Notes: generated from the letters alone by a model not told the origin. A stretch of DNA of 64,000 bases from a virus (IMGVR_UViG_3300027754_000035), one strand, 5' to 3'. Positions 1 through 64,000 are shown, counted from the first letter of the stretch. Translations and numbers: made by a program.

Positions 1-1878
1 GACAATTATGCAAATCCAGCCAGTGGGGATTTGCTGATTGTGCAAGACATGGCACGTAATAAAACCAAGAACATTACATTCTCTCAGGTATCAGAAACTT
101 TAGTAGGGTTGTTGCAAGGTGTCCCCGTAAATTTCACAGACACCGATAATAAATTTACTGGCTCATTCAAAGGTGGATTTGCCAAGTTTGATTCTTATTT
201 GACTGCATTGGAAACCGAACCCGGGTTGTTATTTTCTGTAAAAGGTACTGCCTTTTCTGCAACGGGTTTTCAAACAATCACGTTGGGTGGTACATCAACC
301 ATTACTCTGAATTCACCAACCGTTGTGGTTGGGCAGATTTTGAATGTTGGTGGTTTATTAACTGCATCCGGCGGAGTCGCTGGTAATCTCACTGGTAATG
401 TATCGGGTAACTTAACTGGCAATGTCGTGGGCAATGTCGTGGGTAATGTCACCGGTGATGTAAAAGGTGACATTTATGATAATGGTGGCACTCAAAAAAT
501 ACTAGACAATCGCACCAACAGAACAGCACTATTCAGAGGTAGCAGTAGTTATGCGAGTCGATCACTATCTTCAAGTCATGCGCGTGTTGCTGACTTGACC
601 TATACTTGTGTAAGTCATACAACCACTGCGGACTTTGCAACATTGGCACGTAGTGCTAGTTATGCCAGCCAATCAAGATCGTCTTCATATTTGCGATACA
701 CAGGAATTCCGAATGGTAGTTCAAGCTATGCATTGAGATCCGGTCTTGCTGATGTTGCGACATTCGCGTTGAGTATTGGTAATGCCAAAACAGCTTCTTT
801 CTTGGCGTGGGTTCCAGGTCAAGTTAACGGTACAGCAAGTTATGCTAGATCCGCAAGTGTATCACGCAGTTCCAGTTATGCGCTGTCATCAAGCTATTCA
901 TACAGTGGAAGCTATGCCACCAGCGCAAGTTATTTACCGATCACAACCATAAGTAAATTGTTAAACCAAACCCAGGGAGCTATCAATGTAAGATATCCGT
1001 TGGGAAATATTACGTATGGTAACTATCATTATTTTGTAAACTATGGTCGGGATAATGTTGGTCACTTGTTGAGACACAATATATTGACGAATCAAGTCGA
1101 GATGATTGCATCGGGAGCAAGTAGCGGTCTTATTATTGGTGGTCATATTTCTATACATAACTTCGATTATGGTGCTGGAGCACTGGATCACTTGGTTATG
1201 ACCCAAAATGGGTGGATCTATGTTTTGAAAGAACCGGGGTCTGCAACTCCAGTGATGTTGCCACCAATCAATGTCAGTGGCGACTTTCACCAACATCGAT
1301 GTTTATATGTGAATACTGTTCCAACAACATACGATACGTCGGCCAGTGTCCTACATCCGACTTTTTATGTGGGTGTCAGCAGCAATGCTTCTGATTGTAC
1401 AAACATGTATCTCTACAAGATATATTGGACGGGTGCGGCATATACTTATGTGCTAGTCCCCAATAACTGGAGCATGTTTACTACTACAATTGCAAATTCA
1501 ACTACATTTAGAAATATTGTGGGAACAACTCCGTTTAATCTATTGACCCAGATTTACAACCCGATTAAGAAGCGATTGTATTATTCCGAAAATTCTGTAG
1601 GATTGCTTCATATTTTTAATATTTCGGGTTTTGTTGGTGGTGCAAATTTGGGAGAATGGTGGAATCAAGTCAATGCTACTAAACTGCCACAATTGACATA
1701 TGAAAAAACAATTGCAATTTCTATTCCTGGTAGTAATTTTTGGACAAATGCTGAATGGGAGAGTTTTTCTCTGGAATATAATACAACTACAGGCGACGAA
1801 AAATTCTTATGTTGGAACCGAATTGGATACGACAACGGTACAGGCACAGTTGGTCGAGTTGCTTGGATAGAATCATAA
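1..1878 (+). CDS. Tail fibre / receptor-binding protein, 5'-truncated by the window edge
   Basis: Frame 1 is open from base 1 (DNYANPASGDLLIVQD...), so the track start at 31 is not the true start. It has G(N/D)(L/V/I)x repeats, S-S-Y-A-type repeats and an aromatic beta-rich C-terminal head. The N-terminal segment resembles that of the next fibre gene (GDLLIVQD..KTKNITF vs DSFLVIQND..TSRKATF; both followed by FTGSFKG). Confidence 0.7.
   Translation, partial: DNYANPASGDLLIVQDMARNKTKNITFSQVSETLVGLLQGVPVNFTDTDNKFTGSFKGGFAKFDSYLTALETEPGLLFSVKGTAFSATGFQTITLGGTSTITLNSPTVVVGQILNVGGLLTASGGVAGNLTGNVSGNLTGNVVGNVVGNVTGDVKGDIYDNGGTQKILDNRTNRTALFRGSSSYASRSLSSSHARVADLTYTCVSHTTTADFATLARSASYASQSRSSSYLRYTGIPNGSSSYALRSGLADVATFALSIGNAKTASFLAWVPGQVNGTASYARSASVSRSSSYALSSSYSYSGSYATSASYLPITTISKLLNQTQGAINVRYPLGNITYGNYHYFVNYGRDNVGHLLRHNILTNQVEMIASGASSGLIIGGHISIHNFDYGAGALDHLVMTQNGWIYVLKEPGSATPVMLPPINVSGDFHQHRCLYVNTVPTTYDTSASVLHPTFYVGVSSNASDCTNMYLYKIYWTGAAYTYVLVPNNWSMFTTTIANSTTFRNIVGTTPFNLLTQIYNPIKKRLYYSENSVGLLHIFNISGFVGGANLGEWWNQVNATKLPQLTYEKTIAISIPGSNFWTNAEWESFSLEYNTTTGDEKFLCWNRIGYDNGTGTVGRVAWIES
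382..477 (+). repeat. Eight G-N/D-L/V/I-x tetrapeptide repeats (GNLT GNVS GNLT GNVV GNVV GNVT GDVK GDIY)
   Basis: Read directly from the translation; typical of trimeric fibre shafts. Confidence 0.8.
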
Positions 1879-1909
1879 ACACACAACCAATTTCCACAAA
1901 TTATAACAT

Positions 1910-3166
1910 ATGGCAAGCCCTTGTAATAGTCTCAATGTTCAAACCGTCAAAGTGAGTCAGCTTAGTAGTATCAGTCGTACTATTAAACCGAGTGACAGCT
2001 TTTTGGTGATTCAGAATGATGCTACCAAAACGTCCCGCAAAGCAACATTTGCAAATCTATTGACATTTTTGTCAACTGTGCCGACGGGATCATATTCTGG
2101 TAGTTTCAGCGGCAGTGCCCGTGGTCATTTTACTGGTAGTTTTACTGGTAGTTTCAAAGGCTATATGAGTGCGTCGAATGCATTCCACAACAAAGTTGCA
2201 TTTCATGGATCAGCAAGTTGGGCAGCAAATGCAAATCACGCATTGACGGCCGACACTGTAATTGGTTCAACAACAGGAACGGGAACTGTAAATCAGTTTA
2301 CATATTGGACGGGACTAAATACATTGGGTTCTACTCCGTATTTGACCATCGATTCCACAAAAAATAACATCAGTCAGACAAATCTGCCGGGTCGTATAAT
2401 GGTTAATCGACCATTTGATTTTGGAAGTAGCGCAGCCAGTGAGATGCCGCAAATCATTCAATACTCACAATCATACGAATTGTATGAAGTTGGTCTACAG
2501 GCAGCCAACAACTACATTCGCACTGGTAAAAACTTTGCAATCTTTTACTCTGGTTCTTATAGCGTTGGTGCCACTGATGGTGGTAAAGAAGCAATTTGGA
2601 GTCCAGATAAATCCGTAAATGTTGGAAAAAGTGGTTGGACAGTTGTGGGTGTGAGACAACGTTTGTTTGGTATTGGTCATTTTCCAAAATCGAGTCAAGT
2701 GAATGCGCAGTGTCATGTGCATTTGAGTAGTTCATTTGGTTGGCCAGGAGGTTATGATCCAAACGCCAATGTTTGGTTAGTTACATCTGGTAGTAGTTTC
2801 ACTAAGTTGGCGAGACTGAGTGGAGCCGGGCAATTGGACGTTAAGGGTGATATCGTTGCATATTCAACGTTTGCATCATCCGACGCACGTCTTAAAAATG
2901 ATATTCAACCAATCGAAGATGGTTATGATAAATTGAGTAATTTGAACCCAGTTTCGTTTACTTGGGAGTCAAATGAGCGTCCAGATTTTGGTTTGATCGC
3001 ACAGGAAGTTGAAGAACTGTATCCAGAGTTTGTCAAAGAAGACATGAATGGATACAAAGCGGTCAAATACAATTCTTTCATACCATTGTTGATCAAAACT
3101 GTACAAGAACAACAAGAACAAATTTTTGATTTATTGAAACGTATTGAATCATTGGAATCTGAATAA
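1910..3166 (+). CDS. Tail fibre with C-terminal intramolecular chaperone (Peptidase_S74) domain
   Basis: SSDARLKNDIQPI...LNPVSFTW...FGLIAQEVEELYPEFV...VKYNSFIPLLIKTVQE plus a terminal coiled coil is the S74 signature; autocleavage is expected at the S-D-x-R-L-K motif. Confidence 0.9.
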   Translation: MASPCNSLNVQTVKVSQLSSISRTIKPSDSFLVIQNDATKTSRKATFANLLTFLSTVPTGSYSGSFSGSARGHFTGSFTGSFKGYMSASNAFHNKVAFHGSASWAANANHALTADTVIGSTTGTGTVNQFTYWTGLNTLGSTPYLTIDSTKNNISQTNLPGRIMVNRPFDFGSSAASEMPQIIQYSQSYELYEVGLQAANNYIRTGKNFAIFYSGSYSVGATDGGKEAIWSPDKSVNVGKSGWTVVGVRQRLFGIGHFPKSSQVNAQCHVHLSSSFGWPGGYDPNANVWLVTSGSSFTKLARLSGAGQLDVKGDIVAYSTFASSDARLKNDIQPIEDGYDKLSNLNPVSFTWESNERPDFGLIAQEVEELYPEFVKEDMNGYKAVKYNSFIPLLIKTVQEQQEQIFDLLKRIESLESE

Positions 3167-3169
3167 GGT

Positions 3170-5062
3170 ATGTCCAACGTTAATCGACTCAATAGAAGTG
3201 GACCATTGTCATTTTCAGAATTGACATTGGGATCTCCATATAGTTCCATCAGTGATTTATTGAGCAATATAGAAAGTGTACCCACACAAAACGTATCTGT
3301 CTCAGCGTCGTTGTCGTTGCTGCGATCATGGACCGGTGATCCAACGGATAACACCAAAACATTATATGGTGTTGGCACTGGTCTTGTTAGTTACGATAGT
3401 GTTGTGGATGCCAAGCTGAGTGAATTCTACGGTGCAAATTATTTGAGCGCATCTATCAAACCAAATGGTAGTGGGCGTTGGGACGTTAAAATCTGGCCAG
3501 ATAGTGTAGTATACAATTCCAATTATTTAACACAAGAAACGTCGAGTCGAGTGTATCGGTACAGTGTGTATTCAAAACCACTCACAGGAACATCGTTTGT
3601 AAAACAGTCTGCGTATGTAAAATCAAATGTGGCGGAACAGTCTGTTGTGAATTTAACATCGGACCGAATCTATAAAGTTGTATTGAAGGATGTTGTTTCA
3701 AACGCTTTCACCTCTAGTTTTTTCACGGGTTCGTGTGGAGTTCCAGCGGGTAGTGTTGGTAGTAATGTGTATTTAGATTCTGGAACTACAACGACTATCG
3801 CTGCCGCCAGAGATGCGATTATTGCTGGAATTTCTAAATCTGGTTTGGATTCAAATCGCCAATCCGATGTTATTCAAATCGCAAAAATTTTGGCAAATTT
3901 TGTTGACCAACCGAATACATTATCACTCACTGGATATGTTCGCAATGCAACATCAACAACTAGTTGGCCGGCCGGTGGCACCCGCAGCTTTGATTTTGAG
4001 GGATTTATTAGTAGAATAGTGCAAGGTGGAAATTACTATGCTGGGCTAGTAACTTGTAGTGGTGGAAATTCTTTTGTTGGAAACCCTGCGACAACTTATC
4101 AATACGGTATAGATCAAGTGTATACGACATCTGGTCAATCTAGTATGGTCATATTTGCGTTGGCACCAGTGTCTTCGATTTCTGGCTGTTCGGCTTTACC
4201 AACCGACGCAATTTCAAACATAGTTGTGACCCAAAATTGTTTTTCACCAGCACAAACAATTAATCCATTAGTTACTACAGCAGATGTCAATTTTACTGGT
4301 AGTGCAATATTTGTGAATCCAAGCACCAATGCACATTCAGCAACATATACACTAAATGCTGATTGGATCAATACCGTAAATAATAAATCTTTGTACGATG
4401 GCAATCAACAGTTGTTACCAGCATTTTCACCAAGTACGTTTACTTTATCTGTGGGTCAAAGTAAAAAAGTGACCTATGCGTTTGGTAAAAATTATTGGCA
4501 CAATGCCATTCAAAGTTCAAGCTTTTCAACGAGAGGATCTTTCACCGCAGTATTTAGTGGTGGAGCCACACTGGTTGGGTATATAACATCCACAATGGAT
4601 AAAAATGTTTGTATGGGTAGTGGTGGTCAAGGTGGTGGCGGAGGATGTCCTGCTGCGTGGCAATTGATGGAAACAAAAGAAAGAGGGTTTATTCCAGCAA
4701 GAGAAATTGTTGTGGGTATGCACTTGCGTGATCCACAAATTGGTGTTTGGAATAGAGTAAATGTGGCATATGTTAGTCGTGCTCCAATTTACAGAACCAT
4801 TATTGATGGTGTTGCGTTTGATGTTGATAATAGCCATAAATGGCCTGTTGGTAACGACACTTGGAAGCAAGTGGTTGACATCAAACCGGGTGATACTCTT
4901 GAAGGTGTTAATAACAAGACGTTATTTGTCAACGATAATTATTTATTGCTTAAGGATGCTGAGTACATGCATTTGAATTGTGATAATCACAGATTTGTTA
5001 TGGGATCGGATGTTATTGGTCATAATGGAAGCGCATCTTGGTTGGTGACCAAAAAATTCTGA
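3170..5062 (+). CDS. Putative tail adhesin with C-terminal Hint (intein-like) domain
   Basis: N-terminus SGPLSFSEL resembles small adhesins found after S74 fibres. Gly linker GSGGQGGGGG, then Cys493 (4646), a block-B-like His (DNSHKW), DIKPGDTL, and terminal His-Asn at 5021-5026. Confidence 0.75.
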   Translation: MSNVNRLNRSGPLSFSELTLGSPYSSISDLLSNIESVPTQNVSVSASLSLLRSWTGDPTDNTKTLYGVGTGLVSYDSVVDAKLSEFYGANYLSASIKPNGSGRWDVKIWPDSVVYNSNYLTQETSSRVYRYSVYSKPLTGTSFVKQSAYVKSNVAEQSVVNLTSDRIYKVVLKDVVSNAFTSSFFTGSCGVPAGSVGSNVYLDSGTTTTIAAARDAIIAGISKSGLDSNRQSDVIQIAKILANFVDQPNTLSLTGYVRNATSTTSWPAGGTRSFDFEGFISRIVQGGNYYAGLVTCSGGNSFVGNPATTYQYGIDQVYTTSGQSSMVIFALAPVSSISGCSALPTDAISNIVVTQNCFSPAQTINPLVTTADVNFTGSAIFVNPSTNAHSATYTLNADWINTVNNKSLYDGNQQLLPAFSPSTFTLSVGQSKKVTYAFGKNYWHNAIQSSSFSTRGSFTAVFSGGATLVGYITSTMDKNVCMGSGGQGGGGGCPAAWQLMETKERGFIPAREIVVGMHLRDPQIGVWNRVNVAYVSRAPIYRTIIDGVAFDVDNSHKWPVGNDTWKQVVDIKPGDTLEGVNNKTLFVNDNYLLLKDAEYMHLNCDNHRFVMGSDVIGHNGSASWLVTKKF

Positions 5063-5095
5063 GTTATTTTGTCCAAGAAGAAGCGTTCTTGTTGA

Positions 5096-5103
5096 TATTT
5101 ATA
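5096..5103 (+). promoter_or_regulatory. TATTTATA motif (putative late promoter)
   Basis: Starts 11 nt before ATG 5107; the same motif recurs before many genes. Confidence 0.55.
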
Positions 5104-5106
5104 TTT

Positions 5107-6216
5107 ATGATTAAATTCAAACATCTAGTGATTTTCACATCCATGCTGATTGCGGGCTGTGCTGCATTTTTTAGTGTATACGGTATTGGTCTTTTGTTTT
5201 CTGGAGCTATTGTTGCCGCAATGATAATGGCCAGTGCATTGGAACTTGGCAAGCTAGTAACAACATCGTGGTTATTTCGCTATTGGAACATTGCCAATAG
5301 ATTGATGAAAGTTTACATGGTAACTGCGGTTATTGTGTTGATGTGCATTACATCTCTGGGTATTTTTGGATATTTAACCGCAGCATTTCAAAAGAGTTCG
5401 TTGGAAACTGAATTGAGCATGACCAAGATTGTTGCCTTGGAAACTCAAAAGACACAAGAGTTTAAGAAAGTTGACAATGTTAGAATTACTATTGACAAAC
5501 TATTGAGTTTGCGTAGTTCACAAGAATCTAGATTGAGTCAAACCCTTACCAACGCAATCATCGCTCGCAATCCGATTCAGATGCAAAATATTCAGAATCA
5601 GATCAATGATCAAATTTCTGATCTAAATAAACAGATCGATGCGGAAAATACCAAGTTGAAGGATGCTGGTGATAAGTCTACCAAGATAGACGATGAAATT
5701 TTCAAACTCAAAATTGACAACAGTCAAAAGAAAGATATTACCACATTCAAATTTGTTGCGGATGAGTTTAATACCGATATTCGCCACGTTGTTAAGTGGT
5801 TTATTGTTGTGTTGATCACGGTTTTTGATCCATTGGCTGTGGTGTTGTTGTTGGCATACAATATGAGTTCCAATACACGCCAAAATAGCGAGCAAGATTT
5901 TCAAATGTATGGTGAAGAAAAAGTAGCTGCACCAGCACCAGTTGAACCAGCACCAGTTGAACATGAAAATATCAGAGAGGTTGAGAAAATCGTTGAAGTT
6001 GAAAAGCCAGTAGACAGAGTTGTTGATCGTGTTGTTGAAGTGGAAAAGCCTGTGGATCGTGTTGTTGATCGTGTTGTTGATCGTGTTGTTGAAGTGGAAA
6101 AGCCTGTGGATAGAATTGTTGATAGGATCGTTGAAGTGGACAGACCCATAGTAGAAACCATCGTAAAAAAAATTAAAAACAAAACTCAAGGCGGCCGGGG
6201 ATTGTTTAGTTTCTAA
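5107..6216 (+). CDS. Multi-pass membrane protein with coiled coil and VEK/VDR repeats
   Basis: About four N-terminal hydrophobic segments, a long coiled coil, a further TM segment (WFIVVLITVFDPLAVVLLLAY), then repeats. Start moved from 5038 to 5107 to avoid overlap and match the upstream motif. Confidence 0.7.
   Translation: MIKFKHLVIFTSMLIAGCAAFFSVYGIGLLFSGAIVAAMIMASALELGKLVTTSWLFRYWNIANRLMKVYMVTAVIVLMCITSLGIFGYLTAAFQKSSLETELSMTKIVALETQKTQEFKKVDNVRITIDKLLSLRSSQESRLSQTLTNAIIARNPIQMQNIQNQINDQISDLNKQIDAENTKLKDAGDKSTKIDDEIFKLKIDNSQKKDITTFKFVADEFNTDIRHVVKWFIVVLITVFDPLAVVLLLAYNMSSNTRQNSEQDFQMYGEEKVAAPAPVEPAPVEHENIREVEKIVEVEKPVDRVVDRVVEVEKPVDRVVDRVVDRVVEVEKPVDRIVDRIVEVDRPIVETIVKKIKNKTQGGRGLFSF
5980..6156 (+). 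repeat. VEK(I/P)V / VDRV charged-valine repeats
   Basis: VEKIVEVEKPVDRVVDRVVEVEKPVDRVVDRVVDRVVEVEKPVDRIVDRIVEVDRPIVE; DNA unit gttgttgatcgt recurs. Confidence 0.85.
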
Positions 6217-6275
6217 AATAAAAATTCGTTTCTCACAGCGGGAACTATATATTACTATGTTAGAAAGTCCCACAC

Positions 6276-6410
6276 ATGAATAACGAAGAACTTTTAGAAT
6301 TGCGGCGAATTTTGCTAGAAGCAAACGAAAATAACGATTGGTTCGCTATACACGATGCTGTTGAATTCATAGACGAATTCATCGAGTGGGGTGACCAAGA
6401 AGAAGTATAA
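6276..6410 (+). CDS. Small acidic hypothetical protein (44 aa, below the track cut-off)
   Basis: MNNEELLELRRILLEANENNDWFAIHDAVEFIDEFIEWGDQEEV; fills the gap between 6216 and 6422. Confidence 0.55.
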   Translation: MNNEELLELRRILLEANENNDWFAIHDAVEFIDEFIEWGDQEEV

Positions 6411-6421
6411 TATCAAAATAT

Positions 6422-6916
6422 ATGATTACATCAATTCCTCAAAATGCGCTTATTGCGCTAGTTATAACAACCGTGCTGTTTCTAGGGAGCAGCATTTTTC
6501 TTTATATAACCCTAAGAAAATCTGAGTCACAGCTTGTTGAAAATCAGAAGAAGTTGGCTGATTACGAATTAGCATTCAAGGCTCAAAAAGATCTTTCGCA
6601 AATTATGACAACTGGAGTTGCAACATTTTTGCAAATTTCCGTGAATGAATCTTTGAAGCGGGTGGAAGATTTGGAGATTCAACTCAAAGAATTTGATACT
6701 ACAAATTCCGAATTGACTCAGTGGGTTACCGATTTTCAAAAACTTACAGGAAATGTGTATAAACAGTTGAAATCTATCGATGAGCGTGGTATGTTTGAAA
6801 AAGATGATGACGTTGGCTTCCTTTTCCAGGATATGTTGGGGATCATCACCGAATATAACAGAAGGGTTAATTTTAATGATAATAATACCGCCGATGAAAA
6901 ACAAACGCAAAAGTAA
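6422..6916 (+). CDS. Membrane-anchored coiled-coil protein
   Basis: One N-terminal TM segment (ALIALVITTVLFLGSSIFLYI), then heptad-rich sequence. Confidence 0.7.
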   Translation: MITSIPQNALIALVITTVLFLGSSIFLYITLRKSESQLVENQKKLADYELAFKAQKDLSQIMTTGVATFLQISVNESLKRVEDLEIQLKEFDTTNSELTQWVTDFQKLTGNVYKQLKSIDERGMFEKDDDVGFLFQDMLGIITEYNRRVNFNDNNTADEKQTQK

Positions 6917-7919
6917 GGTATCTTCCGCTAAAGTGAAGACCGCAAAACTTTTGTCAAAAACCAAAAAAGACAAAAAGCAGAAGACTACTGTAGTTTACAA
7001 AGTAACTGATACTAAGAAAATCAAGAATGTAAAAAAGATTAAAAACGCTAAACCGGTAGATACCAACGTCGAAGTCGTCGCAACCGAGGTGATTGACTTA
7101 CCTATTCAGACGATTGTTAAAAGCATAGAAGTTCGTAGAGATGTTGATGTTGAACCGCTGGTAAATACTGATAGTGGTGATGATGACACAGCCGATACTC
7201 TAAACGAGGATGGTACTAGGAAAGTGCGTCGTCGTGGTAGAAATAAGAAAAACAAGATCTACTTTAGCAAAGCTACTGAAGATGCCATTATTGAATTCAA
7301 CGCTGAAGAAGATATGGATAAGCGTAACCTTATCTATAATGAGCGAATTAAGTTTAGTTTTGAAAAGCTGGTCGAAAACATTTATAACACATTCAAATTC
7401 ACGTATTTTGACACCGGCCCAATTGAAGTTCAACGTGAAACAGTTTCACATCTGGTAACAAACATACACAAGTTTCAAGCGGGTAAAGGCAAAGCATTTA
7501 GCTATTTTAGCATTGTTGCAAAGAACTATTTGATCTTCCACAACAACAATAACTACAAACGATTCAATCAACATGTGGACATCAGTGAAACACCAAGTGA
7601 AGACTCAGTTTGTTTGCAAACTGAAGACAAGCATCATTATGATGTGCAGACCAAGGAATTCATGAAACTGCTGATTGACTATTGGGAAAAAAACGTTACC
7701 AAGATCTTTAGTAAAACGAAGGATTTGAATATTGCGTATGCTGTTATTGAGTTGTTCCGTAACTGCGAACGCATCGAGAACTTTAACAAAAAGACACTGT
7801 ATCTGTTGATTCGGGAAATCAGCAATTGTAAGACGCAACAGATTACCAAGGTTTTGAATAGGATGAAGGGTTATCAATCCCAAATATCACAGAACTATAC
7901 TGATCAGGGTGTAATTTAA
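6894..7919 (+). CDS. Phage sigma factor, gp55-like (putative late sigma) with Lys-rich N-terminal extension
   Basis: YFSKATEDAI...FEKLVENI...HKFQAGKGKAFSYFSIVAKNYLI matches sigma region 2 as in T4 gp55-type proteins (compare NPFAY..Q..NAF). Start uncertain (6876 or 6894). Confidence 0.65.
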   Translation: MKNKRKSKVSSAKVKTAKLLSKTKKDKKQKTTVVYKVTDTKKIKNVKKIKNAKPVDTNVEVVATEVIDLPIQTIVKSIEVRRDVDVEPLVNTDSGDDDTADTLNEDGTRKVRRRGRNKKNKIYFSKATEDAIIEFNAEEDMDKRNLIYNERIKFSFEKLVENIYNTFKFTYFDTGPIEVQRETVSHLVTNIHKFQAGKGKAFSYFSIVAKNYLIFHNNNNYKRFNQHVDISETPSEDSVCLQTEDKHHYDVQTKEFMKLLIDYWEKNVTKIFSKTKDLNIAYAVIELFRNCERIENFNKKTLYLLIREISNCKTQQITKVLNRMKGYQSQISQNYTDQGVI

Positions 7920-7947
7920 CCATTGCCACAATTTTAAGTATAAAAAC

Positions 7948-7976
7948 AAAACCAATCGACAAAACGATTGGTTTTT
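7948..7976 (+). terminator. Intrinsic terminator after the sigma gene
   Basis: AAAACCAATCG-ACAAAA-CGATTGGTTTTT hairpin with a U-tract. Confidence 0.8.
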
Positions 7977-7977
7977 C

Positions 7978-7984
7978 TATTTAT
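7978..7984 (+). promoter_or_regulatory. TATTTAT motif (putative late promoter)
   Basis: Immediately after the terminator and 12 nt before ATG 7990. Confidence 0.55.
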
Positions 7985-7989
7985 TGAGT

Positions 7990-8340
7990 ATGGATACAAA
8001 CTTTGAAATTTACAAAGGCAAGAACTTTTCGGGTCTTTGCAAAGATATTGTTAAAAACTCTGAGAGCAAGAAGGATCAAATTGATATTCTTATCTCTGAG
8101 TTACGTTCTTTGATCAAAACTGTGAATGATGCCATTATTATTGTGCCTCTCATTAAAGACTATTACGACGTGGGTGTGAAGAATGACGAGCAACTGGTGA
8201 AGCTGGCATCTATCGTTCAAAAATTAGTAGCAAAGGGTGAAGCTAGTGGTGAAGGTAATGGTATGATTTTAAGCGAAGACGAACGTAGACAGTTGATGGA
8301 AGACGTTGTGTCTATCGCAGGTGTATCCAAAACTAAATAA
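7990..8340 (+). CDS. Hypothetical helical protein, first gene of the baseplate operon
   Basis: Clean ORF MDTNFEIYKGK...; no motif recognised. Confidence 0.75.
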   Translation: MDTNFEIYKGKNFSGLCKDIVKNSESKKDQIDILISELRSLIKTVNDAIIIVPLIKDYYDVGVKNDEQLVKLASIVQKLVAKGEASGEGNGMILSEDERRQLMEDVVSIAGVSKTK

Positions 8341-8342
8341 TC

Positions 8343-10055
8343 ATGGCTGATTCATCTACCAACATTGAAAGATACGTTCAGACTCAAAATCCGTCTGGTC
8401 GTGGCAGCGACCCACTCAATTTAGTTGGAGCCAATCCAAACTTCCAACTTGCGGTTGTTGTTGATATCATTCTAAATGATCAACACCCATTCTTCAGTAA
8501 AGAAGCTGATAATCTGCGTTCAAAAGGACCTGTTACCGTGGGTCCACAACAGATTCCCGTAAACTACAACAACGATGTACCAAACAGCAGGGACATCGAT
8601 TATAGTTATATTGGTAGAGCCAAGATTCGTATTTTGGAATTGGAAAAAAAGACGCCTGTGGAAAAGTTGCCATGGGCAATTCCTCTGGATAATACCATTA
8701 CTCAATATCCATTGTTGAATGAACAAGTTTTGGTTTTGAAAGTAGGTGGAAATTTCTACTATACAAAACCGTTTAACAAATCCAACTTCGTTGGAGCCAA
8801 TGTTGATTATGTTACCGAAGAGTCGTTGAGCCAAGATCACACATCGGCATCACCGGTAAATCCCGATGCACTCCGCAAGAGTTATTTATCACATCCATAT
8901 TTCAAAGCTATAACCAAAACTGGTTATTTGGGCAACTACTTTATACTCAATCCTTTTATTCGTAGTGTTCGTAAATTTGAAGGTGACACTGTGGTCGAAA
9001 GTCGATTCGGTCAAAGCATCAGATTTACGGCGTATGACGTTGATAGAAACAATGATAAATCTACAAACCCATCATACGCACTCAACGCTAATCTGTTTAG
9101 AGAGTCAGTGAACGGTGGATATGGTAACCCAAGAATTATTTTGCGCAACAGACAGCGCAATATTGCGTTGGATAAGCCACAAAAATTACATCCAAAACTA
9201 CCACCAATCCCGGTGATAACTCCCCGTGAAAAAAACTACGGTGGACAAATTGAAGAAGACATTAACAACGACGGTACCACGGTTGAGATTAACAGTGGGC
9301 CTGCTGTGAGTAGATGGGTTACCACCGTATACAAAAGCATGTTTGGTGTTGGTAAAGATCAAAAACCAATGGAGGAACAACCGATGTTTAATCCACAAGG
9401 ATCAACATCATACCAGATGCCTACATTGAACGGTGATCAATTCATTCTTAATACAGATCGTATAGTGTTGAGTAGTCGGTTTGCAGAAACATTACACTTC
9501 AGCAAACGTCGGTATGGTATTGTTACGGATTCCGAATATACAGTTGATGCTAATGATCAGATTGTACTTACTACCAACCGAGCAGCGTGTTTGAATGCTC
9601 CGCAAATATTTTTGGGACAATACGGTGAAACCAACGAACCAGCTTTGATGGGGCAGACCACTGTGGATTGGTTGTATGATCTTTGTAATTGGTTATTGGA
9701 TCACGTTCATTGGCACCACCACGTACATCCACATCCCCATGGGCACGAAGATGCTGGTCAAATCGATAACACCAATACCAATGATGCAAATCCAGATCAA
9801 ACACAAATCCCCGTGCAACAGATCAAGCTAAAATTGTTGCGAGACAATCTTCACAAAACACTGAGTCGCCGTGTATTTCTTACAGGTGGTGGATATGCAC
9901 CTGGAGCCAATGGTGTTAAACCTATTGGTAGTGCTGGCGAATGTGTAGCACCAGTGCAAATCAACACGGTTACTGGTGAGGGTGTACTGGGCGAGTTCAA
10001 GGGTAGAAATCGTCGTGAAGGTCCAGTACAGATTGAATTTGAATTTGAAAATTAA
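8343..10055 (+). CDS. Baseplate hub / central spike protein (gp5/VgrG-like)
   Basis: OB-fold-like N-terminus (AVVVDIIL...IGRAKIR...YPLLNEQV), GDTVVESRFGQSIRF, beta-helix-like GDQFILNTDRIVL, and a C-terminal HxH array; lies upstream of gp25/gp6. Confidence 0.65.
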   Translation: MADSSTNIERYVQTQNPSGRGSDPLNLVGANPNFQLAVVVDIILNDQHPFFSKEADNLRSKGPVTVGPQQIPVNYNNDVPNSRDIDYSYIGRAKIRILELEKKTPVEKLPWAIPLDNTITQYPLLNEQVLVLKVGGNFYYTKPFNKSNFVGANVDYVTEESLSQDHTSASPVNPDALRKSYLSHPYFKAITKTGYLGNYFILNPFIRSVRKFEGDTVVESRFGQSIRFTAYDVDRNNDKSTNPSYALNANLFRESVNGGYGNPRIILRNRQRNIALDKPQKLHPKLPPIPVITPREKNYGGQIEEDINNDGTTVEINSGPAVSRWVTTVYKSMFGVGKDQKPMEEQPMFNPQGSTSYQMPTLNGDQFILNTDRIVLSSRFAETLHFSKRRYGIVTDSEYTVDANDQIVLTTNRAACLNAPQIFLGQYGETNEPALMGQTTVDWLYDLCNWLLDHVHWHHHVHPHPHGHEDAGQIDNTNTNDANPDQTQIPVQQIKLKLLRDNLHKTLSRRVFLTGGGYAPGANGVKPIGSAGECVAPVQINTVTGEGVLGEFKGRNRREGPVQIEFEFEN

Positions 10056-10061
10056 TATACT

Positions 10062-12002
10062 ATGGCAGACAAACTTGTAGATATTTTGGGATTTTTGCAA
10101 CCCGATTCTGGTAACAACTGGAGTGCTGGTATATTTTTGGATGGCAATGCCAAAATCATGTATGCGTTTGAAGATGCAACTGCCCCACTTCAAGATTTTA
10201 GCTTTTATGGTACCCTTTACAATGGTGCGGTGGCCATATCAGCATTAAATACTGGACCAAAGACGTATGCTGAACTATACAAGTATCTGAATGATCAAAA
10301 ATTGTTGCCCGATGTTCCGGACAAAAACAATCTACCACCGGTGATTGTTGGTTCCGCTGGACCAGACACCAACAAGCAGAACGTCATTGTCAACATCAAT
10401 AAAAGACCAATCTTTCAGCGTGTATATTATGCTAAATGGGCGTGTCTAAAAGAGTTGGAATCAACTAGACTTTCGCAGTATTTGTTTGATGTTGCTGAAA
10501 ATGTTCGCAGCTATGAAACCAGTTTGTTACGAGGTAAAGTGGCCGAGGCAAACTCCAGGGAAAACCAGTTTGCTGGAGATCTATTGGCGGGGTTGGAGGA
10601 GGTTTCAGACAATATCAAAAGTGGCCTGTGGGACAAAAATAAAATACCGGCGTGTTTTCTACCTGATCCAGACCCAGCACTATCTGGACCACCATCGCAA
10701 ACAATATATGGTACTATTAATTCAGCACCAACCGTTGATAACCCCAACATCAAACTACCATCATCCGAACCAAAACAATTGGACCCATCAAAGGCTTTGA
10801 GCGAGGTAAATAAAAAAGAAGATGACTTGGACAAAGCGATGGCCAAAAGCAGTGCGGATTTTGATAAGAAGATGTCGGATTCTGCTAACGAAACACCAAC
10901 ATCTTCAATCTCGGATCCAAATGCCGTAACTACCAGCACTGTTACTTCTACTAACACAGTTACATCCAAGGAAACTGTGACAGGCGGTGGTGTGACTGTA
11001 AGAACAAGCTTTGCATCAGAAGATCCTAGATCAAGAATGACATCGGCCGAGTTGGATGCTCTTCCAAATGGAGCGGGTCAGACTGAATTCAAGATACCAG
11101 GCAAGGATTCTGTAACAACTACCACCGATTCGATTTCATCTACAGTTAGTCAAGTCAAGACTCCAACTGGAACTGATGTAGTATCTAAGTTGAAAGTTGA
11201 CAGTAAGATAAAAGTAGAGACTCCAAAACTTCCAACTGTAGCAAAACCAAAGTTTGTCAAAGATGGTCTTGGAGACAACTGGAGTCCAGATAAATTCAAA
11301 CCAGAGACCATTGCTGGCAACACAAAATTTGTGGACCCCGCCACTGGAAATATTGGGTCAACAGAACAACTAGCTGCTGTAAATAATCTGAAGGGTTCTT
11401 TACCAGATTTTCCCAAGCCCAATATTCCGAGTTTGTCAGATTTTGCTCCCCCAACAAACATCACAAATGCGGATGCCGCATTGACCAAGTTAACGGGAGA
11501 AAACATAGGTTCACTAAATCCAAACTCAGCGATTCAGTCACCAAGCAGCTTGATTAAGGGAGCAACGGGAGGATTACTTGGTGGTGGATTGGGTGCTGGC
11601 ATTGGTGCGCTCGCCGGAGGTGGTAAGGGTGCTTTAATAGGTGGAGTAAGTGGAACAGCATTAGGTGCCGGTTTATCTGTTGGTGGTATTGGGGGTGGAT
11701 TATTAGCTGGTGCTGGCTTGGGTGGCGGTATTGGTGCGCTCGCCGGAGGTGGTAAAGGTGCAGCAATTGGTGCAATTACGGGTGGAGCGTTGGGTGGTGG
11801 TCTAGCAATGGGTGGTATTGGGGGTGGATCGTTGGGAGCCGCAGCAGCAAAATTGGCGTCTGTAAAGATTGGTATGCCAAAACCAAACATACCAAAACCA
11901 CCAAACGCACCCAGAATAAAAGTGGTAAAAATTAAACATCCTAGTGATATTAAGGGTGCTCAACAACTATTAAATTTGCAGAAATCGAAACTAGGTCAAT
12001 AA
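10062..12002 (+). CDS. Uncharacterised virion protein with duplicated glycine-zipper region
   Basis: Ser/Thr/Pro-rich middle section, two 43-aa Gly/Ala/Leu repeats, and a basic Pro-rich tail. Confidence 0.7.
   Translation: MADKLVDILGFLQPDSGNNWSAGIFLDGNAKIMYAFEDATAPLQDFSFYGTLYNGAVAISALNTGPKTYAELYKYLNDQKLLPDVPDKNNLPPVIVGSAGPDTNKQNVIVNINKRPIFQRVYYAKWACLKELESTRLSQYLFDVAENVRSYETSLLRGKVAEANSRENQFAGDLLAGLEEVSDNIKSGLWDKNKIPACFLPDPDPALSGPPSQTIYGTINSAPTVDNPNIKLPSSEPKQLDPSKALSEVNKKEDDLDKAMAKSSADFDKKMSDSANETPTSSISDPNAVTTSTVTSTNTVTSKETVTGGGVTVRTSFASEDPRSRMTSAELDALPNGAGQTEFKIPGKDSVTTTTDSISSTVSQVKTPTGTDVVSKLKVDSKIKVETPKLPTVAKPKFVKDGLGDNWSPDKFKPETIAGNTKFVDPATGNIGSTEQLAAVNNLKGSLPDFPKPNIPSLSDFAPPTNITNADAALTKLTGENIGSLNPNSAIQSPSSLIKGATGGLLGGGLGAGIGALAGGGKGALIGGVSGTALGAGLSVGGIGGGLLAGAGLGGGIGALAGGGKGAAIGAITGGALGGGLAMGGIGGGSLGAAAAKLASVKIGMPKPNIPKPPNAPRIKVVKIKHPSDIKGAQQLLNLQKSKLGQ
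11560..11850 (+). repeat. 129-nt (43-aa) tandem duplication encoding glycine zippers
   Basis: attggtgcgctcgccggaggtggtaa is identical at 11601 and 11730; ggtggtattgggggtggat at 11682 and 11811. Confidence 0.85.
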
Positions 12003-12012
12003 TTATAGATAT

Positions 12013-12453
12013 ATGAAAGCTGATCAACTCAAAGAATATATTGTTAAGATTGTAAGAAACGAGGTTAAAACTGTTATTCGTGAAGAAATTCGTGGATATT
12101 TGGCTGAAGCGTTTTCAAAACCATCAAATCAATTGGTGTCGGAATCAACAAAAACTTTTGTCGATGAATCCATGGATATATCGGAACTAGTGGAGTCGGT
12201 ACCAACCACACCTAAAAAGTTTATACAATATACCAAAAATCCTGTGTTGAATCAAATTCTTAATGAAACATCTGGTGGTGTGCCGCAGGAAGGTAGTCTT
12301 GTTTCCATGTTGGGTGGAGCCGAACGCAGCATAACTGAGTCTACTATTCCAGCTACGGCACCAGAACCAGTCAAGAAGGTTGCGGCGGCATTAACCCGAG
12401 ACTACAGTTCTTTGTTAAAAGCAGTTGAACAAAAGCGTGCTGGTAAGAAATAA
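12013..12453 (+). CDS. Hypothetical protein, possibly an internal head protein
   Basis: Several L/I-x-E-S/T motifs (LVSEST, LVESV, ILNETS, ITEST) resembling prohead protease sites. Confidence 0.6.
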   Translation: MKADQLKEYIVKIVRNEVKTVIREEIRGYLAEAFSKPSNQLVSESTKTFVDESMDISELVESVPTTPKKFIQYTKNPVLNQILNETSGGVPQEGSLVSMLGGAERSITESTIPATAPEPVKKVAAALTRDYSSLLKAVEQKRAGKK

Positions 12454-12458
12454 TACAT

Positions 12459-12860
12459 ATGGCTACTCAAGCACTTGGACTAAAATTGCCGATACAATTG
12501 GGTCAAAATGGTTATTTTGACACCAATACGGCCACTGTTGCCCAAGTTGCGGACAACATCAAGAATTTACTACAAACAATTCCGGGTGAACGTCGATTCA
12601 ATAATGAGTTTGGGTCGAGCCTTTATAGTTTATTGTTTCAGCAAAACGTGGTTGAAGTAAATAAAGATATTATTGTTGATGCTGTGCAACGTGATATTGA
12701 TCGTTGGTTGAATGGTGTATTGGTCAATGATGTAAAAGTGAAACTAGCGGTAGATCAACCACAGAATAATAATGAGAATTCTATATTTATAAGTGTGGTG
12801 TTTACATATAACAGATCTGCGGCCACTGTTGATGTAACACTCAATACCAATCGAATCTAA
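12459..12860 (+). CDS. gp25: Baseplate wedge subunit, gp25-like
   Basis: DNIKNLLQTIPGERRFNNEFGSSL is the GPW/gp25 motif. Confidence 0.9.
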   Translation: MATQALGLKLPIQLGQNGYFDTNTATVAQVADNIKNLLQTIPGERRFNNEFGSSLYSLLFQQNVVEVNKDIIVDAVQRDIDRWLNGVLVNDVKVKLAVDQPQNNNENSIFISVVFTYNRSAATVDVTLNTNRI

Positions 12861-14851
12861 TGTCACAAATAATCAATAAGACGTTTAAGGCAAATACGAA
12901 GGACGTTAGTTACGTCAATCGTGATTTTGCGTCTTTGAAACAACAACTGATTGACTTCACCAAACAGTACTATCCTCAAAACTATAAGGATTTTAGTGAA
13001 AGTTCGCCTGGACAAATTTTCATTGAGCAAGCGGCATACGTTGGTGACATACTTTCATATTACACCGATCAACAGTTCAAAGAGAGCTTTATACAATTTG
13101 CGACTGATCGTCGCAACATCATCAATCAAGCAAGATATCTTGGATACAAACCAAGAACCGCTGCTGCTGCTGTAACTGAGCTTGAGCTTTATCAGTTGTT
13201 GCCAGCAAAACGAGTTGGTACTTTGGATGCTACCTACGAACCAGATGAAAGCTATTGCTTGATTTTGAAACCATACACCGAATTCAGCAGTGTTTCGGGT
13301 GTCCCATTTTTAATAGACGATAGTGTTGATTTTAGCCAAGACACAGTATTCTCACCTCGACAAATTAGCATATACAGTCGTGATGAAACAGGTGCTCCTC
13401 AATTTTACTTAATCAAGAAGACCATAAAAGCATATTCTGGTCAATTAGTTACAAAACAAGTAAGTGTTGGTGCCGCAACTCCGTTTTTGCAAATAAAGTT
13501 GGATGCTGATAATGTGCTCAAGGTTGTAAGTGTTATTGATAGCAACAACAATAATTACTACGAAGTTGGTTATTTGGCTCAAGAGACTCTACCATTGGCG
13601 GTGGATAATGTTCCATTGACAAACCAAACTCTGTCAAAATACCGTTCTGAGACTCCAAAGTTGTTGAAGTATTTGCGAACGGAAAAGCGTTTCGTCACAA
13701 CAGTCGATGAAAACAACACCACCTATTTGCAATTTGGTGCAAACACCGAGAATTTTGATAACACGGTTGTGATTCCAAATCCAACTAACGTTGGTGTTAG
13801 TTTATCAAATCTAGGAAACCTCAACATCAGTTTGGATGGTACCAATGTATTAAAGAGCGATTCATATGGCGTATCCCCATCAAACACAACGCTCACCATC
13901 TCATATGTTGTTGGTGGTGGTTTGAATTCAAATGTTAATTCCAATGAGATCAACACAATTGCAGCAACAGACTATCTAAATGATACAAGTGGTCTTACTG
14001 ACAGTCAAATTTCTTTACTCAACAACATCAAGAATAGTCTACGAGTCAGCAATCCAAATGCCGCAACAGGTGGATCTGGTGCCGAGACAGATGAAGAAAT
14101 TCGTCAAAACGCAATAGCAAATTTTGCAACGCAAAATCGTATTGTAACTGAGGAAGATATGTTGTTGCGTATTTACTCAATGAGTCCACAATTTGGAAGT
14201 GTGGCAAAAGCATTTGTACAATCCAATGCGACTCGGCAAGTATCATACAATAATTTGATCACTGGTGTAATAAGTGGATCTGCTTCACAAAATGAAACTC
14301 TAAACTTGAGTCCTCTGAATCCGTTGGATCGTAGAAAGTTTTTGGAGAGCAACAATCCATTTACCAACAATCTGTATATTCTGGCATACAATTCCAACAA
14401 AAATCTTACGCAATGCAATGAGGCTACGTTGTTGAATCTTAAAAACTATTTGAGTCAATACAAGATTCTGACTGACAAATTCAATATGATTGATGGTTAC
14501 ATTATCAACATTGGTATTGACTTTAAGATCAGTGTATTTGCGGGTTTCAACAAACGTGATGTGCTAAATGCATCTATTGCATCAGTACAATCGTTTTTTA
14601 ACATTGACAATTGGGGTTTTAATCAACCAATCAATTTAAGTCAATTGATGTTTGAAATAATGAAAAATGAAGGCGTACAATCGGTGATAGACATTTCCAT
14701 CAAAAATCTCACAATTGACGATGGAGATTATTCGCCGATTGCTTATAACATCGACATTGCCACACAAAACAACATTGTGTATCCATCAAAAGATCCATCA
14801 ATCTTTGAGGTAAAATTTCCATCAACCGATATCAAAGGACTAGTGGTATAA
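12860..14851 (+). CDS. gp6: Baseplate wedge subunit, gp6-like
   Basis: YVNRDFASLKQQLI...YKDFSESSPG..FIEQAAYVGDILSYY, GGSGAETDEEIR, RIVTEED. Confidence 0.85.
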   Translation: MSQIINKTFKANTKDVSYVNRDFASLKQQLIDFTKQYYPQNYKDFSESSPGQIFIEQAAYVGDILSYYTDQQFKESFIQFATDRRNIINQARYLGYKPRTAAAAVTELELYQLLPAKRVGTLDATYEPDESYCLILKPYTEFSSVSGVPFLIDDSVDFSQDTVFSPRQISIYSRDETGAPQFYLIKKTIKAYSGQLVTKQVSVGAATPFLQIKLDADNVLKVVSVIDSNNNNYYEVGYLAQETLPLAVDNVPLTNQTLSKYRSETPKLLKYLRTEKRFVTTVDENNTTYLQFGANTENFDNTVVIPNPTNVGVSLSNLGNLNISLDGTNVLKSDSYGVSPSNTTLTISYVVGGGLNSNVNSNEINTIAATDYLNDTSGLTDSQISLLNNIKNSLRVSNPNAATGGSGAETDEEIRQNAIANFATQNRIVTEEDMLLRIYSMSPQFGSVAKAFVQSNATRQVSYNNLITGVISGSASQNETLNLSPLNPLDRRKFLESNNPFTNNLYILAYNSNKNLTQCNEATLLNLKNYLSQYKILTDKFNMIDGYIINIGIDFKISVFAGFNKRDVLNASIASVQSFFNIDNWGFNQPINLSQLMFEIMKNEGVQSVIDISIKNLTIDDGDYSPIAYNIDIATQNNIVYPSKDPSIFEVKFPSTDIKGLVV

Positions 14852-14852
14852 T

Positions 14853-16718
14853 ATGCATACGTTTATTTATCCATCTCAAGACACTTACCTCAACAACGCT
14901 TCTGCGTATAAAAACAAGAATTTTGGCATTGACGAAATTCTTGAAATCTATGCTTTGAATTATGGCAACAAGTTGGTGTATACCACGCCAAACTGGCACA
15001 CTCCGCCACAAAATAGCAGTTCATACGGCAATGAAGGTTGGTTGGCATACGACGGTAGTTGGTTGTACATATACTCTGGTAGCCAGTGGCGTAGTTTTCC
15101 AATTGATAATGGTGTTATTGGTGATGAATCCGCAATAGCCTACTTCACGGGAACAATATCAAACGTCACAACAAATCCTAAAAAGCCGTTGATGGTGTCT
15201 GGTTCTGCTGATCAGGCATATGGAAAGTTTAGCGGTAGCTATCAGTCTGTTGGAATAATTGATGTTAATGGAAAGTTAAGTACTGGCAGCTTCAATGGCA
15301 CCATAAAAACTGGGGCTACATTCTCCACACTAAAAGTAAATGGTCATACGTATACGACTTCACCTCTGACCAGTTCATTGGTTGGTAGCGGTAGCTTTCG
15401 TCAAGTAATTGGTAGATTATCAGCATCATCATGCACCGGAACAGGCCCGGCATGTGTAACCAATGGTACGTTTAGTGGAAGTTTTACAGCAAGCAATTTC
15501 AATGCGTATATATCCACACAAACATCTAGTCAACATTACTATGCCCATGTGACAAACTTCCAAGGTTATGTAATTGGTGAGTACACCGGATCATTTGCTC
15601 CGCCGGAAACTGCATATTTCTTGTTGAAACCTGAGTTTTCAAGAACAATGATTCAATTTGATACAACCAACATCAGTGAATCGATTGCCCGAAATCAATT
15701 ATCAAGTTCCAATATCAAATTCACACTGAATTTGACTGCGTGTGGTCAACGTAATCTGCCTCTGAACTATACTCTGTACGCATATCCTGTCAGCCAAAGC
15801 TGGAACAATGGCGATGGCCGCTGGGCAGATGGTGGTTCCTCTATGGGTGCGAGTTGGGACTTTAGAAATTATTCTGGTAGCGGTCAGTGGGTCAAGCCTA
15901 TGACTAGCAGCTATGAACAAGTGGACTATCTGCGTACTGCGTCGTATTCAAGTTCAGCATTCCAAAATGGTGGCGGAACTTGGTATTATTCTGTGCCTGG
16001 TGGTTATCAAAATAAAAAGCATTGGATTTGTAGCTCATCGTTCTTTAGACCGCTGCGGGGAACAAGTCTTATTTGTAGTCAGTCTTATACGCTTGGACAG
16101 CAGGGCGACATAACCATGGATGTTAGTAGAATTGTGCGTTCATGGTTGTGTGGATGCATACCAAATAACGGCATTATTCTAGCAACATCGTTAGAAATCA
16201 CAGTACCACCTGTTGATCAGACCAATGGGTTATTACAATATTTCAGTAAAGAGACCAACACAATTTACAGTCCATATATTGATGTTGCTTGGGATGACAC
16301 CAAGTTTGATAAGGGTAGTTTGGCACCAGTTACTGGTTCTGTAGAAAACCTTGTAACTCTACAACAACTCAAGGATGTATATAAAGCAGGCAGTTTACCA
16401 AAAGTATTTGTATTTGCTAGAGACAAATATCAACTTAAACAGTTTGCCAAGGCGTATCAACAACCATCCATGATCACGCCAAAATACTTACCAACATCTT
16501 CATATTTTATGATCAAAGATGCTGAGTCGGAGCAGGTTTTGATTGATTTCGATCGGTATTCAAAGTTGAGTTGTGATCCAAAGCAGGGAAATTATTTTAA
16601 GTTTGATACCACTGGATTGCCCCAAGAACGATATTTCAAGATATTTATAAAGGCAGAGTACCCAGATGGCACCGTTGACATAATCGACACAGCCAAGGTA
16701 TTCAAAATTATAAGATAA
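14853..16718 (+). CDS. Baseplate/tail structural protein (possible DNRLRE-like carbohydrate-binding fold)
   Basis: QDTYL...NFGIDEILEI...SRTMIQFD...LYAYPVSQSW...GASW pattern; Ser/Gly-rich insertion; position within the wedge operon. Confidence 0.5.
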   Translation: MHTFIYPSQDTYLNNASAYKNKNFGIDEILEIYALNYGNKLVYTTPNWHTPPQNSSSYGNEGWLAYDGSWLYIYSGSQWRSFPIDNGVIGDESAIAYFTGTISNVTTNPKKPLMVSGSADQAYGKFSGSYQSVGIIDVNGKLSTGSFNGTIKTGATFSTLKVNGHTYTTSPLTSSLVGSGSFRQVIGRLSASSCTGTGPACVTNGTFSGSFTASNFNAYISTQTSSQHYYAHVTNFQGYVIGEYTGSFAPPETAYFLLKPEFSRTMIQFDTTNISESIARNQLSSSNIKFTLNLTACGQRNLPLNYTLYAYPVSQSWNNGDGRWADGGSSMGASWDFRNYSGSGQWVKPMTSSYEQVDYLRTASYSSSAFQNGGGTWYYSVPGGYQNKKHWICSSSFFRPLRGTSLICSQSYTLGQQGDITMDVSRIVRSWLCGCIPNNGIILATSLEITVPPVDQTNGLLQYFSKETNTIYSPYIDVAWDDTKFDKGSLAPVTGSVENLVTLQQLKDVYKAGSLPKVFVFARDKYQLKQFAKAYQQPSMITPKYLPTSSYFMIKDAESEQVLIDFDRYSKLSCDPKQGNYFKFDTTGLPQERYFKIFIKAEYPDGTVDIIDTAKVFKIIR

Positions 16719-16719
16719 T

Positions 16720-17193
16720 ATGTCTGATATCGTGGTAGAATACAACGTAGGTCTACAGTCTCTACAGACCTTCAAAGATACTGGGGTATTTCCGAACAAT
16801 ATTGATTCGTTCGGAAACTTCCAACTCGTTTTTAACAACAACAAAACCACCGATGGTACGTATTATTATTCTAATATTGATCTAAAGACGTTGGAGTATA
16901 ATATTGATAAGATTGTTGATACCAATTCTACACAGTTTAACGAACTACAAACTCTAGAAACTGCGCCGACACAAGACATTGCCGTTGTATTGCAAAAATA
17001 CAATGAACAATTGGCTGAAAATCGCATTCTCAATGAGACGGTCAATAATTTGATTGAAAAGTATGAGAACAACGATGATAAACAAGTCATTGCGGCAATG
17101 AAAACTGAGATTATTGATCTGCGTATCAGTCTTGGTCAAGGAAAAGTACCATCTGACTTTAGCGATAACTTTCCATTTTTACCATTGATCTAA
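16720..17193 (+). CDS. Hypothetical baseplate-region protein
   Basis: Tightly packed ORF (1-nt gaps) between structural genes. Confidence 0.7.
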   Translation: MSDIVVEYNVGLQSLQTFKDTGVFPNNIDSFGNFQLVFNNNKTTDGTYYYSNIDLKTLEYNIDKIVDTNSTQFNELQTLETAPTQDIAVVLQKYNEQLAENRILNETVNNLIEKYENNDDKQVIAAMKTEIIDLRISLGQGKVPSDFSDNFPFLPLI

Positions 17194-17194
17194 T

Positions 17195-20100
17195 ATGCCA
17201 TATAGTTATCTAACATTTGACGACACCAGTTTGAACAGTGGTATTGCTAGCGGTTCATACTTTCCCCAAAACTTGCAGGAGCTTTACGAGCAAAAGTTCG
17301 TGAATAAGGAAAGATATTTCGGCACCGCTGATAGTGATTTAATTGAATTTAGTTTATATAATAGTGCCCAAGAAGTTGTTGCATTCAATCGTGTAGTACC
17401 AACCGTATCATATTCGGTAATTAGTGGTACATATTACGATATCAATAACAAGCTTTCCTATTATAACTTTGCCAAGCCATTTACCAACTTTGTAAAGTAC
17501 AACAACGAGTTGTTGCTCAATACACAGAACAACTTGAAGAAGGTTCAGATTTCGCCAGGGTTGTATTATGTACTCTACAATTTTGTTAGAAATGTTGCTG
17601 GTAACAACAAAAACAAATTAGTCATCAAGGAAATCAGTCCGAGCAGAACTGAACTAAGATTGTCGTTTGCGTTTAATCCAACACTATCAGCAAATGGTGC
17701 TTTGGATGCTACCAAGACATCAGCCTTTGCAGACAAGAAGTATCTGTTTCTTCAAATCTCCACGTTGGTAAATCAAGTTATCGATAACAATCCGATTTCT
17801 CAAAATTTTGTCAACAACACGGGCAATTTTAATTATGTAAAAATTGCACAAAATCTTGGACTGAAAAGTACTGCCGAGTTGCAAACGTTTATCAACGACA
17901 CTTACATTGGCTTTGATAAAATACAAAATTTATCGACGGTCGTTGATCAAACAATTCTGCAAACGTCCAAATTTATTGGTATTGATGACCAACTCAAGAA
18001 TTTCACATACACATACAACTCAACTGAATTCAGCGAGGCAGATATTTTATTGGCATTCAAGACGATTGTGACTAAAGTGTCTCAAGATCGCATTTTGCAA
18101 AAAACCAGCATCAATTCTGTTCAACTGCAAAATATTTTGGATCTGTTTGTCAAGGTGATTTACACCGATTGGTTGTTGCCACAGATGACGATGTTGTTGG
18201 ATGACTACGCCAATAGATTCTTTGGTTTGTACAAAAATGCTTTGAATTTTGATAGCGGTGAGTTGATCAAGATTTTGACGCACACCAGTTATCTGAATCC
18301 TGCTGACGGTCGCACAAATGTTCAGATCAAGCTGGATGCACCACTGCCTTTGAACTTTGATGTTCAGACCACATGTTGGATATCCAACATCTCAATTGCA
18401 CCAGTATATTTCAAGACCAACTTGTTTGTTGATCCAATCAGCCGCAAAGTGTATTTGAATGGTGTTAATTTTGATGTTGTGGTTGATACCGCAAATCCAA
18501 CCAACGACAAATTTGCAAATCATACTGTTGATACATTAACAAGTGCCAAGGCAAATCTTCAACAAAAAATCAATGATCTTTTGATTGACTACGATGCATT
18601 TAACAATTTTATCGTATACAGTTCTGCCGAGTTACGAACCAAGATTGCCAAAAACAAAATTCTTGAGTATAACAAGAAGGAAAATCAGAAGAATGCTATA
18701 GCAGCTAGGGCTGACTCTGCAAACTCTACCATCAGTGCATCATATTCATTGGAAAAACAATCCTTGGTGCAGGATCAAATAAACCTTCTGACATCGTTTG
18801 ATGAGTATGAGTCGTACTTGTTTTTTAATACATCAAGTATCGATGATAAAATTGCGGATGGTGTTGCGTATGATAAAGATAATCTGGACAGCTTGATTAA
18901 TCAACTTCCTGCGTATATCCAAGAGGACGGTAACTCAGCCGATTATCTGAAATTTACGTCGATGGTTGGACATTTCTTTGATAACATCTTGGTGTATATA
19001 AAGAAGTTTCCGAAGACATATCCATTGGGGGTTTCGGAACTGAGTGATTATCCAAAAAATTTCTTGGACGAGTTGCTCAATTCGTTTAGTTGGAACACCA
19101 ACAATTTCAAGCTACAAAACAGTGATCTTACCCAGTATTTGTTTAATCAGTCACAAGCAAGCGGATCTTTGTCGAGTTCATATTTTGACTACGGTAAAAC
19201 ATTACTGAATCGATTCGCCAACAACCTACCATACATCTACAAGACCAAGGGTACGGCAACATCATTGGAGTTGTTGACATCATTGTTTGGTATTCCATCA
19301 GAGTTGATCCAGATTCGTGAATATGGTAGCACCGATGTTAATGTAAACCGTGTCAATTATTTTGACTACGATGATGTTTTGTATCTAACCAAGCTAGATT
19401 CAAACAAGTATCTAACGTTTAACTACACTGGTAGTGAGTACAAGTATGTGGTGAATAGCCCATATACTATTACAAATCCAAGTTTGACCACACCGGATAC
19501 AATTATTTCACTCACATCATCCCGTGGTGAAGTGGAAGAATTCTCTGGCTTCAATACATTTGAAGGAACGTTTAGATTCAAGAGCAACAACTACTACGCC
19601 GATCAAAAGATTCCCGTTGTGAAGAAAGTTCGCAATGGTAAAATTGATTGGTTTGTTTATATCAAAAAAACAAAACAAACTGACTCTGGAATATTGGTAT
19701 TTGACTTTCACCCAGACACAGGATTGGCTTCCACAAATTTCACATCAAGTCTCAAAACAGACGAGTTGCCATTTTTGAATGGAAATATGTTTACGTTCAT
19801 GGTGACCCGTGACTTTTTGCCTGGTGCTACTTATGACACTTTGCCAAATGTTGTGAATGCAACAGCACCAATTACTTATACCATTGGTGCTACAACTTAC
19901 ACAGCTATAACTTCATCGTACACATCTTCAAATTCGGCAAAGTTTGCTCCGCTAAACTACACGTTGAGTGTAAATCAGTATGAAGGTTCACTATTAAACT
20001 TTCACAGTGAGCGCACTCGCACACTGACGTTTGCACAAAATCAGTATTTCTCATCTGGCAGCTATTATATTGGTAACTACAATAGCAATGTTGAGTTTCG

Positions 20101-21706
20101 TGGTAACATCGACAAAATCAAAGTTTTTACTGATACTCTATCGACCGATGATTTCGGTGAACATAGCTATAACGTCGATAGTATTTCTACGCCTGATAAG
20201 AACACTGTATACAGAAATCTGTTGTACTTCTGGAGCTTTGATACTCCTATAGATTTGTGGTCGCACACATCATCCATCGACTATAAGTGGGTACCTAACC
20301 AAAATGTTTATTACCAATTGTCTGGTAGTCCGCACACAAACGCATTCAAGGCATATAATTTTACTGGAGAATTGGTGACACAGCCATACCCATCATGTAT
20401 ACCAGCAATACAATCAAAGTTTCCATATCAATTTGATAGAATTGTTATTAAACAGGCCATCAACGCAAACAATTTTGGGCCCAACTATAAGAACAACGTC
20501 AAGATCAACAAGATCAAAGAGTTTGCAACATCCAACTTGGTGCCTTATGATTATAGCACCAAGACGAATGACATTGTTGGTAGTGATAGTAACGTAGTAG
20601 GGTTCTATATTAGCCCATACACATATCTTGAAAATAAGATTGAGAAATTCCTTGGTAAAGATGGTATCACTGATGTTATTGGTGATCCAAAATATCTGAC
20701 CAGTCAAAACTATCCAGAGCTAAAGCAATTGCAATTGGATTTTTCATTGACCAATCAAAAGTATATCTACCCACAAGAATTTTACAGCACCTACAAGTTC
20801 TACATTGACTTCTCAATCTTTGATTATTTACAAAATGTTGTTCCAAACCGTGCGTCTTTGAAACGTGGGTTGTTGATTGAACCGTCGTTGTTGGAACGTA
20901 AGAAGTTCAACTATAAAGATCTAACTTATACAGTTCCAACATTCACAACCTCAAGTTTTTCTCTGAGTAATATCGCATCATTTAGTGCAAGCTATACCAC
21001 GGGCGGCTTGATGAGCATTGCCGTTGGATCGGAACCTGTGTATAGTGGGGATCATAATACATACAATTTCTCAAGGTTTGAGATTCCGGACATCATTGAT
21101 AACCGAGACTTCATGTTTGCTAAGTATGGTAAGTATATATTTACCGATGTGAATGGTTTCAACATTCGAGACACACACAACATACCCGATCATGAATACT
21201 ATCAAGCTGTCAACAACAATGGTAAAGTAGTTGGATTCACATCAAGTTTTGATAGAGTGGAAGTTATTGGATCAGGATCAATTACTGGGTCTGGTGCTTT
21301 TACCAACAGATATTACGGTTTACAAAATAGCGGTTATTCACAACGCCACTTAAGCAAAATTAATATGCCTGGGTCTCGCTATCGCTATCAAGCAGTTAGT
21401 GGTAGCAATTACATTATACTCAATGGTGTAAAAACTTTGGCACCAGCAAAAACTAGATTCTATACTTATATTAAGGGTAAGAATGATTATACTACGACTG
21501 TAAATCGTAACGGTTTACCAAACGGTTCACAACCAGTGATCACCATTCCCGGATTCTTGAGTTTCAATATCAGCAGCAGCACATTCCCAACAAACGGCAC
21601 AACAACTGGGTCAATTGATAGCCCAAATAGTCTGTTTGTTCAAGTACCACTGACAGCATCAGTACAAAATAGTGCCAGCCTGAATATGTATATCATGAAT
21701 TTATAG
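17195..21706 (+). CDS. Large baseplate wedge protein (gp7-like)
   Basis: 1503 aa; YLKFTSMVGHFFDNI and LPYIYKTKGTATSLELLTSLFGIP..IREYG match the wedge (gp7/P2 gpI-like) motif; a LamG-like beta stretch follows. Confidence 0.6.
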   Translation: MPYSYLTFDDTSLNSGIASGSYFPQNLQELYEQKFVNKERYFGTADSDLIEFSLYNSAQEVVAFNRVVPTVSYSVISGTYYDINNKLSYYNFAKPFTNFVKYNNELLLNTQNNLKKVQISPGLYYVLYNFVRNVAGNNKNKLVIKEISPSRTELRLSFAFNPTLSANGALDATKTSAFADKKYLFLQISTLVNQVIDNNPISQNFVNNTGNFNYVKIAQNLGLKSTAELQTFINDTYIGFDKIQNLSTVVDQTILQTSKFIGIDDQLKNFTYTYNSTEFSEADILLAFKTIVTKVSQDRILQKTSINSVQLQNILDLFVKVIYTDWLLPQMTMLLDDYANRFFGLYKNALNFDSGELIKILTHTSYLNPADGRTNVQIKLDAPLPLNFDVQTTCWISNISIAPVYFKTNLFVDPISRKVYLNGVNFDVVVDTANPTNDKFANHTVDTLTSAKANLQQKINDLLIDYDAFNNFIVYSSAELRTKIAKNKILEYNKKENQKNAIAARADSANSTISASYSLEKQSLVQDQINLLTSFDEYESYLFFNTSSIDDKIADGVAYDKDNLDSLINQLPAYIQEDGNSADYLKFTSMVGHFFDNILVYIKKFPKTYPLGVSELSDYPKNFLDELLNSFSWNTNNFKLQNSDLTQYLFNQSQASGSLSSSYFDYGKTLLNRFANNLPYIYKTKGTATSLELLTSLFGIPSELIQIREYGSTDVNVNRVNYFDYDDVLYLTKLDSNKYLTFNYTGSEYKYVVNSPYTITNPSLTTPDTIISLTSSRGEVEEFSGFNTFEGTFRFKSNNYYADQKIPVVKKVRNGKIDWFVYIKKTKQTDSGILVFDFHPDTGLASTNFTSSLKTDELPFLNGNMFTFMVTRDFLPGATYDTLPNVVNATAPITYTIGATTYTAITSSYTSSNSAKFAPLNYTLSVNQYEGSLLNFHSERTRTLTFAQNQYFSSGSYYIGNYNSNVEFRGNIDKIKVFTDTLSTDDFGEHSYNVDSISTPDKNTVYRNLLYFWSFDTPIDLWSHTSSIDYKWVPNQNVYYQLSGSPHTNAFKAYNFTGELVTQPYPSCIPAIQSKFPYQFDRIVIKQAINANNFGPNYKNNVKINKIKEFATSNLVPYDYSTKTNDIVGSDSNVVGFYISPYTYLENKIEKFLGKDGITDVIGDPKYLTSQNYPELKQLQLDFSLTNQKYIYPQEFYSTYKFYIDFSIFDYLQNVVPNRASLKRGLLIEPSLLERKKFNYKDLTYTVPTFTTSSFSLSNIASFSASYTTGGLMSIAVGSEPVYSGDHNTYNFSRFEIPDIIDNRDFMFAKYGKYIFTDVNGFNIRDTHNIPDHEYYQAVNNNGKVVGFTSSFDRVEVIGSGSITGSGAFTNRYYGLQNSGYSQRHLSKINMPGSRYRYQAVSGSNYIILNGVKTLAPAKTRFYTYIKGKNDYTTTVNRNGLPNGSQPVITIPGFLSFNISSSTFPTNGTTTGSIDSPNSLFVQVPLTASVQNSASLNMYIMNL

Positions 21707-21752
21707 TATCTATTTTGGAAAAAAACCGAATTCATTTGATAATTATTTGTAT

Positions 21753-22394
21753 ATGGCATACTTAGACAACAACGTAATTACGATTAACGCCGTTTTGACA
21801 AAAAAGGGTCGTGAAATCCTAGCAAAAGCTGGAGGTTTGAATATCACAGCATTCGCACTGGCGGACGATGAGATCGACTACACACAATTTAACCCAACAC
21901 ATCCATTGGGTAGTGCGTATTATGATATTGCCATCCGTAACACTCCGGTTATGGAACCAATCACCGACGAGACCCAATTGATGAAATATAAGTTGGTGAC
22001 TCTCAATGAGGGCGTGACCGCAGTTCCAACGATCAGCGTTGCACAAACCGTCATTACGGTCTCTCGTGATTATACAGGAGAAATCTCAATCAGTCCAAGT
22101 ACCAACCCAACATACAATGTTACGTTGGGATATACAGCAATTCTATCCAACAAGAATGTGGGTACGTTGATTGTCACCGAAACCAACAGTTTGAATTCTA
22201 CAACGGCAACGGTTCCCTCATTTGCTGGCGATTTAACATCACAAACTTCTCAGGCTGTTGTTGGTAATAAGTTTAGATTTGTTCCAAATGCATCTTTGGC
22301 AAAAACAACAACAACCAACATCACTGTCATTGGTAATGAAAGTGGTGGCAACACAGCAATTACAGTGACGGTTACCGTTCCATCATCAAACTAA
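21753..22394 (+). CDS. Baseplate/tail structural protein
   Basis: MAYLDNN.ITINAVLTKKGREILA...ITAFALADDEIDY resembles wedge/fibre-attachment N-termini; Ig-like beta C-terminus. Confidence 0.6.
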   Translation: MAYLDNNVITINAVLTKKGREILAKAGGLNITAFALADDEIDYTQFNPTHPLGSAYYDIAIRNTPVMEPITDETQLMKYKLVTLNEGVTAVPTISVAQTVITVSRDYTGEISISPSTNPTYNVTLGYTAILSNKNVGTLIVTETNSLNSTTATVPSFAGDLTSQTSQAVVGNKFRFVPNASLAKTTTTNITVIGNESGGNTAITVTVTVPSSN

Positions 22395-22402
22395 ACTAGA
22401 CT

Positions 22403-23509
22403 ATGATTTTTAGCCAATTTACAGCAGACGACATTGTAGTGGGAAGAATAAACCAAGTATCATCGGGTCTATTCGGATCTGGAAGTTTGTATTTGAGCCA
22501 ATCTGCGTTCACCACATCTTCAGCCCAAGCCAATACGATGATTGGTGCAAACCAATTTGACGTGCGCAATGGTCAATATTATACCAACGTATATGCCGGT
22601 GGAGATCTCTACTTTTCTATTGCTTATGGTGATTATGCAAATACTGGTAGCTCAAAGTATGACAGTACTGCGGTCACTGCGGCAAGTAGGGTTTTGACCA
22701 ACGAAACCAAGGTAATTTATTCTCAATACAGAAATACTCTGTTGCAACCCGGCGACAACTTTTTCTCGTTTGCATCTGGTAGCGTGTCTACACCACAAGA
22801 CAGCCAAGCAATTTTTGTGATGAATTTTGCATCTGACAAGATCAAGGACCAAATTGATCCAGGTCAAATACAAATCAATTTCTTGGGAACTAAAGGTCAA
22901 TATTCTTTTATTGACGATTCATCGGTTGTAAATAAGCAACAAAGTGTGTATAATCTGATCTCTGGATCTGTTGTCAGTGGTGTACCAACACCATACACTA
23001 ATAATGGTGCATTCGCCGCAAAATATGAGGGTATTGGTTTATTTTATCCAACAAACGGTGTAGTTGTTTTCAATGCTTTGAATTTACAAGCCCGTGTTGG
23101 TATTAACGCTGCTATTGCAGATCGTGCGGGTAATTCAAATAATGGATCAATTACATTCCAAAGTTTCTGGCGTGTTTGGACCCACGATTTATTTTTAAGA
23201 CTTAAACAAAGCACAAAGCCAATGGCTGTGCGTAAGAGTGAATTTGTTCCCAGCACCAATTATTTCGTGCGTGTCAAGAACAAACAGTTCAATTATAGTA
23301 ATAATCCAACATTTGTGTCGGATGGTACCGATGGTAAGACTAAAGGTACCATTGTTTATCAAGATTTGATCAATAACCCACGAACATACATCACTGGGGT
23401 TGGTTTGTATGATACAAACAATGAATTGATTGCTATTGGTAAAGTCAGTAGACCAGTTCAAAAGAGCTTTGATTCTGAACTTTTGTTGAAAGTCAGAATT
23501 GATTTCTAA
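22403..23509 (+). CDS. Baseplate/fibre-attachment protein
   Basis: C-terminal TYITGVGLYDTNNELIAIGKVSRP resembles the fibre-collar motif and is shared with the protein at 32085-34505. Confidence 0.6.
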   Translation: MIFSQFTADDIVVGRINQVSSGLFGSGSLYLSQSAFTTSSAQANTMIGANQFDVRNGQYYTNVYAGGDLYFSIAYGDYANTGSSKYDSTAVTAASRVLTNETKVIYSQYRNTLLQPGDNFFSFASGSVSTPQDSQAIFVMNFASDKIKDQIDPGQIQINFLGTKGQYSFIDDSSVVNKQQSVYNLISGSVVSGVPTPYTNNGAFAAKYEGIGLFYPTNGVVVFNALNLQARVGINAAIADRAGNSNNGSITFQSFWRVWTHDLFLRLKQSTKPMAVRKSEFVPSTNYFVRVKNKQFNYSNNPTFVSDGTDGKTKGTIVYQDLINNPRTYITGVGLYDTNNELIAIGKVSRPVQKSFDSELLLKVRIDF

Positions 23510-23519
23510 GATGACATCC

Positions 23520-23527
23520 TATTTATA
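23520..23527 (+). promoter_or_regulatory. TATTTATA motif (putative late promoter)
   Basis: Starts 13 nt before ATG 23533. Confidence 0.55.
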
Positions 23528-23532
23528 TTGGG

Positions 23533-25143
23533 ATGATCAAATTTTTTAGAAATCAGGACATTATTGTCACTGCGTTTACGATTGCCAAGCAACAAACACT
23601 CAATAGTGTTGTAAATGACTTGATTCTCGCAAACGATGGCGACGATCTATTTCCATTGGTTGCCCCAATTCTTGGTTGCAACGATAATGTTTCTGGTAGC
23701 TGTGAATCCAACGGTGTAGATGGGTATTTGGCACTAACTCAATACGGCGACCCAATTGATTTTCAAATCGGAAAATACGTACCATCTAGTTCAGTTTTTT
23801 ATCCAAGTGGTAGTACCAATTTTAATGTTCAAAACAATCCGTTGAACTTGGATGGTACTTATCAACGCCAAGTTTATAATACAGCCAAAAAGATGTATTA
23901 TAACAACTACAACAATGCCTACAATATTTTTGGATTTGATGGATATGATACCAGCAAAGCATCATTGGATCTGACCAATGAATTTTCCGCAGTTAATTTA
24001 CGCATCAATCAAACGGGCGATACCATCCGCCCAAATACATTGGTGATCAACAACCAGACAGGCGATATTGTTGCAGATATAATTGATGACGGTAATTATA
24101 ACTTAAAACTATCCGGATCATTTTTTATCGATAAATACGAGCTTGATCCAAGCTCATTGGATTTGACCCGACCAACTGGACTATGTGGTTTGGGTGGATA
24201 TTTGGTGAATAGTGCATCGTGTGGCCCATGTGTGAGTCCAACGCCAACACCAACACCAAGTTTAACACCCACACCAAGTTTAACACCCACACCAAGTTTA
24301 ACAGCAACGCCAAGCTTAACACCTACGCCCACTCCAACTCCAAGCTTGACCGCAACTCCAAGCTTGACCGCAACTCCAAGCTTGACCGCAACTCCAAGCT
24401 TGACTGCAACACCTAGTGTGACTGCAACTAGAACAGCAACTCCAAGCTTGACTGCAACACCTAGTGTGACTGCAACTAGAACAGCAACTCCAAGCTTAAC
24501 AGCAACTCCAAGCTTAACAGCAACACCTAGTGTGACTGCAAGTCCAGCAGCAAGTCCAGCAGCAAGTCCAGCAGCAAGTCCAGCAGCAAGTCCAGCAGCA
24601 AGTCCAGCAGCAAGTCCAGCAGCAAGCTTGACACCTACTCCAAGCTTGACACCTACTCCAACACCCACAGCAAGTCCAGCAGCTGCGGCGTTCTTCTACA
24701 TCGAATTGGAAGCAGCTGGTAGTTGTTCATATGAACCCGGCAGTGATCCACAAACTTTTTGTGACGCATCTGTGGCTGTTGATACCACGGTTAATAACTA
24801 TTCGGTGGGTGCGGCCGTAATGCAAGTGGTAAGCAGTGGCATAGCAATACCATGCACGGTCTCCGGCGCCGGCAACTCGGTAATTACTGCTACACTTAAA
24901 TATACGACTGGATTTGTATCAGTGTCCGATTCCGGAACCGCGTACACATATACAATACATAATTCTGTTACTGGTGGTGATCCATCGGTTTGTGGTATTC
25001 AAGATTTTGGTCCGAACAACATATCATATGATACTTTGATTAATAAAATAACCTATGCCGAAACCTACCCTGGCTTAATGCCAGATGGAATAACGGCTCG
25101 GGATGGTAGTAGCGCGCGACCATACTTAACTTCGCTGATATAA
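23533..25143 (+). CDS. Virion protein with mucin-like Pro/Thr/Ser/Ala linker between two Cys-containing domains
   Basis: The N-terminal domain resembles baseplate-region proteins; an internal stretch of about 152 aa uses only S, T, P, A, L, V and R. Confidence 0.75.
24235..24690 (+). repeat. Nested tandem repeats encoding [16 protein letters not shown] and SPAA
   Basis: 18-nt unit actccaagcttgaccgca x3 identical (24337-24390); 48-nt unit x2 (24391-24486); 12-nt unit agtccagcagca x7 perfect (24541-24624). Confidence 0.95.
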
Positions 25144-25211
25144 ATTGAGTAATATAAAAATAATGATGGGGGTGGTGGTGTATATGTAAATTAGAACACA
25201 TTAACACTGTT

Positions 25212-27824
25212 ATGCCCAAAATATTTATTCAAATTGCTAGTTATAGAGATCGTGAATTAATTCCAACGATCAAAAATTGCATAGAAAATGCAAAATACCC
25301 AGAAAATTTAGTGTTTGCATTGGGTTGGCAGCATGACGAAACAGAGACTCTGGGTGAATATGCTACAGATCCACGATTCAAAATTATAGATATTCCCTAC
25401 CAAGAGAGTCAGGGTGTTTGTTGGGTCCGACACCAATTGAATTTGTTGTATTCCGATGAAGAATATTGTTTGCAGTTGGATAGTCACCATCGGTTTGCCA
25501 AAAATTGGGATGAGCAGGCCATTGGAATGTTACAAGATCTACAAGCCGCTGGATATGCTAAACCTCTTTTGACTGCATATATTCCATCATATGAACCAGC
25601 CAATGATCCTGTTGGTAGAGGTACTGAGCCTTGGATGATAGGTTTTGATCGGTATTTACCCGAGGGACCAATATTTCCATCACCATCGGTTATACCCAAC
25701 CATAAAAATCTGACTTTGCCAATCCCGGCAAGATTTTTCTCGGGTCATTTTGCATTTGCACATGGATCTTTTGTGAAGGAAGTTGTATATGACCCAAATC
25801 TTTATTTTCACGGCGAAGAAATCAACATGTCGGTTCGTGCGTATACCCACGGATACGATTTGTTTCATCCACACAAGGTCATAGCATGGCATTATTATCA
25901 CCGAAATGGTGCTGTAAAGCAGTGGGACGATGACAAGATTTGGGGCGAAAGAAACACATCATCACATTTGCGCACCAGAAAACTGTTTGGTATGGATGGT
26001 GAAACCCAAAATATTGATTTTGGTATTTATGGTTTTGGTACAACCAGAACTCTTACCGATTACGAAAACTATGCGGGTGTTAGATTTAGAGATCGTGCCG
26101 TGCAACAATACACATTGGATAGAAATATTGCGCCGAATCCTATTATTACAGATGCGGCTGAGTATGCAGCGTCGTGGTTGCACATTTTCAAGTTCTGTAT
26201 TGATATGCACGTTGATAGTGTTCCAGACAACGATTATGATGCGTGGATCATTGCTTTCAAAAATGTGGATGGTGTAGAAATTGTTCGCTGCGATGCCGAT
26301 GAAAATGAAGTTAATTCTTTTAAGGCATCAAATCCATCGGATAAGTGGTATAGAATTTGGCGAACATTTCACACAAAGGAGGTACCACACACTTATGTGT
26401 TCTGGCCTCACAGCAAATCAAAGGGATGGATGGAAAAAATTGAACGGATTATTCCCGGACCAACAAAATTGATTCCTCGTTCACCAGATCCTGTGAGTTT
26501 GTGGAAAGGTAAAGGTTCCGAAAAAAAGGATCAACCTAAAAAGGTGGTGTTCAATAAAAATCCAAACAAACGCAAAATATTTGTACACATACCAGCATAC
26601 AGAGATCCCGAATTGTTGCCCACAATTGAAAGTGCATTAAAAAATGCAGCTCATCCAGACCGATTGGTTTTTGGTATATGTCATCAATCCAACAAGAGTG
26701 ATAAGTTTGTCACCGACATTGATAAGTTCAGATCTGATCCTAGATTTAGAATTATTGATATGGACTATACAGATGCAAAGGGTCTTCCGTTTGCTAGATA
26801 TCAAGTCAATACAATGTTGCTTAATGAGGAGTATATTTTGCAATTGGATAGCCATCACAGATTCAATGTTGGTTGGGATTCTACACTGATTGAAATGCAC
26901 GATGGTCTCAAAGCTGCTGGTGTCAAAAAACCACTTTTAGGTGGATATCTACCGTTCTACGATCCCGCAAATGATCCTGCGTTGCGAACCAATGAACCAT
27001 GGCAATCAGTGGCATCGTGTTTTTATCCACACGGAACCTTGTTCATAAGACCAGCGGGCTTTAGAAACTTGGTTGATCTTAAAGAACCAGTACCGGCAAG
27101 ATTTTTATCGGGGCATTTTTGTTTCGGCGACAATCATTGGGCTACCACAATTAAGCACGACTCAGATATATTCTTTAGTGGCGAAGAAATCAATCTTACG
27201 GTCAGATCATATACACATGGTTATGACATCTACCATCCACACAAAGTTGTTATTTGGCATTCAATGGCTAGAAAAGAACGTGATGGTATACTTGTGTGGG
27301 ATGATCAAGCCAAACGTGGTGAAAATTGGTCGGACTCTCAAAACAAATCCCGAGCAAAAATCAGACAGTTGCTTCAGACCGAATACAATGGTTATGATTT
27401 GACTGGATACAATCTTGGTAAAGACCGAACGCTGCATGATTATGAGTTGTATGCTGGTATTTGCTTCAAGGAAAAGTCAATGCAGCAATATACGATGGAT
27501 AATCATCTACCACCAAATCCACCGATGTCTGAACAAAAATGGAAAGATTCACTGAAGAAGTCTTTTTATTATCTAGTTACCATTACGAGACAACAACTGC
27601 CCGGTGACGATTATAGTAGTATTTTGGTGGCATTTGATGATGATCAGGGCAAGGCCGTGGCCAGTAAATACATTACCGGCAAACAATTGAGCGACTTCGT
27701 GCAAAATAAGACTAATATTCACTATGAAGAATATTTTTCGGCTGATAGATGGCCAAGTAAAGTTGTGTATTGGGGTCTAAGCACATCAAGGGGTTGGGCA
27801 GAACGAGTAGAAATAAAACTATGA
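25212..27824 (+). CDS. Tandem-duplicated GT60-like (Pfam GlcNAc / polypeptide alpha-GlcNAc transferase-like) glycosyltransferase
   Basis: Two copies of IF(I/V)xIx(S/A)YRDxEL..TI...A..P..L, QLDSHHRF (DxH metal motif), PARFxSGHF, GEEIN..VR.YTHGYD..HP. The second copy starts near 26571, and each copy carries a similar ~80-aa C-terminal domain. Confidence 0.8.
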   Translation: MPKIFIQIASYRDRELIPTIKNCIENAKYPENLVFALGWQHDETETLGEYATDPRFKIIDIPYQESQGVCWVRHQLNLLYSDEEYCLQLDSHHRFAKNWDEQAIGMLQDLQAAGYAKPLLTAYIPSYEPANDPVGRGTEPWMIGFDRYLPEGPIFPSPSVIPNHKNLTLPIPARFFSGHFAFAHGSFVKEVVYDPNLYFHGEEINMSVRAYTHGYDLFHPHKVIAWHYYHRNGAVKQWDDDKIWGERNTSSHLRTRKLFGMDGETQNIDFGIYGFGTTRTLTDYENYAGVRFRDRAVQQYTLDRNIAPNPIITDAAEYAASWLHIFKFCIDMHVDSVPDNDYDAWIIAFKNVDGVEIVRCDADENEVNSFKASNPSDKWYRIWRTFHTKEVPHTYVFWPHSKSKGWMEKIERIIPGPTKLIPRSPDPVSLWKGKGSEKKDQPKKVVFNKNPNKRKIFVHIPAYRDPELLPTIESALKNAAHPDRLVFGICHQSNKSDKFVTDIDKFRSDPRFRIIDMDYTDAKGLPFARYQVNTMLLNEEYILQLDSHHRFNVGWDSTLIEMHDGLKAAGVKKPLLGGYLPFYDPANDPALRTNEPWQSVASCFYPHGTLFIRPAGFRNLVDLKEPVPARFLSGHFCFGDNHWATTIKHDSDIFFSGEEINLTVRSYTHGYDIYHPHKVVIWHSMARKERDGILVWDDQAKRGENWSDSQNKSRAKIRQLLQTEYNGYDLTGYNLGKDRTLHDYELYAGICFKEKSMQQYTMDNHLPPNPPMSEQKWKDSLKKSFYYLVTITRQQLPGDDYSSILVAFDDDQGKAVASKYITGKQLSDFVQNKTNIHYEEYFSADRWPSKVVYWGLSTSRGWAERVEIKL

Positions 27825-28648
27825 ATGTTGATATTAGCAACATACGTTTTGTTTACTTTACAAACGAGACCAATATTCCATTGTTAAAATTGACATTGCC
27901 GAATTTTTTCAAATATAATGATTTGGAGAATATAAAAGTCAGTGTTATATCCAATAATTATGCGGATGACATTTTACCTTATAGTAATGCGGTTCAATAT
28001 TTGAATGGTAGTACACCATTTCATACAAACGGAAAGCATTTTAGTAATTCTTTGAAAAATACTCTATCTAAAATACAAGAAGAGTATATTTTTTTATTGC
28101 TTGACGATTTCTTTTTCATAAATGACACCAAATTTAACGATTTGCAAAAATTAATGGAATTTATAGTTGCTGAGAATGTTGATTATTTTGGATTTGATGA
28201 TGTGGCGGGAACTGAAATATACGATTGGTCTCCGTATGAAAAGGAAAATTACCCATTTGGAAAAGGGTCTCTTTATTATAGAGACAACAATTATAGATAT
28301 TTACACAGTTTGCAACCAACAATTTGGAAGCGAAAATCACTAATGGCATTGTGTGACAGATGGGAGTTTAGTGTAAATGAGTTGGATGAAACTCTACCAC
28401 AAATTAAGCAAGAAAATAAGTTGAAGTGTTTTGGTAACAATCAACTATCACATTTTACATACACATCGCCGGGCGATTACTTTGTTATAGCTTACGTGGA
28501 AATAATACGCCATGGTGTATTACAACACTACAAAAATGGATTCGCAGGCACAGATTATCCTGTATTTAGTTTTATTGACCAATTGATTAATGAGCATGAT
28601 TTGTTGAATAAATCCGAGTATCAAAAAATATTACACAACATCACATGA
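27821..28648 (+). CDS. GT-A fold glycosyltransferase (GT2-like)
   Basis: YIFLLLDDFFF (DxD-like) and SLQPTIWKRKSL; ATGA overlap with the previous stop; start moved from 27770. Confidence 0.6.
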   Translation: MNVDISNIRFVYFTNETNIPLLKLTLPNFFKYNDLENIKVSVISNNYADDILPYSNAVQYLNGSTPFHTNGKHFSNSLKNTLSKIQEEYIFLLLDDFFFINDTKFNDLQKLMEFIVAENVDYFGFDDVAGTEIYDWSPYEKENYPFGKGSLYYRDNNYRYLHSLQPTIWKRKSLMALCDRWEFSVNELDETLPQIKQENKLKCFGNNQLSHFTYTSPGDYFVIAYVEIIRHGVLQHYKNGFAGTDYPVFSFIDQLINEHDLLNKSEYQKILHNIT

Positions 28649-29607
28649 ATTTAGACATCGTATATGAATTTGGAGGAACGGAGTGGGTGTACAAATCTGT
28701 ATTTGAAAAATACTCAAAATATTGTGTTGAAAATCTTAAAGATATTGATGTTCAAATCAAAAATAGCAGACGTTACGATCCAACGTGTGGTACCAACAAT
28801 AAGTATGGGCCATTTTACATGATGGTTGTTAACCGAGATACTAAAAAGTATATTTTAATCTCGTATTGGGATAAACTGGTAGATGTTGTTAGACATAATA
28901 ACGTTACAAATTTTGATTTGGAAAATTGTGTGGAAATAATAACGAGTGCTGGAACGCACGAAAATGATTTTTGTTACACACCAATAAATTTTGACTACAC
29001 ACCGTTTAGTTATATTGGCAATATAATTACAAATGAAACTGAAATTGATCGATTGTATAACTCATGTGTAGAAAAAACTCATGAAGACCGCCTAAAATTC
29101 AGAGGATACTTATATGGGTTCCGAGATTTTTTAAGTAACGATACTAGATTTGATATAATTGACTGTCGAGGTCCAAACCAATACAGACACAATAACGATT
29201 ATGTCAGAGAACTATCCAAATCAACAATCAATTTAAGTCTAAATGGTGCCGCCGAAATTTGTTATCGAGATATGGAAATATTAGGTTTGGGAAATGCGTT
29301 GTTTAGATTTGAGTTATCAACCAAGTTTCACAATCCACTTATTCCCAATCACCATTATATATCCGTACCACACAGCGACATAAAATATAATCCCGGCGAC
29401 GTATTTGAATATTACAAAAAATTGAGTGATAGATTGTTTGATAGATTTGAACAAGTAAAAAATCAACACGACTTTATAAAGTTTGTGTCAGATAATGGTA
29501 GGCGTTGGTATATAGAAAATGGCACTGTGGACGCAAACGTGAAGCTGCTGACGCAATTAGTAGATTTTACCAAATTAAAAGAAATCTATCAACTCAATCC
29601 GCCATAA
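28645..29607 (+). CDS. Putative glycosyltransferase (GT-B/CgeB-like C-terminal part)
   Basis: FRG..YGFR...YVRELSKSTINLSLNGAAEICYRDMEILGLG..L pattern; ATGA-coupled. Confidence 0.5.
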   Translation: MNLDIVYEFGGTEWVYKSVFEKYSKYCVENLKDIDVQIKNSRRYDPTCGTNNKYGPFYMMVVNRDTKKYILISYWDKLVDVVRHNNVTNFDLENCVEIITSAGTHENDFCYTPINFDYTPFSYIGNIITNETEIDRLYNSCVEKTHEDRLKFRGYLYGFRDFLSNDTRFDIIDCRGPNQYRHNNDYVRELSKSTINLSLNGAAEICYRDMEILGLGNALFRFELSTKFHNPLIPNHHYISVPHSDIKYNPGDVFEYYKKLSDRLFDRFEQVKNQHDFIKFVSDNGRRWYIENGTVDANVKLLTQLVDFTKLKEIYQLNPP

Positions 29608-29637
29608 CTATAATAGTTGTTCACAAATTAAAAATGT

Positions 29638-32043
29638 ATGAGTTATAATAATCCTATTACGAATGTTGCTTCCGATACTTTACACTATATAGGCAAAAAC
29701 TACAGTGATACGTTTGTCGTCCAAATTGGGGCGATGGATGGTATTAACTTCGACGATACCCGTGGTTTTTTAGATATGTACAAGTGGGACGCATTGTTGG
29801 TCGAACCGATTCCAGCAATCATGGACGAATTGCGAAAAAATTTCGCACTCATAACAAATTACAGATACGAACAATCAGCAATAACTGAATCGGATGGTGA
29901 AACTGTGATGTTGACTATTCCTACCGATGTTATTGAACGGGAAGGTTTACATCCCGGATATAAAGGTATGAGTGCGCTGTACCCTTTGAAAAATGGATTT
30001 GGTAGCGACTATCAGCGGGATATCGATGTTAAATCTAACTTTGGTGTGGATGTAAAAGTCAATACGTTGACATTGAAATCTTTATTCAATAAGCACCAAG
30101 TACAAAAGGTAGATGTATTTATTTGTGATGCTGAGGGGTATGATTGGAAGATATTCCAACAGTTCGATTTCAGCGTATTTCGTCCAAAATTTATTAGATT
30201 GGAGTATATCAACCTTTCAGACGATGAGAAGAAATTGGCGGCTGAGAAGTTTGAACAAAATGGGTATCTGGTTGAAATTGGTCAAAATATTGATTGTGTT
30301 GACAAGGAAATTTGGAGTAAAATTAAAAATGTGGATTCTTCTACTACGACTTCCATATCCGATTTGACTGTGGTCACGGGGTTGTGGAATATCAACCGAG
30401 TTGGTAGACCATTTGATCACTATATCGAAAATCTAAACAAATTGTTAGATATTGATGCGAATTTGTTTTTGTATCTACCAAAAGAATTGGAACCTTTGGT
30501 GTGGAAAAAGAGAACCAAACAGAATACTGTTGTCAAAATCTATGAATTGAACGATATTCAAAACATGTACAAACCATTCTGGGATAAAACTCAAAAATTG
30601 AGAACCGATCCAGCATGGATTAATAAGGCCGGATGGCTTGCAGCTTCACCTCAGGCTTCACAAGAATGGTACAATCCAATTGTGCAATCCAAGATGTTTT
30701 TGTTGAATGACGTTACCATTTGGAATCCTTTTAATACCAAACACTTTATGTGGTTGGATGCTGGTATCACCAACAGTGTATACGAAAAATACTTCACAGA
30801 CAACCGAGCACTGGATAAGATTGCGCCATATCTAGAACAATTCTTGTTCTTAAGCTATCCATATGAAGCCAACTCGGAGATCCACGGATTTGATTTTGAT
30901 GCTATCAATAGATACAGTGGTAAGAAGGTAACTTACGTTTGTAGAGGTGGATTGTTTGGTGGTACCAGAGATTCTATCAATCAAGCAAATGCAACCTACT
31001 ATTCTCTTTTAGATAGAACGTTGAGCGACGGATACATGGGTACAGAAGAAAGTGTATTTACCATCATGTCATATTTGGAACCCGAGAAGTATAGACGCTA
31101 CTCTCTGGATTCAAATGGTTTGATTGTGAAGTTTGCACAAGCACTACTGGACAATAAAGTTGAGCTTGAGCCTGTTCCCAAAGACACAAACACATACACT
31201 CCCAGAAAGTTTGTTAATCCCGACAAGTTGAAGTTGTCGGTGTATATGTTGACATTTAATTTTCCACATCAACTTGAACACACCATACAAACATGGTTAC
31301 AACATCCTAAGTGGATCACCAATACTAAAAACATTCTTATTGATAATTCCACAAATGAGGATGCTAGAATTGCCAATGCTAAACTCTGCAAAAAGTACAA
31401 CTTTGAGCACATCATTAATAACAAAAATGATGGTATCAATGGTGGTAGATTAAAAGCAGCACAACACTTTCAAGAATCCGACAGTGATTATTATGTGTTT
31501 TTGGAAGATGACATGGGTTTACATCCGCCGGGTCACAATTTTTGTCGCAACGGATTCAGAACTTATGTTCCCGATTTATACGATAAAGTGTTAAAAATAA
31601 TCGGCGGTGATGTGGATGTAGACTTTTTGAAATTCTCGTATACCGAGGTGTATATGGACAACAATATTCAAGTTTCTTGGTATAACGTACCCAAGGTGGT
31701 GCGAGCGGAGGTTTGGCCAAATTATACCAAATTGCCTGTGTCTGGTCTTGATCCTAACTGCCCACGCACCAAGTTTGATACCATAGAGGTTGTGGATGGA
31801 TTGAGTTATATCAAAGGTGACGTGTATTATGCAAACTGGCCAATGATTGTGGGTAAAAGTGGCAATAAAAAGATGTTTTTGGACACTACATGGGCATATC
31901 CATATGAACAAACTTGGATGAGTCACATGTTCCAAGAAACAAAAAAAGGTAACTTGAAACCGGCTGTTCTACTAGCAAGTCCTATCCACCATAACAGAAT
32001 TGCTTATTATAAGCCAGAAGAAAGAAAAGAAAATGCGGGGTAA
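29638..32043 (+). CDS. Tri-domain protein: FkbM-type SAM methyltransferase + HtrL/YibB(WlaTC)-like glycosyltransferase + GT-A domain
   Basis: VVQIGAMDG...LLVEP...ICDAEGYDW (FkbM); LTVVTGLWNI...SKMFLL...WLDAGI...GGLFGG...GTEE (HtrL/YibB); ILIDNS...YVFLEDDM (GT-A). Confidence 0.7.
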   Translation: MSYNNPITNVASDTLHYIGKNYSDTFVVQIGAMDGINFDDTRGFLDMYKWDALLVEPIPAIMDELRKNFALITNYRYEQSAITESDGETVMLTIPTDVIEREGLHPGYKGMSALYPLKNGFGSDYQRDIDVKSNFGVDVKVNTLTLKSLFNKHQVQKVDVFICDAEGYDWKIFQQFDFSVFRPKFIRLEYINLSDDEKKLAAEKFEQNGYLVEIGQNIDCVDKEIWSKIKNVDSSTTTSISDLTVVTGLWNINRVGRPFDHYIENLNKLLDIDANLFLYLPKELEPLVWKKRTKQNTVVKIYELNDIQNMYKPFWDKTQKLRTDPAWINKAGWLAASPQASQEWYNPIVQSKMFLLNDVTIWNPFNTKHFMWLDAGITNSVYEKYFTDNRALDKIAPYLEQFLFLSYPYEANSEIHGFDFDAINRYSGKKVTYVCRGGLFGGTRDSINQANATYYSLLDRTLSDGYMGTEESVFTIMSYLEPEKYRRYSLDSNGLIVKFAQALLDNKVELEPVPKDTNTYTPRKFVNPDKLKLSVYMLTFNFPHQLEHTIQTWLQHPKWITNTKNILIDNSTNEDARIANAKLCKKYNFEHIINNKNDGINGGRLKAAQHFQESDSDYYVFLEDDMGLHPPGHNFCRNGFRTYVPDLYDKVLKIIGGDVDVDFLKFSYTEVYMDNNIQVSWYNVPKVVRAEVWPNYTKLPVSGLDPNCPRTKFDTIEVVDGLSYIKGDVYYANWPMIVGKSGNKKMFLDTTWAYPYEQTWMSHMFQETKKGNLKPAVLLASPIHHNRIAYYKPEERKENAG

Positions 32044-32071
32044 TTCTATCATACAAAACCAATTGATCGTA

Positions 32072-32079
32072 TATTTATA
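32072..32079 (+). promoter_or_regulatory. TATTTATA motif (putative late promoter)
   Basis: Starts 13 nt before ATG 32085. Confidence 0.55.
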
Positions 32080-32084
32080 GTAGA

Positions 32085-34505
32085 ATGTCAAATGCGCTGA
32101 ACATCTATAACGAGAATTTTGGATATCAAGTTGTCACCAATGGAACATATGTGGCGATTGGTAATCCAAACTCAAAACCATACAGCTGTCAAGAGGGGTT
32201 TATCCGCATTGGTGAAGTGTTGGTATATCAAAAAAACCGATTTCAGTCCAACTACTCATTTGCAAAAACATATCGTAGACAGGCGTCGGCACCAACTGTT
32301 ATAACCCAAACTAGTTATGGTAAAGCACTGGCTATGTGTGATGATTGGTTGGCTGTGGCAGATACCGCATATAGTCAAAGTACCAGTGGAACACCAACAT
32401 CGGGTTGTGGAGTAGACATTTATAGACTGTACAATACATCCCCAACCGCAAGTTGTGACACAGATCCGGCGTCATGGACGTTAGATTCAACTCCAGCATA
32501 TTCAATAACATATACAGGCAATGTGTCTGATAAATTTGGTCAAGCTGTTGCGATCTCTGACAATTTTATGGTTGTTGGTGTCCCAGGTCACAACAGTGAT
32601 CTGGGTAAAATAATGATTTATCGTTACGATGGTGCATCTGGATTTGTTTATTATAAAACTGTGGTGTGTCCCGATGTTGGTCAAAAATTGTTTGGTGCTG
32701 CTGTTTCTATAGATAAACTTTCTGAAAATAGAATTGCTGTGGGAACTCTCACAACCACACAAAGTCGAGTTTATGTATATGATTTAACCAACGATGCAAA
32801 TGTGAGTGTTACTTTGCGTCAACGGTTGGAACAAAACACAGCATCAAAATGGTTGCAGACAGGTGGTGATAATACGATTTCATTTTATCCATCTGGAAGC
32901 AACGCTCAAACACATACTAGATATGGTTCTTCAGTGGCAATTTCCAATGATATTTTGATTGTTGGTGCTCCCAATGATTTGATTTACTATGAATACAGTG
33001 GTTCCGCACTGGTACGTCAACGGGGTGCTGCGTATGTGTACTATACACCATCTGGTTCTGGACAATATATACTTGAACAGAAATTGTATGGTGATGGCAA
33101 CACGTTCAAAGACAATCTGTTTGGATATAGCATTGATGTGGATGATAAGTACATATTGATTGGATCACCAAAACCTTATTTTCCATTTTCAAGTGTGTAT
33201 TTGTCGGCGTCTGTTGATCGATATAATTTGAATTTCGACGATGATGATTTTGGAGCAAGCACTTACAACGGTCAAACACTTTTGTATCGTTGGACAACCA
33301 ACCAATGCTCTGGATCAACTATATTGAATTTGGCTACCACCGCTCCAATTTCATATCGAAAACGCATAGGTGAGTGCTTTACTGCATTTGGAGAGTCGGT
33401 TGCACTATCCAACGACAACATTGTGATTGGAGCACCAGCACCGTTGGATGATGATTTGTATTTACAAACGCCGTTGCTGACTGAGCAAAGTGATACTCCA
33501 ACAACAGATTGCTCGACTGAGATTGCCGACATCTGGGAACTTGCAATGGAGGATTCAATTTGTGATTGTTCCGGTAATGAAATAAACGGTGGTGGAGGTG
33601 GAATCGTTTATGTTGTCGAGCAGCCCATTGTGGATGTATTTGGTAAAGCGTTTATTTACAACTTTTCTGATCTACAAAAGGACGCCAAGGTCGGAAATGT
33701 GTTCTATAACAACGATAAGTTCATTGTCAACAATACTGGTAGCGTACTACGTGATTTATTGCGTGACCCAACCAATACTTTGAATGATTATATCTACGGA
33801 TCATATCAAAGCCAAATAACGTTGAACGAAAAGCAGTTTATTTGCACAATTGAACCAGGCGAGTTTAATGTCAGCACAAATCCAACCGCAATCACTGGAT
33901 CTGCGTTTGATTATGCTATTTCAAACGACGAACAGTTCAACTTTACGGATCTAGATCTGATTCTTAGATATATTAATTCTAAATTGACCACCAATCGTAG
34001 TGAATATTGGTGGGATGTTTTGGTAGAGGGCGATATACAACAAAGTCAATTCACATTCTTTACGTCGTCGATGTACAACTACACACAAAGTAAATTGACA
34101 CCCGAGTTAAAGTGTGTACTCAACAGTAAGAATTTTGATATTAATAACGATGGTATTGTTGATTATTCCGATGCATACATGCTCTGGAATTACTATATTG
34201 AGAATCTAGAGATTGTTAATTATAAACAGTACATTTCTCCAACGTCAAGACGCAACAACTACGATGATATTATCAAGTTTTTGGATACTAAAACCGGCAA
34301 AGGTTTTGGCAATAAAATTAAAAATGAGTTCTTTGCTTATCACATCAGCGCATCTTTGGACCCAACTGGTTCCTATCTTGCTCCGTATATTACCGATGTA
34401 GGTTTGTATGCGGGCGCAGATTTGGTGGCTATTGGTAAAATTGCAAGTCCGATTAAAAATAACGGACAAATTCCAATCAATATTGTGGTGAAATGGGATA
34501 CCTAA
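32085..34505 (+). CDS. Tail/baseplate protein with FG-GAP-like beta-propeller, EF-hand-like loop and fibre-collar C-terminus
   Basis: Repeats FGQAVAISDNFMVVGVP, FGAAVSI, YGSSVAISNDILIVGAP, FGYSIDV, FGESVALSNDNIVIGAP; DINNDGIVDYSD; PYITDVGLY...LVAIGK. Confidence 0.75.
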   Translation: MSNALNIYNENFGYQVVTNGTYVAIGNPNSKPYSCQEGFIRIGEVLVYQKNRFQSNYSFAKTYRRQASAPTVITQTSYGKALAMCDDWLAVADTAYSQSTSGTPTSGCGVDIYRLYNTSPTASCDTDPASWTLDSTPAYSITYTGNVSDKFGQAVAISDNFMVVGVPGHNSDLGKIMIYRYDGASGFVYYKTVVCPDVGQKLFGAAVSIDKLSENRIAVGTLTTTQSRVYVYDLTNDANVSVTLRQRLEQNTASKWLQTGGDNTISFYPSGSNAQTHTRYGSSVAISNDILIVGAPNDLIYYEYSGSALVRQRGAAYVYYTPSGSGQYILEQKLYGDGNTFKDNLFGYSIDVDDKYILIGSPKPYFPFSSVYLSASVDRYNLNFDDDDFGASTYNGQTLLYRWTTNQCSGSTILNLATTAPISYRKRIGECFTAFGESVALSNDNIVIGAPAPLDDDLYLQTPLLTEQSDTPTTDCSTEIADIWELAMEDSICDCSGNEINGGGGGIVYVVEQPIVDVFGKAFIYNFSDLQKDAKVGNVFYNNDKFIVNNTGSVLRDLLRDPTNTLNDYIYGSYQSQITLNEKQFICTIEPGEFNVSTNPTAITGSAFDYAISNDEQFNFTDLDLILRYINSKLTTNRSEYWWDVLVEGDIQQSQFTFFTSSMYNYTQSKLTPELKCVLNSKNFDINNDGIVDYSDAYMLWNYYIENLEIVNYKQYISPTSRRNNYDDIIKFLDTKTGKGFGNKIKNEFFAYHISASLDPTGSYLAPYITDVGLYAGADLVAIGKIASPIKNNGQIPINIVVKWDT

Positions 34506-34508
34506 CCC

Positions 34509-34515
34509 TATTTAT
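34509..34515 (+). promoter_or_regulatory. TATTTAT motif (putative late promoter)
   Basis: 28 nt before ATG 34537. Confidence 0.45.
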
Positions 34516-34536
34516 TATAAAGAATACTAGAAACAT

Positions 34537-35022
34537 ATGGCAACCCAATCTGATAGCAAAGTGATTGATCGTGAGTCAACAAACAGAAGTTTGGCTGACA
34601 GATATTTATCGGGTCAAGCAGCGGGTGGTGCATACCAACCAGTTCAAAAGAACGTAAAATCCCAAGGAACCAATGAATTGGCAGTGCAGAACAGCATTGT
34701 TGATGCCAAGTATACTTCCACCAAGGGTTTCAAGTTGGGTACCAACACTGGTACTGAAAACTTTAACACTACTGCTTTGAATTATAGCGATAACATCAAT
34801 GGTGGTGTGCGTACCGATGGTGTTGATAAAATCGCAACCAATTGGAATGGTGCAGGAAGCAAAGCTGCTTTGTATACAACCACAGCCGGAGGATTCCAAA
34901 CCAAAGCAGCAGTGGGACAATCACAATTTAATGATGCTCAAGGACTACAGTCCAAGCAACAATCCCTTTATATGAAGGGGTTCAATAACCAAAAATACAG
35001 TAACGGTAAGTTTACTCGCTAA
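34537..35022 (+). CDS. Hypothetical protein with weak internal duplication
   Basis: KYTSTKGF...G..NFN vs LYTTTAGGF...G..QFN. Confidence 0.7.
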   Translation: MATQSDSKVIDRESTNRSLADRYLSGQAAGGAYQPVQKNVKSQGTNELAVQNSIVDAKYTSTKGFKLGTNTGTENFNTTALNYSDNINGGVRTDGVDKIATNWNGAGSKAALYTTTAGGFQTKAAVGQSQFNDAQGLQSKQQSLYMKGFNNQKYSNGKFTR

Positions 35023-35041
35023 ACTCACTATGTATTAGGTA

Positions 35042-35554
35042 ATGGTTATACTAGGGTTAGATTCGTCCACATCAGTAACAGGTTGGGCATTTAGAGAGGA
35101 TAAAAAGATCCTCTCTGCTGGTTTTGTTGACACCAAAAAATTCGATACAACCAAGGAAAAGACGCAACACGTTATTTCCGTTTTACAAAAAGATCCAAAC
35201 ATGAAGAATGTGGATCATGTTAACTTGGAGGCAGCACTCAGTGGGTTTGCCGGTGGATTTACGTCACAACAGGTCATTATAACACTAGCACGACACAATG
35301 CGGTGTTTGCCTACATAATGGAAGAACACTTAAAGAAGAAGGTAAATCTTTTGAGTGTGACCACAATGCGTAAGCATCTGTTTGGTAAGTGTCGTATCAA
35401 GGGCATCAAACCCAAGGAATTTGTAAAACAACAGTTGGAGTCGTTGATGCCAGATGTAATACAGTTCGCCGTATTGAATAAAAAAAACAAGTGGGACGAG
35501 CGGAATAGTGATATGTACGATGCTGTGGTATGCGCCATGTACGACGCAAATTAA
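35042..35554 (+). CDS. RuvC-like Holliday junction resolvase
   Basis: ILGLDSSTSVTGWA (catalytic Asp), VNLEA (Glu), DMYDAV (C-terminal Asp pair): RNase H-fold resolvase pattern. Confidence 0.8.
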   Translation: MVILGLDSSTSVTGWAFREDKKILSAGFVDTKKFDTTKEKTQHVISVLQKDPNMKNVDHVNLEAALSGFAGGFTSQQVIITLARHNAVFAYIMEEHLKKKVNLLSVTTMRKHLFGKCRIKGIKPKEFVKQQLESLMPDVIQFAVLNKKNKWDERNSDMYDAVVCAMYDAN

Positions 35555-35558
35555 AAAA

Positions 35559-35586
35559 TTGCAACTCGTAAGATGTGGTGTATGCT
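35559..35586 (+). promoter_or_regulatory. Sigma70-like promoter for the primase operon
   Basis: TTGCAA-N16-TATGCT, 11 nt before ATG 35598. Confidence 0.45.
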
Positions 35587-35597
35587 ACTGTAGACGT

Positions 35598-36518
35598 ATG
35601 GTTGAAACATCGGTACTAGATATACTTACAAAGTTGTTTAAGCATCGCCCACATATTCAGAAGGGCGGTGAAGAACTCATGTTTTTCTGTCCAAGTTGCA
35701 ACCACTACAAGCGTAAACTAAATATTAATACCAATAGTGGTTATTATCACTGTTGGGTGTGTAATTTTAGTGGCAAAAGTTACAAGAGCTTGTTGAGCAA
35801 GATCAAGGCACCATCAGAATTCTACGAAGTTCTGTGCAAAATCAAGGTGTCCAAGACTCAAAACCATAACGAAGTCAAAAAGTTGTTTTTGCCTTATGAA
35901 TTCAAGCCGTTGTATAAACCATCACCCGAAGTAGCGTATAAACACGCTGTGTCGTATTGTGTGAGTCGTGGACTCACGGTGTATGACATGATTAGATACA
36001 ACATCGGGTATTGTACTGAGGGGCAGTTCCAGAACCGCATTGTGGTACCATCGTATAATGCCACAGGCGAATTGAATTTTTATTGTGGTCGTGACTATTA
36101 CAATAGTAAAATAAAGTATCGGCTGTGTGAGTCAACAAAAGACATTGTTGGGTTTGAGATGCTGACAGATTTTACCAAACCTATCACGTTGGTAGAGGGT
36201 GTATTTGATGCATTTTCAGTAAAGTATAATGCTGTACCATTGTTTGGGAAAACACTCAGCAGCAAACTTAAAATAAAGTTGATGACCCAAAAACCTCCCC
36301 GAGTTAATGTGTTGTTGGATAATGATGCCATCAAAAGTAGTCTTGAGATATGCACCTTTCTGATTCAGAATCAGATTGATGCGTACTTAGTTTTATTGGA
36401 CGGTAAAGATCCCAATGAAATTGGACATACAAAGACATGGCAAAACATTGATGCTAGTGTTAAGATGGATGAAACAACGTTGTTTAAGATGAAAATGAAA
36501 CTGAAGCACAATCTATGA
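35598..36518 (+). CDS. DNA primase (Zn-finger + TOPRIM; gp61/DnaG-like)
   Basis: CPSC..H....CWVC zinc finger, RIVVP, VEGVFDA, LDNDA, KDPNE; start moved from 35508. Confidence 0.85.
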   Translation: MVETSVLDILTKLFKHRPHIQKGGEELMFFCPSCNHYKRKLNINTNSGYYHCWVCNFSGKSYKSLLSKIKAPSEFYEVLCKIKVSKTQNHNEVKKLFLPYEFKPLYKPSPEVAYKHAVSYCVSRGLTVYDMIRYNIGYCTEGQFQNRIVVPSYNATGELNFYCGRDYYNSKIKYRLCESTKDIVGFEMLTDFTKPITLVEGVFDAFSVKYNAVPLFGKTLSSKLKIKLMTQKPPRVNVLLDNDAIKSSLEICTFLIQNQIDAYLVLLDGKDPNEIGHTKTWQNIDASVKMDETTLFKMKMKLKHNL

Positions 36519-39500
36519 TAGTTCTAAAAAATACAGATACGAAATTTGACTTTGCGGTTCAAGTCTCGGATATTCATATCAGACTCACCAAACGCCATGA
36601 CGAATATACAAGTGTATTTGATAGATTCTATGGTTTCTTGGACAAGCTTGGTAAAAATGCCAGTGCTATTTGTGTTGTGACCGGAGATGTGTTTCACAAT
36701 AAAAGCGATCTAAGTCCAGAGTGTGTTCATATTGGTATTGATTTTCTCAAAAATTGTGCCAACAGAATGCCCACGATTTTGATCGCAGGTAATCATGATG
36801 CTACGTTGGCAAACAAAAGTAGATTGGATTGTTTGACGCCAATCGTTCAAGGACTGAATCATCCAAATCTATATTATCTCAAGTCCAGCGACGTTTTCCG
36901 CTACGAAAATATTCTTTTCAACCATTTTAGTGTATTTGATGAACCAGATAAATACATCAAGTATGACAGCATTCCGCCCAAATATCGACACGAAACTGAA
37001 CACCACGTTGCGTTGTTTCATGGTCCAGTTAACAACGCAGTAACCGACGTAGGATATACTGTTAGTAATCGTGCCATCACCAACGAATTGTTTGATGGTC
37101 ATCAGATTGTGATGTTGGGCGATATTCACAAGCATCAAATTTTGCAAGAATATGATGATGCAAACGGCAAACCCGTAGTTGTATATGCCGGTAGCATGAT
37201 TCAACAGAATCATGGCGAAGACCTCAAGGGGCATGGGTTTTTGTTGTGGGATTTGAAGCGTAAGATGTTCAAGCATTATGAACTAGCCAACGATTATGGC
37301 TTCTACACGGTAGAAATCAATAAGGGAAAGTTACTTACTGACATCAAGGATCTGCCTAAAAAGGCACGTATTCGCACCAAGTGTTTTGAATCTATTCCGT
37401 CGCAGGTCAAAGATGTGATGGCTGAACTCAAGCAAAAGTGTGAAATACTTGAATCCACATTTATTCGCGTGGATGAATTCGATACCAACAACAGCAAAGT
37501 TACACATCTCCTTGATATCCATAATATTTTCAACGTAGATTATCAGAATAAGTTGATTGAGGATAGTCTGACTGGCAAGAAAGTTGATGCCGCCTTGATT
37601 GAAAAAGTCAAGATACTCAACAAAACCATCAATACCCAAATCCCAAAGGATAAAACCCCCAAGAACATTCGTTGGAAACCCAAGACTTTTGAGTTTGACA
37701 ACATGTTTAGTTACGGTGAAGGCAATTTTATTGATTTTACTCAACTACGGGGAACTATTGGTTTGTTTGCTCCAAATGCCAGCGGTAAGAGTAGCATCAT
37801 GGATGCATTGGCATTTTGTGTCTTTGATAAATTCAGCAAAGGCTACAAAGCGGGACATGTGTTAAATACACAAAAAATGACTTTCAAGTGTAAATTTAAC
37901 TTTGAGGTTAGTGGTGTTGATTACTTTATTGAACGTGAGGGTAAAGCTGATAAAAAGGGTAACGTAAAGGTTGAAGTTAAATTCTATAAGCTTGAAAATG
38001 GAAATGAAGTTCCATTGAACGGAGAAGCTCGTAGAAGTACCAATGATATCATTCGTGATTATGTGGGTACATACGACGATTTTATTCTTACCGTATTGAG
38101 TATTCAAAACAGCAAGACAGGTTCATTTGTGGATCTTGGACAAACCGAGCGTAAGGATTTGTTGTGCCAATTTATGGGTCTCAATGTATTTGATCAATTG
38201 TATAATATTGCCAATGAGAACTTCAAGGAAACCAATACTCTGTTGAAGAGTGTCAGCAAGGATCAGCTAGACGCAGATCTTGTTAATATATCTGGTAGTA
38301 TTGATATTAACCAATCAAACATCACATCTTTTAATTCTGAGTTGACAGTACTGGAACAAACGAAGGATGAGCACAACAACAATCTTTTGCAACTGAGCAA
38401 GAATATTGTTAAGCTAGATTCGGTTAAGTATGTTGATATCGTCGGATTGGAAAAAAACAAGATTGACTATGAAGAAAAAGTTGGTAAGTTTCAATCGGAC
38501 ATCGTTGACAACAAGACCAAAATGGAGTCAATTGAATTGCAACTTTCACAGTTGAGTTCTTCTTTGAAATTGTGTGAGAACATTGAGACCACCTATCAAG
38601 AATATAAGGATGTCAAGAAACTTGAGGAAAGCAAACAGCATCAGATTGACAGACTAAAGGTTGTCATAAAGAGCAAGGTTGATAAGCTCAAGAAACTTGA
38701 GGAACACAAGTATGACCCTAACTGCGAATACTGTATCAATAACGTGTTCGTAAAAGATGCTATTGCTACAAAACAAGATCTCGAAAATGAAAAGATCAAT
38801 GCCGCCATTATCATAGGCGAATACAACACATTAAAAGCCAAGGTCGAGGCGTTTGGCGATATAGAAACCACATATCAGACCTGTCAGAGTGGGAATAATG
38901 AGAAAATTAAATTGGAAAAACGTCGGGAGATTATAAACACATCAATACTCCGAGATGAAAATTATTTGATAACATTACAAAACACGTTGAAAGCCACAGT
39001 TGATGCAATTGATAATTTCTATAAAAATAAGGATACTATTGAGAACAACCAAATGTTGTTGAATCAGATTGACGAACACAAGGCTATTATCAAGGATATT
39101 GAATCTGAAATTAAGTCTGTGAATTCAAAATTGTTCACGGCGTCAACCGAAAAGGGTAAGTTGGAACTTCAATACAAGAATACTACCGAGCAATTGAATA
39201 AGGTCAAAGAGTTGGAGGTATCATACGAAGCATACAAACTATATACTGCTGTTATTAGCCGTGACGGTATTCCATATGAAGTTATCACCAAAACTTTGCC
39301 GGAAATTGAAAAAGAGGTCAACAATATTTTGAGCCAAATCGTTGAATTCACAGTAACTCTTACAACCGATGGCAAAAACATCATGAGCAACATTGTTTAT
39401 GATGATAAGCGTTGGCCGTTGGAGATGGCTAGTGGAATGGAAAAGTTTGTGAGCGGGTTGGCTATTCGTGTAGCATTGATCAACATTAGTAATCTACCAA

Positions 39501-39703
39501 GACCCAATATTATTTGCATTGACGAGGGATGGGGGACGTTAGATCAATCAAACATAGCATCTGTTGGTAACTTATTTACATATCTAAAACATCAATTTGA
39601 TTTCATTTGGATCATTTCACATTTAGATTCTATAAAAGACTCAGTTGACGTTTTGCTAGAGATTACGAAGGAGAATGGTTTCTCTAAAATTGTTTATAAA
39701 TGA
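36515..39703 (+). CDS. Fused Mre11/SbcD nuclease - Rad50/SbcC ATPase (gp47-gp46 fusion)
   Basis: SDIH, GDVFH, GNHD, GDIHK, YAGS (phosphoesterase), then APNASGKSS (Walker A), coiled coil with CEYC zinc hook, ASGMEK signature, IDEGWGTLD Walker B/D-loop, IISH. Confidence 0.92.
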   Translation: MIVLKNTDTKFDFAVQVSDIHIRLTKRHDEYTSVFDRFYGFLDKLGKNASAICVVTGDVFHNKSDLSPECVHIGIDFLKNCANRMPTILIAGNHDATLANKSRLDCLTPIVQGLNHPNLYYLKSSDVFRYENILFNHFSVFDEPDKYIKYDSIPPKYRHETEHHVALFHGPVNNAVTDVGYTVSNRAITNELFDGHQIVMLGDIHKHQILQEYDDANGKPVVVYAGSMIQQNHGEDLKGHGFLLWDLKRKMFKHYELANDYGFYTVEINKGKLLTDIKDLPKKARIRTKCFESIPSQVKDVMAELKQKCEILESTFIRVDEFDTNNSKVTHLLDIHNIFNVDYQNKLIEDSLTGKKVDAALIEKVKILNKTINTQIPKDKTPKNIRWKPKTFEFDNMFSYGEGNFIDFTQLRGTIGLFAPNASGKSSIMDALAFCVFDKFSKGYKAGHVLNTQKMTFKCKFNFEVSGVDYFIEREGKADKKGNVKVEVKFYKLENGNEVPLNGEARRSTNDIIRDYVGTYDDFILTVLSIQNSKTGSFVDLGQTERKDLLCQFMGLNVFDQLYNIANENFKETNTLLKSVSKDQLDADLVNISGSIDINQSNITSFNSELTVLEQTKDEHNNNLLQLSKNIVKLDSVKYVDIVGLEKNKIDYEEKVGKFQSDIVDNKTKMESIELQLSQLSSSLKLCENIETTYQEYKDVKKLEESKQHQIDRLKVVIKSKVDKLKKLEEHKYDPNCEYCINNVFVKDAIATKQDLENEKINAAIIIGEYNTLKAKVEAFGDIETTYQTCQSGNNEKIKLEKRREIINTSILRDENYLITLQNTLKATVDAIDNFYKNKDTIENNQMLLNQIDEHKAIIKDIESEIKSVNSKLFTASTEKGKLELQYKNTTEQLNKVKELEVSYEAYKLYTAVISRDGIPYEVITKTLPEIEKEVNNILSQIVEFTVTLTTDGKNIMSNIVYDDKRWPLEMASGMEKFVSGLAIRVALINISNLPRPNIICIDEGWGTLDQSNIASVGNLFTYLKHQFDFIWIISHLDSIKDSVDVLLEITKENGFSKIVYK

Positions 39704-39810
39704 TTAGAGTTCTTGAAGACAAAAAAAGAAAATGGGTATAGTAAGATAGATTTTCGGTAAGAAAAAATACAAGTTGATATAAATAGTTCACGGTTCCACT
39801 TTTTTGGCAA

Positions 39811-39818
39811 TATTTATA
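39811..39818 (+). promoter_or_regulatory. TATTTATA motif upstream of the sheath gene
   Basis: 61 nt before ATG 39872; this gene has an SD-like AAAGGA. Confidence 0.45.
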
Positions 39819-39871
39819 AAGTAAACATAACTATCCAAAGTTAGGGTTAACACTGAAAGGAATATAAACAT

Positions 39872-42800
39872 ATGCCAATACAAGAAGGTGGACGTTGGAG
39901 TCCAGAACAATCAATAGTATCTCCCGGCGTTTTTACCCGAGAGATTGATCAATCGGGCCTCGCCCAAGGCGTGGCCAACATCGGTGGTGCTATCGTGGCA
40001 CCATTTGCAGACGGTCCTGCATTTTTTCCAAGAATCGTCACCGACGTTGCAACATTAGAACAGGTGTTCGGTGTTGCTGACGGCGTTTATTACGGACCAT
40101 ACACCACCAAGGAATACTTGATTCAACAAGGCGTCGTAACAGTCGTTCGTGTTGGTGGTTTGACTGGTTATTGGCAAAAGAATCCGCTGGTGGTTTATGC
40201 ACAACCCGGCGCTTGGGCACGCAGCAGCGATATTGGTGCATTGACAACAGCATCGTTCATGTATTTGAACAGTGACAACTATACTGCAAATATTCAATAC
40301 GTTCACTCAAGTTCAGCATGGGTAATCCCTGCCGCTGGTACATCCGGTATTCCTACAGGCCCTGAGTCTGGTATCAGCGCAAGTATTAGTTTGACTACCA
40401 AGGCACAAGTAGTAAGTTTCCTTGGATCTTACTCATATTTGGCAAATATCAATAATTTGTCAGCATCGTTGTCAACAGCATTGACTGCAAGAAAATTGGT
40501 AAGTATTACTACCCTTAATGCATATGCCGCATTTAGCGCATCGGTTGTGGCAGGTAGCGGCAAGGTCGCCAAAAATGGTGGATCTTCTGATTATGCTCTG
40601 GCTGCGTTCGACGTGGAAAAATTCATTCCAAAAGGTGGTTTCTATGTGTCGGGGTCTGGTTTAGCTCAAGAAACTCGATCATTGAATTCAACACTCAATG
40701 GTGTGTGTACTGGTAACAATGCCGTTCGTAGTTGGCCCGCTAACTCTGGTTCGTATTTGACAGCATCAATCACAGTTTCGGATGGTCAAGTAACTTGGCC
40801 ATTTGTGTTTATTCTGTCAGCATATCCATCGGTCGCAAACACCACGGGATATACTTTCAATAAACTAGCAGGATCTATTAAGAATCTATTTGCGCCGGTA
40901 GTTGCGTATGATAATTCGTTTGTAAAGTTTAGTGGTAGCATCAGTGCTCGCTTTGGTGCTGCTGCACTGACCAGCAATTATCCAGCAAATTATGCTGGTA
41001 CTGGGTATTTGAGTGGTAGCCAACTATACGGTGGCAAGCAATTGAGTCTGGGAACTGTTGGTACTACCAATCGATTGGTTAGAAAATTCACAGCCCAAGG
41101 GCCTGGAAACACCAACTACAGTGGGTTTTTCTATATGTCATCAAGTGCTCAAGGTCAAAACACCGATGAAGCAACTCAAATTGCAACAGCAATCAACGAA
41201 AGCTCTGAAACTGTGTTTCGGTTGAGTTCTTCTAAGTTGAATATGGGTAGCACCACATCAGACATTACTTTGGCATATGACAAAGACACATTTGATGCAA
41301 CCAGCACACTGATTGTTCACAGCGCAAGTTTCGCAAGTGTACGTAGTGCCGCTACTTGCGGCGCAGCACTTCGCTTCTTGGGTATTGTATCAGGTGCATA
41401 CGGTCCATACGATGGTACATTCGTAGCCGATGCTAATGGAAGCGCAGATCCATGTAATCCTGCTGGTGACGGTCGTAAGAACATGGTGTTGGGTGTGTTG
41501 GCTAATACCCAAAATGCTTCAACTCAATTCGACAACAACTATGCGGTATATGGATTTGTGGACTCAACCGTGGCTCAATTGACAAGCTCTGTATATCCTT
41601 ACAAGGGCAACATCAATCCTACCGAAAACCAATATCAATTGGCTTTGCGTTACAACTTCACCGATCCGGATGGTAACACCACAGATGGTACATATGGTTA
41701 CTATGGTTTCAGCTTGAATGAGTCTGACAACAACTACATCAAGGATGTGTTTGGTGCCGATCCTACGGTTGGTAATCCATCAAAGCAAATCGCTGGACAG
41801 AAGGTAGAAGCAGCATACACCTACGTTTTGTTTGAAGACAGCATTCAACGTTTCTTGGCAGAAAAGACTCGTTCAACAGCTGAGGGTGGTGGTTGGAAAT
41901 TGCAAGTGGCAACCGCGCCTTCGTCTGGATTCAGCGTTGGTGAATCTATGAAATTCGTAGATCAATATTCATACGATCCAAACAGTGGTGATTCACAATT
42001 CGCAATCAGCAATGCATCAACACCTTGGATCTACAGTCAACAAATTGCTCCATTCAAGGGTAGTTCAGATGCATCTGCACACCCAGTCAAGTTCAAGTTG
42101 TTTAAGGTTCATACCTTGAGCGATGGTACATTGAGTAACCAAAAGTACAAGATCGAAATCAGCAACGTCAAGTTGGCTGGTACAGTTCCAGGTAGCAACT
42201 ATGGTACGTTTACACTCGCAGTTCGCTCATATAGCGATACTGATAAGCGTCCTAAGTATTTGGAAATCTACCAAAACTTGAACCTTGACCCAGACAGCGC
42301 AAACTTCGTGGCTCGCCGCATCGGTGACCGTTACGCATATATTACCTTCTCAGGTAAGATTGTGGAATACGGAACTTATGTAAACTTGAGCCGTAACATT
42401 CGTATTGAAATGACAGACACTGCTTACCCAGAGAGTATCGTTCCTTACGGATTTGAATCATATAGTAGCCCAGTCGATAGTACGTTGAGTACCTTCTTGC
42501 CAGCAGTTCGCTACAGCAAGGCTTCTATCTACGGTCTTGGACCCGGTAAGTATCCATCGGGTACTGTGTTTGGTGAAGTTCCAGAGGCAAGTGAAGAAAT
42601 TGCATATCTGTATCCTACCGCATCGTTTGGTGTTGGTGTAGATATTGATACCAAGCAATGGTTCAAGCCGCTGCCATACTACGGTGGTAATGATCAAAAC
42701 GGTGACAACATCGACTTTGATCTTGAAGCCAAGGTTTGGGGAACTGAAAACGCTCACTATTATGCTCAAGGTGTGGCCGCAAGCACGGGTTCACTCCTAG

Positions 42801-43864
42801 ATCCCGCATTGAGTGGTAGTATTCCAAGCACCTACGATCCAGTAAACGAATCAACCTACGTCAGACTGCGTAAGTTCGTAGTTGGTTTCCAAGGTGGTTT
42901 CGATGGTCAATGGCCTGCAATTCCAATCAATGTTGGAAGCGACATCACCGCCGGTAACACTCAAGGTCTTGATTGTACCTCAATCAAGAGCCCTGGTAGT
43001 ATCGGATACAAGCAATGTATTGCTGCTCTGAGTAACTCTGACGAGTGGGATATTAACTTGATTGCTCTACCAGGCATCTTCTGTGAACAACACAGCTATG
43101 TTACTAACTTGACAATTGACATGTGTACACAACGTGGTGATTGTTTCTACATCATGGATAACGTGGTGTTCCCAGCAAGTAACCAAAGCGTTGGATTGAT
43201 TGATGCTGCTATCAACAGCGTCGCAACAATCGACAGCAACTATGTTGCTACTTACTATCCTTGGATCAAGATTCTTGATACCAACTTGAACAAGGTAATC
43301 AGTGTACCTCCATCAGTGGTGTTACCTTCAATCTATGCAGCAAACGACAATTCTGCTGCTGAATGGTATGCTCCAGCAGGTTTGAACCGTGGTGGTATTC
43401 CACAAGCAGTTCAAGTACTTGATCGTTTGACTCATCAAGAGCGTGATCAATTGTATGAAGGTCGTGTTAACCCAATCGCAGCATTCCCAGGACAAGGCAT
43501 TGTAGTTTGGGGTCAAAAGACTCTACAAATTGCTCCAAGTGCATTGGATCGTGTGAATGTTCGCCGCTTGTTGATCAACTTGAAGAAGTTTATCGCAAGC
43601 TCAAGCAACTACTTGGTGTTTGAACAAAACGTTGCAGCAACACGCAATCGCTTCTTGGCAATTGTTAACCCATACTTGGAGAGTGTACAACAACGTAACG
43701 GTATCTATGCTTATCAAGTTAAGATGGATGCAGCTAACAACACTCCAGACTTGATCGATAGAAATATTCTATACGGTCAGATCTATATTCAACCAACTCG
43801 TACAGCAGAATTCATTATGTTGGACTTCAACATCATGCCGACTGGTGCGACTTTCTCAGCTTAA
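39872..43864 (+). CDS. gp18: Contractile tail sheath protein with large insertion
   Basis: SPGVFTREIDQS N-terminus; YYPWIKI, WYAPAGLNRGGI, LYEGRVNPI, WGQKTLQ..SALDRVNVRRLL, IQPTRTAEFI..DF C-terminus. Confidence 0.95.
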   Translation: MPIQEGGRWSPEQSIVSPGVFTREIDQSGLAQGVANIGGAIVAPFADGPAFFPRIVTDVATLEQVFGVADGVYYGPYTTKEYLIQQGVVTVVRVGGLTGYWQKNPLVVYAQPGAWARSSDIGALTTASFMYLNSDNYTANIQYVHSSSAWVIPAAGTSGIPTGPESGISASISLTTKAQVVSFLGSYSYLANINNLSASLSTALTARKLVSITTLNAYAAFSASVVAGSGKVAKNGGSSDYALAAFDVEKFIPKGGFYVSGSGLAQETRSLNSTLNGVCTGNNAVRSWPANSGSYLTASITVSDGQVTWPFVFILSAYPSVANTTGYTFNKLAGSIKNLFAPVVAYDNSFVKFSGSISARFGAAALTSNYPANYAGTGYLSGSQLYGGKQLSLGTVGTTNRLVRKFTAQGPGNTNYSGFFYMSSSAQGQNTDEATQIATAINESSETVFRLSSSKLNMGSTTSDITLAYDKDTFDATSTLIVHSASFASVRSAATCGAALRFLGIVSGAYGPYDGTFVADANGSADPCNPAGDGRKNMVLGVLANTQNASTQFDNNYAVYGFVDSTVAQLTSSVYPYKGNINPTENQYQLALRYNFTDPDGNTTDGTYGYYGFSLNESDNNYIKDVFGADPTVGNPSKQIAGQKVEAAYTYVLFEDSIQRFLAEKTRSTAEGGGWKLQVATAPSSGFSVGESMKFVDQYSYDPNSGDSQFAISNASTPWIYSQQIAPFKGSSDASAHPVKFKLFKVHTLSDGTLSNQKYKIEISNVKLAGTVPGSNYGTFTLAVRSYSDTDKRPKYLEIYQNLNLDPDSANFVARRIGDRYAYITFSGKIVEYGTYVNLSRNIRIEMTDTAYPESIVPYGFESYSSPVDSTLSTFLPAVRYSKASIYGLGPGKYPSGTVFGEVPEASEEIAYLYPTASFGVGVDIDTKQWFKPLPYYGGNDQNGDNIDFDLEAKVWGTENAHYYAQGVAASTGSLLDPALSGSIPSTYDPVNESTYVRLRKFVVGFQGGFDGQWPAIPINVGSDITAGNTQGLDCTSIKSPGSIGYKQCIAALSNSDEWDINLIALPGIFCEQHSYVTNLTIDMCTQRGDCFYIMDNVVFPASNQSVGLIDAAINSVATIDSNYVATYYPWIKILDTNLNKVISVPPSVVLPSIYAANDNSAAEWYAPAGLNRGGIPQAVQVLDRLTHQERDQLYEGRVNPIAAFPGQGIVVWGQKTLQIAPSALDRVNVRRLLINLKKFIASSSNYLVFEQNVAATRNRFLAIVNPYLESVQQRNGIYAYQVKMDAANNTPDLIDRNILYGQIYIQPTRTAEFIMLDFNIMPTGATFSA

Positions 43865-43882
43865 TACTGAGTTAGCTTAAAC

Positions 43883-43914
43883 AAAACCCCGCCCCTAAAA
43901 AGGCGGGGTTTTTT
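43883..43914 (+). terminator. Intrinsic terminator after the sheath gene
   Basis: AAAACCCCGCC-CCTAAAAA-GGCGGGGTTTTTT. Confidence 0.85.
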
Positions 43915-43971
43915 CTTTTATATTTTTGAAGTGTATGTTAATATGTATCTATTAGATAAGGAGTATTGTAT

Positions 43972-45477
43972 ATGACTGAACGAGGTAAAAAAATAAGAGA
44001 CGCATTTTTCAAAAAGTATGGTGTTTATCATCCATCTCAACTGCCTGAAGTTAAAGCTAAAATAAAGCAAAAACGAGAAAGTGGTGCGTATGACAACATG
44101 GTGAAAAAGATGAAGGACACTCTCAAAGAAAAATATGGAGATGAAAACTATAACAATGTAGAGAAGGGAAAACGCACCAAATTGGCGAAGTATGGGGATG
44201 AAAACTATAATAACCGAGATAAAATGACGCGGACCAACAATCAGAAATATGGAATGAATGTTTCGCCCAACACTCTTAAAAGAACTCAAGAACGTGCATC
44301 CAATGGAGATATTGGCTTCAAATCTGATCAATTTAAGCAGTATCTCAAAGATAATAATATAGAGAATGTGTCTCAATTGACGGACGTTAAAGAAAAAAAG
44401 AGACAAGAGATGATCAATCGTATGGTTACAAACATTTTTGAGGGTGGTCGCCTTAATAAGATTGTATTACCGATTTTTCAACGAGACGAATATACAGGAT
44501 GTGATTATGATAAGATGTATAAGTTTAAGTGTTGTAAATGCAACAATGAATTTCAAGATAATTTATACTCGGGAAATATTCCACGGTGTTTGAATTGTTA
44601 TCCTCACAATAGGTTTAAGTCATCAATAGAAACTGAGATCTTGGATTTCTTACAGTCACATAACATAGAAACAAAACACCATAATAGATCTATATTAAAT
44701 GGAGACGAAATTGATATATACGTACCATCCCTTAATTTTGCAATTGAATGTGATGGTGTTTATTGGCACAGTGAAATTGCTGGCGGCAAGAACAAACAGT
44801 ATCATCTTAGCAAAACATTGAGGTGTAATCAACAAAATATTCAATTGATGCATATATGGGATTGGGAATGGCGTTGTAAAAATTCTATAATTAAAAGTAT
44901 TTTGCTTAATAAGATGGGTAAGTCTACAAAAATTTATGCACGAAAATGTGTTGTTAAAGAAGTATCAAATGAAGATAAATCAAATTTTTTGGAAGACAAT
45001 CATATACAGGGAGACGATACGTCATCAATACGATTGGGGTTATATCATAACAACGCATTGGTTTCTATAATGACATTTGTCAAATCCAGATACGATAAAA
45101 AATATCAATACGAACTGTCTAGATATTGCAATTTATTGAACACAAATATCGTGGGAGGATCGTCTAAACTATTTACACATTTTATTAAAAATTATGATGC
45201 AAATTCAGTTGTGACTTACAGCGATAAACGTTTATTTACAGGAAAAGTTTATGCGGGGTTGGGTATGCGGGTGTTGAAAGATACTCCGTGTGGTTATCAT
45301 TATTTTCATAAAAATAACGGCGTTCCAATAAACAGAACTCATTTTCAAAAACACAAGCTTGATAAAACCTTGGAAAAATTTGATTGTGATTTGAGCGAGT
45401 GGCAGAATATGCAAATAAATGGTTATGATCGTATCTGGGACTGTGGTCACTTCAAGTACGAATGGCTGAGAATGTAA
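43972..45477 (+). CDS. Hef-like free-standing (homing) endonuclease: KYG repeats, Zn ribbon, PD-(D/E)xK/Vsr-like nuclease, C-terminal GNAT-like domain
   Basis: KKYGV / EKYGDEN / AKYGDEN / QKYG repeats; CCKC..CLNC; EIDIYVP...AIECDGVYWH; YELSRYC...TYSD...RIWDCG. Canonical SD AAGGAG at 43958; AT-rich. Confidence 0.75.
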   Translation: MTERGKKIRDAFFKKYGVYHPSQLPEVKAKIKQKRESGAYDNMVKKMKDTLKEKYGDENYNNVEKGKRTKLAKYGDENYNNRDKMTRTNNQKYGMNVSPNTLKRTQERASNGDIGFKSDQFKQYLKDNNIENVSQLTDVKEKKRQEMINRMVTNIFEGGRLNKIVLPIFQRDEYTGCDYDKMYKFKCCKCNNEFQDNLYSGNIPRCLNCYPHNRFKSSIETEILDFLQSHNIETKHHNRSILNGDEIDIYVPSLNFAIECDGVYWHSEIAGGKNKQYHLSKTLRCNQQNIQLMHIWDWEWRCKNSIIKSILLNKMGKSTKIYARKCVVKEVSNEDKSNFLEDNHIQGDDTSSIRLGLYHNNALVSIMTFVKSRYDKKYQYELSRYCNLLNTNIVGGSSKLFTHFIKNYDANSVVTYSDKRLFTGKVYAGLGMRVLKDTPCGYHYFHKNNGVPINRTHFQKHKLDKTLEKFDCDLSEWQNMQINGYDRIWDCGHFKYEWLRM

Positions 45478-45519
45478 TCTTTGGAGTTTAATCGTATTAA
45501 TATATTAATCTTGACCACA

Positions 45520-45548
45520 CCCCGCACCTAAAAAGGTGCGGGTTTTTT
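45520..45548 (+). terminator. Intrinsic terminator after the endonuclease gene
   Basis: CCCGCACC-TAAAAA-GGTGCGGG-TTTTTT. Confidence 0.85.
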
Positions 45549-45559
45549 GTTTTTCCATA

Positions 45560-45567
45560 TATTTATA
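45560..45567 (+). promoter_or_regulatory. TATTTATA motif (putative late promoter)
   Basis: Directly after the terminator and 12 nt before ATG 45572. Confidence 0.55.
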
Positions 45568-45571
45568 GATA

Positions 45572-46606
45572 ATGATCAAATTAAATATTCTCCTAAATGA
45601 AGTATTGAGTGAAGGTGGAGCGGGTGGTCACATGGACCATCCTTTTGACTTTGCTAGCAATGGCAAACAACTTGTCAATGTATTTGTAAAAACAATTGAT
45701 ACATTGAAAAAGGGTACCGGAAGTGTAAAAATTGATGGTGTCAATGCCAGCATTCGTTTAGCCAATGGACAATTTGTAATGGATCGTGGTAGTGCTAAAC
45801 CGTTTGATGTGCAGGGTATGCGACCATCCGATTTGGCAAAACGGTTTGAACCTGGACATGGATTCATAAAGATTGGTAGTAAGGTTATCAACATTTTTGA
45901 CGATGCAATTCCAAGTACACAATCAGAACTGCAACAACTTGGTCTATTGAATAATCCAAATATTCTATTGAATGTGGAATATGTTGAGGGGCAGACAAAT
46001 GTTGTGGGATATGGAGACATTGGAAACTTTTTAGCAATTCACGGACTCAAAGAAATCAAACCAAAAACCTTTGGTAAAACTGGACAAGTAAAAAGTCGTG
46101 TGGCAGTGGAAATTTCTTATGATAAAGATGTGATGCAAAGTTACATCAATAAGTTGAATATTGTTGCCAAGAAATATGGTTTCAAAGTATTGGGTAGTGT
46201 TGGCACAACATTCAAATCGGAGCCTAGTTTGTCAAAACCACTGAATGAAAAGATTACACTGTATCCAGACGGTCAACCAGTAACAAAGAGTCTCAACGAT
46301 TGGTTGAAAGCTGTTAAGATCGAAACTCCACTAATTACCCGTGAGCAGTTTATTGCGGCCAGAAAGAGCAAAAATATTGGTAAAGATTTTGTTGGTCAAG
46401 ATATTAAAAAGATTATCAACGATACTGTTGTGTATATTGCCACAATCAAATTGGGTGATGAAATTTTGAAAAATGCCACCAGTGAGATTGGTGATTTAGA
46501 AAAACACGAAGGTATTGTGATTCGTGATCCGAGCATTTATAGTAAACCATATAAAATAACTGGTAGCTTCATTATTAATGGACTTCAGAGTGGTTTTAGC
46601 AAATAA
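45572..46606 (+). CDS. ATP-dependent ligase-fold (RNA ligase-like) nucleotidyltransferase
   Basis: KIDG (motif I), LNVEYV (III), EGIVIR (IV), YKIT (V) in the correct order; no OB domain; N-terminal MIKLNILLNE tag. Confidence 0.55.
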   Translation: MIKLNILLNEVLSEGGAGGHMDHPFDFASNGKQLVNVFVKTIDTLKKGTGSVKIDGVNASIRLANGQFVMDRGSAKPFDVQGMRPSDLAKRFEPGHGFIKIGSKVINIFDDAIPSTQSELQQLGLLNNPNILLNVEYVEGQTNVVGYGDIGNFLAIHGLKEIKPKTFGKTGQVKSRVAVEISYDKDVMQSYINKLNIVAKKYGFKVLGSVGTTFKSEPSLSKPLNEKITLYPDGQPVTKSLNDWLKAVKIETPLITREQFIAARKSKNIGKDFVGQDIKKIINDTVVYIATIKLGDEILKNATSEIGDLEKHEGIVIRDPSIYSKPYKITGSFIINGLQSGFSK

Positions 46607-46644
46607 AACTGTTTTAGCAAATAAAACAAATACGTATTGGTGTT

Positions 46645-47289
46645 ATGAAAAGAGCGCAAAATAAAAGTAATCTCGAAATCATTAAAGACTATGTTGAGGG
46701 AAATAGACCATTTGTTCAAGTTGGTTATGATGTAAACCTGACAGACTCACAGCGTAGAGAAGGTGATCAGTGGGAAGATGGTCAAGGTAAGAAGTGGGTA
46801 ATGAAAGATGGACGCAGGCGACGAGTTCCAAAGGTTGCCAGATTTATCAATGAACAACGTTGTAAAGATTGTAATATGGATGTTCGTTGGGGCAATTATT
46901 TGGACGATCAAGTTTGGCCAAAAACACATTTTTGCTATGATTGTTTTATAAACAATGAAACTCGCATGAAACTTGATGGTACTTGGGAATATTTTGACAG
47001 GGCCCGAGATTTGCGCAATGAACGTAGTATTACAAGTGACTACAAAAAGAAATTTGATGAAACACTAAAGTGGTGTAATGACCACGAAAATAAGCCTCTG
47101 GAGTTTATCAACGAAGATGGTAGCATTGAAAAATGGGAGGGTGTTGGTAGTGATATTGAAAAAATCCGTGCGGATGTATCCAAAGATCTAGAGTTTATAA
47201 ATGCGAGATTGGCGGAAATAGACGGTATTATAGCGGATTGTGAGGCAAAATATGAGTCAGCAAAACTACAGAGATCTAATAAAGGCTGA
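46645..47289 (+). CDS. Hypothetical protein upstream of terminase, with CxxC...H.CxxC
   Basis: RCKDCNM...THFCYDC; overlaps the terminase start. Confidence 0.7.
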   Translation: MKRAQNKSNLEIIKDYVEGNRPFVQVGYDVNLTDSQRREGDQWEDGQGKKWVMKDGRRRRVPKVARFINEQRCKDCNMDVRWGNYLDDQVWPKTHFCYDCFINNETRMKLDGTWEYFDRARDLRNERSITSDYKKKFDETLKWCNDHENKPLEFINEDGSIEKWEGVGSDIEKIRADVSKDLEFINARLAEIDGIIADCEAKYESAKLQRSNKG

Positions 47290-48856
47290 GTACAAGCGTT
47301 GCTTGGAAGATCCTGTATACTTCATGAAGAAGTATGTAAAAATTCAACATCCAATGCGTGGTACTGTTGGTTTTGATTTATATCCTTTCCAAGAAAAAGC
47401 ACTGGCTGATCTGGTGAAATTCGACCTCAACATTGTGTTGAAAAGTCGTCAAATGGGTATTTCTACTCTAACAGCAGCATACAGTGTGTGGCTGATGACA
47501 TTTTTTAGCGATAAGAATATTCTGATCATCAGTATCACTCAAGAGACTGCCAAAGAAATTGTTACCAAGGTTCGTTTTGCAAATGATAATCTTCCGGCTT
47601 GGCTAAAAGTTGCATGTGTGGAAGACAACCGTTTGAGTTTGCGTCTCAAGAATGGATCAGCAATCAAAGCAGTTTCAAGTGCTGGTACTGCTGGTCGTTC
47701 AGCAGCACTGTCGCTGTTGATCATAGACGAAGCAGCATTCATTGATAACATCGAAGAGATTTGGTTGTCCGCACAATATACGCTATCAACCGGTGGTCGT
47801 GCAATTGTTTTGTCAACCCCAAATGGTGTTGGTAACTTTTTTCATAAAACTTGGGTTGCGTCCGAGGCAGGTGAAAATGAATTCAATACCATTAATCTGC
47901 CGTGGCATTTACATCCAGAGCGTGATCAAGCATGGCGAGATAAACAAACAGAATTGTCTGGTATAAAAGGTGCCGCACAAGAATGTGATTGTTCATTTGC
48001 TACATCCGGTAATCAGGTTATTCATATGGACATTATTGAGTTTTATAACAAAACTCATGTGCGAGATCCTATTGAAAAGCGTGGCAGTGGTTTGGATATG
48101 TGGATCTGGGAACGTCCAGATTATTCCAAAAACTATATGGTTGTGGCAGACTGTGCTCGTGGTGATGGTGCTGACTATAGTACATTCCATGTATTGGATG
48201 TGGAATCATTGGAACAAGTAGCTGAGTACAAGGGGCAACTCAGTACCAAGGATTTTGGAAATTTGTTGGTGACTGTTGCGACCGAGTATAATAATGCTTT
48301 GTTGGTAATTGAAAACAACAACGTTGGTTGGGCATCACTGCAACAGGTTATTGATAGAAATTACGATAATCTTTTTTATAGTAGTTCCGATCTGAAGGTG
48401 GTTGATATTGAAAGAACATACTCAAATAAAATCAATGGTGCTGAGAAAAAAGCGGTGCCTGGATTTACCACCACCAATATAAATCGTCAGTTGATCATCA
48501 ATAAGATGGAAAGTTTTTTCCGTGAACGTCATATTGTGATTCATAGCTCACGTTTATATGAGGAACTAAGAGTATTCATTTGGAATGGTGCTAAAGCAGA
48601 GGCAATGAAGGGATACAATGACGATTTGGTATTGGCGTTGGGCATTGGCTTGTGGGTTCGAGACACGGCATTAAAGATACAAGCTGAACAAATTGCTCAT
48701 ACCAGAACTATGTTATCGGGTATCAGTAAAGTCAGCGGTACATCTATCGGTCCGACCAATTCAACCAAGGTCATACAGTCTCCACAAGAAACGTGGAAAT
48801 TTGATACTGGTGTCGCACACACAGGTAAAAAAGAATCATTAACTTGGTTGTTGTAA
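47252..48856 (+). CDS. gp17: Terminase large subunit
   Basis: LKSRQMGIST (Walker A), LLIIDEAAF (Walker B), STPNG, ADCARGDGADYS and NDDLVLAL (RNase H nuclease). Confidence 0.95.
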   Translation: MSQQNYRDLIKAEYKRCLEDPVYFMKKYVKIQHPMRGTVGFDLYPFQEKALADLVKFDLNIVLKSRQMGISTLTAAYSVWLMTFFSDKNILIISITQETAKEIVTKVRFANDNLPAWLKVACVEDNRLSLRLKNGSAIKAVSSAGTAGRSAALSLLIIDEAAFIDNIEEIWLSAQYTLSTGGRAIVLSTPNGVGNFFHKTWVASEAGENEFNTINLPWHLHPERDQAWRDKQTELSGIKGAAQECDCSFATSGNQVIHMDIIEFYNKTHVRDPIEKRGSGLDMWIWERPDYSKNYMVVADCARGDGADYSTFHVLDVESLEQVAEYKGQLSTKDFGNLLVTVATEYNNALLVIENNNVGWASLQQVIDRNYDNLFYSSSDLKVVDIERTYSNKINGAEKKAVPGFTTTNINRQLIINKMESFFRERHIVIHSSRLYEELRVFIWNGAKAEAMKGYNDDLVLALGIGLWVRDTALKIQAEQIAHTRTMLSGISKVSGTSIGPTNSTKVIQSPQETWKFDTGVAHTGKKESLTWLL

Positions 48857-48875
48857 TACTTATACATAAGAATCT

Positions 48876-50765
48876 ATGGATGAAAAATCATTTCAGGAGC
48901 TAAAGAACCGATCGCTATACGCCAGACTCAAACGTTTATTTAGTAACGATGTTATAGTTAGAAATGTTGGCGGCAAAAAGCTAAAGGTCATTGACACCGA
49001 TGAAATTTTTTACGCATCGGATCGCAACTCGTTGCGTGACCGTTTCAATCGACTTCGTTCAACATCGTATAATCAATATACAAGAGATTTTAATCTCAGT
49101 TATCAAAGCAGTCGTGTAGAACTATTTCGTGATTATGACACAATGGATATGGATCCAATTCTAGCCAGTGCATTGGACATTTATGCTGATGAATGTACCA
49201 CTAGAAATGAGATGGGAGATATAATCACAGTTCGTAGCAGCAACGACGATATCAAGAGCATATTAAACAATTTGTTCTATGACATCCTCAACATTGAATT
49301 CAACCTTTGGAGTTGGACTCGTAGTATGGTCAAGTATGGTGATTTTTATTTGAGAATGCACATCAGTCCAGAGTACGGTGTATACATGGTTGAACCACTC
49401 AGCAGTTATTATGTAACTCGTATTGAGAATGCGCATTTGACCAACAGAAATTTCGTTAAGTTCCAAGTCAATCTACCATACGGAAATAAGATCGAAGATC
49501 TTGAGAACTATCAAATGGCACACTTTCGTTTGTTGAACGATAGTAATTTTTTACCGTATGGGAAATCAATGTTGGAAGGTGCTCGGCGTGTTTGGAAACA
49601 GTTGAGTTTGATGGAAGACGCAATGTTGATCCATCGTATTATGAGAGCACCTGAAAAGCGTATTTTCAAGGTTGACATCGGTAACATTCCTCCAAATGAA
49701 GTTGATAACCACATGGAGCGGATTGTTACACAAATGAAGAAGACACCGTATTTGGATCAAGCAACGGGTGATTACAATTTGCGTTTCAATCTTCAAAACA
49801 TGGCGGAGGACTTTTTCTTGCCAGTTCGTGGCAGTGATAGTGGTACTGATATTAGTAATTTACCAGGTCTTGAGTGGACAGGTACAGACGACATCGAGTA
49901 TTTGCGCAACAAGATGATGGCTGCTCTCAAGATTCCCAAGGCATTCTTGGGATATGACGAAACTTTGAGCGGTAAAGCAACTTTGGCTGCGGAAGATATT
50001 CGATTTGCACGTACCATTGAGCGTGTGCAACGTATTATTGTTAGTGAATTGAATAAAATTGCGGTGGTACATTTGTATTCACAAGGATATAAAGACGAAT
50101 CTCTTGTAGATTTTAGTTTGGAACTGACCAACCCATCCACAATCTTTGAAAAGGAAAAGATTGATGTTTGGAAGAGCAAGGTTGAGGTCAGTAAGGACAT
50201 GCAAGAAAACAAACTATTCAGCAAAAAGTGGATTTATGAAAATGTGTTTGGTATGAGTGAACAGGATATGATTGTTCTTCAAAAACAACTTGTTGATGAT
50301 GCTAAGGGTAATTATCGCTTCAAGCAAATTGAAGAAGAGGGCAATGACCCTGCATTGCAATTCCTTAAGACCAAAGGTGATGAAAATGAAGGTGGTGCTG
50401 GAGAAGCTGGTGGAGAAGCTGGTGGAGAAGCTGGTGGAGAAGCTGGTGGTGAAGCTGGTGGTGAAGCTGGTGGTACGCCAGCAGGCGGTGCTGAACCTGC
50501 TCCTAAATTGACTGAAAAGAAGCGTGATCAGACTGGTAGAAAGAATGCTAGAAAGTATCCATTCGGTGAAGATCCTTTGGGTACTTTGGAATTAAATTCT
50601 AGCAACGATCTGAGTCCTACTCACAAGTATAAGAATAACTCACCCATATCTTTGGAATCTTTGGTATCGTTAGATACATTACTCATGGGTTCTGAGAAGA
50701 CTAAACAAGTACTAAGAGAAGGTAAAAGTGTATCGTTTATGGATGAAACAAATATTAAAGAGTAA
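48876..50765 (+). CDS. gp20: Portal protein
   Basis: RSMVKYGD, LEGARRVWKQL.LMEDAMLIHRIMRAPEKRIFKVDIGN, EDFFLPVRG, ALKIPKAFL. Confidence 0.95.
   Translation: MDEKSFQELKNRSLYARLKRLFSNDVIVRNVGGKKLKVIDTDEIFYASDRNSLRDRFNRLRSTSYNQYTRDFNLSYQSSRVELFRDYDTMDMDPILASALDIYADECTTRNEMGDIITVRSSNDDIKSILNNLFYDILNIEFNLWSWTRSMVKYGDFYLRMHISPEYGVYMVEPLSSYYVTRIENAHLTNRNFVKFQVNLPYGNKIEDLENYQMAHFRLLNDSNFLPYGKSMLEGARRVWKQLSLMEDAMLIHRIMRAPEKRIFKVDIGNIPPNEVDNHMERIVTQMKKTPYLDQATGDYNLRFNLQNMAEDFFLPVRGSDSGTDISNLPGLEWTGTDDIEYLRNKMMAALKIPKAFLGYDETLSGKATLAAEDIRFARTIERVQRIIVSELNKIAVVHLYSQGYKDESLVDFSLELTNPSTIFEKEKIDVWKSKVEVSKDMQENKLFSKKWIYENVFGMSEQDMIVLQKQLVDDAKGNYRFKQIEEEGNDPALQFLKTKGDENEGGAGEAGGEAGGEAGGEAGGEAGGEAGGTPAGGAEPAPKLTEKKRDQTGRKNARKYPFGEDPLGTLELNSSNDLSPTHKYKNNSPISLESLVSLDTLLMGSEKTKQVLREGKSVSFMDETNIKE
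50400..50471 (+). repeat. Six 12-bp units gg(a/t)gaagctggt (GEAG) in the portal C-terminal tail
   Basis: Four identical units followed by two with one substitution. Confidence 0.9.
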
Positions 50766-50797
50766 CACAATTCGTGAACATTTTGCAAAGTGAAACA

Positions 50798-50805
50798 TAT
50801 TTATA
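50798..50805 (+). promoter_or_regulatory. TATTTATA motif (putative late promoter)
   Basis: 22 nt before ATG 50820 (12 nt before an out-of-frame ATG at 50810). Confidence 0.5.
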
Positions 50806-50819
50806 TTTAATGGAACTAT

Positions 50820-51686
50820 ATGCGTAAGAAAGCTAAACATTCTAAGTTTAAGAACAGTGGCGTATTATTTGAGCTACTCACACGCCAAATTACCGCCGAT
50901 ATCTTGGCTGGGCGAGACGAATCCTTTACGAAGAATTTGATGTTCAAGTACTTCAACGAAGGTACTGCTTTGGGCAAAGAATTTCAACTATACAACTTTT
51001 TGGTCAACCAGTCTTCTAAAAATACTGAGTCGGCTGATCGTATAATTGGTGTGGTTCTTCAAACACGCTCTAAGTTGAACGAGCGTGATCTAAATAGCCA
51101 AAAGTATAATTTGATCAAAGAGATTAAGGATAAATTTGATATCGATGAATTTTTGAAAAATAAAATTCCAAACTACAAATTGTATGCGAGTGTATACAAA
51201 CTGTTTGAGAGCCAAAGTTCCGACGAGGCAAATATTGGAGTTGAAGACGTTGTTGAGGCTAGAGAATTTGTAATTGAGAATTTAACAAAAGAGAAGAAAA
51301 CCGACTCTCAGGCATTGGATGTATATAGTTCACAACCGGCCGACGTTAAGTTGCTCGCATATAAGTTTTTGATTGAGAATTTTAACAAAAAATACTCAGC
51401 ACTGTTGCCTGCTCAAAAAACTTTGCTCAAGGAGTATATCACAAATGTGTCCAACACCAACAAGTTTACTGAATTTGTCAATGATGAATACAAGCGAGTT
51501 TCTGATGCTTTGAAGGAACGTTCCATTCTTGTCAAAAGCAACATCATCAAGATCAAGCTCAATGAAACTGTTACTCAACTTTCAAATAAGACAATAACCG
51601 GTGTTGTTAAAGAAAATCAATTGGGTAGCTTATTAAGCGCATACGAATTGATTGATGAGTTGAACAAATTAGCCAATGAAAACTAA
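50820..51686 (+). CDS. Hypothetical head-module protein
   Basis: KHSKFKNSGVLFELL.RQITADI; helical; lies between portal and protease. Confidence 0.75.
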   Translation: MRKKAKHSKFKNSGVLFELLTRQITADILAGRDESFTKNLMFKYFNEGTALGKEFQLYNFLVNQSSKNTESADRIIGVVLQTRSKLNERDLNSQKYNLIKEIKDKFDIDEFLKNKIPNYKLYASVYKLFESQSSDEANIGVEDVVEAREFVIENLTKEKKTDSQALDVYSSQPADVKLLAYKFLIENFNKKYSALLPAQKTLLKEYITNVSNTNKFTEFVNDEYKRVSDALKERSILVKSNIIKIKLNETVTQLSNKTITGVVKENQLGSLLSAYELIDELNKLANEN

Positions 51687-52821
51687 ACTAAACGAATCTG
51701 GTGATCCATTTAGAGATATTGTCAAGCAGTACGCTAAAATGTACCGTGACAGTGAACTTGCTCGTATTGACAAAGAACAATACTCAAAATGGCTACAAGT
51801 TCATGCCGATAAAATGAGCCCTGCGACCAGAGCATCTATTGAAAAAAAAGTACAATCGGCAATCAACGGTAAAAACGAAGCTTCGACAAGTAGTGGTGCT
51901 GGTCCAGTATCCACACCATTTGCATTTAGTCGCCGGGGACCTGGTAATGTAAAAGCAGCAACTCAGTTGGGTTTCAAGTTGGCAAAACCAGTTGCTCATT
52001 CCAAGGATTTATCGTTGGAGAATCAGATGTATAGCGAACCAGCATATATTACTCCAGCACAAAATATTGAACCAGTTGATACGTGGGCAGATGCTAATGG
52101 GTTGGTTCAACACGGAGATCCAGAGTTAGATCCCGGTCTTGCCGGCCATCGCCAAGGTGCGTTGCCAATGTCAGAAGCTGGGAAAAAGATTGATCAAGTA
52201 GCTAAAATGCTTGAGGGGTTGAGTGGTATTCGTTATCGCAGACGTTTTAATGAAGCAGATGCCGCCGCTCAAGCAACGGTGTCAGCACCAGCACCAGCAC
52301 CGACGGCACAACCAAAAACATCGGCGGCACCCAATGTACAAGTTCAAAGTTATAGTTTACAACCCGATTTTAGCGAGTTTGATACAAAGTTAAAGGATAG
52401 CACCGAGGCACTCAAAACCGGTCTTCAAAAGAAGATTCAAGATCAAATTTTGAACAAAAAAATTGTGGTTAGGGCAAGCAAGGGATATAAACAACCAGAG
52501 TCCGATTACACTCTCAATGTTACTGGTGTAAATATTGATTATTACTACGACCGTTATGTAATTATTATTGTTGGTCGTGAAGAGAGTAAGCAAAAAACAG
52601 CTAAATTCTTTATCAAGCCTGGATTCAAGCTTAAAATCTTGGGTTCTGCCGATGTAAAACCCAAAGACAGATATCAAATTGCCAAGTCTCAAGCATTGGT
52701 TGATCCCAACAAACAAGCTTCTGCAACACCTAGCAATACGGTGACCAGCAAGGAACCACCCGAGGTTTCTGCCGAGACAAAACCAGAAGATAAAGGTGGC
52801 ACACAACCGCCACCAGTATAA
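51676..52821 (+). CDS. Putative prohead core / internal head protein
   Basis: Multiple x-N/L/S-E-A/S/G sites (KLNESG, KNEAST, MSEAG, MLEGL, FNEAD) and low-complexity linkers. Confidence 0.6.
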   Translation: MKTKLNESGDPFRDIVKQYAKMYRDSELARIDKEQYSKWLQVHADKMSPATRASIEKKVQSAINGKNEASTSSGAGPVSTPFAFSRRGPGNVKAATQLGFKLAKPVAHSKDLSLENQMYSEPAYITPAQNIEPVDTWADANGLVQHGDPELDPGLAGHRQGALPMSEAGKKIDQVAKMLEGLSGIRYRRRFNEADAAAQATVSAPAPAPTAQPKTSAAPNVQVQSYSLQPDFSEFDTKLKDSTEALKTGLQKKIQDQILNKKIVVRASKGYKQPESDYTLNVTGVNIDYYYDRYVIIIVGREESKQKTAKFFIKPGFKLKILGSADVKPKDRYQIAKSQALVDPNKQASATPSNTVTSKEPPEVSAETKPEDKGGTQPPPV

Positions 52822-52824
52822 ATT

Positions 52825-53436
52825 ATGAACACATTATTGATTGATGTATTACCGTTTGAGTTTAAGATTAAGAAGGCTTCGCTCACCGAAAGTTTGAGCG
52901 ATGGAAAGCTTCTTGTCACGGGCACATTACAACGTGCCGAAGCAAAGAATCAAAACGGTAGAATTTACCCAAAAGGAATTTTGGAACGTGAAGCAACAAA
53001 GTACATGGACAACTTTGTTAAACAACGACGTGCAATGGGTGAATTGGATCATCCAGAGAGCAGCGTCGTTAACCTCAAAAACGTTAGTCACAACATTGTT
53101 GATATGGGTTGGGACGGTGACGATCTTGTTGGTACTGTGGAAATTCTTCCTACTCCAAGTGGCAACATTCTCAAGGATCTGCTCAAGGCAGGTATTTTGT
53201 TGGGAATCAGTAGTCGTGGATTGGGTAGTGTCAAAAAAGACATGCGAGAAGGAGCCGATGTTGTACAAGACGACTTTGACTTGATTGCATTTGATTTTGT
53301 TAGTAATCCAAGTACTCAAGGAGCATTTATGTATCCTGCTGGTAAAATCACTGAAAGTGTAAATCAGTCCAGCACCATCATCAATCCTTACCAAAATATT
53401 GATAGAATTATTCGTGATATCATCTCCGAATTATAA
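52825..53436 (+). CDS. gp21: Prohead core protease
   Basis: KNQNGRIYP, GELDHP (His), NVSH, GISSRGLGS (Ser), FD.V..PS. Confidence 0.95.
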   Translation: MNTLLIDVLPFEFKIKKASLTESLSDGKLLVTGTLQRAEAKNQNGRIYPKGILEREATKYMDNFVKQRRAMGELDHPESSVVNLKNVSHNIVDMGWDGDDLVGTVEILPTPSGNILKDLLKAGILLGISSRGLGSVKKDMREGADVVQDDFDLIAFDFVSNPSTQGAFMYPAGKITESVNQSSTIINPYQNIDRIIRDIISEL

Positions 53437-53445
53437 TTTGAAACC

Positions 53446-53453
53446 TATTTATA
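53446..53453 (+). promoter_or_regulatory. TATTTATA motif (putative late promoter)
   Basis: 12 nt before ATG 53458. Confidence 0.55.
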
Positions 53454-53457
53454 GCAT

Positions 53458-53913
53458 ATGATCAAGCTAAAACACCTAGTAGAAAATTCAACCGAGACGG
53501 CATATGCTCCCTTGAGCAAGGAGGAAAAGATTAAGTTGCGTGAAACTATCAAGTCTTACAACGAATATCGTAAGAGCTTGAAGGCATCGGTTGTGTACGA
53601 GACCGCTAACAAGATTATGGAAGCTGTGAATCTTGCCGAGCGTTATGCCATCAAGGAATGTAATGAATGGATGGAAGCCAAGATGGTTGAGCGTGATATG
53701 AAGGATGTCAAGAAGATGGCTCAAAAGTTGTATGAAGAAGCACACAAAATCAAGAGTGTGGAGCAACAACTTGAAATGTTGTATGAAGAAATTGGTTTGA
53801 AATTGGAGCGTTATTTTGAAATTGCAGACCCTATTGAGGTTCAACAAGGTACTGCAACTCCTACTTCACAACCTGCTGCGCCAGCACCAATGAAGAGTGT
53901 GGAAAGTAAGTAA
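53458..53913 (+). CDS. Hypothetical helical protein with MIKLKHLVE tag
   Basis: Clean ORF after the protease gene. Confidence 0.75.
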   Translation: MIKLKHLVENSTETAYAPLSKEEKIKLRETIKSYNEYRKSLKASVVYETANKIMEAVNLAERYAIKECNEWMEAKMVERDMKDVKKMAQKLYEEAHKIKSVEQQLEMLYEEIGLKLERYFEIADPIEVQQGTATPTSQPAAPAPMKSVESK

Positions 53914-54309
53914 TTACTTCAACCCTTTTAACTTGGGATCTGATGGTACCGATTCAATAAAGGACAGCAGCTTTTCAAAACTCTCGAAGACGTAACGACG
54001 GTGTGTCTCAAGGACATAACCGTCTTCGTCTTTGTATATCTTAACTGGTACCAATTGGTCCAACATTTCGAGCGTAGGAACTTCGATCTCACTCACCATA
54101 TCAGTGTCGTTGTCGATCTTGAATCCCATGTCACCCAACGTGTCAATTTCATGAAAGTTCCAACCACTTGGATGATCAATATCAATCAGCTTGAATTTAT
54201 CTGATTCTACTGGCGCATCACCGTAAGCACGGTTGAGGAAATTTCCCAATTTGATTTGGGAGTAATGATTGTGATAATTTTTAGAGTCCATATGAATTGA
54301 TTCGGTCAA
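53914..54309 (-). CDS. Hypothetical protein
   Basis: Convergent with 53458-53913 and abuts its stop exactly. Confidence 0.65.
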   Translation of the reverse strand: MTESIHMDSKNYHNHYSQIKLGNFLNRAYGDAPVESDKFKLIDIDHPSGWNFHEIDTLGDMGFKIDNDTDMVSEIEVPTLEMLDQLVPVKIYKDEDGYVLETHRRYVFESFEKLLSFIESVPSDPKLKGLK

Positions 54310-54874
54310 TAAAGTCGGCTAGTATCTTGCCCTTTTGCGCATCTGGTTGGTTAAAGATGGTACTTAAAGTGTAAACGATCTTGGGTTTGTCACTGTTCTG
54401 ACTTGCCCCACGAATTTCTACAAAGCAAGCATAATTGTACATCCCGCTGTTTTGATTATTTTTCAACTTCTTGAAGACATAACTTTTGGTGGTTTCATTA
54501 CTGAATACTTCTGCACTCAACTCGTTGCTGCTTTTCTTGTGAACAAAGTTGACTTTACCAAATCCACCAAATCCATTTTGTTTGTTTTGAAAAGTAAGCA
54601 ATTCTTGTTTATCAAATGGCACGCCTATATTTTCGTTCAGTAATTGATCAAAACTTTTACCTTCTACTTCTCGCATTTTGCTAACACTGTACTCTGCTTC
54701 TTTGAGTCTATTCACAATTTCTTTTACTTTTGTGAAGTCTCTCGCAGCTTTGGTACTAATGTCGTGTGCCGTTTTTCTCAGATTGGCTGAGACTTTTTTG
54801 GGCGACACATCACCTTTTTGGACTGCTCTTACGAGTCTAAAGTATCGTGCTTGTTTTTCCGATTTTGCTGGCAT
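54281..54874 (-). CDS. Hypothetical protein (MPAKSEKQ..F N-terminus typical of head-region proteins)
   Basis: Has its own upstream TATTTATA on the minus strand. Confidence 0.7.
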   Translation of the reverse strand: MPAKSEKQARYFRLVRAVQKGDVSPKKVSANLRKTAHDISTKAARDFTKVKEIVNRLKEAEYSVSKMREVEGKSFDQLLNENIGVPFDKQELLTFQNKQNGFGGFGKVNFVHKKSSNELSAEVFSNETTKSYVFKKLKNNQNSGMYNYACFVEIRGASQNSDKPKIVYTLSTIFNQPDAQKGKILADFIDRINSYGL

Positions 54875-54879
54875 ACATC

Positions 54880-54887
54880 TATAAATA
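54880..54887 (-). promoter_or_regulatory. TATTTATA motif on the minus strand
   Basis: 13 nt before ATG 54874. Confidence 0.55.
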
Positions 54888-54920
54888 GCAAAAAATTTAT
54901 GATTTTCTCTTTTTTAGTTA

Positions 54921-54927
54921 TATTTAT
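54921..54927 (+). promoter_or_regulatory. TATTTAT motif upstream of the scaffold-capsid operon
   Basis: Divergent partner of the motif at 54880-54887; 102 nt before ATG 55023. Confidence 0.4.
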
Positions 54928-55022
54928 TATGAAATGCGTCAATGTCTTTGATGCCACACTAACATAATCTTCTTTGGAGTTCTCCAATAACTTCACCATT
55001 AAATTAGGAAAGGTATAAATAT

Positions 55023-56135
55023 ATGAGCGATCTATTGAAAGAAAGCATCGCAGACGCAAAGGCTGTTCGTGAAACAGCAATTGCCAATGCAAAAACCTTC
55101 CTTGAGGAAAACTTCGCAAAAAGCATGAAAGAGATGTTTGCGGAAAAGCTCAAGGAAGAATCAGAAGAAACCGCAGCAGCAGAAACTGAGGAAGGCAAGA
55201 TCGAAGAGAAGCTTGCAACCTCAAAGATTGGTGGCGAAAAGGGTAATGAAGCTTCAAAGCAACATCCTGTCAAGCCATCCACTTCTGCAAACAAAAACAC
55301 CGAACCATCTGGTAAGCAAGAATTTGATGCCACCATGGAAGAGGGAACCGAGATCACCAGTGAAGAATTGGATGAGATCCTCGCAGAGCTTGAAACCGAA
55401 GGCGCAGCCCAAGGTCAACAAGTTGTTGCTGAGGAAGAAGGTTGTGAAACCGACTCAACAGCACATCATGGTGGTTCTGACGATTCGGATGATTTGAATC
55501 TCGACGAATTGCTCGCAGAGTTGGACGAGGAAGGTCAAGCAGCACCAGTTGCTCCTGCCGCACTTGATCCAGCAATCGCAGCACAACCTCCAGTTGCTCC
55601 AGTTGCTCCAGTAGCACCTGTTGCTCCAGTAGCAGGTCAGATTCCATCACCATCAGAGGGTGAAGATTGTGATGACTGCGACACCGACATCAGTTCCGAA
55701 GAGATGGCGGAAGCACTTGTTGCCTTGAGTGAAGAAAATGAAGCATTGAAGGTACAAGTTGAAGAAGCAATGAACACCGTTAAGTACATGAAAGATGTGC
55801 TTGCGGAAACCAATTTGTTGAATGCTAAGTTGCTTTACACCAACAAGCTATTCAAGGGTAAGAATTTGACCGAAGCGCAAAAGCACAAGGTCATTAGCAC
55901 ATTTGACCTCACCAGAACACTGCGTGAGATCAAGTTGGCTTATACAGTTTTGGCCGAATCATTTAATGCCGGTGGATCAGTTGCCAAGAAAAAGACCAAT
56001 GCAACTGTCTCAACTATCACCGAAGGTTTGGCAAGCAAACCAGTATCATCAACAAAGCCTGCATCTACCATTGTAGAACCGCTGGCTGATCAGATGGCTT
56101 CAAGATTCCAACTGCTCGCAGGAATCACGAAGTAA
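55023..56135 (+). CDS. Prohead scaffolding protein (gp22-like)
   Basis: Very acidic and helical, directly upstream of the MCP; LLKESIADAKAVRETAIANAK, NLLNAKLLYTNKLF. Confidence 0.8.
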   Translation: MSDLLKESIADAKAVRETAIANAKTFLEENFAKSMKEMFAEKLKEESEETAAAETEEGKIEEKLATSKIGGEKGNEASKQHPVKPSTSANKNTEPSGKQEFDATMEEGTEITSEELDEILAELETEGAAQGQQVVAEEEGCETDSTAHHGGSDDSDDLNLDELLAELDEEGQAAPVAPAALDPAIAAQPPVAPVAPVAPVAPVAGQIPSPSEGEDCDDCDTDISSEEMAEALVALSEENEALKVQVEEAMNTVKYMKDVLAETNLLNAKLLYTNKLFKGKNLTEAQKHKVISTFDLTRTLREIKLAYTVLAESFNAGGSVAKKKTNATVSTITEGLASKPVSSTKPASTIVEPLADQMASRFQLLAGITK

Positions 56136-56183
56136 AATTAGTTTGCGAGTAAGTAAACAAACCAAAAGATAGGAAACAATTAT

Positions 56184-63794: not shown

Positions 63795-64000
63795 GTAAAA
63801 AATTAAGAGTCTTTGATTTTGACGATACGCTTTTTCATACATCTGGCAAAGTGATTGTTGCACATGCGGATGGTTCTACTGATCAGTTTACACCCGCACA
63901 GTATGCAGTTTATGAACCACGATCTGGTGACAAGTTTGATTTTTCTCAGTTTGTATCGGTTGTAGATCCAAAAGTTATTCGTCCGGTCGCCAAGAGATTC
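63791..64000 (+). CDS. HAD-family phosphatase, 3'-truncated by the window edge
   Basis: MSKKLRVFDFDDTLF carries HAD motif I (DxDxT); the frame stays open to base 64000; absent from the ORF track. Confidence 0.75.
   Translation, partial: MSKKLRVFDFDDTLFHTSGKVIVAHADGSTDQFTPAQYAVYEPRSGDKFDFSQFVSVVDPKVIRPVAKRF

Follow-up and report, generated by a model that had tools for sequence, protein, structure and literature searches.

Can a phage build a mucin-like sugar coat on one of its own virion proteins? This question is raised by a locus within a 64,000-nucleotide stretch of viral DNA (IMGVR_UViG_3300027754_000035; hereafter, the window), in which a gene for a Thr/Ser/Pro/Ala-rich protein is followed by sugar-enzyme genes (Table 1). 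Judged from the sequence data, the phage most likely sugar-coats its own appendage. The best explanation, which we consider probable, is that the phage's own fiber linker undergoes mucin-type O-glycosylation in the cytoplasm.

Table 1. Coordinates of the features discussed, counted from the first letter of the window.
Feature	Position	Strand	Basis
Upstream baseplate backbone: wedge and five conserved ORFs	12860..23509	+	phrog_219, synteny
P0001 (fiber-slot protein), 536 aa	23533-25143	+	ORF confirmed
Conserved N-terminal domain of P0001, residues 1-232	23533..24228	+	14 protein homologues, 70 loci
Replaceable 7.9-kb block (linker, C-domain, whole cassette)	24148..32070	+	Absent from G006
PTS linker of P0001, residues ~232-392, proposed O-glycan acceptor	24226..24708	+	Composition and DNA tandem repeats
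Variable C-terminal domain of P0001, residues ~393-536, presumed distal/binding tip	24709..25143	+	Sharing pattern among homologues
GT60-like module 1 of P0002, residues 1-413, GT-A catalytic domain with D90-S-H92	25212..26450	+	PF11397, phrog_24687, AF2
GT60-like module 2 of P0002, residues ~456-870, D546-S-H548	26577..27824	+	38% identity to module 1
P0003, 275 aa, possibly GT-A (LLLDD motif)	27821..28648	+	ATGA-coupled at both ends
P0004, 320 aa, GT-B-like glycosyltransferase	28645..29607	+	Atlas model similarity
P0005, 801 aa, FkbM-HtrL-GT2 fusion	29638..32043	+	Pfam and NCBIfam
FG-GAP-repeat, dockerin-like protein, 806 aa	32085..34505	+	PF14312, E 1.9e-25

The position of P0001 fits a fiber slot. 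The gene is baseplate-distal, lies five genes past the wedge protein, and encodes a constant N-terminus with swapped C-termini. The wedge protein (12860-14851) matches the baseplate wedge family phrog_219 (E = 1.6e-16), and the five ORFs behind it (621, 157, 1503, 215, and 368 aa) keep the same order across all relatives. In two cultured relatives, immuto and Mel-JY01, depositor-annotated tail fiber/tail spike genes follow the homologues of the 215- and 368-aa ORFs. P0001 itself has no match to fiber or baseplate families in Pfam, PHROG, NCBIfam, phage tblastn, or Atlas; gene order and the depositor annotations in relatives are the grounds for assigning it as a likely virion protein. On the far side of the locus, the original prediction had tail genes resuming at 32085. 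Synteny agrees with this placement, but the 806-aa ORF found there carries FG-GAP_2 repeats and a dockerin-like segment and has no tail family match. This FG-GAP gene is a conserved backbone partner that is present in all relatives' loci and lies directly behind the N-domain gene where the cassette is absent. Downstream of it are RuvC, primase, and Mre11-Rad50 genes, and then the sheath gene at 39872.

Three segments make up P0001. The N-domain, with 38 invariant columns in alignment A3, is a stand-alone protein of ~232 aa in most relatives, where the FG-GAP gene follows 2-68 bp downstream. It is conserved at 44-97% among relatives, whereas the C-domains are unrelated: that of P0001 is common to P0129 and P0133 only (33-36% identity), and other family members have unrelated Cys-rich or repeat C-domains. 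AF2 gave a low-confidence fold for the P0001 C-domain (pLDDT 35). The PTS linker between them, previously put at ~152 aa, is confirmed as a stretch of 156-161 aa (T42 P36 A32 S25 L14 of 161 residues; P+T+S, 64%). It is encoded by tandem repeats of 12, 18, 48, and 66 bp, which give the motifs TPS(L/V)TA, TPTP, and SPAA. The number of repeats varies even where N-domains are 93-97% identical (relatives L055 and L056). Apart from P0001, the 99-kb record has no PTS-rich ORF.

The next gene encodes P0002 (25212-27824), which contains two GT60-like modules in tandem. P0002 scores 412.7 bits with PF11397 (GlcNAc/GT60; cut-off, 21; E = 2e-123), with matches in both modules; in a six-frame search the modules score 199 and 150 bits, and phrog_24687 is matched twice. 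The D, S, H, H, and other catalytic-core residues are invariant in 37 sequences that include both halves of P0002. The AF2 model of module 1 (pLDDT 91.7) has Dictyostelium Gnt1 (Q8T1C6) as its best Swiss-Prot structural match (E = 2.8e-23, TM 0.62, 23% identity, residues 3-319), and the remaining top Swiss-Prot matches are all polypeptide GalNAc-transferases. In the PDB, the top 50 matches are ppGalNAc-Ts throughout (E about 1e-10, TM about 0.5, 11-18% identity). A C-terminal alpha/beta domain of ~95 aa in module 1 (residues ~320-413) falls outside the Gnt1 match. The tandem form also occurs in L006-L009 and L026. Profile, the DxH motif in both halves, and fold thus bear out the GT60 assignment made earlier for this ORF and place P0002 in the PF11397/GT60 family, with catalysis predicted. 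None of the cassette proteins has a transmembrane segment (maximum Kyte-Doolittle 19-residue score, 0.65-0.86).

The four sugar-enzyme genes and two ATGA-coupled junctions originally described behind the PTS gene are present as ORFs and as overlaps at 27821-27824 and 28645-28648. Because of the overlap at 27821, the third gene (P0003) is taken to start at ATG 27821 (275 aa) and not at TTG 27770. P0003 has no match in Pfam, PHROG, NCBIfam, or PDB; in Atlas it gives viral clusters only, plus a 0.93 lead to GT2, and a homologue lies inside the GT60 cassette of L016. The Atlas model of P0004 resembles Glyco_trans_1_2, GT47, and RXYLT1_C clusters (TM 0.62-0.67), and homologues are found in the cassettes of L016, L019, and L110. 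P0005 comprises the expected FkbM methyltransferase (residues 29-194), an HtrL_YibB domain (242-483), and a GT2-like domain (534-626). The last is borderline (20.9-23.7 bits versus a cut-off of 23.3) and has a weak GtrB-like match to phrog_22739 (E = 0.0017). The earlier count of about six GT domains becomes five (two GT60, the GT-B-like P0004, HtrL_YibB, and the borderline GT2), whereas P0003 is without a family match. The HtrL and GT2 part of P0005 adjoins GT60 in 10 of 10 distant viral loci (L010-L019). GT60 is the sole enzyme found in every relative's cassette; the accessory partners vary and include FkbM or other methyltransferases, GT25-like, GT11, and HtrL-GT2 enzymes. A constant GT60 with changing accessory GTs and methyltransferases fits an initiator with variable elongation and capping.

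Genomic linkage of the PTS gene and GT60 in relatives had been named as a test of the pairing. It was surveyed at 79 loci of the P0001 N-domain family, with PTS loci counted only where enough downstream DNA was present. GT60 lies between the fiber gene and the FG-GAP gene at 13 of 13 PTS-linker loci, to which the window and L006/L007 add, and before the next backbone gene at 0 of 54 loci without a PTS linker. Linkage therefore holds in relatives, and co-occurrence is strict, with zero discordant loci. Five PTS-less loci with non-PTS extensions (L061, L021, L022, L115, and L118) are without the cassette. On the tree, the PTS and GT60 traits change four times each, giving three to four independent contrasts that are all concordant (sign test, p = 0.25). 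Because the linker adjoins the cassette, one recombination moves both, and locus-level concordance could partly reflect linkage. The closest PTS-less relative, G006 (303 kb, 89% complete, ~74% nucleotide identity), has no PF11397, no cassette enzymes, and no PTS ORF anywhere in its genome. Blastn homology to G006 ends at 24147 and restarts at 32071, with 572 bp in between in G006. In L008, the N-domain is only 50% identical and falls within an N-only clade, yet its counterparts of GT60 and P0005 share 80-81% identity with those of the window. The L008 pattern indicates that linker and cassette are mobile as a unit.

The association is also seen genome-wide. In a comparison of few, partly related, and hand-picked records, PTS-rich ORFs number 1, 4, 6, 5, 5, and 15 in the GT60-positive records G000-G004 and phage XacN1 (36 in total, ~1.0 Mb) and 0 in eight GT60-negative records (~1.62 Mb; G006-G010, immuto, Mel-JY01, and LR756508). 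In distant GT60-positive phages, PTS genes are often >20 kb from GT60 (G002), and at 7 of 10 distant loci no PTS ORF lies within 10 kb of it. ORF334 of XacN1 is a single-module GT60 homologue (39.5% identity to the GT60 module), and the XacN1 GT island adjoins a giant PT-containing ORF, two genes past the baseplate wedge. Purified XacN1 virions show at least two Schiff-stained glycoprotein bands, which are not matched to named proteins (PMC5852040, Suppl. Fig. S4); these bands lend indirect support to the idea of glycans on PTS repeats. The XacN1 authors proposed two GTs, the GT60 homologue among them, as makers of the Schiff-positive glycoproteins (PMC5852040).

The linkage at the locus, the GT60 fold, and the constancy of GT60 among cassettes support the mucin-type reading of the original prediction. 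In the proposed mechanism, a self-contained, horizontally mobile module of a jumbo myophage would O-glycosylate the phage's own baseplate-distal, fiber-like protein. The acceptor would be the ~156-residue Thr/Ser/Pro/Ala linker between an N-terminal anchoring domain and a variable C-terminal tip. The soluble tandem GT60 is predicted to act in the host cytoplasm ahead of virion assembly, placing the first sugar, donated by a UDP-sugar, onto the hydroxyls of Thr/Ser residues in the linker. Analogy with the family suggests that this sugar would be an alpha-linked HexNAc, probably GlcNAc. The chains would then be extended and capped, in a presumed order, by accessory enzymes that vary among lineages: P0004, P0003, two further domains (HtrL-like and GT2-like), and the FkbM methyltransferase. 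The product may be a "bottle-brush" stalk, stiff, extended, and protease-resistant, that bears the tip domain and could shield the virion or mediate adhesion.

The cassette could instead be a moron that remodels host surface glycans (LPS, capsule, or O-antigen), for example in superinfection exclusion, with the PTS stretch serving as an unmodified flexible linker and the cassette merely sitting at a recombination hot spot beside a variable fiber tip. Iyer et al. view the polymorphic GT clusters found in jumbo cyanophages as capsular/O-antigen modification systems (PMC7824862), LPS/polysaccharide loci typically contain HtrL/YibB and GT2 families, and linkage alone could explain the locus-level concordance, since the linker and the cassette are swapped as a single contiguous block. 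However, the characterized relatives of the initiator, by sequence and fold, are all polypeptide transferases, and the locus departs from Gtr-type/O-antigen conversion in having no transmembrane segments in cassette proteins and no Gtr-type, flippase, or polymerase genes. Moreover, fiber proteins with non-PTS extensions never have the cassette, PTS ORFs follow GT60 genome-wide even when the two are not adjacent, and glycoproteins are present in XacN1 virions. Host-surface remodeling is thus unlikely. It is quite unlikely that phage structural proteins are glycosylated with the C-terminal domain, the FG-GAP protein, or other virion proteins as the main acceptor. The C-domain accompanies the linker in every case, but the C-domains of cassette-bearing relatives are wholly different, leaving the PTS linker as the sole shared feature, and the FG-GAP protein is unchanged in all cassette-less relatives. 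Pro-rich Thr/Ser contexts are also favored by mucin-type initiators (GT27 and GT60; PMC8724618). On the other side stand the distance of GT60 from PTS genes in some GT60-positive genomes and the known phage cases, in which C-termini of capsid and tail-tube proteins are modified (cited in PMC12619734).

The linker might also be modified on hydroxyproline, the route taken by the Skp1/Gnt1 pathway and by plant HRGPs. This would need a prolyl 4-hydroxylase, and no 2OG-Fe(II) oxygenase (PF13640) is found in the cassette or in the 99-kb record, which is ~35% complete. The best structural match, Gnt1, is a Hyp-specific enzyme, and the linker is 22% proline; however, Thr and Ser together (42%) exceed Pro, and Thr/Ser are the target of the other characterized GT60 enzymes (PMC8724618). 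We regard this route as very unlikely. Phage GTs commonly glycosylate DNA (Pyle et al. 2024 and Markine-Goriaynoff 2004, both cited by PMC12619734), but hypermodification of phage DNA against restriction (glycosylated hydroxymethyl-pyrimidines) appears extremely improbable here: the 99-kb, ~35% complete record has no match to a thymidylate-synthase-like hydroxymethylase (PF00303), by family and by fold the enzyme matches nothing but protein transferases, and the cassette occupies a fiber slot and co-varies with a protein feature.

Beyond O-glycosylation of this one fiber linker, we suggest more tentatively that jumbo phages of aquatic and soil habitats could well share a widespread, previously unrecognized system of mucin-type protein O-glycosylation, initiated by GT60 enzymes, in which acceptor linkers and initiator/variable-extension cassettes move as modules. 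The GT60 family has >7,000 90%-identity clusters in metagenomes. If this proposal is true, modular transfer would give virion appendages a diversifiable glycan coat, mucin-type initiation would not have been invented by eukaryotes alone, and the phage enzymes would be sisters of the protist GT60/animal GT27 lineage or its sources.

The claim that this system is without precedent should be toned down. A literature search found no paper describing the GT60-PTS pairing itself, but virion O-glycosylation is known in mycobacteriophages and a GT link has been suggested for XacN1. Among protist enzymes, Gnt1 is the Skp1-hydroxyproline GlcNAc-transferase and modifies one specific acceptor protein, not Thr/Ser of mucins. 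It is soluble and cytoplasmic, as predicted for the phage GT60. Protist GT60 enzymes are initiators of mucin-type O-glycans, and the acceptors of the Golgi enzymes are Thr/Ser-rich mucin domains, the phage linker being likewise Thr/Ser-rich (PMC8724618, PMC3188802). The protist pp-alphaGlcNAcTs (Dictyostelium Gnt1 and the Golgi enzymes of Dictyostelium and Trypanosoma cruzi) share PF11397, GT-A, and DxH with the phage enzyme, and neither has a ricin-type lectin domain. Unlike them, the phage enzyme, ~23% identical to Gnt1, is a tandem fusion with an extra ~95-aa C-terminal domain and is bacteriophage-encoded, with a candidate acceptor gene next door. The metazoan GT27 ppGalNAc-Ts, which share DxH, are its closest solved structures and densely modify Pro/Thr/Ser tandem repeats, as is proposed for the phage linker. 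However, they are type-II membrane proteins of the Golgi and carry a ricin lectin domain, whereas the phage GT60 (11-18% identity) is soluble and without one.

Virus-encoded systems offer a second comparison. Chloroviruses and giant viruses glycosylate capsid and fibril proteins in the cytoplasm with self-encoded enzymes (cited in PMC5852040; compare PMC9614988); these eukaryotic viruses differ in using atypical N-linked or other glycans and other GT families. XacN1 is similar in its GT60 homologue, its PTS-rich ORFs, its GT island near the baseplate wedge, and its experimentally detected virion glycoproteins. It belongs to another phage lineage with another host and has no tandem GT60, and its stained bands were not tied to GT60 or PT-rich proteins. 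In mycobacteriophages, the acceptors are said to be extensions at the C-termini of capsid and tail-tube subunits, and the enzymes there are reportedly not described as GT60. As in the mechanism proposed here, those phages O-glycosylate their own virion proteins in the cytoplasm with their own GTs (Freeman et al. 2023, summarized in PMC12619734). In contrast, the proposed acceptor here would be a long internal mucin-like linker of a fiber-slot protein, co-mobilized with its initiator.

P0001, the protein in the fibre slot, combines a conserved N-domain with a linker rich in Pro, Thr and Ser (PTS) of 156-161 aa, built of TPS(L/V)TA, TPTP and SPAA units (T42 P36 A32 S25); the DNA behind it consists of 12- to 66-bp tandem repeats. 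All relatives share the block in which its gene sits, five genes after the baseplate wedge protein, and in the Flavobacterium phage vB_FspM_immuto the slot after the 215- and 368-aa ORF homologues holds genes annotated by the depositor as tail fibre and tail spike. Across the P0001 family the N-domain is conserved and the C-termini are unrelated, which is the usual design of fibres and receptor-binding proteins. Because no family, fold or Atlas (structure-model resource) match was found for P0001, its virion role is one that we infer, and the protein is probably fibre-like. Neither tblastn of P0001 against the phages collection nor a search of Atlas with a homologue consisting of the N-domain alone returned a match, and the AF2 model of P0001 (16-sequence alignment) was unusable, with a pLDDT of 35. 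Every member of the N-domain family begins MIKFF(R/K)NQDI or MLKFF(R/K)K (23533-23560 in the window, and homologues). In L055:10001-11086 and L056:10001-10936, the PTS array differs from that at 24226-24708 by whole repeat units and lacks the SPAA block. The N-domains of these two loci are 93-97% identical to that of P0001, so linker length changes quickly. Antisense ORFs recur in relatives because the repeats open in several frames.

The window corresponds to bases 4511-68510 of a 99-kb IMG/VR record, which is estimated to be only ~35% complete, so its source is a jumbo phage. The window carries myovirus genes for a baseplate wedge protein, tail sheath, terminase and portal. The closest cultured relatives are vB_FspM_immuto and Microcystis phage Mel-JY01, with wedge proteins 37-40% identical and homologues of the 215-aa ORF ~41% identical; in the phages collection, megablast found nothing that matched the region. 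Among neighbouring genes, PHROG, Pfam and NCBIfam matches are confined to the wedge protein, the FG-GAP gene and DNA-metabolism genes, and PDB sequence searches with a 1503-aa ORF, the wedge protein and the FG-GAP protein gave no usable match. Promoter and terminator signals in the region were not above shuffled expectation. The single-chain Mre11-Rad50 ORF is kept in relatives (1061-1088 aa), and the N-terminal ~1000 residues of the sheath protein form an extension outside the sheath-family matches. All ORFs of the original prediction were found at their predicted positions.

Features of the fibre-slot region and adjoining backbone (window positions)
Feature	Position	Description
P0001	23533-25143	N-domain (1-232), PTS linker, ~145-aa C-domain
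Antisense ORF	24096-24668 (-)	190 aa, wholly inside repeat region; most likely not a gene
P0002	25212-27824	two PF11397 (GT60) modules in tandem, E 2e-123; both match 409-position phrog_24687
P0003	27821-28648	ATG start overlaps P0002 stop (ATGA)
P0004	28645-29607	start overlaps P0003 stop (ATGA); GT-B-like (Atlas model)
P0005	29638-32043	fusion of FkbM, HtrL_YibB and GT2-like
FG-GAP gene	32085-34505	conserved backbone gene after fibre slot
Mre11-Rad50 fusion	36515-39703	single 1062-aa ORF; SbcD/Mre11-like nuclease phrog_100 (residues 14-321) and SbcC/Rad50 phrog_77 (residues 247-1061)
Tail sheath protein	39872-43864	1330 aa; sheath families cover residues ~990-1329 only
HNH/homing-endonuclease-like ORF	43966-45477	503 aa, phrog_3339, E 1e-109; inserted directly after sheath gene

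The arrangement of this locus was compared across relatives, which were gathered by protein and DNA searches with the N-domain family before their gene contexts were read. Most encode the ~232-aa N-domain alone, with the FG-GAP gene following 2-68 bp on. A GT60 gene, single or tandem, precedes the FG-GAP gene in all 13 PTS-linker loci with enough downstream DNA, a count that leaves aside seven PTS-containing contigs ending too early. The window and truncated L006/L007 show the same arrangement beside these 13. GT60 is found in 0 of the 54 loci without a PTS linker, including five whose N-domain carries a non-PTS extension (L061, L021, L022, L115 and L118). Dereplication at 95% leaves 8 loci (plus the window) with both traits versus 25 with neither. 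The predicted synteny of PTS gene and GT60 thus holds among relatives. On the N-domain tree, each trait changes four times, and all three well-supported independent contrasts agree, although so small a number does not reach significance (sign test p 0.25). P0126/P0127, which lack both traits, are sister to the window clade, and L008, which has both, is nested among N-only proteins.

Homology between the window and G006, its closest PTS-less relative (303 kb, 89% complete, ~74% nucleotide identity), ends at 24147 and resumes at 32071. Linker, C-domain and cassette therefore constitute one 7.9-kb replacement block. PF11397, the cassette enzymes and PTS ORFs are all missing from G006. The module has moved between backbones, because the GT60 and P0005 homologues of L008 are 80-81% identical to those of the window, but identity falls to 50% for the N-domain and 44% for the FG-GAP protein.

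The predicted GT60 identity of both halves of P0002 is upheld by the two profile matches, by a D-S-H-H set of residues that is invariant among GT60 homologues, the second module included, and by the fold of module 1. The AF2 model of this module (37 homologues) has a pLDDT of 91.7, and the structure closest to it in Swiss-Prot is that of Dictyostelium Gnt1, a GT60 enzyme that adds GlcNAc to hydroxyproline of Skp1 (E 2.8e-23, residues 3-319); the remaining top Swiss-Prot matches are all polypeptide GalNAc-transferases, as are the best 50 matches in the PDB. Residues ~320-413 form an additional alpha/beta domain beyond the Gnt1 match. A PDB sequence search with P0002 gave no usable match. Metagenomes abound in the single-module version of ~415 aa: of 8,000 candidates that were scored, 7,124 matched at E <= 1e-5, on contigs up to 390 kb. 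To our knowledge, the PF11397 members characterised so far are all from protists.

Downstream of P0002, the two ATGA-coupled junctions are present as predicted. P0003 was assigned no family in Pfam, PHROG, NCBIfam, Atlas or the PDB, and a PDB sequence search with P0005 gave nothing usable. No transmembrane segment was found in any cassette protein. GT60 is the sole enzyme constant across cassettes; its partners vary among FkbM or other methyltransferases, GT25-like, GT11 and HtrL-GT2 enzymes. An HtrL+GT2 homologue adjoins the single GT60 at each of ten distant viral loci. FkbM also occurs outside the cassette, since FkbM-like homologues lie within 10 kb of the locus in L074, L075, L087, L094, L095 and L121, which lack both PTS linker and GT60. 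In two loci, the PTS fibre gene and GT60 are separated by an additional, unannotated ORF that has no Pfam match (L025:11786-13672, 628 aa; L009:9100-9936, 278 aa).

PTS content was also scored genome-wide by counting ORFs no shorter than 150 aa whose PTS run spans 40 aa or more; later scans lowered this second limit to 30 aa. In a hand-picked sample in which G002 and G003 are near-duplicates and G007-G010 are mutually related, the GT60-containing records G000-G004 and XacN1, a cultured Xanthomonas jumbo phage, contain 1, 4, 6, 5, 5 and 15 such ORFs (~1.0 Mb), and the GT60-less records G006-G010, immuto, Mel-JY01 and LR756508 contain none (~1.62 Mb). These composition scans replaced an exact pattern of 11 protein letters, which was too insensitive, with 0 matches in G001 despite its four PTS ORFs. 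Five adjacent PTS-rich ORFs occupy 77-92 kb of G002; one of them, 1058 aa long (89316-92489, minus strand; also in G003), has a pure (SPP)n run of >200 aa and further PTS tracts. In XacN1 (AP018399.1 124051-133110, minus strand), six paralogous ORFs in a row, ~400-750 aa long, each have an 80-180-aa PTS tract, and a 407-aa tract occurs in the giant ORF384 (2823 aa), whose annotation is glycerophosphodiester phosphodiesterase.

The most economical reading of these data, and one that we consider fairly probable, is that the fibre linker undergoes mucin-type O-glycosylation in the cytoplasm. Chains on the linker would be primed by GT60, then extended and methylated by the variable cassette enzymes. 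The chief caveat is adjacency, through which linker and cassette are inherited together. Two results speak for function over mere linkage: the genome-wide association of PTS ORFs with GT60, and the fact that loci with non-PTS extensions lack the cassette. Remodelling of host glycans by the cassette, or a protein acceptor other than the PTS linker, is less well supported. The same is true of a hydroxyproline linkage on the linker and of DNA glycosylation by the cassette. Neither prolyl-hydroxylase nor thymidylate-synthase-like genes were found in the 99-kb record, which is ~35% complete.

Glycosylation stiffens and extends mucins and cellulase linkers and protects them from proteases. By analogy, O-glycosylation of the linker would likely stiffen and extend the fibre stalk and shield it from proteolysis. 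If the reading is correct, a very abundant uncharacterised phage gene family, PF11397, gains a function, and glycosylation would be predicted for the many Pro/Thr-rich "linkers" that large phage structural proteins contain. Glycans on fibres would add a new factor to host range, virion stability, adhesion to mucus or particles, and evasion of antibodies or defences. The enzymes would also provide soluble mucin-type initiators, compatible with the bacterial cytoplasm, for glyco-engineering, and the origin of GT60 and GT27 would become testable.

We know of phage virion self-glycosylation documented only in mycobacteriophages, with hints in XacN1. What is new from the window is a natural presence/absence series at a single locus; together with the cultured XacN1, it makes the hypothesis directly testable. 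Originally, the pairing was not known to have been described in phages. Literature searches on phage GT60/PF11397, PT-rich glycosylated fibres and mucin-like phage proteins found no paper tying GT60 to PTS-repeat virion proteins. Virion glycosylation by phage GTs is already known from mycobacteriophages, as cited in PMC12619734, and has been suggested for XacN1. Purified XacN1 virions show at least two Schiff-stained glycoprotein bands, whose proteins were not identified (PMC5852040, Suppl. Fig. S4), and the authors suggest that two GTs, ORF328 and ORF334, make them (PMC5852040). ORF334 is a GT60 homologue, and the GT island adjoins the giant ORF325, which has PT linkers and is the second gene after the baseplate wedge ORF323. 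Outside phages, protist GT60 enzymes start mucin-type O-glycans, with Ser/Thr-rich domains as acceptors; the ricin domain of GT27 enzymes is missing from them (PMC8724618, PMC3188802).
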